Below are positions 1-34,916 of a stretch of DNA of 34,916 nucleotides, in pieces. Both the position numbers and the translations under genes were made by a program. Positions within the stretch are counted from its first letter, which is position 1. Each line of letters starts with the position of its first letter. The stretch is from Pseudomonadota bacterium (GTDB taxonomy: Bacteria > Pseudomonadota > Alphaproteobacteria > Rhodobacterales > Rhodobacteraceae). Location of the stretch: contig JBCCTH010000001.1 of assembly GCA_039198835.1 (NCBI GenBank), positions 1-34,916 on the forward strand, in the 5' to 3' direction. The notes beneath the pieces are model-generated. The model ran no database searches. It had not been told where the DNA came from and saw only the letters and a program-made list of their open reading frames with translations.

Positions 1-261
1 GGCGACCGTGGCGCAAGAGGACCCAAAGGCGAAATAGGCGATCGCGGCGAGCAGGGCGAGAAAGGTGAGCGCGGAGAGCGCGGGCCCAAGGGCGAAAAAG
101 GTGATCGCGGCGAGAAAGGCGAACAAGGCGATCGCGGCGAGAAGGGTGAAAAGGGCGATAAGGGTGACACCGGACCGCGCGGACCCAAAGGCGATAAGGG
201 CGATAAGGGTGACAAGGGCGATAAAGGCGCGCCCGGCATGCCCGGAATGCCCGGCATGGGC
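1..261 (+). repeat. 9-bp-period coding repeat (Gly-X-Y collagen triplets), including GDK x4 at 190-225
   Basis: GGN codon every 9 nt; ggcgataag-type units in tandem. Confidence 0.9.
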
Positions 262-822
262 GGTGGCAAGAACATCGATATCGACATCGACATCGATGTG
301 GACTTTGACGTCGATGTCGCCATCAACCGCGGCGGTGGCCATTGCTATGGCGGCGGCGGCGTGAAGGGCGGCTCGGCAGATTTCGGTAGCGTGATGCAGA
401 AGATCACCTCTGAGATCAACGAGCTCATCGAGCAGCTGAAAGCCGCGATCTCGCAGATCATCACCAAGTTCCTGGAGCAGATCCAAGGCATCATGGATTC
501 CATGAAAGGTATGAACCAGATGGGTTATACCTACATGGGCAACATGGGCGCCATGGGCGGCGGGCATGATTGCAACACAGCCGCCGACAAGAAGCAGGCG
601 CTGATCGACTCCATGAAGAAAGAGATGGGCGGCACGGCCGACTCCATGCCTGACATGATGGCCGGTTCCATGAACCAGATTCAGGGCATGATGGTCAGCT
701 ACGCTCAGCGTCCGACAGATATGGGGGCCACGGATCTGCGCAAAGGCGCGGACGCCGTTCTCGATCAGCTTGGCCGCGATCTCATCGCCAAGGCGGAATG
801 GCAGCTCAAGACCGCAGCCTAA
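1..822 (+). CDS. Collagen-like (Gly-X-Y repeat) protein with Met/Gly-rich C-terminal region, 5'-partial; T3SS-associated
   Basis: Frame 1 is open from base 1 and reads [21 protein letters not shown]...[15 protein letters not shown], about 28-29 uninterrupted triplets. It continues in frame into track ORF 238..822 ([15 protein letters not shown], an amphipathic helix, a Met-rich tail). The true start lies upstream of the window. Confidence 0.85.
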
Positions 823-833
823 GGCGCAGGTTA

Positions 834-864
834 GCTCCGGGCGGGACATCCTTTCGCCCGGGGC
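834..864 (+). other. GC-rich stem-loop after the collagen-like gene (terminator or mRNA stabiliser)
   Basis: gctccgggcg (834-843) pairs with cgcccggggc (855-864) with one G-U pair; no clear U-tract follows. Confidence 0.5.
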
Positions 865-877
865 ACCAATCCTTCGA
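853..877 (+). promoter_or_regulatory. PIP/hrpII-box-like direct repeat TTCG-N16-TTCG
   Basis: TTCG 853-856, 16-nt spacer, TTCG 873-876, upstream of the 943 ORF in a T3SS cluster. No clean YANNNT -10 at the expected 30-32 nt spacing. Confidence 0.35.
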
Positions 878-942
878 TGCGTCCGAAACGGTCGTGCGCG
901 TCAAACCACGCAACACTAGCTCATGAACTCAGGAGAAAAATC

Positions 943-1119
943 ATGGCTCAAGTAAATCAGGCTGGTGCAAACCAGGATATCCAGGGCTCGGAAGAAAACC
1001 AGGAAGCGCTCGAGCAGCGTTTTCAGGACCTCTACGTCGCGATGATGGAAAAGAAAGTGTCGTTCAAGGAGGCCACAGAGCCCTTCCGGACCGACAACGA
1101 GAACTCCTCGAAGGGCTAA
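943..1119 (+). CDS. Small 58-aa T3SS-associated protein; candidate needle/pilus subunit
   Basis: Strong RBS AGGAGA 931-936, ATG 943; MAQVNQAGANQDIQGSEENQEALEQRFQDLYVAMMEKKVSFKEATEPFRTDNENSSKG; lies just before sctV and is flanked by hairpins. Function inferred from size and position only. Confidence 0.7.
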   Translation: MAQVNQAGANQDIQGSEENQEALEQRFQDLYVAMMEKKVSFKEATEPFRTDNENSSKG

Positions 1120-1140
1120 ACGCCCGACAGCAAGATCGCT

Positions 1141-1162
1141 GGAGGCGCCGCGATGCGCCTTC
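1141..1162 (+). other. Stem-loop between the small ORF and sctV
   Basis: ggaggcgc / gcgccttc 8-bp stem with one G-U pair. Confidence 0.4.
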
Positions 1163-1228
1163 GGCACCTCAAATTGTTCCTTTCGGCGCCTTGGGGGCTC
1201 GGTTGCCGTGTTATGAAGGTGGTGGAGA

Positions 1229-3331
1229 ATGCGTAAGGATATTGCGCTTATCCTGTTGATCCTCGCGATCCTCGCGTTGATCGTCGTGCCCCTCGGCCCG
1301 ACGATGCTCGATATATTGCTGTCGGTGAACCTGACGCTCTCGGTCTTGCTGTTGATCGTGGCGGTTTACCTTAAGCATCCGGCGGATTTTCCGACATTCC
1401 CGACTGTCATCCTGCTGGGCACTGCCTTCAGGCTGGCGCTTTCGATCTCGACGACCCGTCAGATTCTTTCAGAAGCGGAAGCGGGCGAAATCATCGAGAC
1501 GTTCGGGACCTTCGTGATCGGCGGGAACATCGCCATTGGTCTCATCGTCTTTCTGATCATCACGGTCTTCCAGTTCCTCGTCGTCACCAAAGGCGCGGAG
1601 CGGGTCGCCGAGGTCAGCGCGCGTTTCGCGCTTGATGCGCTTCCCGGCAAACAGATGTCGATCGATGCGGATCTGCGCGCGGAGGCGATCGACAAGCAGA
1701 CCGCTCAAGAGCGCCGTGAAGCGCTTGCCCGTGAAAGCCAGTTCTTCGGGGCGATGGACGGCGCGATGAAGTTCGTCAAAGGCGATGCCATCGCGGGCCT
1801 GATCATCATCTTCATCAACCTGATCGGCGGCATCTCGGTGGGGATGCTCGTTCTTGGGTTCACCTTCGAGGATGCTGTCGCCACCTACACGCTCCTGACG
1901 CTCGGCGACGGCCTTGTCGCGCAGCTTCCAGCGCTTCTGATGGCGCTTTGCGCGGGTATCGTGACGACCCGGGTCGATAGCACCGAGAACATCGATTTGG
2001 GCTCGGACATCTGGCGCGATCTCGCGAGCGACCCCCGCGTGCCAGCCGCCGCGGCGGGGATCGTTGTGCTTATCGGCCTGGTGCCGGGCTTTCCTTTTGT
2101 GAATTTCGCGGTGGGGGCGGGTGTTCTCCTCTTTGTCTCCTTCTCGATGCGCCAGGTCATCGCGGCGCAAGACCGCAAACTCGCTGAAGCGCCGCCCCTC
2201 GCTGAAGACCCGATGCAAGAGGCCGAGGAAGAAAGTGCCCCGGCTCCGGCGATCAATGAAGGCGTGCGCTCTGATCGGATCGTTTTGCGTATCGGCGATG
2301 AGCTCGCGAGCGAGCTCAACCTCATGCAGCTCGACACGACCGTTCAATCTTTCCTCGCGCGCTATGATCAGACCCGCGGTCTGGCCTTTGACCCCCCTTT
2401 CATCGATATCACGACCCGCAGTGGCCGGCATGGGCGGCTTTTTGAAGTCGTGCTCGATGAAGTGCCTGTTGCGTCCGAGACGATCCCCGAGAACTCTCTC
2501 CTTTTGCGGTGTGATGCGTCGCTGCTTGATGCGCTCGGGTGCGACCCCGACGATGTCAAACGCGTGCGCTGGCATGAATTCGACGGATATTTCGCGCCAC
2601 GCGAGGTTTGGCAGGGCGCGGTTGACGCGCAGCTCACGCCGATCCTCGTGGAAGAGCACATCGCCACGGTTGTGTTCCGGGTGTTTGAAACGAATGTGGG
2701 TGTTCTTTTCAGCGAAGATCACTTCAACCGGTTCCTCGAGCAACTCGCGCGGACATCGCCCCGCCAGCAAGCGCAGCTTGAGGCGCAATCTGACCGCACG
2801 ATCTTCTTCCAGACCCTGCGCTATCTCGCCGAAGATGGTGTGCCGCTGCGCCCGGTGCCGTTCATTGTCGATACCTATCTGACCTGGGTCCAGACCCATG
2901 GAAATGTGGGCGCGCTTGAGCTTTCAGAATACATGCGCGGCTCTCTCAAGCGTCAGATCTGTCATGCCATGGTCGGATCTCGCGACATGCTTGGCGTGGT
3001 TTTGCTTGATCCGGCGATCGAGAGCTACGCGCGCAATGCGGTGATCGAAACCGAAGGGGCCGACAGCCCCGCGGGCAGCGATGGCTTGCCGCTCGCGCCC
3101 CATATCTCCGAAGGCCTTCTGGGCCAGTTTCGCAAGCTCATATCTGGGCTGAGCGCGGATGATCCGTTCCCGGTCGTGATCGCTTCATCGAATATTAGGC
3201 GCAGATTGCGCAATTATCTCTCGGCCAATCGCATCGCGCTGCCTGTCATGGCACCGCACGAGCTTTCGCCCGAAGTCAATGTCCACCCCATCGCCCGGTT
3301 CCGCATGCCGGACATGGATGAGGCGTATTAA
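1229..3331 (+). CDS. sctV: T3SS major export gate protein SctV (LcrD/HrcV/FlhA family)
   Basis: N-terminal TM helices; FHIPEP motifs GAERVAEVSARFALDALPGKQMSIDADL and FFGAMDGAMKFVKGDAIAG; large cytoplasmic domain. Confidence 0.95.
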   Translation: MRKDIALILLILAILALIVVPLGPTMLDILLSVNLTLSVLLLIVAVYLKHPADFPTFPTVILLGTAFRLALSISTTRQILSEAEAGEIIETFGTFVIGGNIAIGLIVFLIITVFQFLVVTKGAERVAEVSARFALDALPGKQMSIDADLRAEAIDKQTAQERREALARESQFFGAMDGAMKFVKGDAIAGLIIIFINLIGGISVGMLVLGFTFEDAVATYTLLTLGDGLVAQLPALLMALCAGIVTTRVDSTENIDLGSDIWRDLASDPRVPAAAAGIVVLIGLVPGFPFVNFAVGAGVLLFVSFSMRQVIAAQDRKLAEAPPLAEDPMQEAEEESAPAPAINEGVRSDRIVLRIGDELASELNLMQLDTTVQSFLARYDQTRGLAFDPPFIDITTRSGRHGRLFEVVLDEVPVASETIPENSLLLRCDASLLDALGCDPDDVKRVRWHEFDGYFAPREVWQGAVDAQLTPILVEEHIATVVFRVFETNVGVLFSEDHFNRFLEQLARTSPRQQAQLEAQSDRTIFFQTLRYLAEDGVPLRPVPFIVDTYLTWVQTHGNVGALELSEYMRGSLKRQICHAMVGSRDMLGVVLLDPAIESYARNAVIETEGADSPAGSDGLPLAPHISEGLLGQFRKLISGLSADDPFPVVIASSNIRRRLRNYLSANRIALPVMAPHELSPEVNVHPIARFRMPDMDEAY

Positions 3332-3344
3332 GGAGGATCACCCA

Positions 3345-4091
3345 ATGCAGTGGTTGCGATCCAAACTGCTTTTGCTTTGCACTCTTTTCGCCCTCGCCGG
3401 CTGTCAGGAGGTGCTCTATTCCGAGCTGTCAGAAGAGGACGCCAACGAGATGGTGGCGCTCCTCGTGCTTTCGGGCATCCCGGCGAGCCGCCAAAACGAT
3501 GCGGGATCAGGATATTCGGTCCTCGTGGAGGAGGCCGATATCGCTGTGGCGGTCACTGTTCTCAAGAATTCCGGTCTGCCGCGCGCCAAGTTTGCCTCCA
3601 TGGGCGAGATTTTCGGCGATGTCGGCGTCGTGGGGACACCGTTTGAGGAGCGCGTGCGCTTTGCCTATGCGACAAATCAAGAGCTTTCGAACACCATTTC
3701 GCAGATCAAGGGTGTCGATAATGCGCGTGTCCATGTCGTGATCCCCGAGAAAAAGCGCTTCGGGTCCACGGATGAGCCCGCGTCTGCCTCGGTTGCGATC
3801 TTCCATGACCGCAGCTTTGAGCCGTCAAGCTATTCGCCGCGGATCAAGACGCTGATCGCCTTCGCCGTGCCTGATCTGGCGATTGAGAACATCTCGCTAA
3901 GTTTCTTTTTGTCGCCGGGCTTTGTGGTTCAGCCGCAGCTTGAAGCAGAGACAGCGCCCGGCGCGGCCATGGCGCAAGGGTATAACCTGCCCGGCGGACC
4001 GGCCGCTTTTCCCTTCTTCGGGGCGCTCCTTTTTCTCGTGCTTCTTTTCGTCGTGCGCCTTGTGATGCTCGCATGGCGCAGGGTCGGCTGA
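3345..4091 (+). CDS. sctJ: T3SS inner-membrane ring lipoprotein SctJ (YscJ/HrcJ)
   Basis: RBS AGGAGG 3331-3336, ATG 3345; lipobox LAGC; LYSELSEEDANEM, GLPR, ELSNTISQIKGVDNARVHV, SASV motifs; C-terminal TM helix; 248 aa, much shorter than FliF. Confidence 0.93.
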   Translation: MQWLRSKLLLLCTLFALAGCQEVLYSELSEEDANEMVALLVLSGIPASRQNDAGSGYSVLVEEADIAVAVTVLKNSGLPRAKFASMGEIFGDVGVVGTPFEERVRFAYATNQELSNTISQIKGVDNARVHVVIPEKKRFGSTDEPASASVAIFHDRSFEPSSYSPRIKTLIAFAVPDLAIENISLSFFLSPGFVVQPQLEAETAPGAAMAQGYNLPGGPAAFPFFGALLFLVLLFVVRLVMLAWRRVG

Positions 4092-4094
4092 CCC

Positions 4095-4718
4095 TTGGCT
4101 GAGGCGCAAACATATCCGTCGCTCAAGCGGTTTCTCGCGCCGAGCCTGGCTGATATCGGCTCAAAGCAGCGCGAGACCTTCGCCAATAGCTTTGGTGATG
4201 CCGCGCTGGGCCTTGCGATCCTGGAAAACAGACGCCTTGAGGAGCGGGTGCTCGAGCAGATCGTCAATAGTGAGTCCGCGCTTGACGCAAAGCAAATTGA
4301 GGGCACGCAAGACGCCGTTGTGATCGAGCTTCTCATGGCGCGTTCTGTGGCCGAACTTGAGCTTCTGATGGGCATGGTCTGGCATAAGCTGACCGTTCTT
4401 GACTGGCTCACCTGGGGGCGTTTGGGGCTTATGCTTCCGGGCGTTGATGGGGTTATCGCACGGATTGCCGTGAGCGCCGTTGATGCTAAAGCGCGCGCGG
4501 ATGCAGGCGCGCCCAACGAAGCGCTTGCAGATCTGCCGCCAAGCCATTTGCGCGAGGATGGCGCGCTCCTTTTGGCCTCGTGGATGGCGTCGCTGTCGCC
4601 CGAGCTTGCCGCCCGGCTTCAGCTCTTCGCCGCGATCGAACCGGGCCACCCCGATGATCGCTTCGCCCGGCTGGTGCAGATTTCAGCGCAGGCGCTTTAT
4701 GCGGCGGGGGCTTCCTGA
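4095..4718 (+). CDS. Hypothetical T3SS protein in the SctK position
   Basis: 207-aa helical ORF filling the gap between sctJ and sctL; TTG start; stop overlaps the sctL start (TGATG). Assignment by synteny only. Confidence 0.6.
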   Translation: MAEAQTYPSLKRFLAPSLADIGSKQRETFANSFGDAALGLAILENRRLEERVLEQIVNSESALDAKQIEGTQDAVVIELLMARSVAELELLMGMVWHKLTVLDWLTWGRLGLMLPGVDGVIARIAVSAVDAKARADAGAPNEALADLPPSHLREDGALLLASWMASLSPELAARLQLFAAIEPGHPDDRFARLVQISAQALYAAGAS

Positions 4719-5389
4719 TGGCGTTTGATAGCGCGGCTCCGATCCGCATCCACAAGGCAACGCTTCTGACCGCGAATGAATACGCCGCCCGGCAAGCCGA
4801 GGCGGAAGACATTCGCGTGGCCAAGTCAGAGGCCGAGCGCATCACGGAGGCCGCTCAGGCAGAGGCCGCCCGGATCGTCGCCGATGCCCAGGCGCGCGCC
4901 GATGAACTGGATGCCGAGATGCGGCGGATCGCCGATCAGGAGCTCGGACGCTTCGTTGAAACCCACGCCATCGACGAAGCCGCGCGCGCCGTGCAGCAAG
5001 TGCTCGAGACCTCAAGCGCGATGAAAAGTGATTTTGACGCGCTGGGGCCATGGTTCTCGGACTTCGTCGAGACCGCGCTCGAACGGATCACCGGTGAATT
5101 GCCCAAGCGCAAGCTTTGGGCGGGCATTATCCGGGAAGGTCTCAAAGACAGCCGCGAGCGCTGGTCGCTCACGCTGCGCTGCCATCCCAAGCTCGTTGAT
5201 CTGATGAACGAGGTGCTTGAGGAAGATGACAAACTCGCCGAGGCCATCGTCGCCGTTGAAGGCGATCGCGATCTCCCGCGCGAGGCGTGTTATCTCGTGA
5301 GCAAGAAGGGCGTTCTCGATATCTCTGTCAAAACCCAGGTGAAAACGCTCGTGCGCGCCATCGAATACATGACCGAGACGCCGCAATGA
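4718..5389 (+). CDS. sctL: T3SS stator SctL (HrpE/YscL/FliH family)
   Basis: Ala-rich coiled coil (AERITEAAQAEAARIVADAQARA); C-terminal LRCHP...GDRDL...CYLVSKKGVLDISV; directly precedes the ATPase. Confidence 0.85.
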   Translation: MAFDSAAPIRIHKATLLTANEYAARQAEAEDIRVAKSEAERITEAAQAEAARIVADAQARADELDAEMRRIADQELGRFVETHAIDEAARAVQQVLETSSAMKSDFDALGPWFSDFVETALERITGELPKRKLWAGIIREGLKDSRERWSLTLRCHPKLVDLMNEVLEEDDKLAEAIVAVEGDRDLPREACYLVSKKGVLDISVKTQVKTLVRAIEYMTETPQ

Positions 5390-6714
5390 CCCTCCCGCTC
5401 CATCTCCAGGAGCGCGCGGCGGCGCTCACCGGCCTAAGGGAGCGTTTGGGCGAGATGACGCTGGCAGAGCCGTTCGGCACGGTCGTGGATGTCAAAGGGC
5501 CGCTGGCGCGTGTGGCCGCGCCTGATTTCCGCGTCGGAGAGATGTGCGAGTTTCTCATGCCCGCCGGTCGCGCGCTTCTGGGCGAAGTCATCGGTCTTCA
5601 GGGTGATTTCACATTGGTGACCCCGCTCGGCCCCATAGAGGGGATCGGGCAGGGGACGATGGTCCGAAAGCGCAGCGAAGGGTTTACCATTCCGTTTTCG
5701 TCGGCGCTGCTCGGCCGCATGGTGACCGGCCTTGGCGAGGTGGTGGGCGAGCCGCTGGACGGGCCTGTGAAACGTGTCCCCGTGAAAGCCGCGCCGCCTG
5801 AGCCAGCCGACCGCGCGCCCATCGATACAGCGCTTCCCACCGGATTGCGCGTCATTGACGGGTGCATGACCCTTGCCCGAGGTCAGCGCGTTGCGGTCAT
5901 CGGCCCGCCTGGCGCGGGGAAATCGACGCTCCTTGCCGCCATCACCGCCCATTCTGATGTCGATGTCGTGGTCTTTGGCCTCATTGGCGAGCGCGGGCGC
6001 GAAATTCAGGAATTCGTCACGCGTAAAATCCCCGACGAGACGCGCCAAAAGCTCGTCGTGGTGGCCGCGCCCGCTGATAAGCCAGCGCTCGAACGGCTTT
6101 ATGCGGCCAATACCGCCACGGCCATCGCCGAGGGGTTCCGCGACCAGGGCAAATCCGTCCTTTTGGTAATTGATTCAATGACGCGGGTTGCCCGCGCCAT
6201 GCGCGAAGTCGGCCTTGCCGCCGGTGAGCCACCCACGCGCCGGGGCTATCCGGCTTCTGTTTTCGCGCAACTTCCAGAACTCATTGAGCGGCCCGGGCCA
6301 GCACCGGTGGGGGAGATCACGGCGATCTACTCGGTGCTGGCCGAGGGAGAGACAAGCTCAGACCCTATCGCCGAGGAAACCCGGTCGCTCGTGGATGGCC
6401 ATATCATCCTCGATGCCAGCATCGCGGCAGGCGGGCGCTACCCCGCCATTAACGTGACCGAGAGCCTGAGCCGCCTTATGGCCGAGGTTGTCGAGGGGCC
6501 GCATCAGCGCATGAATACCGCGATCCGGGCCTGCCTTGCGAAATATGCTGAAATCGAGCTTCTCGTGCAGATCGGCGAATATAGCGCCGGGCAGGACCCG
6601 GAGGCAGATCGCGCGCTCGAACTCTATCCCTATGTGCAAAAGTTCCTAAAGCAGGGCCCGGAAAAGCATGAGTTCGGCGAAACGCTTGAGTGGATGCGGG
6701 AGATGCTGGAATGA
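5386..6714 (+). CDS. sctN: T3SS ATPase SctN (YscN/FliI family)
   Basis: ATGA overlap with the sctL stop; Walker A GPPGAGKST; LIGERGREIQEF; LLVIDSMTRVARA; GEPPTRRGYP; DGHIIL; YPAINVTESLSRLM. Confidence 0.95.
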   Translation: MTLPLHLQERAAALTGLRERLGEMTLAEPFGTVVDVKGPLARVAAPDFRVGEMCEFLMPAGRALLGEVIGLQGDFTLVTPLGPIEGIGQGTMVRKRSEGFTIPFSSALLGRMVTGLGEVVGEPLDGPVKRVPVKAAPPEPADRAPIDTALPTGLRVIDGCMTLARGQRVAVIGPPGAGKSTLLAAITAHSDVDVVVFGLIGERGREIQEFVTRKIPDETRQKLVVVAAPADKPALERLYAANTATAIAEGFRDQGKSVLLVIDSMTRVARAMREVGLAAGEPPTRRGYPASVFAQLPELIERPGPAPVGEITAIYSVLAEGETSSDPIAEETRSLVDGHIILDASIAAGGRYPAINVTESLSRLMAEVVEGPHQRMNTAIRACLAKYAEIELLVQIGEYSAGQDPEADRALELYPYVQKFLKQGPEKHEFGETLEWMREMLE

Positions 6715-7202
6715 GCGGCGCCGTGAAGCTCACCCAGATCCGCGATCTGCGGGCGTTGAAGGTAGACCGGCTCACCGCGCGCGCGATCGATCTGCGCCGC
6801 GCCTTGGTCGCTGCCCAGCGCAATGCCGCAAACATGATCGAGCGCTATCGCGCGCTATGCGCGAGCGAGCCGGAAATGATTGATCGCTTGCTCGATCAAA
6901 CGCTGCGGATCACAGAACCCGCAGCCCGCCTCGCGGCGATGAACCATGCGGTGAACCGCGTGCGCGATGTGCGGGCCCAGGCCTATCGCGAGATGTCGGC
7001 CGCCGAGGCCGCTGTGATGGGCATTGAACAGGACATCAAGGAGACAAGCAGCGCGCTTGCGGAAGCGCAAGCGCATCTCGAGGGCATCGAGCGCGCATGT
7101 CAGGAGGCCGGGCGCAAAGGGCGCGCCCGCGCGGAAGACATCGAAGATGACAACGTCCTCGAAACCTTCGCCGGGCTAAGGGGAACGACCGCATGGGCAT
7201 GA
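6711..7202 (+). CDS. sctO: T3SS stalk protein SctO (YscO/FliJ-like coiled coil)
   Basis: 163-aa charged coiled-coil ORF coupled (ATGA) directly after the ATPase, the canonical position. Confidence 0.7.
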   Translation: MSGAVKLTQIRDLRALKVDRLTARAIDLRRALVAAQRNAANMIERYRALCASEPEMIDRLLDQTLRITEPAARLAAMNHAVNRVRDVRAQAYREMSAAEAAVMGIEQDIKETSSALAEAQAHLEGIERACQEAGRKGRARAEDIEDDNVLETFAGLRGTTAWA

Positions 7203-8236
7203 TCGATATCATCGACATGCGCGGCGGGCGTAGCCAGGCGAAGAAGCCCGTGACGCTCCCAAGCGTCGCGCGCAACGCCGCGGCCCCGCGAGGGGCCGTG
7301 GCGCGGCTCGATATTCGCGGCGAGGTGATCCTCCAGGGGGCAGAGATCGCTTATGAAGCCGCCTATATCGAGCCGCGAACCGCATGCCAGGGCGTTGTGA
7401 TCGATGCTGACATTGGCGGTCTGACTGTCACGCTCGCGCTTGAGGGCGATGCGCTCAGGGCGATCAGGCTTGATCGGCTCGCCGGTCTTTCGCTCAATCC
7501 TGCCTCCATGGCGCTGGCGGTTGAGCACCTTCTGACCTCTGACATCGACTTCTTTGAAGCCGCCAAGGATACCGCGCTCTCGCTGCGCGAGGTGTCACTC
7601 GGCCGGTTTGATACCAGTCAGGCCGTTCTCGCCCTTCGCCTGACCTGGCCCGATGGCACGGGCCTGACAGGCTATGTCTGGTCGCCGGACAATGCCGCGC
7701 TCGCTCGGGCTCTGGCCGAGCGCTTTGAAGCCAAGCGCCGCCCGGAAGCGTCTGGCCCGCGCGTCAGGGCCGCCATCATCGGGCCAATTGCCGAGATCCC
7801 CAGAAAGCGTTTGCGCAAGGTGACGAAGGGGGCTGTCTTTTGCCCTGCGCCCGGCTGGGCAAACCTCGCAGATGAGCTCTTTTTGCTGGTCAAGGGCGAG
7901 CATCTGATCCGCTTGACGCCCCATGGTCATGGCTATGCCACAATGGGAGACGAAACAGACATGCATTCTCTGGGTGGGGGCACCACAGGTGATGACATGA
8001 CAGACACTTCTCGAAAAGGGTCGCTGGCTAATCCCCGTGCCTTGGTGACGGTGGAACTCCATCGCCGTGACATGACCCTGGCCGAACTCAGCGATCTCCA
8101 GAAAGACGATATCCTCGATCTCGATCTTTCCGGCATCGAGACAGTCACGCTCGCGGCGGACGGCAAGCCCTTTGCAAAGGGCAAGCTCGTTCAGCTCGAT
8201 GACGTGCTGGGCGTCATGGTGTCAAAGCTGCTCTGA
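7193..8236 (+). CDS. sctQ: T3SS sorting-platform/C-ring protein SctQ (C-terminal SpoA domain)
   Basis: C-terminal VTVELHRRDMTLAELSDLQKDDILDL...VTLAADGKPFAKGKLVQLDDVLGVMV; precedes sctR; alternative start at 7199. Confidence 0.88.
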   Translation: MGMIDIIDMRGGRSQAKKPVTLPSVARNAAAPRGAVARLDIRGEVILQGAEIAYEAAYIEPRTACQGVVIDADIGGLTVTLALEGDALRAIRLDRLAGLSLNPASMALAVEHLLTSDIDFFEAAKDTALSLREVSLGRFDTSQAVLALRLTWPDGTGLTGYVWSPDNAALARALAERFEAKRRPEASGPRVRAAIIGPIAEIPRKRLRKVTKGAVFCPAPGWANLADELFLLVKGEHLIRLTPHGHGYATMGDETDMHSLGGGTTGDDMTDTSRKGSLANPRALVTVELHRRDMTLAELSDLQKDDILDLDLSGIETVTLAADGKPFAKGKLVQLDDVLGVMVSKLL

Positions 8237-8247
8237 GCGCGCGGCCC

Positions 8248-8886
8248 ATGGAAAACCTTTCGCCCCTCGTCGTAGGCTATCTGGCCTCCTTTTTTCTCGT
8301 GGCGCTGCTCGCGTTCACGGCGTTCATCAAGGTGTCGGTCGTGTTGATGATCGTGCGCAACGCGATCGGCCTCCAGCAGGTCCCTTCGAACATGATCGTG
8401 ATGGTGCTGGCGCTCTTTTTGTCGAGCTTCATCGCGCTTCCATCGATTGTCGCGGCGTTTGACGCCATCGAGGCCCTTGGCCCGCTTGAAAACTCAGCCG
8501 ATGCGCTGGTTGCGATCTGGACAGCAGGCCTCGCCCCGTTTCAGAGCTTCATTTCGCAGCATACAGACCCCCAGCATCTGGGCTTTTTCGTGGAAGTCGC
8601 GGGCGAGGTTTGGGAAGGGTCGGGCGTGACCGCCTCGCCTGACATGGCGATCATCCAAGTGCCCGCTTTCGTGCTCACGGAGCTGACGGCGGCGTTTGAG
8701 TTCGGCTTCCTGCTTTATCTGCCCTTCGTTGCCATCGATCTGGCTGTGACGGCGATCCTGATCGCGCTGGGCATGCAGCTTGTGCAGCCGACGATCATCT
8801 CGGTGCCGTTCAAGATCCTGCTCTTCGTGGCGGTTGATGGCTGGGCGCGTTTGGTGGAGGGTCTCATGCTCTCCTATACGGTGTGA
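8248..8886 (+). CDS. sctR: T3SS export apparatus SctR (YscR/FliP family)
   Basis: TAFIKVSVVLMIVRNAIGLQQVPSN; PAFVLTEL; GFLLYLPFVAIDL; ISVPFKILLFVAVDGW; 212 aa without the N-terminal signal extension of FliP. Confidence 0.95.
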   Translation: MENLSPLVVGYLASFFLVALLAFTAFIKVSVVLMIVRNAIGLQQVPSNMIVMVLALFLSSFIALPSIVAAFDAIEALGPLENSADALVAIWTAGLAPFQSFISQHTDPQHLGFFVEVAGEVWEGSGVTASPDMAIIQVPAFVLTELTAAFEFGFLLYLPFVAIDLAVTAILIALGMQLVQPTIISVPFKILLFVAVDGWARLVEGLMLSYTV

Positions 8887-8890
8887 ACCG

Positions 8891-9151
8891 ATGGAGGCTT
8901 ATGTTCAGTCGCTCGTTCAGTTCATGGCAGCGGTGGCGGTTCTTGCCGGTATCCCGTTGGCGGTGGCGACATGTGTCGGCCTGATCGTCAGCTTCTTTCA
9001 GGCCGTCACGCAAATCCAGGATCAGACGCTCGCGCAGACAGCGAAGATCGTCGCCATCGCTTTCACGTTTATCATTTTGGGGGGCGCGCTCATCGCGCCG
9101 CTCCTTGAAGGCACAACGCATCTCTTCGAGACATTCTGGCAAAGGCAATAG
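8891..9151 (+). CDS. sctS: T3SS export apparatus SctS (YscS/FliQ family)
   Basis: 86 aa from ATG 8891; VGLIVSFFQAVTQIQDQTL motif. Confidence 0.93.
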   Translation: MEAYVQSLVQFMAAVAVLAGIPLAVATCVGLIVSFFQAVTQIQDQTLAQTAKIVAIAFTFIILGGALIAPLLEGTTHLFETFWQRQ

Positions 9152-9160
9152 GGGGCGGGC

Positions 9161-9973
9161 TTGGATCAGTTCATCGCCACGCTTCTTGAATTGCCGATCG
9201 CTGCGTCGTTCTTTCTACTCTTGGCGGGCGTGTCGCGGGCGCTGGGCGCGATCTTCGGGCTTTGGGGGCTCTACTTCATCCTCGGCCCTGCGGTGATCGT
9301 GCGGACTGTTCTGGCGCTCATTCTCTCGGCCCCGATGATATTCGCGCAGATCGACAGCTATGTTGCGCTCAGCGAGGAAACCCAGCGCTTCGCGCTTCTC
9401 ACCATCCCGCTGCGCGAATTCATCATCGGCTTCGCCATTGGTCTTCTGATGTCGCTCCCATTTTTCGCGATCATGGGCGCGGCTCTCGTGATCGAGCAAT
9501 ATCGCGGAGATTTCAGCCCTGGCATAGAGGCCCCCGAAAATGCGCAGGTGGGCTCATACGGCGCGCTCAATATGATCATGGTGCTCTTCATTTTCGTAGA
9601 GCTTGGCGGTTTCATGATCCTCGTGGCGACGCTCTATGACAGCTACGCGCTCATTGAGCCGGGCGTGCCGGGGTTGAGCTTTCCGGCCGGTTTTTCTGCT
9701 GCGCTGGCGGGCATATTGCAGAATGTTTTCGTGACACTCATCGCGTTTGCTTTGCCTGTCCTTTTGCTTCTGATGTTGCTCGAATTCGCGATCAACATGG
9801 CCTCGCGCCTGGCCGACCAGATCCAACTCCCCTCGATTGATTTTCTCGCCAAGAACCTCGCGCTGCTCTTTGCCATGCCGGTGCTTGTTCTGGCCCTGTC
9901 GCGCGCGATGCAGGCGACGTTTGATAATGCGCCGCCGGTGCTCCCCCTGCTTGCGGAGATCATCGGCCTATGA
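9161..9973 (+). CDS. sctT: T3SS export apparatus SctT (YscT/FliR family)
   Basis: Hydrophobic 270 aa, TTG start; REFIIGFAIG...GAALVIEQYRG; LYDSY; between sctS and sctU. Confidence 0.88.
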   Translation: MDQFIATLLELPIAASFFLLLAGVSRALGAIFGLWGLYFILGPAVIVRTVLALILSAPMIFAQIDSYVALSEETQRFALLTIPLREFIIGFAIGLLMSLPFFAIMGAALVIEQYRGDFSPGIEAPENAQVGSYGALNMIMVLFIFVELGGFMILVATLYDSYALIEPGVPGLSFPAGFSAALAGILQNVFVTLIAFALPVLLLLMLLEFAINMASRLADQIQLPSIDFLAKNLALLFAMPVLVLALSRAMQATFDNAPPVLPLLAEIIGL

Positions 9974-11010
9974 GCGAAGACCAAAGCGAAGAAAAGACCG
10001 ACCCAGCCTCAGAGCGAAAGCTCAGGAAGCTGCGCGAGGATGCGATTATCCCCACGAGCCAGATGGGCACGAACTTCGTCGGCTTCGCGGCGGGTTTCGG
10101 AGTCTTACTCCTGCTCTTGCGGCAGATGATCGATGCGCTGGCTGACGGCTTTGATACCGCTTTCGCTTCGCTCAACTCAGAGGCCGCCAATGACGAAGGG
10201 CTGGTCTGGTATTTTCTGATCGAGATACATTCGCCAGTGGCCATGGTCATGCTCGCCGTCCTCGGCGCGGGCATCCTGTTTCGCATTCTGGTGAACAAGG
10301 GCTTTGTCTTCTCGCTCAAACAGGTGAGCCCGTCGCTCGACAAAGTGAACCCGGTGACAGGCTTCAAGAACCTCTTCAAGGGCCGCACCTTGACCGAATT
10401 TGCCGCGACGCTCACGCGGTTTTTGGTCCTTTTGGGGACGTTCGGTTATCTGGCGTGGTTCTGGTGGCCCACCTTGGCCAACCTTGATCTCTGCTCGCCC
10501 GCCTGCGCGCTGCCAGTGGCCTGGGACATCACCAAAGCGATCCTCATCGCGACGGCGGCTTTGCTTCTGGTATCGGTGGCTTTTGATGTCGGCATCCAGC
10601 AGGCGTTTTTCCTGATGGAGCACCGGATGACGAAGACCGAGGTCAAAAAGGAACTCAAAGAGATGCTGGGCCAGCCTGAAGTGCGCCAGGAGCGCAACCG
10701 TCTGCGCCGCGACAGCGCGGCGATGGCGGGCTCAGTCGGCGTGGCGGCGGCGACGGTCTATTTCCATTATGGCGATCGCGTCGTCGCGCTGGCGTTTGAT
10801 CCGATCAAAAACCCTCTCCCCAAGATCGCGGCAAAGAGCCGGGAGGCGCGACGCACCATCGAGATCCTCCAGGATCTCAACGGGCGCGGCGTGCCTGGCA
10901 TGGAAGATGAACAGATCGTTGAGGCCTGCGAACTCGTGCCAAATGGCAGCCCAGTACCGCGCGCGATCTTCGCGCCGTTGGCAACGCGCCTGCGCTATCT
11001 GTTGGGATAA
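9970..11010 (+). CDS. sctU: T3SS export switch protein SctU (YscU/FlhB family), lacking NPTH
   Basis: SEEKTDPASERKLRKLRE; KVNPVTGFKNLF; RMTKTEVKKELKEMLGQPEVR; VALAFDP..PLPKIAAK; ATGA overlap with sctT. Confidence 0.93.
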   Translation: MSEDQSEEKTDPASERKLRKLREDAIIPTSQMGTNFVGFAAGFGVLLLLLRQMIDALADGFDTAFASLNSEAANDEGLVWYFLIEIHSPVAMVMLAVLGAGILFRILVNKGFVFSLKQVSPSLDKVNPVTGFKNLFKGRTLTEFAATLTRFLVLLGTFGYLAWFWWPTLANLDLCSPACALPVAWDITKAILIATAALLLVSVAFDVGIQQAFFLMEHRMTKTEVKKELKEMLGQPEVRQERNRLRRDSAAMAGSVGVAAATVYFHYGDRVVALAFDPIKNPLPKIAAKSREARRTIEILQDLNGRGVPGMEDEQIVEACELVPNGSPVPRAIFAPLATRLRYLLG

Positions 11011-11023
11011 GAAGAGGCCGGTC

Positions 11024-11905
11024 TCAGTCGTGGCCGCCAAGCTGGCGTTGGCGCATTCGCTCGCGAAAGCGCGCCCGGTCGCTTTCATCATAATCTCCCG
11101 CGCATTTATGGCAGCGCACGCCATCCTCGAATTCAGGGCGCGTGCGATCTTCGGGCGCGAGCGGACGACGGCACGCATGACACAGACTATGCGGCCCTTC
11201 CTCAAGCCCATGGGTGACACTGACCCGTTTGTCGAAGACAAAGCAGCCGCCGCGCCAGGCGCTTTCGCTTTTAGGCACCTCTTCGAGATATTTCAGGATG
11301 CCGCCCTTGAGATGAAAAACATCCCTCACGCCCTCGCCCAAAAGATAATTGGTTGATTTCTCGCAGCGGATGCCGCCCGTGCAAAACATGGCGATCCGTT
11401 TGCCTTCGAACCGCACACGGTTGGCTTGCCACCATGCAGGAAACTCACCGAAGCTCTTCGTTTCAGGATTGATCGCGCCGTCAAAGCTTCCGATAGCGAC
11501 CTCGTAATCATTGCGCGTGTCGATGGTTACCACGTCAGGCGCTGAGATGAGCGCGTTCCACTCCCCGGGGGGCACATAGCGCCCGGTGGTCTCGGCGGGC
11601 CGCACCTGGGGCTGACCCATCGTGACAATCTCTCGTTTCAGGCGCACTTTCAGCTTTTTGAAGGGCGCGGCCTCCGCTGTGCTCTCTTTCCAGTCAAGAT
11701 CGCCGCAGCCCGGCAAGGCCCGGATCACAGCCAGCGCCGCATCAAGACCGGACCGGGTGCCTGCGATTGTGCCGTTAATGCCTTCGGGCGCCAAAAGCAG
11801 CGTGCCTTTGATCCCTTCGGCAAGGCAGGCGTCGCGGAGCGGCGCGCAGAGGCCTGCCGGGTCATCAAAGGCTGTAAAGCGGTAAAGCGCGGCGACATGA
11901 AACAT
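11024..11905 (-). CDS. trhO: Rhodanese-domain tRNA uridine(34) hydroxylase TrhO (YceA/UPF0176)
   Basis: MFHVAALYRF start; GTLLLAPEGINGTIAG; KVRLKREIVTMG; IDTRNDYE; FCTGGIRCEK; HLKGGILKYL. Confidence 0.9.
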   Translation of the reverse strand: MFHVAALYRFTAFDDPAGLCAPLRDACLAEGIKGTLLLAPEGINGTIAGTRSGLDAALAVIRALPGCGDLDWKESTAEAAPFKKLKVRLKREIVTMGQPQVRPAETTGRYVPPGEWNALISAPDVVTIDTRNDYEVAIGSFDGAINPETKSFGEFPAWWQANRVRFEGKRIAMFCTGGIRCEKSTNYLLGEGVRDVFHLKGGILKYLEEVPKSESAWRGGCFVFDKRVSVTHGLEEGPHSLCHACRRPLAPEDRTRPEFEDGVRCHKCAGDYDESDRARFRERMRQRQLGGHD

Positions 11906-12027
11906 CGCGCCCAGATAGGCATTTGCCTTCTCGGCCTCAATCCCTAGCCTTACCGTGAGCCGCCACAAACCGGAGCAGAGCGCTGACCCTTCTTCGCAAG
12001 AAGCTTGCAAAAGCGAAACTCAAAGGC

Positions 12028-12666
12028 GTGTCCGCTCAGGCAACCGACCGGGCGCGCGCGCAACTTGCGAGCTATATCGAGGCGCAGCGCATGGGCGACG
12101 ATGCGCTCGCAAAAGAGCTCCATGGTGGTCTTGCGGCGACGCGCATCGGCCAGATCAATCTCGGCGCGACAGCCGAACCTGCCGATCTTGCCTGCAAGAT
12201 GGGCTGCGCGTTTTGCTGTATCCTGACCGGAGAGGATGGCGGCGTCATGACCGGCGCAGAGGCCCGGGTGCTCTACAAAGCGCTTGCGCCGCTGGCCGGT
12301 AAACCCGATGGCCGCGATTGGCATCCCAAGGCCTGCCCCTCGCTTGATCCCGAAACCCGCAAATGCCGCGCCTATGAGGCCCGGCCGATGATCTGCCGCA
12401 GCTATGCAAGCCGCGATGTGGACGCTTGCAAAAGCATCGCCGAGGGTAAGCCAGCGGAAGGGGCTGGCGTGCGCGCGGCTTACGGCACCTATCTGACGGT
12501 TCATGCGCTCGCCCGCGCCGCCCTGGGCCCCGGTCGCGCGCCGACATATTCGCTCCGCAAACTCGCCGCCGCCGCCCTCGAGGGCCGGGCCTTCGAAGAG
12601 GCCTTGAAAGAAGCGCGCCACAAACCAAGCGAGTTGCAAGAAGAACGCGTTCGCGTCACGCTGTGA
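12028..12666 (+). CDS. YkgJ/UPF0153-family cysteine-cluster protein
   Basis: CKMGCAFCC and CPSLD...CRAYEARPMICRSY motifs; GTG start. Confidence 0.8.
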   Translation: MSAQATDRARAQLASYIEAQRMGDDALAKELHGGLAATRIGQINLGATAEPADLACKMGCAFCCILTGEDGGVMTGAEARVLYKALAPLAGKPDGRDWHPKACPSLDPETRKCRAYEARPMICRSYASRDVDACKSIAEGKPAEGAGVRAAYGTYLTVHALARAALGPGRAPTYSLRKLAAAALEGRAFEEALKEARHKPSELQEERVRVTL

Positions 12667-12696
12667 TAAAACGCGCAGCCGAAAAGGGAATTTGCG

Positions 12697-13293
12697 ATGT
12701 CACAGGCGCTCATCATCATTGATGTACAGAATGATTTTTGCCCAGGCGGTGCGCTCGAAGTGCCCGGTGGCGACGAGATCGTGCCGGGCATTAACGCGCT
12801 CATGGGAGATTTCGACGCCGTCATCATCACTCAGGATTGGCACCCCGCCGGGCATTCGTCTTTCGCGTCAAGCCATCCCGGCAAAGCGCCCTATGACCTC
12901 ATCGATATGCCCTACGGCCCGCAGGTTCTGTGGCCCGATCATTGTATTCAGGGCAGTGCGGGCGCGGAGTTTCATCCAGACCTTGACGTGAACCGCGCTG
13001 ATCTGATCATCCGCAAAGGCTATAACCCGGCCATCGATAGTTATTCCGCGCTTTTTGAAAACGATCATACAACCTCGACGGGCCTTGAAGGCTATCTCAA
13101 GAACCGGGGCCTGAGCGAGCTGACTTTCGTGGGCCTCGCGCTGGACTTCTGTGTGAACTACTCGGCGGTAGATGCGGCCAAAGCGGGCTTTCGATCGCGC
13201 GTGAAGCTTGATTTGTGTCGCGGCATTGATCTCAACGGGTCGCTCGCGGCAGCCCGGGCCGGAATGGCGGACGCGGGCGTTGACGCGGCTTAA
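12697..13293 (+). CDS. pncA: Nicotinamidase/pyrazinamidase
   Basis: IDVQNDF, QDWHP, LWPDHC, RKG...DSYSA, GLALDFCV. Confidence 0.95.
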   Translation: MSQALIIIDVQNDFCPGGALEVPGGDEIVPGINALMGDFDAVIITQDWHPAGHSSFASSHPGKAPYDLIDMPYGPQVLWPDHCIQGSAGAEFHPDLDVNRADLIIRKGYNPAIDSYSALFENDHTTSTGLEGYLKNRGLSELTFVGLALDFCVNYSAVDAAKAGFRSRVKLDLCRGIDLNGSLAAARAGMADAGVDAA

Positions 13294-13757
13294 CTCAAAA
13301 TCGCGAAGCCCGCGACATAGCCCGCAGCCGCAAGCACGCTGATGGCCATGACAGCGGCCGCGCCTGTCTTGTTGTCTGGGCTCGCAGCGGGGCTTTGAGC
13401 CTCATCTGACGCGACCATGAGCGCACCATAGGGCCGCACCGCCGAAAGATGAACGAGGCACTGCGCCAGATCAAATTCACCGTCGCGCGCCGCTTCGCCG
13501 TGATCGGCCTCGCACGTGATCGCTTCAATGAGGCAGGCCATGAGATAAGCATGACTGCTCTCATGCTCGAGCGCGTAATACCCGGCTGGAAATCCGCTCG
13601 CGACACAGCCAAGCCCGATGCCCGCCTCATGGAGGATCGACTTTGTGCGCGCGCTCGCTCTCGCCGCGGCTTGGGCTGTCGCAGGGTCTCGGAAGGTCGC
13701 GAAATGCAGGCCTTCTGAGCCCGCTTCTCCAAAATCTATGTCATAATTGAGCTGCAT
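13290..13757 (-). CDS. Hypothetical protein with C-terminal hydrophobic helix
   Basis: 155-aa ORF filling the pncA-pncB gap; purine-rich upstream (GGGGCAGGG); terminal AAAVMAISVLAAAGYVAGFAILS. Confidence 0.6.
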   Translation of the reverse strand: MQLNYDIDFGEAGSEGLHFATFRDPATAQAAARASARTKSILHEAGIGLGCVASGFPAGYYALEHESSHAYLMACLIEAITCEADHGEAARDGEFDLAQCLVHLSAVRPYGALMVASDEAQSPAASPDNKTGAAAVMAISVLAAAGYVAGFAILS

Positions 13758-13910
13758 CCCTGCCCCACCTGCCCGTATCGCGCGAGCATTACCCCGGGAA
13801 TGTGGAAGGATTTCGACGCGTTAATGGTAAGGAAACGAAAACTCCTTGCCTAATTTGGCGCGCTTGGGTTCTGTGCTTCGGCCAAAGCATGGCTGTTCTG
13901 GGAGGAACCC

Positions 13911-15203
13911 ATGGTCGACATCGCCGCGCGCGTCTGGAACCATAAATGGAAGATCGACCCCATCGTAAGGTCGCTCATCGATACTGATTTCTACAAGCTC
14001 TTGATGTGCCAGTCCGTTTTTCGCAATCGGCTCGACACCCAAGTTACTTTCAGCCTGATCAATCGCTCCAGCGATATCCGCCTCGCAGAGCTCATCGACG
14101 AGGGCGAATTGCGCGAGCAGCTGGATCATATCCGTTCGCTTTCGCTGTCGCGCGGTGAAAGCACCTGGCTTCGTGGGAATACGTTTTACGGTAAACGGCA
14201 GATGTTTCGGCCTGACTTCATGGAATGGTTCGAGAGCCTGCGCCTGCCGCCCTACCACCTCGAAAAGCGCGATGGCCAGTATGAGCTCACTTTCGAGGGC
14301 GCTTGGCCTGATGTCATGCTGTGGGAAATTCCCGCGCTTTCGGTCTTGATGGAGCTGCGGGGCCGGGCTGTCGTCAACGCCATGGGCAAGTTTGAGCTTC
14401 AAGTGCTTTACGCGCGGGCCATGGCCAAGCTCTGGGAGAAGATGGAGAGCCTGCGCAAGCTTGATGCGCTGCGCATTGCTGATTTCGGCACGCGCCGCCG
14501 CCATTCCTTCCTCTGGCAGGATTGGGCCGTTCAGGCGATGATCGAAGGCCTGGGCGAGGGCTTTACCGGCACCTCCAACTGCCTCATTGCGATGCGTCGC
14601 GAGGTCGAAGCCATTGGCACCAACGCCCATGAACTCCCGATGGTCTATGCCGCGCTCGCGGAAAGCGATGAAGCGCTGGCAAAAGCGCCCTATGATGTCT
14701 TGGCTGACTGGCACGAAGAGCATGATGGCAATCTCAGGATCATCCTGCCCGATACCTACGGCACGGCGGGCTTTCTTGAACGTGCGCCCGATTGGCTCGC
14801 GGGCTGGACGGGCATCCGCATCGATAGCGGCAAGCCCGAGGAAGGCGCGGAAACCGCCATAAGGTGGTGGCAAGAGCGCGGTGAAGACCCGATGCAAAAG
14901 CTCATCATCTTTTCCGACGGGCTCGATGTCGACCGCATTGAGGCGTTGCACCGCCAATTCTCAGGCCGAGCCCGCGTCAGCTTCGGTTGGGGGACGCTTC
15001 TGACCAACGATTTCCGCGGGCTTACGCGCGATGATGCGCTCGCGCCCTTCTCGCTCGTGTGTAAGGCGGTGAGCGCCAATGGCCGTGCCACCGTCAAACT
15101 CTCGGATAACCCAAACAAGGCCATGGGCCCCGCCGAAGAGATCGACCGATACAAGCGCGTCTTCGGCGTCGGCGCTCAAAAGCGTCTCGAAGTCGTGGTT
15201 TAG
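13911..15203 (+). CDS. pncB: Nicotinate phosphoribosyltransferase
   Basis: SLIDTDFYKLLM, DFGTRRRHS, GTSN, GTNAHE, LPDTYGT, RIDSG, FSDGL, VKLSDNPNKA; RBS GGAGGA. Confidence 0.96.
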   Translation: MVDIAARVWNHKWKIDPIVRSLIDTDFYKLLMCQSVFRNRLDTQVTFSLINRSSDIRLAELIDEGELREQLDHIRSLSLSRGESTWLRGNTFYGKRQMFRPDFMEWFESLRLPPYHLEKRDGQYELTFEGAWPDVMLWEIPALSVLMELRGRAVVNAMGKFELQVLYARAMAKLWEKMESLRKLDALRIADFGTRRRHSFLWQDWAVQAMIEGLGEGFTGTSNCLIAMRREVEAIGTNAHELPMVYAALAESDEALAKAPYDVLADWHEEHDGNLRIILPDTYGTAGFLERAPDWLAGWTGIRIDSGKPEEGAETAIRWWQERGEDPMQKLIIFSDGLDVDRIEALHRQFSGRARVSFGWGTLLTNDFRGLTRDDALAPFSLVCKAVSANGRATVKLSDNPNKAMGPAEEIDRYKRVFGVGAQKRLEVVV

Positions 15204-15219
15204 GTTCTGCTTGCCGGGC

Positions 15220-16167
15220 TTATCCCCTGAGTGCAGACCCAGGATCCAGCCTTTCGACGGCGCGCAAGGCGCGCTCCGCTTGCTGGCGCTGCAACGCTCT
15301 GTCGCCCGCCGCCCGAGAAATCGCCCAACCGCAGGACGCCATCGCGCGCAACATGACGAAGAAGCGAAGCCGCGCGAGGTTGGGCGGGGTGCGCAAGGTC
15401 GCATAGCCCGCCAGGAGCGCCTCTTCGAGGAGCGCGAGCTTCGGGTGGCCCTGATGCTGGACGAGCGCTGTCCCCAGATCATAGTCGCGGTAACCGAAGC
15501 CGGCATCGTCAAAATCGATGAGCGCGAGCCCTTCGGGTGTCGCCAGAATGTTCTCCTGGAGACAGTCGGCATGGATGAGCCCGGCATCGGCCTCTTCAAG
15601 CTCGACGAGCTGATCATAGGCGCGCGCCTTGGCGCGCAAGAGCGTCTCGGCCTCGCTGCTCGAAAGCGTCGGGTTCTCCCAGAACCTGCCCCAAAGCGGC
15701 TCTTCTCCCAAAAGCGCCTCGGCATCCCAGGCAGGGCGTTGAATGTCGTCGGTGAGGATCGCGTCGGTGGCATCGTGGAAGGCGGCGATCAGCGCGCCAA
15801 CCGAGGCATAAAGCGCGCGCAATTGAGCGTCGCTCCCCGCGAGCTCTTCGCCGCTTTGGCCGATCGCGCGTCCCGCAAGCCAGCTCACCGCGCTTGCATA
15901 TTGCCCGCCCTGCACCGCGCGCAAAAAGCTGCCATCGCTTGAGGCCACGGGCTTCGGGCATGGGAAGCCGATCTCTGCAAGCCGCGCCATCCACCGCAGC
16001 TCGCTCTCGATGGCCATGCGCGACTGATAGCCCGCGCGGTGCAGCCTCAGAGCCACCCGCGCGCCGCTGATCCGCGCCTCATAGACCCTGTTTTCACGGG
16101 CGGCGATGAGCCTTGGGGGCTCTTCAACGCTGCCCCAGAAGCCTGCGATCTCGCTCAACTCTTGCAT
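15220..16167 (-). CDS. APH/type II homoserine kinase-like phosphotransferase (hydroxylysine kinase-like)
   Basis: RENRVY, LRLHR, LIHADCLQENIL, IDFDDAGFG..YDL; start 16167 overlaps the end of the upstream aminotransferase-like gene. Confidence 0.85.
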   Translation of the reverse strand: MQELSEIAGFWGSVEEPPRLIAARENRVYEARISGARVALRLHRAGYQSRMAIESELRWMARLAEIGFPCPKPVASSDGSFLRAVQGGQYASAVSWLAGRAIGQSGEELAGSDAQLRALYASVGALIAAFHDATDAILTDDIQRPAWDAEALLGEEPLWGRFWENPTLSSSEAETLLRAKARAYDQLVELEEADAGLIHADCLQENILATPEGLALIDFDDAGFGYRDYDLGTALVQHQGHPKLALLEEALLAGYATLRTPPNLARLRFFVMLRAMASCGWAISRAAGDRALQRQQAERALRAVERLDPGSALRG

Positions 16168-17420
16168 TGGGCGAGCGCCTCCTCGAGGGCTGAAAGCAAG
16201 ACATCCGCATGGCTCAGGTCGAACGGCATGGGCGGGCGAATTTTCAAAATATTGGCGTCCATCCCGATTTTCCCGATGAGAACGCCCCGCGCCTTGAGGG
16301 CTTCGACGAGCCAATCGGCGAGATCGCTTGCCGGGCGGTCGTCTCGCGTCAGCTCAACAGCGTAGAACTGACCGCGCCCCCTGAAATGCGCCCGGGCAGG
16401 GAAATCGAGCGCTTTAAGCCCCGAAGTGAGGATGGGCTCCATGGCAGCGGCATGCGCGATGAGGCCGTCCTCTTCGATGACGTCAAGCACAGCCGAGGCC
16501 GCCGCGCAGCTCACAGGATTGCCTCCGAACGTGTTGAAATAGCCGAATGCCTCGCGAAACGTGGCCATCACCTCAGGTCGTGCGATGCAGGCAGCCACCG
16601 GGTGACCGTTGCCCATTGGCTTGCCAAGCGTGACGACATCGGGCGCGATACCCATCCAGGAATGCGACCACATCGCGCGCCCGGTGCGCCCAAATCCCGG
16701 TTGGACCTCATCGGCAAGGAGAAGCCCGCCAGAGGCGTGGACCAAGCTTGCAACGGGTTTGAGGAAATCATCTTCAAGATCAGGCAGCCCCTCATTGGCA
16801 AAGATCGGGCACAGCATCAGCCCCGCAAAGCCGATCCCGGCTTCCTCAAGTTCGTCGATGGCGGCTTTGACATGGGCCGCGAAGGTGCGCGCCTGCGCCT
16901 CTCTCGTGCCGCCGAGCGGCGTGAGCGTCGAGGGTGCGGGCACGAGCCTGACATGATCCGGATACCCGCCGACGGGTGGACGCCGCTTTGAAAGCTGCGA
17001 CACGGCGCTTGTATTGCCGTGATAGGTTGCATCGGTGGCGATAAAGCCGCGCTTGCCGGTGACAGCCTGCGCCATGCGCAGCGCGACATCATTGGCCTCT
17101 GATCCCGTGCAGACCATGATGGCCTGGCTCAGATCGGTGTCGAAGGTGGCTGTGAGGCGTTCGACATAGCTCAGGATACCGTCGTGAAGATAGCGCGTAT
17201 GGGTGTTGAGAAGGCCGGCTTGCCGCGTGATCGCCTCGGTCACGCGCGGGTGGCAATGGCCGACATGCGGCACGTTGTTATAGCAATCCAGATAGCGTTT
17301 GCCGCATGCATCCCAGAGCCAGACGCCCTCCCCCCGGACAAGATGGAGCGGCTCTTTGTAAAAGGTCGGCACATGGGGCCCAAGCGCCCTGTGCCGCCGT
17401 GCCATCAGGGTTTCACTCAT
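16155..17420 (-). CDS. Class III PLP enzyme, AGXT2L/phospho-lyase-like
   Basis: YLDCYNNVPHVGHCHP, CTGSEANDVALR, DEVQPGFGRTG, LGKPMGNGHP, YFNTFGGNPVSCA, LKIRPP. Confidence 0.9.
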   Translation of the reverse strand: MSETLMARRHRALGPHVPTFYKEPLHLVRGEGVWLWDACGKRYLDCYNNVPHVGHCHPRVTEAITRQAGLLNTHTRYLHDGILSYVERLTATFDTDLSQAIMVCTGSEANDVALRMAQAVTGKRGFIATDATYHGNTSAVSQLSKRRPPVGGYPDHVRLVPAPSTLTPLGGTREAQARTFAAHVKAAIDELEEAGIGFAGLMLCPIFANEGLPDLEDDFLKPVASLVHASGGLLLADEVQPGFGRTGRAMWSHSWMGIAPDVVTLGKPMGNGHPVAACIARPEVMATFREAFGYFNTFGGNPVSCAAASAVLDVIEEDGLIAHAAAMEPILTSGLKALDFPARAHFRGRGQFYAVELTRDDRPASDLADWLVEALKARGVLIGKIGMDANILKIRPPMPFDLSHADVLLSALEEALAQCKS

Positions 17421-17835
17421 CGGGGATCACCTTTCCCCGTGCTGCCTTCACGGCGCCGCGCTGGGCCTTGGCGGCCAACCTTCGCCGCTTTGAGGCAAGG
17501 GTCGGTTTGGTGGGAATGCGTCGCATGGGCTTCACAGCGGCAGCAGAGATGAGATTCTTGAGGCGCTGGCGCGCGATCTCGCGGTTGCGGGCCTGGCTTC
17601 GCGTTTCTTCGACGCGGATGATGAGCGCGCCGTCCTGGGTCCAGCGTCGCCCGGCCAGCCTTTTGAGGCGCGCCTTCACCGGCGCGGAAAGATGCGGCGA
17701 CCGCTCCGCCTCAAAGCGCAACTCCACCGCCGTCGAGACCTTGTTGACGTTCTGCCCGCCCGGCCCGCTCGAGCGCTGAAAACTCTCGGTGAGCTCCCAG
17801 TCCGCCAGGGTGATATCGGGTGTGACAGAAATCAT
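17413..17835 (-). CDS. arfB: Alternative ribosome rescue factor B (peptidyl-tRNA hydrolase)
   Basis: SSGPGGQNVNKVSTAV; RSQARNR; basic tail RIPTKPTLASKRRRL. Confidence 0.95.
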   Translation of the reverse strand: MISVTPDITLADWELTESFQRSSGPGGQNVNKVSTAVELRFEAERSPHLSAPVKARLKRLAGRRWTQDGALIIRVEETRSQARNREIARQRLKNLISAAAVKPMRRIPTKPTLASKRRRLAAKAQRGAVKAARGKVIPDE

Positions 17836-17921
17836 GGCGTTCCCATATCACGCCTTGGTCGCTTCGCCACGCCTTGCTGATCGCGGCCGGATGGGTCTAG
17901 TTAGCGGTAACGGAGGTGCCC

Positions 17922-18602
17922 ATGGATCGCTCGACAGTCAACGAAATCATCACGGAGTCCGATGCGTTCATCCGGTCCCATGGTGTCCACCTTCCGCCAT
18001 TCGCGTATCTCTCTCCCGCTGAGCTGAAAACCCATGTGGCAGGCGCGCCGAGTATCCGAGATCGGTTTCTCGGCTGGGACATCACCGATTACGGCGAAGG
18101 AACCTTTGAAGAGCTGGGGCTTTTTCTGTTCACCACGCGCAATGGCCTGCAATCGAATATCGGGCGGGGCGCGGGCATGCTTTATGCCGAGAAGGTCATG
18201 ATTTCGGGCGAGCATCAGATGAGCCCGATGCACCGCCACATCACGAAGACAGAAGATATCATCAACCGGGGCGGGGGCGATCTTGTGCTTGAGCTTTTCA
18301 CCGATGCGGGCGGGCAGATCGACGAGGCGCTTCCGGTTGAGGTCGTGAGCGATGGGCGGCTTTTGACGCTCAAGGGCGGCGAGCATCTGCGCCTCAAACC
18401 CGGCGAAAGCGTGACGCTGGAGCCCCATACCTGGCATGCCTTCTGGGGCGAGGGCGGGAAGGTGCTTATCGTCGAGGTTTCGAATGTAAACGATGACAGG
18501 ACAGATAACATCTTTCGCGCGCCGATAGGGCGCTTTTCAAAGATCAATGAGGATGTCTCGCCTCTTCATCTGCTCGTTTCCGATTACGAGACGTGGCTCT
18601 GA
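17922..18602 (+). CDS. D-lyxose/D-mannose family sugar isomerase (cupin)
   Basis: RBS GGAGG; GWDITDYG, GLFLFTTRNG, YAEK, PMHRH..KTEDIINRGGG, HAFW, EVSNVNDD. Confidence 0.88.
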   Translation: MDRSTVNEIITESDAFIRSHGVHLPPFAYLSPAELKTHVAGAPSIRDRFLGWDITDYGEGTFEELGLFLFTTRNGLQSNIGRGAGMLYAEKVMISGEHQMSPMHRHITKTEDIINRGGGDLVLELFTDAGGQIDEALPVEVVSDGRLLTLKGGEHLRLKPGESVTLEPHTWHAFWGEGGKVLIVEVSNVNDDRTDNIFRAPIGRFSKINEDVSPLHLLVSDYETWL

Positions 18603-18606
18603 AGCC

Positions 18607-19647
18607 ATGACACAGACACCTTACATTCCGAGCGCCGCGCGATATGACACGATGCTCTACCGAAAATGCGGCGCATCGGGCCTCAAGCTGCCTGCGGTAT
18701 CGCTCGGCCTCTGGCACAATTTCGGCGAGGATACGCCCGACGATGTCAAACGCGCGATGTGCCGGACAGCTTTTGACGCGGGCATCACGCATTTTGACCT
18801 GGCCAATAATTACGGCCCGCCCCCAGGAAGCGCGGAGGCCTTTTTCGGGCGCTGTCTCGCCAGTGATTTTCGGGGCTATCGCGACGAGCTGATCATCAGT
18901 TCAAAAGCGGGGTATGACATGTGGCCGGGGCCCTATGGCGAATGGGGAAGTCGCAAATATCTCATCGCGTCTTGCGATGCTTCGCTCAAGCGGATGGGCC
19001 TCGACTACGTCGATATCTTTTACTCCCACCGCTTCGATCCCGATACTCCGCTTGAAGAGACCATGGGCGCGCTCGATCAGATCGTGCGCTCGGGAAAAGC
19101 GCTTTATGCGGGCATTTCCAGCTATAACTCGCAACGAACGCGCGAGGCGGCGGCGATCCTCAAAGAGTTGGGCACGCCCTGTCTGATCCATCAACCCAGT
19201 TACAATATGCTCAATCGCTGGGTGGAGACAGATGGCCTGAAAGAGACGTTGGGCGCGCTTGGCATCGGCTCCATCGCGTTCACCCCGCTCGCCCAGGGCC
19301 TGCTGACGCGGAAATATCTCGATGGCGTGCCAGAAGATAGCCGCGCCGCGCGGGGCAAATCGCTCGATCCCACGACGCTGACCGAACGGGTCGGAGAGAG
19401 CATTCGCGCGTTGACTGACATCGCCGCGGCGCGGGGGCAAACGCTCGCCCAGATGGCGATTGCCTGGGTGCTCCGCGAGGAAGGGATAACAACCGCGCTG
19501 ATCGGCGCATCGCGCCCCGAGCAAATTACAGAATGCGTGGGTGCCATCGGTAATCTGGCATTCACAGCCGAAGAGCTCGCGCAGATCGATGACGTTGCGC
19601 AAGACGAGGCGATCAACCTTTGGGCAAGGTCGTCGGAGACTGAGTAG
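18607..19647 (+). CDS. Aldo-keto reductase, L-glyceraldehyde 3-phosphate reductase (YghZ/MgrA-like)
   Basis: YRKCGASGLKLPAVSLGLWHNFG, FDLANNYGPPPGSAE, SKAGYDMWPGPYG, DIFYSHRFDPDTPLEET, IHQPSY. Confidence 0.92.
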   Translation: MTQTPYIPSAARYDTMLYRKCGASGLKLPAVSLGLWHNFGEDTPDDVKRAMCRTAFDAGITHFDLANNYGPPPGSAEAFFGRCLASDFRGYRDELIISSKAGYDMWPGPYGEWGSRKYLIASCDASLKRMGLDYVDIFYSHRFDPDTPLEETMGALDQIVRSGKALYAGISSYNSQRTREAAAILKELGTPCLIHQPSYNMLNRWVETDGLKETLGALGIGSIAFTPLAQGLLTRKYLDGVPEDSRAARGKSLDPTTLTERVGESIRALTDIAAARGQTLAQMAIAWVLREEGITTALIGASRPEQITECVGAIGNLAFTAEELAQIDDVAQDEAINLWARSSETE

Positions 19648-19747
19648 GCGCGAGGACGAGATCGAGACCCGGTTTTGATCCGGGGCCTCATGGTCAGTTC
19701 CCGCGCGCTTTCGAAGTTTCGCGAAGACGCGAGGCTGAGGCCCTGGG

Positions 19748-20881
19748 TCAAGCCTGGGGCTGCGACGGCGCGGTTTTGAGCGCGGCTTTCATTCGCTCGA
19801 GCCCCAGCTCCAGATGCGCCGCCGCGCCCCCGCCGACCCCGATGCGGATGTGGCGCGGTTGCCCGTAAGCCGAGCCGGGCAGAAGGAAGGTGCGATAGGG
19901 CGGCGCGAGGAGATGCCGGGCGAAACTTTCGCCATCGAGCCCGTTGAGGCGCGCGAGCCCGATGAGCCCTGCTTCAGGGCGGTGCCAGCTCAGCCTGGGC
20001 TCTGCGGCGACGAAAGCGTCAAGATGATCAAGGGTGGCGATGGCTTCGGCGCGCACTGCGCTGAGCTTTCGCGCATAGCGGTCTTCGCGCAGCGCAACCT
20101 CCGCGATCACCTCGCCCAGAATGTTCATGATCTCACTGGCGTTTTCGCGCAGGATCACCGCGTCCATGATCATTTCCGGATCGCGGCAGATCATCCAGCC
20201 TGTCCTGAGCCCCTGAAGCCCCAAAGCTTTTGAGACCGAGCTTGTCGTGATCCCTTTTTCATAGAGACCGGCCACCGAAGGCGGGCGAGGGCCAGCCCAT
20301 TCGAGCCCGGCATAGACCTCATCCACGAGCAGCCATGCGCCAAACCTGCGCGCGATCTCGACGATCTCCTGGAGCTCGGCTTCAGGGATCAATCGGCCCG
20401 TTGGATTGTTTGGATTTGTCAGGAAGATGAGCTTTGCGCCCCGGGCCGCGTCTTCAAGGGCGTCGAAGGGGAGCGCCCATCCCTCCCCCTCAATTCGGGG
20501 CACGCTGACACATTCCGCGCCAATGGCCTGAGCCATCACCGCGACTTGCGGCCAACCGGGGCTCTCTGTCACCACGCGGTCACCGGCGCTCAGAATCTGG
20601 CGCATCGCGAGATAATTGGCCTCCGCGGCGCCCGCTGTGATCAAAACATCATCGGCCGCGCACATACCCGAAAGACCGCTGCGCGCGATGATCTTCTCGC
20701 GCAGGGCCGGGAGGCCGAGGAAGCTCTGACCGTTCCAATCAAGCGGCAAATCCGGATCGAGATCGGCCAGGAATTCAGACAACCTTGGCGGCTCGGCGAG
20801 AGAAAACCCGATGAAGGCCTCCGGGTCCGCCGTTGTCGTCTCAAGGAGATATTCAAAGAGCCGGTGTATCTTGACTTTCAT
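19748..20881 (-). CDS. Class I/II PLP-dependent aminotransferase-like enzyme
   Basis: TNPNNPTG, LVDEVY, SVSKALGLQGLRTGW; alternative start 20899. Confidence 0.88.
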   Translation of the reverse strand: MKVKIHRLFEYLLETTTADPEAFIGFSLAEPPRLSEFLADLDPDLPLDWNGQSFLGLPALREKIIARSGLSGMCAADDVLITAGAAEANYLAMRQILSAGDRVVTESPGWPQVAVMAQAIGAECVSVPRIEGEGWALPFDALEDAARGAKLIFLTNPNNPTGRLIPEAELQEIVEIARRFGAWLLVDEVYAGLEWAGPRPPSVAGLYEKGITTSSVSKALGLQGLRTGWMICRDPEMIMDAVILRENASEIMNILGEVIAEVALREDRYARKLSAVRAEAIATLDHLDAFVAAEPRLSWHRPEAGLIGLARLNGLDGESFARHLLAPPYRTFLLPGSAYGQPRHIRIGVGGGAAAHLELGLERMKAALKTAPSQPQA

Positions 20882-20905
20882 CGCGCAAACCCCGCCCATG
20901 CCGCC

Positions 20906-21631
20906 ATGCTAAAAGGTCATCCCCGTTCGCTCACACTTCTTGATTTCGGACAGTTCCTGGTGAACGAGCCGTCGCGCATGATCCGCATAATGGGCGCGCT
21001 CGTAAAGACGGATGCCGAAGAGACCATCCTCATCGATACAGGCTTTCCCGCGAAATACGCGCGCGACAGGGCCGCCGCCGCAGAAGAAGACGGGCTGGGC
21101 AGCTTCGGTGCCTTGGTCGCCCATGGGCCCGAAAACACCATCGCGGGGCAGCTTGAGCTTCTGGGCGAAGAAAAGATCGACCTGCTCTTGATGACCCACA
21201 CCCATATCGACCATGTCGGCGGCTTGGCCGAGTTTCCTGGCGTTCCCATCGTGATCGGGGCGGGCGAGCGCGCGCTCGAAAAACCGCTTTACTTCAATGA
21301 CGCTCAGCCGATGGATTGGCCCGACGCCGAATATCGGGTGATCGATCAAGATGTCTCGATCGGGCCAGGTTTCGATCTCTACTATGTCCCTGGCCATTCA
21401 CCCGGGCTTTTCTGCGCGCGCATCGCGCTGCCGGGGGCGGGCAGGCTCCTTTACCTGGGCGATGCGATCTCGCGCGAAAGCGAACCGGGCGAAGGCTTTC
21501 CCGGCGCGTGGAACCCCGAGCTCGCAGCCCATCACGCGCGCCGCCTGATGGCGTTGGACTATGATTTCATGATCTATGGTCACGACCCTGACCAGGGCCT
21601 GCGCCTGCCTTTTGGGCGCGCAATTACCTGA
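20906..21631 (+). CDS. Metallo-beta-lactamase-fold hydrolase, N-acyl homoserine lactonase-like
   Basis: ILIDTG, THTHIDHVGG (HxHxDH), GHSPG, LYLGDA, IYGHD; start 20906 chosen to avoid overlap with the divergent gene. Confidence 0.8.
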   Translation: MLKGHPRSLTLLDFGQFLVNEPSRMIRIMGALVKTDAEETILIDTGFPAKYARDRAAAAEEDGLGSFGALVAHGPENTIAGQLELLGEEKIDLLLMTHTHIDHVGGLAEFPGVPIVIGAGERALEKPLYFNDAQPMDWPDAEYRVIDQDVSIGPGFDLYYVPGHSPGLFCARIALPGAGRLLYLGDAISRESEPGEGFPGAWNPELAAHHARRLMALDYDFMIYGHDPDQGLRLPFGRAIT

Positions 21632-22319
21632 CATCGCGCCCCTGGTTGAGAATGATCACATTCCCGCTCGCCATATCACCCCATCGCCCCGCCAAATGCG
21701 CCACCCAGGCTGCGATTTCCTCGGGTTGCATCGCGTGGCCATGGGACATCGCCGCGAGCGCCTTTGTCAGCGTCGCCTCATCGAGCACGCCGAAGAGCGG
21801 CGTCTCGGTCATGGCCGGCGCGATGGAATTGACGGCAATCTTGTCGCGCGCGTAGCGCCGGGCGAGATCTTTCGTCATCGTATCCATGGCTGCCTTCGAG
21901 GCCCGGTAATGGGGCGGATCGAAGACATCGAAGTTATAGGCGCCGTTTGAGCTGATATTGATGATCTTCTTGACGCCCGCGCGGCCCAGCATCAGCGGAA
22001 CAGCCGCTTGGCAGCAATGAAACATCGAGGAGAAATTCACCGCCATCTGCGCCTCGAATTCATCGGCGGGGATGTTGGGGAAATCTGACATGAAGCAGGT
22101 GCCAGCATTGTTGACCAAGACATCGAGCCCGCCATGGCGCGCGGCGATGCCTGCGAAAGCAAAAGCGATCGCCGCAGGATCGGTCAGATCTATCTCGATG
22201 TGTTCCGCGGCCCGCGACGGCGCGAGATCAAGCCCGATCACATGATGATCTTTTGAAAGCGCCTCGGCGATGGCTTGACCCAAACCGCCAGCGGCCCCGG
22301 TCACAACGGCTATTTTCAT
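21624..22319 (-). CDS. Short-chain dehydrogenase/reductase
   Basis: TGAAGGLG, LVNNAG, INISS, YRASK, VNSIAP. Confidence 0.92.
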   Translation of the reverse strand: MKIAVVTGAAGGLGQAIAEALSKDHHVIGLDLAPSRAAEHIEIDLTDPAAIAFAFAGIAARHGGLDVLVNNAGTCFMSDFPNIPADEFEAQMAVNFSSMFHCCQAAVPLMLGRAGVKKIINISSNGAYNFDVFDPPHYRASKAAMDTMTKDLARRYARDKIAVNSIAPAMTETPLFGVLDEATLTKALAAMSHGHAMQPEEIAAWVAHLAGRWGDMASGNVIILNQGRDVR

Positions 22320-22362
22320 GGATGCGCCTCCCCCCAAACCTTGGTCTCTCGCCGGGTCATTG

Positions 22363-22392
22363 AAAAGGGCCGCCCGGCAAAACGGACGGCCC
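22363..22392 (-). terminator. Rho-independent terminator
   Basis: Minus strand GGGCCGTCCG-ttttgc-CGGGCGGCCC-TTTT. Confidence 0.8.
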
Positions 22393-22465
22393 TTCGAAGT
22401 TTACGGAGGCAGGATCGGTTAGACCAATCGCCAGCTGGGGCGCGCAATCGGCGCCAAGGTTTGCC

Positions 22466-22522
22466 TTAGCGGCGCGCCTCCCCAGTTGTTCCGACCTCTT
22501 TCTCCAGAACCTTCATCGACAC
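22466..22522 (-). CDS. Putative 18-aa small peptide MSMKVLEKEVGTTGEARR
   Basis: GTG 7 nt after the GGAGG core of AGAAAGGAGGTGATCC; TAA at 22468-22466; below the ORF-track size cut-off. Confidence 0.5.
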   Translation of the reverse strand: MSMKVLEKEVGTTGEARR

Positions 22523-22597
22523 TGGATCACCTCCTTTCTGAATGTTTCGCCTGAGTGCTAGCAAACGGTCAGCCTCCAGAAATGTCAACGAAACTCT

Positions 22598-23248
22598 TCA
22601 GGCAAGTTCCCGCTTTTCCGCACGTCGCCGCACAAGGAAGCGAAAAGGCAAAAGCGCGATGATCGCCAACGTGATTTTCACCATCCAATCGGCGAACGCG
22701 AGGGAGACCCAGAGCGGTTCGGCGGGCCCGAAGCCCAGGATTGGGACAGGGTCTTGCGCCCAGAGCGGCAGGTTATCGGGCTCAAGGCCGTTGAGCATGC
22801 CTGAGAAGGCGATGGTGAAGAAAATCGCCGTATCGACCGAGGAGCCGATGATCGTCGATGCAAGGGGCGCGCTCCACCAGCTTTTCGCGCGCAGACGGTC
22901 GAAAATCTGCACATCGATGAGTTGCGCCGTCAGGAAGGCGATCCCGGAGCCGAGCGCGACACGGAACGTGACCAGCGGCCCAAACTCACCCATGATCTGT
23001 GTGCCCACCAACGAGCAAAAGATGCCCACGATAAAGCCGACGATCACAACCTGACGCGCCGCTGCGGGGCCGTAGAACCGGTTCATCAGATCTGTGACAA
23101 GAAAGGCGAGCGGATAGGTGAACGCCCCCCACGTTAAAAAGCCGCCCAACCAGGGCAGCCAATCGCCGACGACGAATTGTACGAGAATGTTCGAGGCCAA
23201 AACAATCATGGCCATGGCAAGAATGCCAGGAAGGTGAGTGCGGTCCAT
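22598..23248 (-). CDS. yhhQ: Queuosine precursor transporter (YhhQ/VUT family)
   Basis: ASNILVQF, TWGAFTYPLAFLVTDL, RVALGS..AFLTAQLIDV, STIIGSSVDTAIFFTIAF; multi-TM. Confidence 0.88.
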   Translation of the reverse strand: MDRTHLPGILAMAMIVLASNILVQFVVGDWLPWLGGFLTWGAFTYPLAFLVTDLMNRFYGPAAARQVVIVGFIVGIFCSLVGTQIMGEFGPLVTFRVALGSGIAFLTAQLIDVQIFDRLRAKSWWSAPLASTIIGSSVDTAIFFTIAFSGMLNGLEPDNLPLWAQDPVPILGFGPAEPLWVSLAFADWMVKITLAIIALLPFRFLVRRRAEKRELA

Positions 23249-23375
23249 TTTATGCCCGTTTTTACAAGGTTGCGGAGACTTGGCCGCCGTTTCGGGAAAA
23301 AGCGGCGAGGGCGTCGTATTGCCGCACGAAAGCAGACGCAAGGGCCTGCGTCAATAACGTTGATAAATCACGGGC

Positions 23376-24320
23376 CTATTCAGAATTCAGGATCGTCGCG
23401 CATTGGGCCGGGAGGTCGGCGAGGCGAAGTTCGCGGCGCGGCTGTGGGGCGGGCGCATTCGGGTCGCGCGGCTGAGGCGGCGGCGGATTGAGAATGCGAT
23501 CCACCCAGCTTTGCGCTTCGGCGCATCCGTCTCCGGGCGGGGGCGGGGTTTGATCGATGCAGCCGCTATCGCCGCGCGGGCAATTCAGACGCACATGGAA
23601 ATGATAGTGATGCCCCCACCAGGGCCTGATCTTGCGCAGGTAGTCCCGATTGCCCGTTTCGCGGGCACACATATCGACCTTCGCGCCGGGAAACACAAAG
23701 ATGCGCGCCACGCGCGGATCAGAGGCGGCGAGCTTGAGCACATCGCGGTGCGATTGTGTCCAACGGTCATTGGTGAAGGCTCCCGCGTTGCGGCGCATCG
23801 AGATCGATGAGATATTCTCGCGCTCCGAGACACTGAGATCGAGCCGCTGCGGCGGAAGCATCCAGATATCGATATCAAGCCCGCTTTGATGGCTGCGATG
23901 CCCGGTGAGCATCGGGCCGCCGCGCGGCTGGCTCATATCGCCGACATAGATCCCCTCCCATCCGGGCAGCCGCGCGACCCTTCGCGAAAGCTCTTTGACG
24001 TAATCGACCGTGACGGGTTGCGCCCAGTAGCGGTTGCGCGACAGCCGCATCGCCTGCCAGGTCGGACCGCTTTCAGCAAGCGCCACCGCCCCCGCCTGGC
24101 AGCCCCTTGCATAGCCACCGACGGCTTGAGGGGCTTGCGCCGATCCTTCGCGCGCGGCGCCGAAGAGCTGTTTGGCGGGTGGGCCGCTCGATGCGACGCG
24201 CGCTACCGCCGGGCTGGCCTGCGCCGCTTGTGTATCGGCGCGCTCGGAGGCGGGCCCGCAAGCCGCCAGCACCGCCAGAAGAGCCAGCGTCAGGGCGCGG
24301 GAATGGAGGCCTTTGACCAT
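23376..24320 (-). CDS. mepA: Penicillin-insensitive murein endopeptidase (lipoprotein)
   Basis: Lipobox LAAC; WQAMRLSRNR; GDMSQPRGG; HRSHQSGLDIDIW; RPWWGHHYHFHVRL. Confidence 0.92.
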   Translation of the reverse strand: MVKGLHSRALTLALLAVLAACGPASERADTQAAQASPAVARVASSGPPAKQLFGAAREGSAQAPQAVGGYARGCQAGAVALAESGPTWQAMRLSRNRYWAQPVTVDYVKELSRRVARLPGWEGIYVGDMSQPRGGPMLTGHRSHQSGLDIDIWMLPPQRLDLSVSERENISSISMRRNAGAFTNDRWTQSHRDVLKLAASDPRVARIFVFPGAKVDMCARETGNRDYLRKIRPWWGHHYHFHVRLNCPRGDSGCIDQTPPPPGDGCAEAQSWVDRILNPPPPQPRDPNAPAPQPRRELRLADLPAQCATILNSE

Positions 24321-25687
24321 TCTGCTCGATCTCCCTCGGGTTTCACCCAGCCTAGCAGGAAGAGCCCCAAAAGGAAGAGCGCGATAACAGGCGAAAAGCC
24401 CAGACGGGCATCCTCAAGAAGCCATGTGAATGCGCCGATCAGCGCGGGGGCGAGAAAGGCAGTGGCTTTGCCCGATAGCGCGAAAAGGCCAAACGCTTCG
24501 GTGGGCCGTTCAGGGTGGGTATGGCGCACCATCATCGAGCGCGAGGCCGAATAGATGCCGCCGCCAGCCGCGCCAATGAGCGAGCCGCAGATGTAAAGGA
24601 TCGCATCGGGGATCGAGGAGCCTTCGGCCAGCGGTATCACGAAGGCTGTGAATTCGCGGCTCGTCGAGATGATCGCCAAGCTCACCACGATGAGCGTCCA
24701 GATGCAGACCATGATCACAGGTTTGGGGCCCCGCGCCCTATCGAAGCGGCCCGCAACCATGGTTCCGATAGCGGCGGCAATCGCGCCGATGATTCCGAAA
24801 ATCGCAACCTGTACGAGCTGCCAATCGAGCACGAGCACCGCATAAACACCCCCGAACGCATAAACCCCGTTGAGCGCGTCACGATAAAACATCGAGGCCA
24901 GGAGGAAGTTGAGCAGGCTGGAGCGCTCGAGCACGCCTTTCAGAGAGCGTTTGAGATCGCCCAGGGCGGTTTTTATCCCGCCGCCGCGATTGGGGTCGGC
25001 CTTTTCGCGCACGAAAAGGAAGTAAGGAACCATGAAGACCACAAACCAAAGGGCGATGAACGGCCCCACGGCGCGGGTCCCCTCGCGCTCAAACCCGTTG
25101 AGGCCGAAGGCGGGATCGGCCCCCAAGGCTGTTTTTCCCTCGCCCAGCTCAAAGAAGAAGACGAGCATGATAATGAGCGCCGTCACCCCGCCCCAATAGC
25201 CAATCGCCGCGCCATCGCCTGAGATCTTGCCGATCTCTTCTTGCGTGCCGAGCGACGGCAGGATCGCATTGGTAAAGATGAGCGCGAATTCGGCCGCGAT
25301 GAAAGCAATAGAGAACGCGACGAGGCAAAAGACCCAAGCCGAGCCATCGGGCACCATGAACCAGAGCATCCAGGCCCCGATCACGTAAACCGCCGAGAAG
25401 AAGACAAGCCAAGGCATCCGACGGCCCGTGCTATCGGCATAGGCCCCGAGAAGTGGCGCGGTAAAGGCGATGAAAAGCCCCGCCAAAGCCTGGCCCCATG
25501 ACCAGACCGATTGCGCGCGCGCATCCGCGGCCCCCTCCGCCAAGCCCGTCTCCATGAAATAGCCAGAGACGGTTTCGGCGAAATAGGGCCCGAAGATGAA
25601 GGTAAGCCCGAGGGTATAGAACGGTTGAGAGGCCCAATCGAAGGCCATCCACCCCCAGATGCGTTTACGTGCGCTGATCTCGGCCAT
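24290..25687 (-). CDS. MFS transporter (UMF1/Atg22-like)
   Basis: GWMAFDWASQPF, GAYADSTGRR, ASRSMM...FGLFALSGKATAF; many TM segments. Confidence 0.88.
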   Translation of the reverse strand: MAEISARKRIWGWMAFDWASQPFYTLGLTFIFGPYFAETVSGYFMETGLAEGAADARAQSVWSWGQALAGLFIAFTAPLLGAYADSTGRRMPWLVFFSAVYVIGAWMLWFMVPDGSAWVFCLVAFSIAFIAAEFALIFTNAILPSLGTQEEIGKISGDGAAIGYWGGVTALIIMLVFFFELGEGKTALGADPAFGLNGFEREGTRAVGPFIALWFVVFMVPYFLFVREKADPNRGGGIKTALGDLKRSLKGVLERSSLLNFLLASMFYRDALNGVYAFGGVYAVLVLDWQLVQVAIFGIIGAIAAAIGTMVAGRFDRARGPKPVIMVCIWTLIVVSLAIISTSREFTAFVIPLAEGSSIPDAILYICGSLIGAAGGGIYSASRSMMVRHTHPERPTEAFGLFALSGKATAFLAPALIGAFTWLLEDARLGFSPVIALFLLGLFLLGWVKPEGDRAEWSKASIPAP

Positions 25688-25755
25688 GCCCCGTGTCTCC
25701 CCGGTTTTGGCGCATAAGGCGGCGCGCGGCGGGGCGCATCAAGCAAAACCGTGCG

Positions 25756-26301
25756 TTACGTCGCGGTTTCCTCAAATGGGGGCCAGGGGCGGGTGCGATC
25801 TGCGCCGATCCAGGCGCCCGCCCAATCTGGAAGCGCGGGCGACGCCCCGAGCCCGGGCATCTCGGCTTCGAGCCGCTCTGTCATCACAGCGCGCCCGCCG
25901 GAGACGATGGCCGTGCGGAAGAGTGCATGGTTGGCGCATTCGCCGGATGTCTTGAACATCCCCTGTTCGACATAGACGAAGCGCGCATCCCAACCCAGGA
26001 CCCGCGTGCGCATTTCAAAGTGCTCAAAAGGCACCAATCGCTTGCGATAGCGCACCGATGCTCCCGCCACGGCAAAGCCCCAACCTTGCTTGCGCATCGC
26101 GTCCCAAAGCCCTGCCCGCAAGGCAAGCTGCCAGCGCCCGAACTCGTAGAGTGTCAGGATGCGACCATTGTTCAGCTCGCCGAACATGTCGCAATCAAAG
26201 AGCGAAACCCGATGGCGCGAGACATGGGTTTCAAGCGCGCCCATCGGCGTCAGACGACGCCCGCGCACCATGGTGGTGACAAATCTGATCCACGGATACA
26301 T
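25756..26301 (-). CDS. Acyl-CoA thioesterase (hotdog fold)
   Basis: MYPWIR start; DCDMFGELNNGRILTLYEFGR; VAGASVRYRKR; GWDARF. Confidence 0.85.
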   Translation of the reverse strand: MYPWIRFVTTMVRGRRLTPMGALETHVSRHRVSLFDCDMFGELNNGRILTLYEFGRWQLALRAGLWDAMRKQGWGFAVAGASVRYRKRLVPFEHFEMRTRVLGWDARFVYVEQGMFKTSGECANHALFRTAIVSGGRAVMTERLEAEMPGLGASPALPDWAGAWIGADRTRPWPPFEETAT

Positions 26302-26434
26302 GCCCCTCCAGATGCTGGCCATGACGAGCACGTCAAGCTTGCCCTTGCGGCAGGTCAGATGCTGCGCGCTTAGGCTATGCCTTGTGCGCCGCGCCCGGCG
26401 GCCCTAAATGCGCCTGACGCGTAAGGAGCCACCA

Positions 26435-26722
26435 ATGCAGAGCCTGTTTGAAATTCTCATGCTGCTTTTGGATGTAGCGACGTTTTTTATCTTCGCGCAT
26501 TTCATCATGAGTTGGCTGATTTCGTTCAATGTCCTCAATGTGCATCAGCAGCTCGTGGGCCAGATCTGGTATGGTCTCCAGCGCATCTTGCAGCCGCTTT
26601 ATGATCCGATCCGGCGCTTCCTGCCGCAGATGGGCGGGCTCGATTTCGCGCCGCGTGTGGCGCTTCATTTGATCTACGCGCTGCGGATCATTCTGGTAAA
26701 CAATGTGGGCTTCTTCATCTGA
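26435..26722 (+). CDS. yggT: YggT family membrane protein
   Basis: RBS AAGGAG; IMSWLISFNV, PLYDPIRRFLPQMGGLDFAP. Confidence 0.9.
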   Translation: MQSLFEILMLLLDVATFFIFAHFIMSWLISFNVLNVHQQLVGQIWYGLQRILQPLYDPIRRFLPQMGGLDFAPRVALHLIYALRIILVNNVGFFI

Positions 26723-26805
26723 TCTTTCGACCTGCCCCTTGTTCAGCAATTCTTAATGTGTGACTCTCCACAAAAGAGCAGTTTTTAAGAAAATCTGACA
26801 GGTGG

Positions 26806-28842
26806 ATGATGCGCGACACGCTTCGCGACGTGTTTGGCTTTGAAGCGTTCAGGCCCGGCCAGGAAGAGATCGTCGAGGCTGTGACCGCGGGCGAGGATGT
26901 TCTCGCGATCATGCCCACTGGCGGCGGCAAATCGTTGTGTTTTCAGTTGCCCGCGCTTCTGCGTGAGGGGGTGACAGTGGTGATCTCGCCGCTCATCGCG
27001 CTCATGCGCGATCAGGTGCGCGCCTTGCAGGAAGTGGGCGTTGAGGCGGGCGCGCTCACATCCGCGAACACGCCAGAGGAAAACGACGAGATCTGGCAGG
27101 CGCTCGAAGCTGGCCGCCTGAAGCTTTTATATATCGCGCCCGAGCGGCTCGCGGCGGGATCCTCGCTGGGGCTTTTGCGGCGCATCGGCGTCTCGCTCAT
27201 TGCCGTGGATGAGGCGCATTGCGTGAGCCAGTGGGGGCACGACTTCAGGCCAGACTATTTGCGCGTGGGAGAGCTGCGGCGCGCGCTCGATGTGCCGCTT
27301 GCGGCGTTCACGGCCACCGCCGATCTAGAGACCCGAGAAGAGATCACGGCAAAGCTCTTTGGCGGGAGCCAGCCGCGCGCGTTTCTCCATGGCTTCGACC
27401 GGCCCAATCTTCATCTCGCCTTTCAGCCCAAGACCAAGCCGCGTGCGCAAATCCTCGATTTCGCCACTGCGCGCAAAGGCCAATCGGGGATCGTCTATTG
27501 CGGCACCCGCGCCAAAACCGAGACGATCGCGCGCGCGCTGCGCGAAGAGGGGCTTGCCGCCTGTCATTATCACGGCGGAATGGAGGCCGAAAATCGCCGG
27601 ATCGTGGAAGCGCGGTTTCAGCGCGAGGACGAGCTCATCGTGGTGGCCACGGTGGCCTTTGGGATGGGCGTCGATAAGCCTGATATCCGCTGGGTGGCCC
27701 ATGCGGACCTGCCAAAAAGCATCGAAGCCTACTATCAGGAGATCGGGCGCGCGGGGCGCGATGGTGCGCCCGCTGAAACGCTGACGCTCTTTGGCCCTTC
27801 CGATATCGCGCTCAAGCGCCAACAGATCGATGAAAGCGCCGCGCCTTTCGAGCGAAAGGCGGCCGATCACGGACGCCTCAACGCACTCCTCGGGCTCGCG
27901 GAGGCTCTGAGCTGCCGGCGCAGGAAGCTCTTGGCCTATTTCGGCGAGGAAAGCGCGCCATGCGGAAACTGCGATCTTTGCGACAAACCCGCCGAGGTCG
28001 CTGACGGAACTACACCCGTGCGCATGGCGCTTTCGGCTATTTTGCGCACTGATGAATTCTATGGCGCGGGCCATCTCATCGACATCCTGATGGGCAACAG
28101 GACCGACCGCGTGCGCCAGAACAGCCATGACCGGCTGCCCACTTTCGCGGTTGGGCGCGACTGGTCGAAATCAGAGTGGCAGGCGATCTTTCGGCAGATG
28201 ATGGGCCATGATCTCATCCGCCCCGACCCCGAGCGCTTTGGCGCGCTGCGCATGACCGCGCGCGCCCGACCGATCTTGCGGGGCGAAGAGACGATCGAGT
28301 TGCGCTTTGATACGATCCGCGCGGCGAAAACCCGATCCGAGCCGAAGGCGCTCGTCAGCGAAGATGCCGCCCCGCTCCTGGCGCTTCTCAAAGGCAAGCG
28401 GCGCGCGCTCGCGGAAGCGCAGAAGGTTCCCGCTTATGTGATCTTCCCGGATCGCACGCTCATCGAGATGGCCGAGCATCGGCCCATGACGCTCGATGAG
28501 ATGGCGCGCATCAACGGGGTTGGCGCCAAAAAGCTCCAACGCTATGGCGATGCGTTTCTGACCGTTATCGCGTCTGATGCGCCGCCGATGCACCCCACGC
28601 GCCGCAAGCTCGCCGGAAAACGGGAAGGCGAGATGTTTGATCACCTCGTGGAAGCGCAAACAGCCTTGCAGCGCGGCCCGCTCGGCACCCAGAAGCCGCT
28701 ATCTTGCACGCAGTCGACCCTGCGCCACATTGTCGAGCGACGCCCGACGACGTTGGAAGAGCTTGAGCGCATTCAAGGCATGGGCCCGCTCAAGGCCGAG
28801 CGTTTCGGCGAAGCCTTTCTAGAGGTCCTTCGGGCGTCTTGA
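26806..28842 (+). CDS. recQ: DNA helicase RecQ with two HRDC domains
   Basis: FRPGQ, MPTGGGKSLCFQ, VDEAHCVSQWGHDFRPDY, ATVAFGMGVDK, YYQEIGRAGRDG, CRR...CGNCDLC, VPAYVIF. Confidence 0.97.
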   Translation: MMRDTLRDVFGFEAFRPGQEEIVEAVTAGEDVLAIMPTGGGKSLCFQLPALLREGVTVVISPLIALMRDQVRALQEVGVEAGALTSANTPEENDEIWQALEAGRLKLLYIAPERLAAGSSLGLLRRIGVSLIAVDEAHCVSQWGHDFRPDYLRVGELRRALDVPLAAFTATADLETREEITAKLFGGSQPRAFLHGFDRPNLHLAFQPKTKPRAQILDFATARKGQSGIVYCGTRAKTETIARALREEGLAACHYHGGMEAENRRIVEARFQREDELIVVATVAFGMGVDKPDIRWVAHADLPKSIEAYYQEIGRAGRDGAPAETLTLFGPSDIALKRQQIDESAAPFERKAADHGRLNALLGLAEALSCRRRKLLAYFGEESAPCGNCDLCDKPAEVADGTTPVRMALSAILRTDEFYGAGHLIDILMGNRTDRVRQNSHDRLPTFAVGRDWSKSEWQAIFRQMMGHDLIRPDPERFGALRMTARARPILRGEETIELRFDTIRAAKTRSEPKALVSEDAAPLLALLKGKRRALAEAQKVPAYVIFPDRTLIEMAEHRPMTLDEMARINGVGAKKLQRYGDAFLTVIASDAPPMHPTRRKLAGKREGEMFDHLVEAQTALQRGPLGTQKPLSCTQSTLRHIVERRPTTLEELERIQGMGPLKAERFGEAFLEVLRAS

Positions 28843-28890
28843 GACACCGGCGCAAGCGCCTAGGTTTGTGCTAAAGAGAAGGGGAGAGCG

Positions 28891-29679
28891 ATGCTCGTAG
28901 TGATTTCACCGGCGAAGCGGCTGGACTGGTCCGAGGTCACACACAAGGATCTCACGCGCCCTGATTTCGAGGTGGATGCGATGCGCCTCGCCAGAACCGC
29001 GCGCAATCTGACGCTGAAAGGTCTGCAAGACCTGATGGATATCTCGCCCGATCTGGCGCGTCTCAATAGAGACCGGTTCAAAGCCTTCGCGGCCGAGCCC
29101 GCGCCCGAGGCGCTGCGACCGGCCGCGTTCGCTTTTGCGGGAGACACCTATCAGGGGCTTGAAGCCGCCACGCTCTCGGAGGACGATCTGCGCTGGGCTC
29201 AAGGGCACCTGCGTATCCTGTCGGGGCTTTACGGCGTGCTGCGGCCGCTCGATGAGATCCAGGCCTACCGGCTCGAGATGGGATCAAAGCTCAAGACCCG
29301 CCGGGGCGGCTCGCTTTATGCGTATTGGGGCAAGGAGATCGGTCGGGCGCTCAAAGCCCAGGCCGAGGCCACGGGCGCGCGCCACCTGGTGAATTGCGCG
29401 AGCCAGGAGTATTTTGGCGCCGTCGATCTCAAAGCGCTGGGTTTGCCAGTCGTCACCCCTGCCTTTTATGAAGAAAAGGACGGCAAGACGAAGATGGTCA
29501 GTTTCTTTGCGAAACGCGCGCGCGGCGCGATGGCGCGGTTCATCGTCCAAAACCGCATCACCGACATGGCCGGGCTGAAAGACTTCGATCTGGGCGGATA
29601 CCGTTTCAGCGACGAGCCAAGCGAGCCAGGAACGCTCGTATTCAAGCGGCCCTACCCCGACGCCGCGAAGGCCGCTTGA
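28891..29679 (+). CDS. yaaA: Peroxide stress protein YaaA
   Basis: MLVVISPAKRLD, FAGDTYQG, ILSGLYGVLRPLD, YRLEMG, VNCASQEY, AKRARG. Confidence 0.95.
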   Translation: MLVVISPAKRLDWSEVTHKDLTRPDFEVDAMRLARTARNLTLKGLQDLMDISPDLARLNRDRFKAFAAEPAPEALRPAAFAFAGDTYQGLEAATLSEDDLRWAQGHLRILSGLYGVLRPLDEIQAYRLEMGSKLKTRRGGSLYAYWGKEIGRALKAQAEATGARHLVNCASQEYFGAVDLKALGLPVVTPAFYEEKDGKTKMVSFFAKRARGAMARFIVQNRITDMAGLKDFDLGGYRFSDEPSEPGTLVFKRPYPDAAKAA

Positions 29680-29683
29680 AGCG

Positions 29684-29728
29684 CCGCATTCTTCAAAGAA
29701 TGCGGGCCGAAATCGTTGAAGATTTCGG
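29684..29728. terminator. Twin hairpins between convergent yaaA and thiolase genes
   Basis: ccgcattct-tcaa-agaatgcgg (29684-29705) and ccgaaatc-gttgaa-gatttcgg (29707-29728). Confidence 0.6.
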
Positions 29729-29733
29729 GGCCC

Positions 29734-30909
29734 TCAGAGCCGTTCAATAGCCACTGCGATCCCCTGTCCGCCCCCGATGCACATCGTGCAAAGCGCTTTT
29801 GAGCCGCCTGTTCGCTCAAGCTCATACATCGCCTTGACCAGGATGATCGCGCCCGTCGCCCCGACCGGGTGACCGAGCGCGATGGCCCCGCCATTTGGGT
29901 TCACCTTTGAGGTGTCGAGCCCGAGCACCTTGTTGACCGCTATGGCCTGGCTCGCGAATGCCTCGTTTGATTCAATGACGTCAAAATCGTCAACGCCGAG
30001 CGCGGTCTTTTCAAGCAGTTTGCGCACCGCCGGGATCGGGCCCACCCCCATCACCTCAGGGCGCACGCCCGCATGGCCATAGCCCAGAATGCGGAATTTC
30101 GGTTTGAGCCCAGCCGCCTCCGCCGCCTCGCCGCGCGCCATGACAATCGCCGCCGCGCCGTCATTGATCCCTGATGCATTTCCCGCCGTCACCGTTCCGT
30201 CTTTCTCAAAGACCGGGCGCAGGCCCGCGAGTTTCTCGAGGCTCGTGGCCTTTGGATGTTCGTCTTTCGCGAAAGGCACCAGCTCGCGTTTCACTTTGAC
30301 ATCGACGGGCACGATCTGTTCATCGAAATAGCCGGCGCCCTGCGCAATGGCCGCGCGGTCCTGGCTTTCAAGCGCGAAGGCGTCCTGCTCTTCCCGGGTG
30401 ATCTGGTGTTCTCTTGCCACGTTCTCAGCCGTGACCCCCATATGGCCGGTGCCAAAGGGGCACGACAGCGCGCCCACCATCATGTCAACGCTCCCGACAT
30501 CGCCCATTTTCGCCCCCCAACGTTGGCTTGGCACGGTAAAGGGCGCGCGGCTCATCGTTTCGGCCCCGCCCGCCACGCCAAACGCCGCATCGCCCATCGA
30601 AAGCGCCTGCGTCATCGAGACAATCGCCTGAAGACCCGAGCCGCAGAGGCGATTGACGTTCATCGCGGGCGTCGTCTCGGCCATGCCAGCCTCCATCGCC
30701 GCCACCCGGCTCAGATACATGTCGCGCGGCTCTGTGTTGATCACATGGCCCATGGCCACCTGACCGACTTGCCCGGCGTCAACGCCCGCGCGCTCAAGCG
30801 CGGCTGCCATCGCGGCGGCGCCGAGCGCAATCGGCGGTGTTGCCGCCAATGCGCCGCCAAACGTGCCGATCGCGGTCCGTGCGCCGCCGAGGATTACGAT
30901 GTCAGTCAT
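29734..30909 (-). CDS. Acetyl-CoA C-acyltransferase (beta-ketothiolase, BktB-like)
   Basis: NRLCGSG, HMGVTAENV, TAGNASGINDGA, NEAFA, GHPVGATG, CIGGGQG; RBS AAGGAAGG. Confidence 0.93.
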   Translation of the reverse strand: MTDIVILGGARTAIGTFGGALAATPPIALGAAAMAAALERAGVDAGQVGQVAMGHVINTEPRDMYLSRVAAMEAGMAETTPAMNVNRLCGSGLQAIVSMTQALSMGDAAFGVAGGAETMSRAPFTVPSQRWGAKMGDVGSVDMMVGALSCPFGTGHMGVTAENVAREHQITREEQDAFALESQDRAAIAQGAGYFDEQIVPVDVKVKRELVPFAKDEHPKATSLEKLAGLRPVFEKDGTVTAGNASGINDGAAAIVMARGEAAEAAGLKPKFRILGYGHAGVRPEVMGVGPIPAVRKLLEKTALGVDDFDVIESNEAFASQAIAVNKVLGLDTSKVNPNGGAIALGHPVGATGAIILVKAMYELERTGGSKALCTMCIGGGQGIAVAIERL

Positions 30910-30994
30910 GGGAGCCTTCCTTGTGTCGCGCTTGGGCGACTTTTGCTTCTGGTTGGCGCAAGCTACCACGGGCCGCCACGAAAACCATGCGACC

Positions 30995-31429
30995 TCACTT
31001 CTCGATGGCGCTTGCCGCGAGAAGCTGCGCGAGCCCGTCGCGGAACGCCTTTGGGTCATCAAGGCGGGCAAAGAGCGCTTCTGCGTAATCGGATGCGTGG
31101 GGCAAGATCTTTTCAACCATCGCGCTGCCGGAAGCCGTCAATTTCAGGGCCAAAAGCCGTTTATCCGTGCCATCGGCGGCGCGTGCGATGAGCCCGCGCC
31201 CCTCAAGCCGCGCCACCGCCCGCGACACGCGCGATTTTTCCATGTCAGCGTCCCGCGCGATCTCGCGCACGCTGCAAAGGCCGGCATCGTGCAGATGCGC
31301 CAGAACGCGCCAATCAGCCACTGAGAGTTGGAAAGGCTCCGCATAGGTCTGCGCCAACCCCTCTGACAGCCGCCGCGCAAGGACCGCTATCTGGTAGGGG
31401 AGAAACTCATCGAGCTTGAAATCGGCCAT
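30995..31429 (-). CDS. MarR family transcriptional regulator
   Basis: [41 protein letters not shown]; 144 aa from ATG 31429. Confidence 0.9.
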
Positions 31430-31543
31430 GGGCCGCTTTTGCGACAGCTTGCCACGCAGAGAAAAGGGAAATCGGCACGGGCCTGTCGCTTGCGTGCTTT
31501 CCCTTGGCCCAAGGTGCTGCAATCTGAGCGCGAGGAGAGTGCC

Positions 31544-32740
31544 ATGACAGAGCGATTCCGTGCCCATATCGAAAGCGAGCTCAGCGCGATTGAAAGCGCC
31601 GGGCTGATGAAGCGCGAGCGCGCGATCATCGGGCCGCAAGGCGCGCGCATCGATGTGGGCGGGCGCGACGTCCTTAATCTTTGCGCCAACAATTATCTGG
31701 GCCTCGCCGATCATCCTGAGCTTGTCACCGCCGCCACCGAGGCGATGGATCATGGCGGCTACGGCATGGCCTCGGTGCGGTTCATCTGCGGTACGGCGGA
31801 CCGGCACGAAGCGCTGGAGGCCCGATTGGCGAGCTATCTGGGCATGGAAGACAGCATCCTCTTCGCGGCCTGCTTTGATGCCAATGGCGGCGTCTTCGAG
31901 CCGCTTTTCGGCCCAGAGGACGCAATCATCAGCGATGCGCTCAACCATGCGTCGCTCATCGACGGGATCAGGCTCTGCAAGGCGCAAAGGTTTCGCTACA
32001 AGACCAACGACATGGCCGACCTTGAGGCGCAGCTGAAAGCTGCCGGTGACGCGCGTTTTCGCGTGATCGTCACAGATGGCGTTTTCTCGATGGATGGCAC
32101 GATCGCGAACTTGCAGGAAATCACGCGCCTGGCCGGGGCCTATGATGCCATGACCCTCGTCGATGATTGCCACGCCACTGGCTTCATGGGGCCAAAAGGC
32201 GCGGGCACGCCCGCCCATTGCGGCGTGAATGTCACCCTTCTGACCGGCACGCTGGGCAAGGCGCTTGGGGGAGCGATGGGCGGTTATGTGGCTGGGCCGC
32301 GACCGCTCATCGAGATGCTGCGCCAGCGGGCCCGCCCCTATCTCTTTTCCAATGCGCTGCCGCCTGCGGTTGTCGCCGCCTCGCTCAAGGCGCTCGACAT
32401 CGTGGAGGCGCGCGATGATCTGCGCCTGCGGCTTTTCGAAAACGCCGCCTATTGGCGCGCGGGTCTGACGAAGCTCGGCTTCACCCTTTTGCCCGGCGAG
32501 CACCCGATCATTCCCGTGATGCTGGGCGAGGCGCAGCGCGCGCAAGATATGGCCGCGCGGCTTTTTGAGCTTGGCGTCTATGTCTCGGGGTTTTTCTATC
32601 CGGTGGTGCCCAAAGGCCAGGCGAGGATCAGAACGCAGATGAACGCGGCGCTGACGCGTGAAGATCTCGATCAGGGCCTTGCGGCTTTCGCCCAGGCGGG
32701 GCGTGAGCTCGGCATCATTACGCGGGCCTCCCCGGTATGA
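31544..32740 (+). CDS. kbl: 2-amino-3-ketobutyrate CoA ligase (glycine C-acetyltransferase)
   Basis: [57 protein letters not shown]. Confidence 0.96.
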
Positions 32741-32801
32741 CCCGCGCCAGAACCACGGCCAATTCTGCGTTCAGTTCGCAAGCCCGGGCGGGAGGTGCGC
32801 C

Positions 32802-33845
32802 ATGAGCCTGACCAATACGATGCGCGCGCTTTCAAAGGACGCGCCGGGCACCGGGCTGAGCCTCGGCACCCACCCCGTGCCTGATATCGGCCCGGGCGAT
32901 GTTCTCATTCGGGTTAAGAAAACCGGTATTTGCGGCACGGACATCCACATCTGGAACTGGGATGCCTGGGCCGAGGCCACCGTGCCCACACCGATGATCA
33001 CCGGGCATGAATTCGCCGGTGAAATCGTGGATATGGGCGCGCAGGTCGAAGGGCTGACACTGGGTCAGCGGGTCAGCGGAGAGGGCCATCTCATTGGCTC
33101 GACATCGCGGCAATCGCGCGCGGGCAAGTTTCACCTCGATCCGGGAACGCGCGGGATCGGCGTCAATGAGCAGGGCGCCTTCGCGGAATATCTGCGTTTG
33201 CCGGCTTTCAACGTGGTGCCTTTGCCCGACGACATCCCCGATGAGATCGGCGCGATCCTCGATCCCTTGGGCAATGCCGTTCACACTGCGCTGAGCTTCA
33301 ATCTTCTGGGCGAGGACGTGCTCGTGACCGGCGCAGGCCCCATCGGGATCATGGCGGCCGCCGTTGCGCGCCATGCCGGGGCGCGCCACGTTGTGATCAC
33401 CGATATCAACCCGGCGCGGCTCGCGCTCGCCGCCGAGGTCGCTGATGTGGAGACGGTCAATGTCGCCGAAGAAGATCTTGCCTCGGTCATAGCCCGGCTT
33501 GGCATGAAGGAAGGCTTCGATATCGGTCTTGAGATGTCAGGCGCGCAAGTGGCGCTCGATCAGATGGTCGAGGCGCTTGTCATGGGCGGCCGCATCGCGC
33601 TTTTGGGCATTCCACCGGGCAAAAGCCCCGTTGATTGGTCCCGCATCGTCTTCAAGGCGATCACGATCAAGGGCGTCTATGGCCGCGAGATTTTCGAGAC
33701 TTGGTACAAGATGATCGCGATGCTCCAGAACGGCCTCGATATCAGCCGCGTGATCACCCACCGCTTTGCCGCCTCTGACTACGAGCAGGGTTTCGAGGTG
33801 ATGAAAAGCGGTGCCTCCGGGAAGGTTGTGCTCGATTGGGGGTAA
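32802..33845 (+). CDS. tdh: L-threonine 3-dehydrogenase
   Basis: RBS GGAGGT; [44 protein letters not shown]; follows kbl. Confidence 0.95.
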
Positions 33846-33915
33846 GCGCGCGTCGCACCAATCAGCTAACTTCCGGGAAACTGCCGTTTGCCTAGCGAAG
33901 CGATCAAGCGAAACA

Positions 33916-33942
33916 TTGACTTCGTTGCGCGTGCAACAATAC
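33916..33942 (+). promoter_or_regulatory. Putative hmgA promoter with palindromic operator
   Basis: TTGACT 33916-33921 followed by GTTGC-gcgt-GCAAC palindrome 33924-33937. Confidence 0.55.
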
Positions 33943-33966
33943 CGTCCTCCAGAGGAGGACACCCAG

Positions 33967-34916
33967 ATGAACACCCAGGCACTTCCGACATCCATGGTCC
34001 AAGCGCCCAGCCTGCCCGGCCCCCATGCGGGCTACATGCCCGGCTTTGGGAATGATTTCGAGACCGAGGCGTTGCCCGGCGCGCTGCCGCAGGGGATGAA
34101 CTCGCCCCAGCGCGTCAATTACGGGCTCTATGCCGAACAGCTTTCAGGCACGGCGTTCACAGCCCCCGCGCATCAAAACGAGCGCACCTGGTGTTACCGC
34201 ATCCGGCCCTCCGTCAAGCACACGCATCGCTTTTCAAAGATCGATCTGCCCCATTGGAAATCTGCGCCCTGCATCGACCCCGATATTATCTCGCTCGGCC
34301 AGTATCGCTGGAACCCCATCGAGGCCGGGGAAGGCCTGGATTGGCTTACGGGCATGCGCACCATGACGACCGCCGGTGATGTGAACACGCAAGTGGGGAT
34401 GGCGGCGCATATCTATCTCGTCACCAAGAGCATGGTGGACAGCTATTTCTATTCCGCCGACAGCGAGATGCTTATCGTGCCTCAACAGGGCAAGCTCCGT
34501 TTCGCGACCGAGCTCGGCATCATCGATATCGAGCCCCAGGAGATCGCCATCCTGCCGCGTGGGCTCGTTTACCGTGTTGAAGTGCTCGAGGGGCCCTGCC
34601 GCGGGTTTGTTTGCGAGAATTACGGCCAGAAATTCGAATTGCCCGGTCGCGGCCCGATCGGGGCGAATTGCATGGCCAATCCGCGCGATTTCAAATCTCC
34701 CGTGGCGGCCTTCGAGGATCGTGAGGTGCCGAGCACTGTGACAGTCAAGTGGGCGGGGGCGTTCCATGTCACGACGATCAATCAGAGCCCGCTCGATATC
34801 GTCGCCTGGCATGGCAATTACGCGCCCGTCAAATACGATCTCAGGTCCTATTGCCCGGTGGGCGCTGTCCTTTTTGATCATCCGGACCCGTCAATTTTCA
34901 CCGTCCTGACGGCGCC
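33967..34916 (+). CDS. hmgA: Homogentisate 1,2-dioxygenase, 3'-partial (absent from the ORF track)
   Basis: RBS GAGGAGGA; translated by hand: [83 protein letters not shown]. Confidence 0.95.

What the first reader, a model, noticed from the sequence alone, without database searches (positions are those of the whole stretch)
1..11010. Atypical non-flagellar T3SS with a collagen-like partner in a Rhodobacteraceae-like genome
Seen: a tightly packed, co-oriented sctV-J-K?-L-N-O-Q-R-S-T-U block (ATGA/TGATG overlaps at 4718, 5386, 6711, 7199, 9970), preceded by a collagen-like gene and a 58-aa orphan. Established: a short SctJ lipoprotein instead of FliF, and the absence of motor, rod and hook genes, indicate an injectisome-type system. 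Inference: several canonical features are altered together (no NPTH, no sctP slot, reduced Met gasket). This could be a divergent T3SS subfamily that exports a collagen-like surface fibre or adhesin, or has a single substrate class, rather than performing staged injection. This is the best candidate for an undescribed system in the window.
Basis: partly seen in the sequence, partly recalled or inferred. Interest (0 to 1): 0.9.

Follow-up and report, generated by a model that had tools for sequence, protein, structure and literature searches.

The report
Marine rhizobial-type injectisome with collagen partner
A marine bacterium carries a rare branch of the rhizobial type III secretion machine that has no outer-membrane pore gene of its own and sits beside a collagen-like protein that it likely exports, probably to help the cell hold on to a host or surface.

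Summary
The gene block is real: sctV-J-K-L-N-O-Q-R-S-T-U, intact and non-flagellar. It is not a new family: it nests inside the rhizobial (Rhc) T3SS family (100/100), in a marine Rhodobacterales lineage probably sister to Rhc-III (92/93). The three 'altered' features are Rhc traits. No Rhc SctU examined keeps NPTH, Rhc systems lack sctP (PMC3574062), and the gasket varies across Rhc. The missing upstream genes (sctI, D, X, Y, rhcC1) lie at the end of contig C8, as in a relative's unbroken cluster. What appears new: (1) none of 12 lineage genomes has the pore half rhcC2 in its cluster, and the one closed genome has only a Tad-pilus secretin; (2) between rhcC1 and a conserved 58-aa likely pilin sits a signal-peptide-less collagen protein with a conserved helical tail (4 of 4 close genomes), with VWD, DUF642 or lectin-like cargo there in other members. 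No known translocator was found. Best reading: a T3SS that likely exports a pilus plus modular adhesin/harpin-like proteins, possibly through a borrowed Tad secretin. Export is untested.

The parts
1..822 (+). 3' part of the collagen-like protein, likely T3SS substrate: last 30 Gly-X-Y triplets (about 1-270), an acidic DxDxD stretch, then a conserved helical tail module (373-810). The 5' part very likely lies at the end of contig C8 (L001:19481-20000).
   Evidence: Pfam Collagen; full-length orthologs of 680-779 aa in G061, G062, G234; tail predicted as helices, pLDDT about 70-87; C8 end shares 43 12-mers with the window start against at most 2 for the other contig ends, 658 ends scored
943..1119 (+). 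58-aa protein, likely pilus/needle subunit (SctF, NopA-like role)
   Evidence: 17 relatives at 62-86%; single helix after a flexible N-terminus; profile match to the inner-rod protein, hhalign 82%, E 1e-5; only weak match to Rhc NopA-slot proteins, 10%, E 0.003
1229..3331 (+). sctV export gate
   Evidence: TIGR01399 591 bits vs FlhA 483
3345..4091 (+). sctJ inner-ring lipoprotein, 248 aa
   Evidence: TIGR02544 above cut-off; lipobox seen in sequence
4095..4718 (+). sctK (NolU-like) sorting-platform adaptor
   Evidence: iterated profile reaches the gene between sctJ and sctL in Rhc-I, II and III references
4718..5389 (+). sctL stator
   Evidence: TIGR02499 E 7e-17
5386..6714 (+). sctN ATPase
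   Evidence: TIGR02546 487 bits; Pfam T3SS_ATPase_C
6711..7202 (+). sctO stalk, assigned by position and conservation in the lineage
   Evidence: follows sctN; homologs in G061, G062, G068, G234; no family hit
7193..8236 (+). sctQ cytoplasmic ring
   Evidence: TIGR02551 E 9e-15; Pfam FliMN_C
8248..8886 (+). sctR, gasket MQL
8891..9151 (+). sctS
9161..9973 (+). sctT
   Evidence: TIGR01401 87 bits vs FliR 47
9970..11010 (+). sctU without NPTH, as in other Rhc systems

Best explanation
This is a rhizobial-family (Rhc) type III secretion system from a distinct marine Rhodobacterales lineage, which likely builds a thin pilus from the 58-aa protein and likely exports the collagen-like protein and related modular proteins to the cell surface to attach to a host or matrix. 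Shown: the export core, sctK and the 58-aa gene in the window; sctI, D, X, Y and the N-terminal secretin half rhcC1 in the same order as in relatives; no rhcC2 in any cluster read; the collagen gene in a fixed slot, without a signal peptide, with a tail module found only beside this system. Inferred: SctN drives export through R/S/T/U/V with no SctU autocleavage and no SctP ruler, as in other Rhc systems; the collagen protein leaves unfolded via its N-terminus, trimerises outside into a long stalk (over 100 triplets in relatives, some with EF-hand inserts), and is held or engages membranes by its harpin-like amphipathic tail. Least certain (about even odds): RhcC1 links SctD to the chromosomal Tad-pilus secretin to make the outer-membrane pore.
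For: Tree of SctN+R+U: window inside Rhc 100/100, lineage 100/100, sister to Rhc-III 92/93 (same placement with 72 and 30 rows). Unbroken cluster u-I-D-X-Y-C1-collagen-F-V-J-K-L-N-O-Q-R-S-T-U in G061. Collagen in the slot in G000, G061, G062, G234. The tail profile built from three genomes found the fourth (G234, E 4e-12) and 0 of the other 399 genomes sampled from the order. Among 1.84 billion representatives it gave 3 hits: the window's own, a VWD-domain protein and a 64-aa fragment; the VWD protein's accession number lies exactly 12 from its SctU in two records, the count expected for the same slot. All 4 collagens lack a hydrophobic signal peptide (max 11-residue hydropathy -0.55 to 0.42; Sec controls 2.2 and 2.8) and carry a D-x-F-x-x-hydrophobic motif also in 5 of 10 inner-rod proteins and 47 of 2122 background ORFs (motif chosen after seeing the sequences). 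In an Rhc-III-like cluster the gene beside rhcC1 is a Gly-rich, HrpW-like protein with similar Leu/Gln-rich helices (L053; likeness by eye). RhcC2 derives from a Tad secretin and RhcC1 was proposed as linker to SctD (PMC3459982, passages). Closed genome G234 keeps both T3SS operons 1.3 Mb apart, intact, with one secretin, in the Tad locus.
Against: No secretion, expression or binding data. The tail has no sequence or fold match to a characterised harpin, translocator or pilus part, so 'harpin-like' rests on composition and position. Collagen is absent from the rhcC1-sctV interval in 7 of 7 more distant lineage clusters read, so it is not needed by the machine. A secretin is present in 33 of 36 same-family genomes in which this T3SS was not found, so co-occurrence with Tad is no support for borrowing; G069 has the T3SS core but no Tad secretin was found (incomplete MAG). 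The link of the 58-aa protein to NopA is weak. The C8-C1 join is not bridged by any laid contig.
Confidence: 0.55

Rival explanations
1. It is an ordinary effector-injecting Rhc system; the collagen protein is a harpin-type helper that spans a thick host wall or mucus and assists translocation, and the effectors are simply unrecognised.
For: Complete Rhc core including SctX/Y and SctO. Rhc-I systems with the same lack of NPTH and SctP deliver effectors (PMC3973906, passages). Two-domain harpins are known translocation helpers (same paper). The slot corresponds to an HrpW-like gene in L053.
Against: tblastn with NopX, two HrpK-like proteins and HrpW found nothing in G000 at E 0.01 (genome 93.8% complete). 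The candidate substrates found all carry adhesion-type domains: collagen, VWD, DUF642, DUF4114/lectin-like. No effector was searched for by a dedicated predictor.
Confidence: 0.3
2. Without a pore of its own the machine ends in the periplasm or is a decaying relic, and the collagen protein never reaches the outside by this route.
For: No rhcC2 in 12 genomes, one of them closed. Patchy distribution: 0 of 60 relatives, 3 of 400 family genomes, 1 of 11 in G234's genus. Secretin-less Myxo systems exist (PMC3459982).
Against: All ORFs intact across genomes at 44-77% identity. RhcC1, whose known role is to join an outer-membrane secretin, is kept in 11 of 12 genomes (not seen in the stretch fetched from G069). 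The likely filament subunit is the best conserved gene. G234 keeps both distant operons.
Confidence: 0.12
3. It is a reduced flagellar export apparatus.
For: G000 has no other FlhA/FlhB/FliP match, and several core genes score only modestly higher on Sct than on Fli models.
Against: Tree placement inside Rhc; SctJ, SctD, SctX/Y and RhcC1 are injectisome-specific.
Confidence: 0.01

Closest known systems
Rhc-III T3SS of Rhizobium etli CFN42 p42d (Gazi 2012, PMC3574062; Tampakaki 2014, PMC3973906)
   Same: Probable sister group (92/93); rhcC1 present and rhcC2 absent; no sctP; gasket MQM vs MQL; small pilin-like gene; Gly-rich helper gene in the cluster
   Different: R. etli SctU stops before the NPTH position (about 265 aa) while this one is 346 aa; R. 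etli has HrpW and two HrpK-like genes, not found here; this system has SctX/Y and a collagen gene; different gene order; long branches on both sides
Rhc-I (S. fredii/S. alkalisoli tts) and Rhc-II (T3SS-2 of NGR234b and Pseudomonas)
   Same: J-K-L-N-O-Q-R-S-T order, RhcC1, Y4yQ-type SctD, TPR SctY, no NPTH, no sctP/sctW slot
   Different: Both carry rhcC2 in or near the cluster; Rhc-I has TtsI and NopX; SctU only about 30% identical
Two-domain harpins (HrpW, PopW, HopAK1)
   Same: No signal peptide, Gly-rich, amphipathic Leu/Gln/Met helices joined to an extracellular binding domain, encoded in the T3SS cluster (harpin features partly recalled; two-domain layout from PMC3973906)
   Different: Partner domain is collagen or VWD, not pectate lyase; helical module is C-terminal; no detectable sequence homology; 0-3 Cys present
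Bacterial collagen-like adhesins (Scl1/Scl2, Lcl)
   Same: Charged Gly-X-Y repeats; weak NCBIfam matches confined to the repeat
   Different: Far below the family cut-offs; no LPXTG anchor or signal peptide; tied to a T3SS
Myxococcales secretin-less T3SS (PMC3459982)
   Same: No secretin pore in the locus
   Different: Myxo lacks SctF and any secretin part; this system keeps RhcC1 and a likely filament subunit and sits inside Rhc (Myxo was not in my tree)

Membership tests
Non-flagellar T3SS | Core sctJ,N,Q,R,S,T,U,V closer to Sct than Fli profiles; no rod, hook or motor genes | tested here: met
   (SctS/FliQ tied)
Non-flagellar T3SS | Secretin pore (SctC) encoded with the system | tested here: not met
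   only the N-terminal half; sole PF00263 match in G000 and in closed G234 is the Tad secretin
Rhc family | Core proteins group with Rhc-I/II/III | tested here: met
   100/100; SPI1, Hrp1, Chlamydia and Myxo references were not in the tree
Rhc family | Split secretin: stand-alone RhcC1 | tested here: met
   211-aa ORF L001:18839-19474 joins NolW and the N-terminus of AscC in an iterated profile; it lies on contig C8
Rhc family | No sctP between sctO and sctQ | tested here: met
   O and Q overlap; family trait in PMC3574062
Rhc-I / Rhc-II | Tad-derived rhcC2 in the cluster | tested here: not met
   0 of 12 lineage genomes; 11 are drafts
Rhc-III | rhcC2 absent | tested here: met
   as above
Rhc-III | hrpK-like and hrpW-like genes; nests within the R. 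etli clade | tested here: not met
   no tblastn hit in G000; separate 100/100 clades
SctF / NopA pilin (58-aa ORF) | Small, helical, T3SS-encoded, polymerises | tested here: inconclusive
   size, helix and conservation fit; rod-protein match 82%, NopA-slot match 10%; polymerisation not testable
Harpin (collagen tail) | Homology to or fold of a known harpin | tested here: inconclusive
   no Pfam, profile or fold match
Harpin (collagen tail) | T3SS-secreted, heat-stable, membrane-active | not testable with these tools
   needs experiment
Flagellar export apparatus | FliF, NPTH-bearing FlhB, grouping with Fli/Flh proteins | tested here: not met

The most novel reading that the evidence does not exclude
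A lineage of type III systems that has given up injection and become an adhesin-display machine: it exports collagen fibres and swappable VWD/lectin-like proteins onto or along a type III pilus, and crosses the outer membrane by sharing the Tad-pilus secretin in trans through RhcC1, a living form of the step by which rhizobial systems are thought to have captured a Tad secretin.
Probability: 0.2. Interest if true: 0.85.

Novelty: new variant of a known kind. Interest (0 to 1): 0.52.

Why it matters
Two questions become testable in one organism with a closed genome (G234). First, how an Rhc system without rhcC2 crosses the outer membrane, which the papers I read leave open for R. etli; sharing a secretin between two machines would bear on how secretins were recruited. 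Second, whether a type III system can export a collagen triple-helix protein as a surface fibre; two searches for this returned one paper each, neither on such a system by its listing. It also shows in passing that SctU autocleavage at NPTH seems dispensable across the Rhc family.

Tried and rejected
Joint loss of NPTH, sctP and gasket as a mark of a new subfamily: rejected. Flagellar origin: rejected. C33's GET repeat as a second collagen: rejected, it is an antisense reading of a simple repeat at a contig end. Word-based search with the tail found nothing; ESM Atlas gave no usable hit for tail or 58-aa ORF. Fold searches of the tail model gave only generic helical bundles (best Foldseek E 0.25; best Z 8.2). 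HrpK (PF16937) and TyeA (TIGR02511) family searches rang nowhere, controls included, so they show nothing. No RNA holder listed. Contigs of two runs did not bridge C8 and C1. The 30-row careful tree did not finish; its quick tree and an 18-row careful tree are used. No AU test was run. Earlier findings: three look-ups, nothing relevant. Supplements of the papers were not read; they may list members of this lineage.
Full report
Observation. The window is the start of contig C1 of G000, a 2.83-Mb, 329-contig assembly, 93.8% complete. Two runs that hold the stretch are marine metagenomes of one study. The block 1229-11010 encodes intact SctV, J, K, L, N, O, Q, R, S, T and U with the stated start/stop overlaps. 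NCBIfam ranks the injectisome model above the flagellar one for each gene that has both, narrowly for SctS. G000 has no other FlhA, FliP or FlhB match. GC of the block (0.61) equals the genome's (0.616). Housekeeping genes follow from 11024.

The missing half. The collagen ORF runs off the contig start. Contig C8 ends inside a collagen repeat and shares 43 12-mers with the window start, against at most 2 for any other of 658 contig ends. No laid contig bridges the two, so the join is inferred. C8's last 3.8 kb encode a 48-aa acidic ORF, a 127-aa protein, SctD (weak YscD and Y4YQ_C hits), a 137-aa protein, a TPR protein, a 211-aa protein and the collagen N-terminus. Iterated profiles tie the TPR protein to AscY and Rhc SctY, the 211-aa protein to NolW/RhcC1 and the N-terminus of AscC, and the window's 'K?' to the NolU slot. 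The 127-aa protein matches the genes upstream of sctJ in 43 Rhc loci (hhalign 80%, E 1e-5) and is read as inner rod. The 137-aa protein is called SctX by position only. G061 carries the whole series unbroken in this order.

Family. A SctU search returned 18 proteins at 43-99% identity, then a drop to 35% or less (38 hits). Trees of SctN+R+U with 72, 30 and 18 rows put the window inside a clade with Rhc-I, II and III (100/100 in the careful tree), in a lineage of marine Rhodobacterales-type genomes (100/100; 11 of 72 rows), sister to Rhc-III at 92/93 with long branches. Six duplicate or partial loci were left out of the 72-row set. R. etli p42d is Rhc-III per PMC3574062; my Rhc-I and Rhc-II labels for S. 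alkalisoli and Phyllobacterium come from gene content and order. SPI1, Hrp1, Chlamydia and Myxo were not sampled.

The 'altered' features. NPxH occurs in 27 of 196 SctU/FlhB sequences, including the flagellar, Ysc, Hrp2 and SPI2-like references, but in 0 of 80 genome loci chosen by likeness to the query and in none of the Rhc-I, Rhc-II, pKON1 or Klebsiella-plasmid references; R. etli SctU ends before the site. I did not find this stated in print (searches; listings only). Absence of sctP is common to all Rhc subgroups (PMC3574062, parts 2-4 of the text read; PMC3973906, passages). The gasket reads MMM in 32 of 71 SctR, MSM in Rhc-I, MQM in R. etli, MQL here, LNQ in Hrp2 Mycetohabitans. None of the three marks a new subfamily.

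No pore of its own. Secretin searches in 12 lineage genomes (G000, G061-G070, G234) found no rhcC2 in a cluster. Eleven have a secretin in a Tad locus (CpaB, CpaC, OmpA-type lipoprotein, CpaE); G069 has only a divergent 717-aa one; the extra ones in G063, G064 and G067 group with SctC/GspD-like outgroups, one beside a second T3SS. G234 is closed and 100% complete: rhcC1-collagen-F-V...U at 1.49 Mb, the I-D-X-Y operon at 2.82 Mb, one secretin, in the Tad locus. RhcC2 itself derives from a Tad secretin, with RhcC1 proposed as linker to SctD (PMC3459982, passages), so borrowing is plausible. But 33 of 36 same-family relatives in which this T3SS was not found also have a secretin, so co-occurrence proves nothing. 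Lack of rhcC2 is already known for Rhc-III.

The 58-aa ORF. It is more conserved than most core genes (62-86%), predicted as one helix after a flexible N-terminus (pLDDT 65), and resembles the C-terminal helix of the rod protein (82%, E 1e-5) but only weakly the Rhc proteins in the NopA slot (10%). NopA pilins are 63-71 aa and helical (PMC3973906). I read it as SctF at about 75%. Its profile found 3 of 400 family genomes: G061, G062, G234.

The collagen protein. Full-length orthologs are 735, 680 and 779 aa in G061, G062 and G234, with long Gly-X-Y runs and EF-hand-like inserts. None of the four has a hydrophobic signal peptide; all four carry an N-terminal motif shared with 5 of 10 rod proteins and 47 of 2122 background ORFs, a post hoc pattern that missed 4 of 5 other candidate substrates. 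The conserved part is the tail: an amphipathic helix, a Gly-rich spacer and a helical hairpin, with no fold match. A three-genome tail profile found G234 and none of 399 other genomes of the order, and three proteins among 1.84 billion. One of them, P0058, joins the tail to a VWD domain; its accession is 12 from its SctU in two records, the slot's position, though its start may be mis-called. In seven more distant clusters the interval has no collagen: four show nothing recognisable, G067 has DUF642 plus acidic repeats, G068 a 150-aa protein, G070 a DUF4114/lectin-like domain fused to a copy of its own pilin-like ORF. Related signal-less VWD proteins occur at the start of C44 in G000 (73% to P0058), next to the sctI operon in G062 (1010 aa) and in G234. 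No NopX, HrpK or HrpW homolog was found in G000.

Mechanism. Shown: an intact Rhc apparatus, RhcC1 without RhcC2, a conserved small helical protein, and a slot for modular proteins with adhesion-type domains. Inferred: unswitched export of rod, pilin and these proteins; trimerisation of the collagen stalk outside; attachment to a host or matrix. Guessed at even odds: use of the Tad secretin. The main rival is ordinary injection with the collagen protein as harpin-type helper (0.3); a relic or periplasm-ended machine is less likely (0.12).

Novelty. New variant of a known kind. Searches for such a system in Rhodobacteraceae or for collagen-harpin pairs listed none; PMC2702493 (passages) notes T3SS as uncommon in marine bacteria; PMC7643967 (passages) covers atypical Bradyrhizobium clusters only. 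The library lacks most subscription papers, and supplements were not read.

Noticed in passing
L205:8566-9473 (G070): A DUF4114/lectin-like domain is fused to a near-copy of the adjacent 41-aa pilin-like ORF, suggesting a minor pilin that displays a domain on the type III pilus.
   Followed up: partly
L075:478-1419 (Rhodomicrobium udaipurense): VWD domain with a pilin-like helical tail next to rhcC1 in another Rhc branch; the same VWD subfamily as P0058.
   Followed up: partly
G000 contig C44:3-1589: 5'-truncated protein with DxDxD strands, VWD and a C-terminal domain 67% identical to the 1010-aa protein beside the sctI operon of G062; second candidate substrate.
   Followed up: partly
G000 contig C8:99-20823 (L001 up to 14447): An RTX-like giant adhesin ORF of at least 5888 aa with a type I secretion ABC transporter and membrane-fusion protein lies about 2 kb before the T3SS upstream operon.
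   Followed up: no
L185, L189, L047, L053 sctU: Rhc-III SctU proteins are about 265 aa and end before the NPTH position, so they lack most of the cytoplasmic domain.
   Followed up: no
L196 (NZ_CP142387.1): An Rhc-II-type T3SS cluster on a conjugative Klebsiella pneumoniae plasmid from a human source.
   Followed up: no
L015:11060-11752, L020:10981-11613, L030:18745-19374: A LuxR/NarL-type response regulator sits beside sctU or sctV in three sister clusters; none is adjacent in the window.
   Followed up: no
L201 (G069:C113): A divergent 717-aa Tad-related secretin outside a Tad locus, the only secretin found in that genome; candidate dedicated pore.
   Followed up: no
L188 (Paracoccus pKON1): A deep-branching Rhc cluster with its own RhcC2-like secretin, a lytic transglycosylase and a 1324-aa unknown gene.
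   Followed up: no

Follow-up and report, generated by a model that had tools for sequence, protein, structure and literature searches.

A conserved collagen-like gene family at an Rhc-like type III secretion locus of marine alphaproteobacteria

What is a collagen-like gene doing among type III secretion system (T3SS) genes? This question is raised by the left edge of a 34,916-nucleotide stretch of DNA (the window), which starts contig C1 in the 329-contig assembly of genome G000; G-, L- and C-labels denote the genomes, loci and contigs of our comparison set.

A coded collagen repeat at the contig edge

In the ORF reading of the window, frame +1 is open from the first base to a stop codon at 820-822. 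Thirty consecutive Gly-X-Y triplets occupy positions 1..270 of the forward strand (28 when the count stops at the second GMP, nt 252) and form the 3' block of a collagen region that is open at the contig edge. An earlier note had described at least 28 perfect, charged triplets with few Pro, in frame with an ORF at 238..822; this description was borne out, with 70% of the X and Y positions charged and Pro at 7 of 60. Each of the 20 acidic residues occupies an X position and each of the 22 basic ones a Y position, with 16 K/R-G-D/E junctions, and the commonest triplets are GEK and GDK (5 each), GDR (4) and GPK (3). Gly is written with four different codons, the longest Gly-X-Y run in 20,000 codon shuffles of the ORF was 10, and the Pfam Collagen family (PF01391) matched the ORF above cut-off (E 7e-17). 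Contig record 6 of run X2 further lengthened the window by 163 nt in frame, partly matching its repeat units. The repeat is real and coded at the protein level. The ATG at 238 was rejected as gene start, being the internal Met of a GMP triplet, and Ser-Pro repeats on the reverse strand were dismissed as a shadow of the collagen frame.

Behind the triplets follow, on the same strand, an alternating hydrophobic/Asp stretch of IDIDID type (274..327), also present in the G162 orthologue, in protein P0004 and in the VWD-GDPH proteins described below, and a C-terminal helical module (373..822) recognised by alignment A2 and a structure model, which consists of a long amphipathic Gln/Leu/Ile helix, a Gly/Met-rich linker and a helical hairpin. 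The collagen stop precedes the sctV start (1229) by 407 bp and both genes are on the forward strand, in agreement with the co-orientation and spacing of about 400 bp reported before. In the interval lie a 13-bp hairpin without a T run (834..864, forward strand; z -3.2 for 820-942) and a conserved 58-aa ORF (943..1119, forward strand), not mentioned in the earlier note, 49-74% identical in four relatives and modeled as a disordered N-terminus plus one long helix. Strong hairpins flank this small ORF in G053 and G209 as well, and neither a sigma-70 promoter nor an intrinsic terminator was found at 780-1300 of the window. The 58-aa ORF has a weak likeness to the sctI-like gene and likely encodes a pilus or needle subunit; its size and build would fit rhizobial pilins as presented in the available part of PMC3973906. 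At locus L004, a Pro/Cys-rich stretch stands in frame ahead of this ORF, in place of the collagen gene.

A candidate 5' half behind sctC1

Only one other contig end of G000 carries a comparable repeat, that of C8 (G000:C8:25857-26376), where the frame is again left open. The collagen head on C8 comprises 69 hydrophilic residues followed by 34 or more triplets, with 19 acidic residues at X, 20 basic ones at Y and zero exceptions. Its ATG follows the stop codon of sctC1, an N-domain-only gene, by 6 nt, and further upstream stand sctI-like, sctD, sctX-like and sctY genes. The C8 and C1 ends do not overlap, leaving the middle of the gene unassembled. The assembly break at the C8 end is attributable to a 126-bp tandem duplication in the repeat, on which read depth heaps up as expected of a collapsed repeat unit. 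Both runs with the stretch, X1 and X2, are marine metagenomes of the same study, and neither yielded a contig bridging the C8-C1 gap; a short motif read from one loose contig end is absent from G000.

From synteny and repeat make-up we infer that C8 and C1 carry the two halves of one collagen gene, since G053 holds sctI-D-X-Y-C1-collagen-small ORF-V-J on a single contig. With its 5' half ending C8 directly behind sctC1, the gene would thus stand inside the T3SS cluster, not ahead of it. The earlier proposal that it heads the T3SS genes is therefore to be abandoned: the window begins at a contig end, and sctI-like, sctD, sctX-like, sctY and sctC1 lie upstream on C8.

Contig C44, which starts inside an IDID-type ORF, was rejected as the partner of the C8 end, as it parallels the C-terminal half of a collagen-free VWD protein of G162. 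The housekeeping genes flanking the cluster suggest a host of Rhodobacteraceae type, one of them being 67% identical to DacC of an Aliishimia locus. Another contig end of G000 bears a 13-triplet Gly-Glu-Thr repeat (G000:C33:3-119).

A gene family in a conserved slot

The gene order sctC1, collagen gene, small pilin-like ORF, sctV is intact in three genomes of the family Rhodobacteraceae (G053, G162, G209), with intact collagen proteins of 680-784 aa, and G053 repeats the whole order of C8 plus C1. On the complete G209 chromosome the cluster is split, sctD (G209:C1:2823720-2824718) lying 1.3 Mb from the sctC1-collagen-sctV block. In seven further alphaproteobacterial genomes (L013, L014, L079, G097, G819, G820, G821) the collagen gene adjoins sctC1 or is one gene away. 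Over 11 genomes, it is located downstream of sctC1 in five (G000, G053, G162, G209, L079) and divergent from it in four, while a response regulator gene intervenes in two. Intact family copies measure 622-784 aa and contain 85-158 triplets; the acid-at-X/base-at-Y pattern is not family-wide, L079 and G097 being Gly-Ala-Thr rich.

Inspection of up to 10 kb on each side of 80 sctV loci retrieved runs of at least 18 triplets in four (L005, which equals G209, L013, L014 and L079). SctJ matches were obtained in 15 of 400 family genomes, and the regions around all 15, several of them on short contigs, revealed a collagen gene near the T3SS in four (G053, G162, G209, G097). In the remaining 11, some on short contigs and including the sister systems L003 and L004, no such gene was seen, and hence it is not a core T3SS part. 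Searching 35 T3SS-positive genomes for collagen brought in three more, of Neomegalonema type (G819, G820, G821), where the gene stands head-to-head with sctC1 and is cut by the contig end as in G000. The earlier note had asked whether homologues occur mostly away from T3SS loci; every one with visible context is located at such a locus. Collectively, these data define a gene family that is real, conserved and apparently undescribed. At the edge of the collagen-free sister T3SS L003, an open frame of more than 1900 aa was recorded (L003:2-5722).

Elsewhere, the slot after sctC1 is occupied by DUF1521 proteins (L029, L036) or by Gly-rich helical ORFs (L030, L032, L046), and judging by their sequences the genes in this position of other Rhc-like loci also appear substrate-like. 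In a midpoint-rooted FastTree of 89 SctV rows, which excluded 4 duplicate loci and all sequences below 600 aa and in which long branches are flagged, the 8 collagen-labelled rows need 4 changes versus 7.8 for shuffles.

This distribution bears on whether the product is an ordinary adhesin that leaves the cell by another route, e.g., type I secretion, and just rides in the T3SS island. Type I secretion substrates likewise have no Sec signal and bind Ca2+. About 2 kb before the T3SS cluster, C8 carries a giant RTX/cadherin-like adhesin, longer than 3100 aa, along with genes for type I ABC and membrane-fusion proteins (L001:1-12447), and collagen as such is not rare in the family, generic matches exceeding the cut-off in 49 of 251 genomes. 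However, the adhesin region is not conserved in G053 and G209, which have unrelated genes on that side, no RTX nonapeptides occur in the collagen family, and the gene resides inside the operon in four genomes and beside sctC1 in lineages needing the 4 label changes on the SctV tree. We thus regard export by such a route as very unlikely.

Signal-less proteins with Ca2+ loops and a helical C-terminus

The family layout comprises a hydrophilic N-terminus without Sec signal, a collagen region, a two-EF-hand insert, a second collagen region and a harpin-like helical C-terminus. A Sec h-region is absent from 7 of 7 family N-termini, with a best 10-residue hydropathy of at most 0.74, whereas the same measure gave 2.36 for SctC1 and 2.92 for SctJ. 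The C-terminal part contains neither an LPxTG anchor nor a transmembrane stretch (best 19-residue hydropathy 0.67). The 5' end that the earlier note had proposed to recover is probably the one on C8, which is hydrophilic and devoid of a Sec-type hydrophobic stretch, and neither a Sec signal nor an anchor motif, the features it had held to speak against T3SS export, turned up in the family.

The 43-residue insert splits the collagen region in five relatives (80% mean column identity), each with two canonical 12-residue Ca2+ loops; three further members have single EF-hand loops, and what is assembled of G000 does not include the insert. Among 400 family genomes, A1, a profile of this insert, gave strong matches in four (E about 1e-27), the next best matches (7e-11) being generic EF-hands. 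All four are among the 15 SctJ-positive genomes, and none of the 385 SctJ-negative ones was hit; among class genomes the count was 1 of 400, namely G209. Because A1 was built from the very rows that score strongly, the information lies solely in the lack of such matches in other genomes. A metagenome scan with A1 yielded at least 35 generic EF-hand loci with no collagen among the matches listed, and a plasmid search no match.

The C-terminal module aligns among G000, G053, G162 and G209 at 22-29% identity (alignment A2), and its model is all-helical (pLDDT 73, pTM 0.64). The amphipathic helix, with a hydrophobic moment of 0.58, is in this model a candidate trimerisation domain. Other family members have different Gln/Leu helices in a Gly-rich context, and Gly content in the family amounts to 22-29%. 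The window part has two Cys residues; the count was 1-4 in each of three relatives and zero in the L014 fragment. Homologue searches with the C-terminal part returned the self-like P0001 only, and nothing in 40 relatives (14 same-genus), while those with the EF-hand region returned one unrelated calcium-binding protein only. Foldseek returned no match at E up to 0.001, and VIA-align showed an uninformative likeness to generic helical bundles (best Z 8.2); the PDB sequence search with A2 and A3 gave nothing credible, and the Atlas held no usable match for the C-terminal part.

Collagen-free sister proteins with VWD and GDPH

A search of 1.84 billion representatives with A2 retrieved four hits. 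In one of them, the collagen-free P0004, the IDID stretch and the C-terminal helical module are combined with a GDPH-bearing VWD domain. This protein has matches in 3 of 400 other family genomes, each of them SctJ-positive, and in C44 of G000 (73%). This distribution is a non-circular, independent link of the C-terminal module to the T3SS. The VWD-GDPH proteins (G000:C44:3-1589, equal to L164, and L173-L177) are signal-less and have partly harpin-like N-termini, IDID stretches and Ca-loop C-termini; within the family they are confined to genomes that carry the T3SS (4 of 401), and about 2.6 kb separate the G162 gene from sctD, both being on one strand. They are likely further T3SS substrates.

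A T3SS of rhizobial type

Downstream of the small ORF, profile matches on the forward strand identified sctV (1229..3331), sctJ, sctK-like, sctL, sctN and sctO-like genes (3279..7202), and sctQ, sctR, sctS and sctT (7193..9973), sctQ overlapping sctO with no room for sctP. At 9970..11010 of the same strand lies sctU, without the NPTH autocleavage motif. The remainder (11027..34916) is taken up by common genes of housekeeping and metabolism (rhodanese, aminotransferases, RecQ, YaaA, thiolase, HmgA). The available parts of PMC3574062 and PMC3459982 define the Rhc type by a split secretin with N-domain-only SctC1, a Y4yQ-like SctD, no sctP and no rhcC2 in the cluster; here, too, we found an N-domain-only SctC1, a Y4yQ-like SctD and neither sctP nor rhcC2 in the cluster. 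The host cluster is thus rhizobial-type (Rhc-like), resembling subgroup III or T3SS-2, with an SctV that forms its own long-branched clade in the FastTree (midpoint root, long branches flagged). Since no second sctV/flhA and no flagellar ATPase matched in G000, this T3SS is its only assembled type III gate.

The missing sctP bears on the suggestion in the earlier note that the collagen protein is a length-determining element in place of SctP, that is, a molecular ruler for the needle or pilus. No sctP lies between sctO and sctQ, no Flg_hook/FliK-type domain exists in G000, and protein length does differ between genomes. Yet sctP is missing in all Rhc subgroups covered by the available text of PMC3574062. 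SctU lacks NPTH regardless of collagen, in 10 of 10 aligned family members as well as in Mesorhizobium loci without a collagen run within 10 kb of sctV; among 35 SctU matches, the 6 with an NPTH-like motif all fall outside the Rhc-like group, at least 4 of the rest being truncated. The Rhc literature compared makes no use of the term NPTH in its text. The C-terminal switch domain of SctP (PF02120-like) is alpha/beta, unlike the all-helical C-terminal model, L003 and L004 are collagen-free, and strict Gly at every third residue would be a trimer constraint, needless in a single extended chain. A ruler function is, consequently, the least probable reading that we considered.

A dedicated T3SS secretin barrel was not found in G000, G053, G162 or the complete G209. 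Each of these genomes has one secretin barrel gene, of Tad type, which lies inside the tad locus in G000 (C143) and G209 (L205). The T3SS may borrow this Tad secretin, a sharing made plausible by the Tad-derived origin of the Rhc secretin RhcC2 in the accessible part of PMC3459982. That plausibility also weakens the case for the collagen protein as an envelope component, either periplasmic or kept with SctC1, that serves as spacer or scaffold for a T3SS without its own secretin barrel. Such a role would suit a gene always beside sctC1, with a spacing of just 6 nt in G000, and genomes with a single, Tad-type secretin. Nevertheless, the collagen region differs widely in length (85-158 triplets in intact copies) and would reach far past the periplasmic span, the sister systems L003 and L004 do without collagen, and unrelated substrate-like genes fill the slot elsewhere; an envelope scaffold is therefore rather unlikely.

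Relation to known proteins

T3SS cargo passes the channel unfolded, whereas collagen needs three chains in register. Scl/Lcl proteins leave by other routes, Sec/sortase or type II. Streptococcal Scl1/Scl2 and Legionella Lcl share the charged, Pro-poor Gly-X-Y repeats, but the family described here has no Sec signal or LPxTG, carries other non-collagen domains and is T3SS-linked; NCBIfam matches of the window protein to Scl/Lcl-type models were partial, confined to the repeat and far below cut-off. In CFSR proteins (PF19079), mostly of Bacillota, collagen stands beside an EF-hand as here; their Atlas clusters were the nearest (score 0.76, a lead only), and none of the family members scanned with Pfam at E up to 0.05 matched PF19079. 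Burkholderia Bucl4, according to the available part of PMC4565658, carries 7-30 triplets on an SctT-type inner-membrane protein, whereas here the gene is free-standing and substrate-like, not a membrane-protein fusion.

Harpins (HpaG/Hpa1, HrpW-type) are, like the collagen protein, Gly-rich, signal-less and T3SS-encoded, with Gln/Leu amphipathic helices (PMC6353989 and PMC3973906, as far as available), and the C-terminal helices resemble those printed for HpaG in the accessible part of PMC6353989. In contrast to harpins, the collagen protein has Cys, 85-158 triplets and EF-hand loops, and comes from marine alphaproteobacteria with no plant response known; no harpin family of Pfam matched in the collagen family at E up to 0.1 and 0.05. 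The DUF1521 proteins NopE and VIC_001052 (MIIA) are T3SS-linked and disordered, fold on Ca2+, and have EF-hand-like loops and GDPH autocleavage, as described in the available portion of PMC6506597, and thus provide a precedent for Ca2+-induced folding of a disordered T3SS-secreted protein. They share the slot after sctC1 in L029 and L036, and GDPH with the VWD sister proteins; however, the collagen protein itself is without GDPH and the sister domain matches VWD, not DUF1521. The host system also departs from known Rhc-family T3SSs in its own SctV clade, in having no NolX/HrpK1 match and in the collagen gene after sctC1.

By the criteria tested, the collagen protein falls outside harpins, Scl/Lcl adhesins and rulers, and would work like a harpin-type helper while being built like a bacterial collagen. 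In the literature searched, which covered few subscription papers, there was no report of a collagen-like T3SS cargo, and Bucl4 was the sole collagen-T3SS link; the word collagen does not occur in the available text of PMC3574062 and PMC3973906.

The harpin likeness leads to a further reading, in which the protein ends up on or inside a eukaryotic host cell and serves as translocation helper or effector, its helices inserting into the membrane and its collagen mimicking host matrix. The amphipathic helix and the harpin-like composition would suit this role, harpins form pores and aid translocation in the available account of PMC3973906, and the translocators NolX and HrpK1 were not found in G000, G053, G162 or G209 (positive controls matched 1 of 5 each), so that another protein might fill their role. 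On the other hand, the module has no transmembrane stretch, a stalk of about 90-160 triplets with Ca2+ loops would suit a Ca2+-rich extracellular setting over the host cytosol, and no host is known, all of which render host delivery unlikely.

A probable exported collagen fibre

The collagen product probably leaves through the T3SS and acts outside the cell as a helper or an adhesin whose stalk is collagen. The earlier note had suggested a T3SS substrate that serves as needle extension, adhesin or mimic of host matrix; the lack of Sec signal and anchor together with homologues at T3SS loci argue for such a substrate, be it an adhesin, a matrix mimic or a fibre associated with needle or pilus. 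Starting from the observed repeat, slot, family architecture and tie to this T3SS, the steps beyond gene context can be envisaged as follows. The chains would leave unfolded through the SctN/SctV T3SS by means of an N-terminal signal; as the only secretin barrel is a Tad-type gene, their passage across the outer membrane is likewise surmised. After export, Ca2+ in seawater would fold the EF-hand insert as a hinge, the amphipathic C-terminal helices would bring three chains into register, and K/R-G-D/E charge pairs would replace hydroxyproline in stabilising the triple helix. The long charged stalk of the resulting calcium-binding, rope-like surface fibre could then work with the pilus as helper or adhesin, touching a host or surface.

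A collagen that leaves through a T3SS would represent a novel class of cargo, and one in which post-export assembly could be tested, with a candidate built-in Ca2+ switch. The family would also supply the first tangible set of substrates, and with it a function amenable to testing, for a patchily distributed, uncharacterised T3SS lineage of Rhodobacteraceae from the sea and their relatives (15 of 400 family genomes), and it enlarges the pool of biomaterials by long, Pro-poor collagens with diverse chemistry. More tentatively, it is conceivable that a stripped Rhc-type T3SS, devoid of SctP, of SctU cleavage and of any known translocator and with a secretin borrowed from Tad, has turned from injector into exporter of an animal-like extracellular matrix, in which Ca2+-switched collagen and self-cleaving VWD-GDPH proteins along the pilus would form an adhesive mesh on hosts or surfaces.

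The recognition motif of the flagellar gate has a consensus akin to F-x-x-x-hydrophobic. An F-x-x-x-hydrophobic motif at residues 21-30 was scored in 13 of 14 candidate substrates versus 23% of 1516 background ORFs, in a count whose residue range and start codons were set post hoc and whose homologues are not independent. As a hint only, it recalls the flagellar gate recognition motif presented in the available part of PMC8983047.

What the first reader, a model, noticed from the sequence alone, without database searches (positions are those of the whole stretch)
10750..10800. SctU has lost the NPTH autocleavage motif
Seen: where FlhB/YscU read A-x-V-V-x-x-N-P-T-H-x-A-V-A-L-x-Y, this protein reads ATVYFHYGDRVVALAFD (residues 261-277), one residue shorter, with no Asn-Pro, inside an intact 346-aa ORF. 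Established: Asn cyclisation at NPTH cleaves SctU/FlhB and is linked to substrate-specificity switching; the motif is very highly conserved. Inference: a naturally uncleavable SctU, implying no switch or a different switch mechanism. The later NP in KNPLP aligns with the usual (T/D)-P-L-P surface segment and is probably not a substitute.
Basis: partly seen in the sequence, partly recalled or inferred. Interest (0 to 1): 0.85.

Follow-up and report, generated by a model that had tools for sequence, protein, structure and literature searches.

The report
Injectisome lineage lacking SctU self-cleavage site
The export-gate protein SctU of this marine bacterium's type III secretion cluster lacks the NPTH self-cutting site, as does SctU of the working legume-symbiont systems it is related to, so this whole branch of injection machines likely secretes without the textbook cut-and-switch step.

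Summary
Observation confirmed. The intact 346-aa SctU (9970-11010) reads ATVYFHYGDRVVALAFD where FlhB/YscU read NPTH, one residue shorter. Two public assemblies agree. It is neither decay nor special to this strain. All 17 close homologues (43-99% identical) lack the motif. So do RhcU of Sinorhizobium fredii NGR234, Mesorhizobium japonicum, Rhizobium etli and Ensifer. Trees put the window protein in one clade with them, and the best tree needs one loss plus one partial regain. The fold is predicted intact, with a tight hairpin replacing the cleavable turn. The ruler SctP and gatekeeper SctW were not found, while positive controls rang. Best reading: SctU is kept as a structural gate subunit in a lineage that dropped the SctP/SctU switch. 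Non-cleavage and lack of a switch are inferred, not shown. Ten literature searches found no statement that RhcU lacks NPTH; paywalled reviews were not searchable. This Rhodobacterales sub-clade also has RhcC1 but no own RhcC2 secretin. The claim is testable in tractable rhizobia.

The parts
9970..11010 (+). sctU (RhcU-like), 346 aa, intact, last gene of the operon
   Evidence: PF01312 E 3.8e-49; best NCBIfam TIGR01404 154 bits, below its 358 cut-off; only FlhB/SctU match in the genome
10750..10800 (+). beta1-turn-beta2 hairpin (residues 261-277) replacing NPTH; H266 at the Asn position, G268-D269 two-residue turn
   Evidence: DSSP of the AF2 model: strand 263-267, strand 270-277; G268 in 13 of 17 and D269 in 14 of 17 rows
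10807..10821 (+). KNPLP surface segment; Asn not conserved, so not a substitute cleavage site
   Evidence: N in 2 of 17 rows, P-L-P in 17 of 17
10300..10377 (+). gate loop region (residues 111-136), equivalent by alignment to the FlhB loop that wraps the export gate; strongly conserved
   Evidence: G111, P121, P128, G131 invariant and F136 nearly invariant in 17 rows; role of the loop from PMC7064499
10492..10506 (+). C175-xxx-C179 cysteine pair typical of the NPTH-less lineage
   Evidence: 114 of 116 NP-less rows against 17 of 67 NP rows
1..822 (+). C-terminal half of a collagen-like (G-X-Y) ORF; its N-terminal half ends contig C8, which carries sctD, a TPR-like ORF and rhcC1
   Evidence: PF01391; full-length 735 and 784 aa homologues at the same place in G053 and G204
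943..1119 (+). small conserved ORF (58 aa from the second Met); pilin candidate by size and position only
   Evidence: 49-64% identical in G204 and G053; no Pfam match; alignment by eye
1229..3331 (+). sctV
   Evidence: PF00771; TIGR01399 best
3279..4091 (+). sctJ
   Evidence: TIGR02544 above cut-off
4095..4718 (+). ORF at the nolU/sctK position
   Evidence: position only; BLAST to NGR234 NolU not significant, E 0.16; conserved in G053 and G204
4718..5389 (+). sctL
   Evidence: TIGR02499 E 7e-17, below cut-off
5287..6714 (+). sctN ATPase (likely start ATG near 5386)
   Evidence: TIGR02546 best, TIGR01026 above cut-off
6690..7202 (+). sctO-like ORF, overlapping sctQ: no room for sctP
   Evidence: position; conserved in G204 and G159; sctN-to-sctR gap 1534 bp
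7193..8236 (+). sctQ
   Evidence: PF01052, TIGR02551 E 9e-15
8248..9973 (+). sctR (8248-8886), sctS (8885-9151), sctT (9161-9973)
   Evidence: PF00813, PF01313, PF01311; NCBIfam

Best explanation
This SctU lacks the NPTH motif and is likely a non-cleaving, structural export-gate subunit of a Rhizobiales-type type III secretion lineage that likely lost the SctP/SctU substrate switch long ago. Shown: the motif is gone, the gene is intact and conserved, the loss is shared with RhcU of rhizobia, and no sctP or sctW is found. Predicted: the cytoplasmic domain keeps the SctU-C fold, with a short Gly-Asp hairpin where others have the Asn-Pro cleavage turn; with His at the Asn position, Asn cyclisation cannot occur there. 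Inferred: the membrane part still wraps and gates SctRST. With no ruler to stop filament growth and no gatekeeper, pilus subunits and cargo would be exported without the early-to-late switch, through a pilus of unregulated length, controlled mainly by gene expression.
For: 17 of 17 close homologues lack NP. 116 of 183 homologues lack NP, in a sample enriched for this lineage. NGR234 RhcU reads ATLVYRGTAVLIGLRY; R. etli Mim1, M. japonicum, Ensifer, Paracoccus and two Yoonia proteins also lack it, while Hrp2-type and Desulfovibrio-type SctU keep it. NGR234 and M. loti systems secrete proteins and NGR234 makes NopA/B/X pili (PMC3973906 passages; PMC4311626 listing abstract). Trees without the motif columns join the window with these RhcU: 34-row clade SH-aLRT 97; 39-row clade 95 and 2 label changes against 19.6 for shuffles. 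AF2 model pLDDT 87; best matches are SctU-C structures, Z 15.3, rmsd 1.6 over 90 residues. SctP models TIGR02514 and PF09483 hit 0 of 6 genomes and 0 of 4 Rhc plasmids, while the control plasmids rang (1 of 2 and 2 of 2). The four PF02120 hits lie next to flgD, so are flagellar FliK. HrpJ/SctW: 0 of 3 genomes, positive control rang. The sctN-sctR gap is 1527-1685 bp in 13 of 13 NP-less loci and 2362 bp in the one comparable NP-bearing T3SS locus. Absence of sctP in all Rhc groups is published (PMC3574062; PMC3973906). Cluster-wide pN/pS 0.19 (25 synonymous, 14 non-synonymous); sctU dN 0.41-0.58 with dS 1.7 to saturated.
Against: No biochemical test of cleavage or of secretion order. In Salmonella and Xanthomonas the non-cleaving Asn mutants fail to secrete translocators and effectors, so compensating changes must exist and were not identified. 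4 of 17 close rows have Asn at the equivalent position (NYGD) and 2 lineage members read NPG, so residual cleavage in some members is not excluded. Divergent SctP/SctW analogues could escape the HMMs; two ORFs of the cluster (127 and 137 aa, on C8) have no assignment. G000 is 93.8% complete in 329 contigs. The link between NPTH loss and sctP loss rests on essentially one evolutionary event, so it is not a statistical correlation. No own secretin and no NopX homologue were found in this sub-clade, so that this particular system injects host cells is not shown.
Confidence: 0.68

Rival explanations
1. The switch is retained but works without cleavage: the uncleaved SctU-C already has, or can reach, the switch-competent conformation and responds to a lineage-specific ruler or gatekeeper with no detectable homology.
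For: Cleavage only licenses a conformation and is not the trigger (PMC4620466; PMC6140923). The cytoplasmic domain is not decaying: 58% mean identity against 46% for the membrane part, and 66% in the hairpin. NopX is modelled at the pilus tip, which suggests some order. Unassigned ORFs lie in the cluster.
Against: No T3S4 or gatekeeper domain found, with controls ringing. No gene fits between sctO and sctQ. The hairpin residues vary freely across the wider lineage. A shorter closed hairpin suggests less flexibility, not more (inference).
Confidence: 0.2
2. The protein still gets cut, at another site or by another chemistry (Asp269, Asn281 or a host protease).
For: D269 is present in 14 of 17 close rows; some relatives keep Asn or NPG at the site.
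Against: N281 is in 2 of 17 rows only. The wider lineage has no shared Asn or Asp in the turn: 16 of 116 rows have any Asn there. NGR234 RhcU has neither in the turn.
Confidence: 0.07
3. The cluster is a decaying relic or an assembly error, and the motif was lost by drift in this strain.
For: No own secretin, no NopX homologue; 0 of 14 same-genus genomes carry the system; in G204 the cluster is split, with transposases beside one break.
Against: All core ORFs are intact; two assemblies agree; purifying selection; the loss predates the strain by a wide margin.
Confidence: 0.05

Closest known systems
RhcU (y4yO) of the Rhc-I T3SS of Sinorhizobium fredii NGR234 (pNGR234a, WP_010875099.1) and Mesorhizobium japonicum MAFF303099 (BAB52658.1 cluster member P0190)
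   Same: No NPTH, 14-residue hairpin, CxxxC pair, about 345 aa, gene order J-(nolU)-L-N-O-Q-R-S-T-U, no sctP, RhcC1 and SctD/Y4yQ present, same SctU clade
   Different: Only about 30% identical. The window's sub-clade has sctV directly before sctJ, a collagen-like gene and a small ORF upstream, no own RhcC2/CpaD pilotin gene pair and no NopX found; marine Rhodobacterales host
Rhc-II/-III systems (Ensifer plasmid pD; P. syringae T3SS-2; R. etli Rhc-III)
   Same: NPTH-less SctU in Ensifer (P. syringae HrcIIU itself not examined); no sctP; for Rhc-III only rhcC1 was identified (PMC3574062)
   Different: Rhc-II has its own RhcC2 in the cluster; Rhc-II/-III carry hrpK-like translocator genes, not found here with the NopX query
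Canonical SctU/FlhB (YscU, EscU, SpaS, HrcU, FlhB)
   Same: Same Pfam family and predicted cytoplasmic fold; conserved gate loop
   Different: NPTH and its one extra residue are missing; partners SctP and SctW not found
Laboratory non-cleaving mutants YscU N263A/D, EscU N262A/D and P263A, SpaS N258A, HrcU N264A
   Same: Unbroken cytoplasmic domain; these are the top structural matches, which is expected because they are single chains covering more of the model
   Different: Those mutants are stuck in early secretion; the natural RhcU systems secrete effectors

Membership tests
FlhB/SctU (Bac_export_2) | Full-length match to PF01312 | tested here: met
   168 bits, cut-off 24.4, positions 1-334 of 335
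FlhB/SctU (Bac_export_2) | SctU-C fold | tested here: met
   predicted model; Z 15.3, rmsd 1.6 over 90 residues to 3t7y
Canonical autocleaving SctU switch protein | NPTH motif in the beta1-beta2 turn | tested here: not met
Canonical autocleaving SctU switch protein | Score above the NCBIfam SctU equivalog cut-off (TIGR01404) | tested here: not met
   154 bits against 358
Canonical autocleaving SctU switch protein | Self-cleavage of the folded domain | not testable with these tools
   needs protein biochemistry
Flagellar FlhB | Flagellar gene context (flagellin, FlgD, FliK) | tested here: not met
   none found in G000, 93.8% complete; neighbours score best to injectisome models
Rhizobiales-type (Rhc) T3SS | SctU groups with RhcU in a tree | tested here: met
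   SH-aLRT 97; 92 for the same 34 rows and 95 for 39 rows; quick trees, one gene
Rhizobiales-type (Rhc) T3SS | Core order J-nolU-L-N-O-Q-R-S-T-U without sctP | tested here: met
Rhizobiales-type (Rhc) T3SS | No SctW gatekeeper | tested here: met
   PF07201 not found in G000, G204, G053; control plasmid rang
Rhizobiales-type (Rhc) T3SS | RhcC1/NolW secretin N-terminal piece | tested here: met
   on contig C8; 25% to NGR234 NolW, E 9e-7; orthologues E 1e-11 to 5e-13 to Ensifer RhcC1
Rhizobiales-type (Rhc) T3SS | SctD/Y4yQ | tested here: inconclusive
   C8 ORF matches PF16697 E 2.8e-4 and PF23893 E 1.2e-3, both under cut-off; G053 orthologue hits Y4yQ E 4e-8
Rhc-I / Rhc-II subgroups | A dedicated Tad-derived secretin RhcC2 | tested here: not met
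   one secretin only in each of 5 of 5 genomes; it lies in the Tad locus in the 4 checked (G000, G204, G053, G079); G204 is one complete contig. Hence not filed under Rhc-I or Rhc-II
Rhc-I / Rhc-II / Rhc-III subgroups | NopX/HrpK-like translocator | tested here: inconclusive
   not found with the NopX query in 6 of 6 genomes; also missed on the Ensifer and Paracoccus plasmids
Rhc-I subgroup | TtsI regulator and tts boxes; NopA/NopB | not tested
   no search made

The most novel reading that the evidence does not exclude
A whole injectisome lineage, including the working rhizobial symbiotic T3SS, delivers effectors with an uncleaved SctU and with no ruler or gatekeeper, so SctU autocleavage is not a universal requirement but part of a dispensable SctP/SctU/SctW switch module. 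Within it, this marine Rhodobacterales branch keeps only RhcC1 and borrows the cell's Tad-pilus secretin, a living intermediate of the secretin swap that produced RhcC2, and exports a collagen-like filament or adhesin.
Probability: 0.35. Interest if true: 0.82.

Novelty: new variant of a known kind. Interest (0 to 1): 0.6.

Why it matters
Reviews treat NPTH autocleavage as conserved and required for the early-to-late switch, while its purpose is debated. Natural, effector-delivering systems without it, in genetically tractable non-pathogens, are a ready experiment on what cleavage is for. It also warns against calling NPTH-less sctU genes pseudogenes. The interest is lowered because the sequences have been public for decades, the absence of SctP in rhizobia is published, and the NPTH loss may be noted in papers outside the searchable library.

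Tried and rejected
Assembly error or strain decay: rejected. KNPLP as substitute site: rejected. Backup FlhB in the genome: none found. The single-protein scan of genome contigs gave one NPTH-bearing FlhB locus and no close orthologue. The metagenome scan gave 80 loci, none above 38% identity; 60 of 77 scorable ones lack NP. Same-genus genomes: 0 of 14 carry the system, so no close DNA for a site-level dN/dS. The first HrpJ search had no ringing control and was repeated with one. No RNA holder was listed: no evidence on expression either way. ORF 4095-4718 against NolU: not significant. The Atlas look-up of the small ORF did not complete. The careful tree did not finish; quick trees are reported; no AU test was run. 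Roseobacter spinae as product of this system: no link in the passages read (PMC3517982). A marine-bacteria survey lists no T3SS for the roseobacters in its table (PMC2702493 passages). Literature searches for the NPTH loss in rhizobia found no statement: 0 papers hold both 'rhcU' and 'NPTH'; 0 of 40 listed papers, of 1,263 matching, hold 'NPTH'. Supplements searched without a hit: PMC3574062, 7 files; PMC3459982, 5 picture-only files not searchable. No complex prediction was run.

Full report
Observation. The ORF at 9970-11010 is an intact 346-aa FlhB/SctU-family protein. It ends an operon sctV-J-(orf)-L-N-O-Q-R-S-T-U whose genes score best to injectisome models. At 10750-10800 it reads ATVYFHYGDRVVALAFD. 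Against Salmonella-type FlhB, H266-Y267-G268-D269 stand for N-P-T-H with one residue deleted just before; the range end-points of the structural alignments give the same register. Contigs of two marine metagenome runs (one study, possibly the source) cover the gene with 3 differences each, no gaps and none listed in the motif. It is the only FlhB/SctU match in the genome, which shows no flagellin, FlgD or FliK (93.8% complete). The host is likely a Rhodobacterales member: window RecQ is 72.7% identical to Pseudorhodobacter and under 48% to the other listed hits.

Is the loss strain-specific? No. The protein search gave 17 full-length close homologues aligned beside the window protein (43-99% identical; the fused P0012 was left out), and all lack Asn-Pro. 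In that clade the hairpin is better conserved (66%) than the membrane region (46%), G268 and D269 are kept in 13 and 14 of 17 rows, and the Asn of KNPLP occurs in only 2 of 17. Four rows have Asn at the H266 position, followed by Tyr. Among 40 listed differences between the window and the two runs, 25 are synonymous, 14 non-synonymous and 1 intergenic, pN/pS 0.19. Between four orthologous sctU genes dN is 0.41-0.58 and dS 1.7 to saturated.

How far does it reach? Of 183 homologues from two searches, 116 lack NP; the sample is enriched by a profile seeded with this clade, so this is not a frequency. Named members without the motif: RhcU of S. fredii NGR234 pNGR234a, R. etli Mim1, Ensifer adhaerens, Paracoccus sp. 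TOH, M. japonicum (BAB52658 cluster) and two Yoonia proteins. Mycetohabitans and Nitratidesulfovibrio SctU keep NPTH. A Vreelandella cluster also falls in the NP-less set. Trees of 64 chosen rows, motif columns removed, rooted on 7 FlhB-like rows, put the window with these RhcU (SH-aLRT 97). The mixture-model tree needs 2 changes, one loss and one regain of NPG in two rows, against 19.6 for shuffled labels; the branch holding all 40 NP-less rows has support 84. The simpler model needs 3 changes. Both are quick single-gene trees. In the host family, 15 of 29 scorable top loci from a search of 400 genomes lack NP; G159, G053 and G204 belong to the close clade.

Structure. AlphaFold2 on residues 211-346 with 76 aligned sequences gave pLDDT 87, with strand 263-267, a two-residue turn and strand 270-277. 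Foldseek and VIA-align match it to YscU, EscU, CT091 and FlhB C-domains (best Z 15.3, rmsd 1.6, 90 residues). That uncleaved mutants rank first reflects chain coverage and is not evidence on cleavage. The gate-loop residues G111, P121, P128, G131 are invariant in the clade; this loop is essential for secretion in FlhB (PMC7064499, passages).

Switch partners. sctO overlaps sctQ, leaving no room for sctP. The sctN-sctR gap is 1534 bp here, 1527-1685 bp in 13 of 13 NP-less loci, and 2362 bp in the one comparable NP-bearing T3SS locus; two further NP loci with gaps over 7 kb look flagellar. YscP and HpaP models find nothing in 6 genomes and 4 Rhc plasmids, while control plasmids ring. The four FliK-domain hits lie beside flgD. 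HrpJ/SctW is not found in 3 genomes with a ringing control. The absence of sctP from all Rhc groups is published (PMC3574062 passages), and one review suggests such regulation may not be needed in rhizobia (PMC3973906 passages).

Mechanism. Established: cleavage at N|PTH is needed for the switch to translocators and effectors in Salmonella and Xanthomonas, but is unregulated and gives conformational flexibility, not a signal (PMC4620466 abstract and passages; PMC3040844 passages; PMC6140923 passages). NGR234 builds NopA/NopB/NopX pili and secretes Nops in culture, and M. loti MAFF303099 has a functional T3SS (PMC4311626, start of abstract in listing). Both do so with an NPTH-less RhcU. Inferred: the lineage dropped the SctP/SctU/SctW switch module and kept SctU as gate subunit (0.68). 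Rivals: a cleavage-independent switch with unrecognised partners (0.20), cleavage elsewhere (0.07), relic or error (0.05). Against the best reading: no experiment, no identified compensating change, residual Asn or NPG in some relatives, and only one evolutionary event linking the losses.

The system in this genome. Contig C8 ends inside the collagen-like ORF whose other half opens the window, and carries a 127-aa ORF, an SctD-like ORF, a 137-aa ORF, a TPR-like ORF and rhcC1; the same order is contiguous in G053. That C8 and C1 are adjacent is inferred from this synteny. No rhcC2 lies in the cluster. G000, G204 (complete, one contig), G053, G079 and G159 each hold one secretin, in the Tad locus where checked (4 of 5). 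RhcC2 itself was recruited from Tad loci (PMC3459982 passages), so sharing the Tad secretin is plausible but untested. A precedent for rhcC1 alone is reported for Rhc-III. No NopX homologue was found with that query. I therefore place the system in the Rhc-related lineage by tree and gene order, but not in Rhc-I or Rhc-II.

Novelty. Ten library searches and passage searches in three rhizobial T3SS papers (PMC3574062, PMC3973906, PMC9569860) found no mention that RhcU lacks NPTH. Subscription reviews were not searchable and may state it; five picture-only supplements of PMC3459982 were unreadable. Earlier AI notes of this scan report separate NPTH losses in myxobacterial and planctomycete-related systems; I did not test them. 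Verdict: real, lineage-wide, a new variant of a known kind; interest 0.6.

Noticed in passing
window 1-822 and L164:17858-18377 (G000 C8 end): Collagen-like G-X-Y gene inside the T3SS operon between rhcC1 and sctV, split by the contig break; 735 aa in G053 and 784 aa in G204, those two with EF-hand matches. Possible T3SS substrate, adhesin or filament part.
   Followed up: partly
L020:3615-5027 (G000 C143); G204:C1:3022295: The only secretin in five genomes of this sub-clade and its sister is one gene, in the Tad pilus locus where checked; the T3SS has RhcC1 but no RhcC2. It may borrow the Tad secretin.
   Followed up: partly
window 943-1119: Conserved 58-aa ORF before sctV, about the size of NopA pilin (63-71 aa in PMC3973906); no family match.
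   Followed up: partly
window 10492-10506: CxxxC pair in SctU between the last membrane helices: 114 of 116 NPTH-less rows against 17 of 67 others; possible disulfide.
   Followed up: partly
P0054, P0085: Two SctU proteins inside the NPTH-less clade read NPG at the site: partial regain or retention, useful natural intermediates.
   Followed up: no
G204:C1:2824326 and 1485437-1498710: In the complete genome G204 the sctD half lies about 1.33 Mb from the rest of the cluster; transposase and methyltransferase genes lie beyond the rhcC1 end.
   Followed up: partly
L164:1-12824 (G000 C8): A more than 3200-aa RTX-like repeat protein with a type I secretion ABC transporter and membrane-fusion gene lies just upstream of the T3SS genes (read from ORF translations; no family scan).
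   Followed up: no
G001-G014: 0 of 14 same-genus genomes carry this T3SS, yet its GC and GC3 match the host genome: old acquisition with losses, or a donor of like composition.
   Followed up: partly
L123 (G210): A genome of the same family holds an SctU-like gene with NPVH, so cleavable-type systems seem to occur there too.
   Followed up: no
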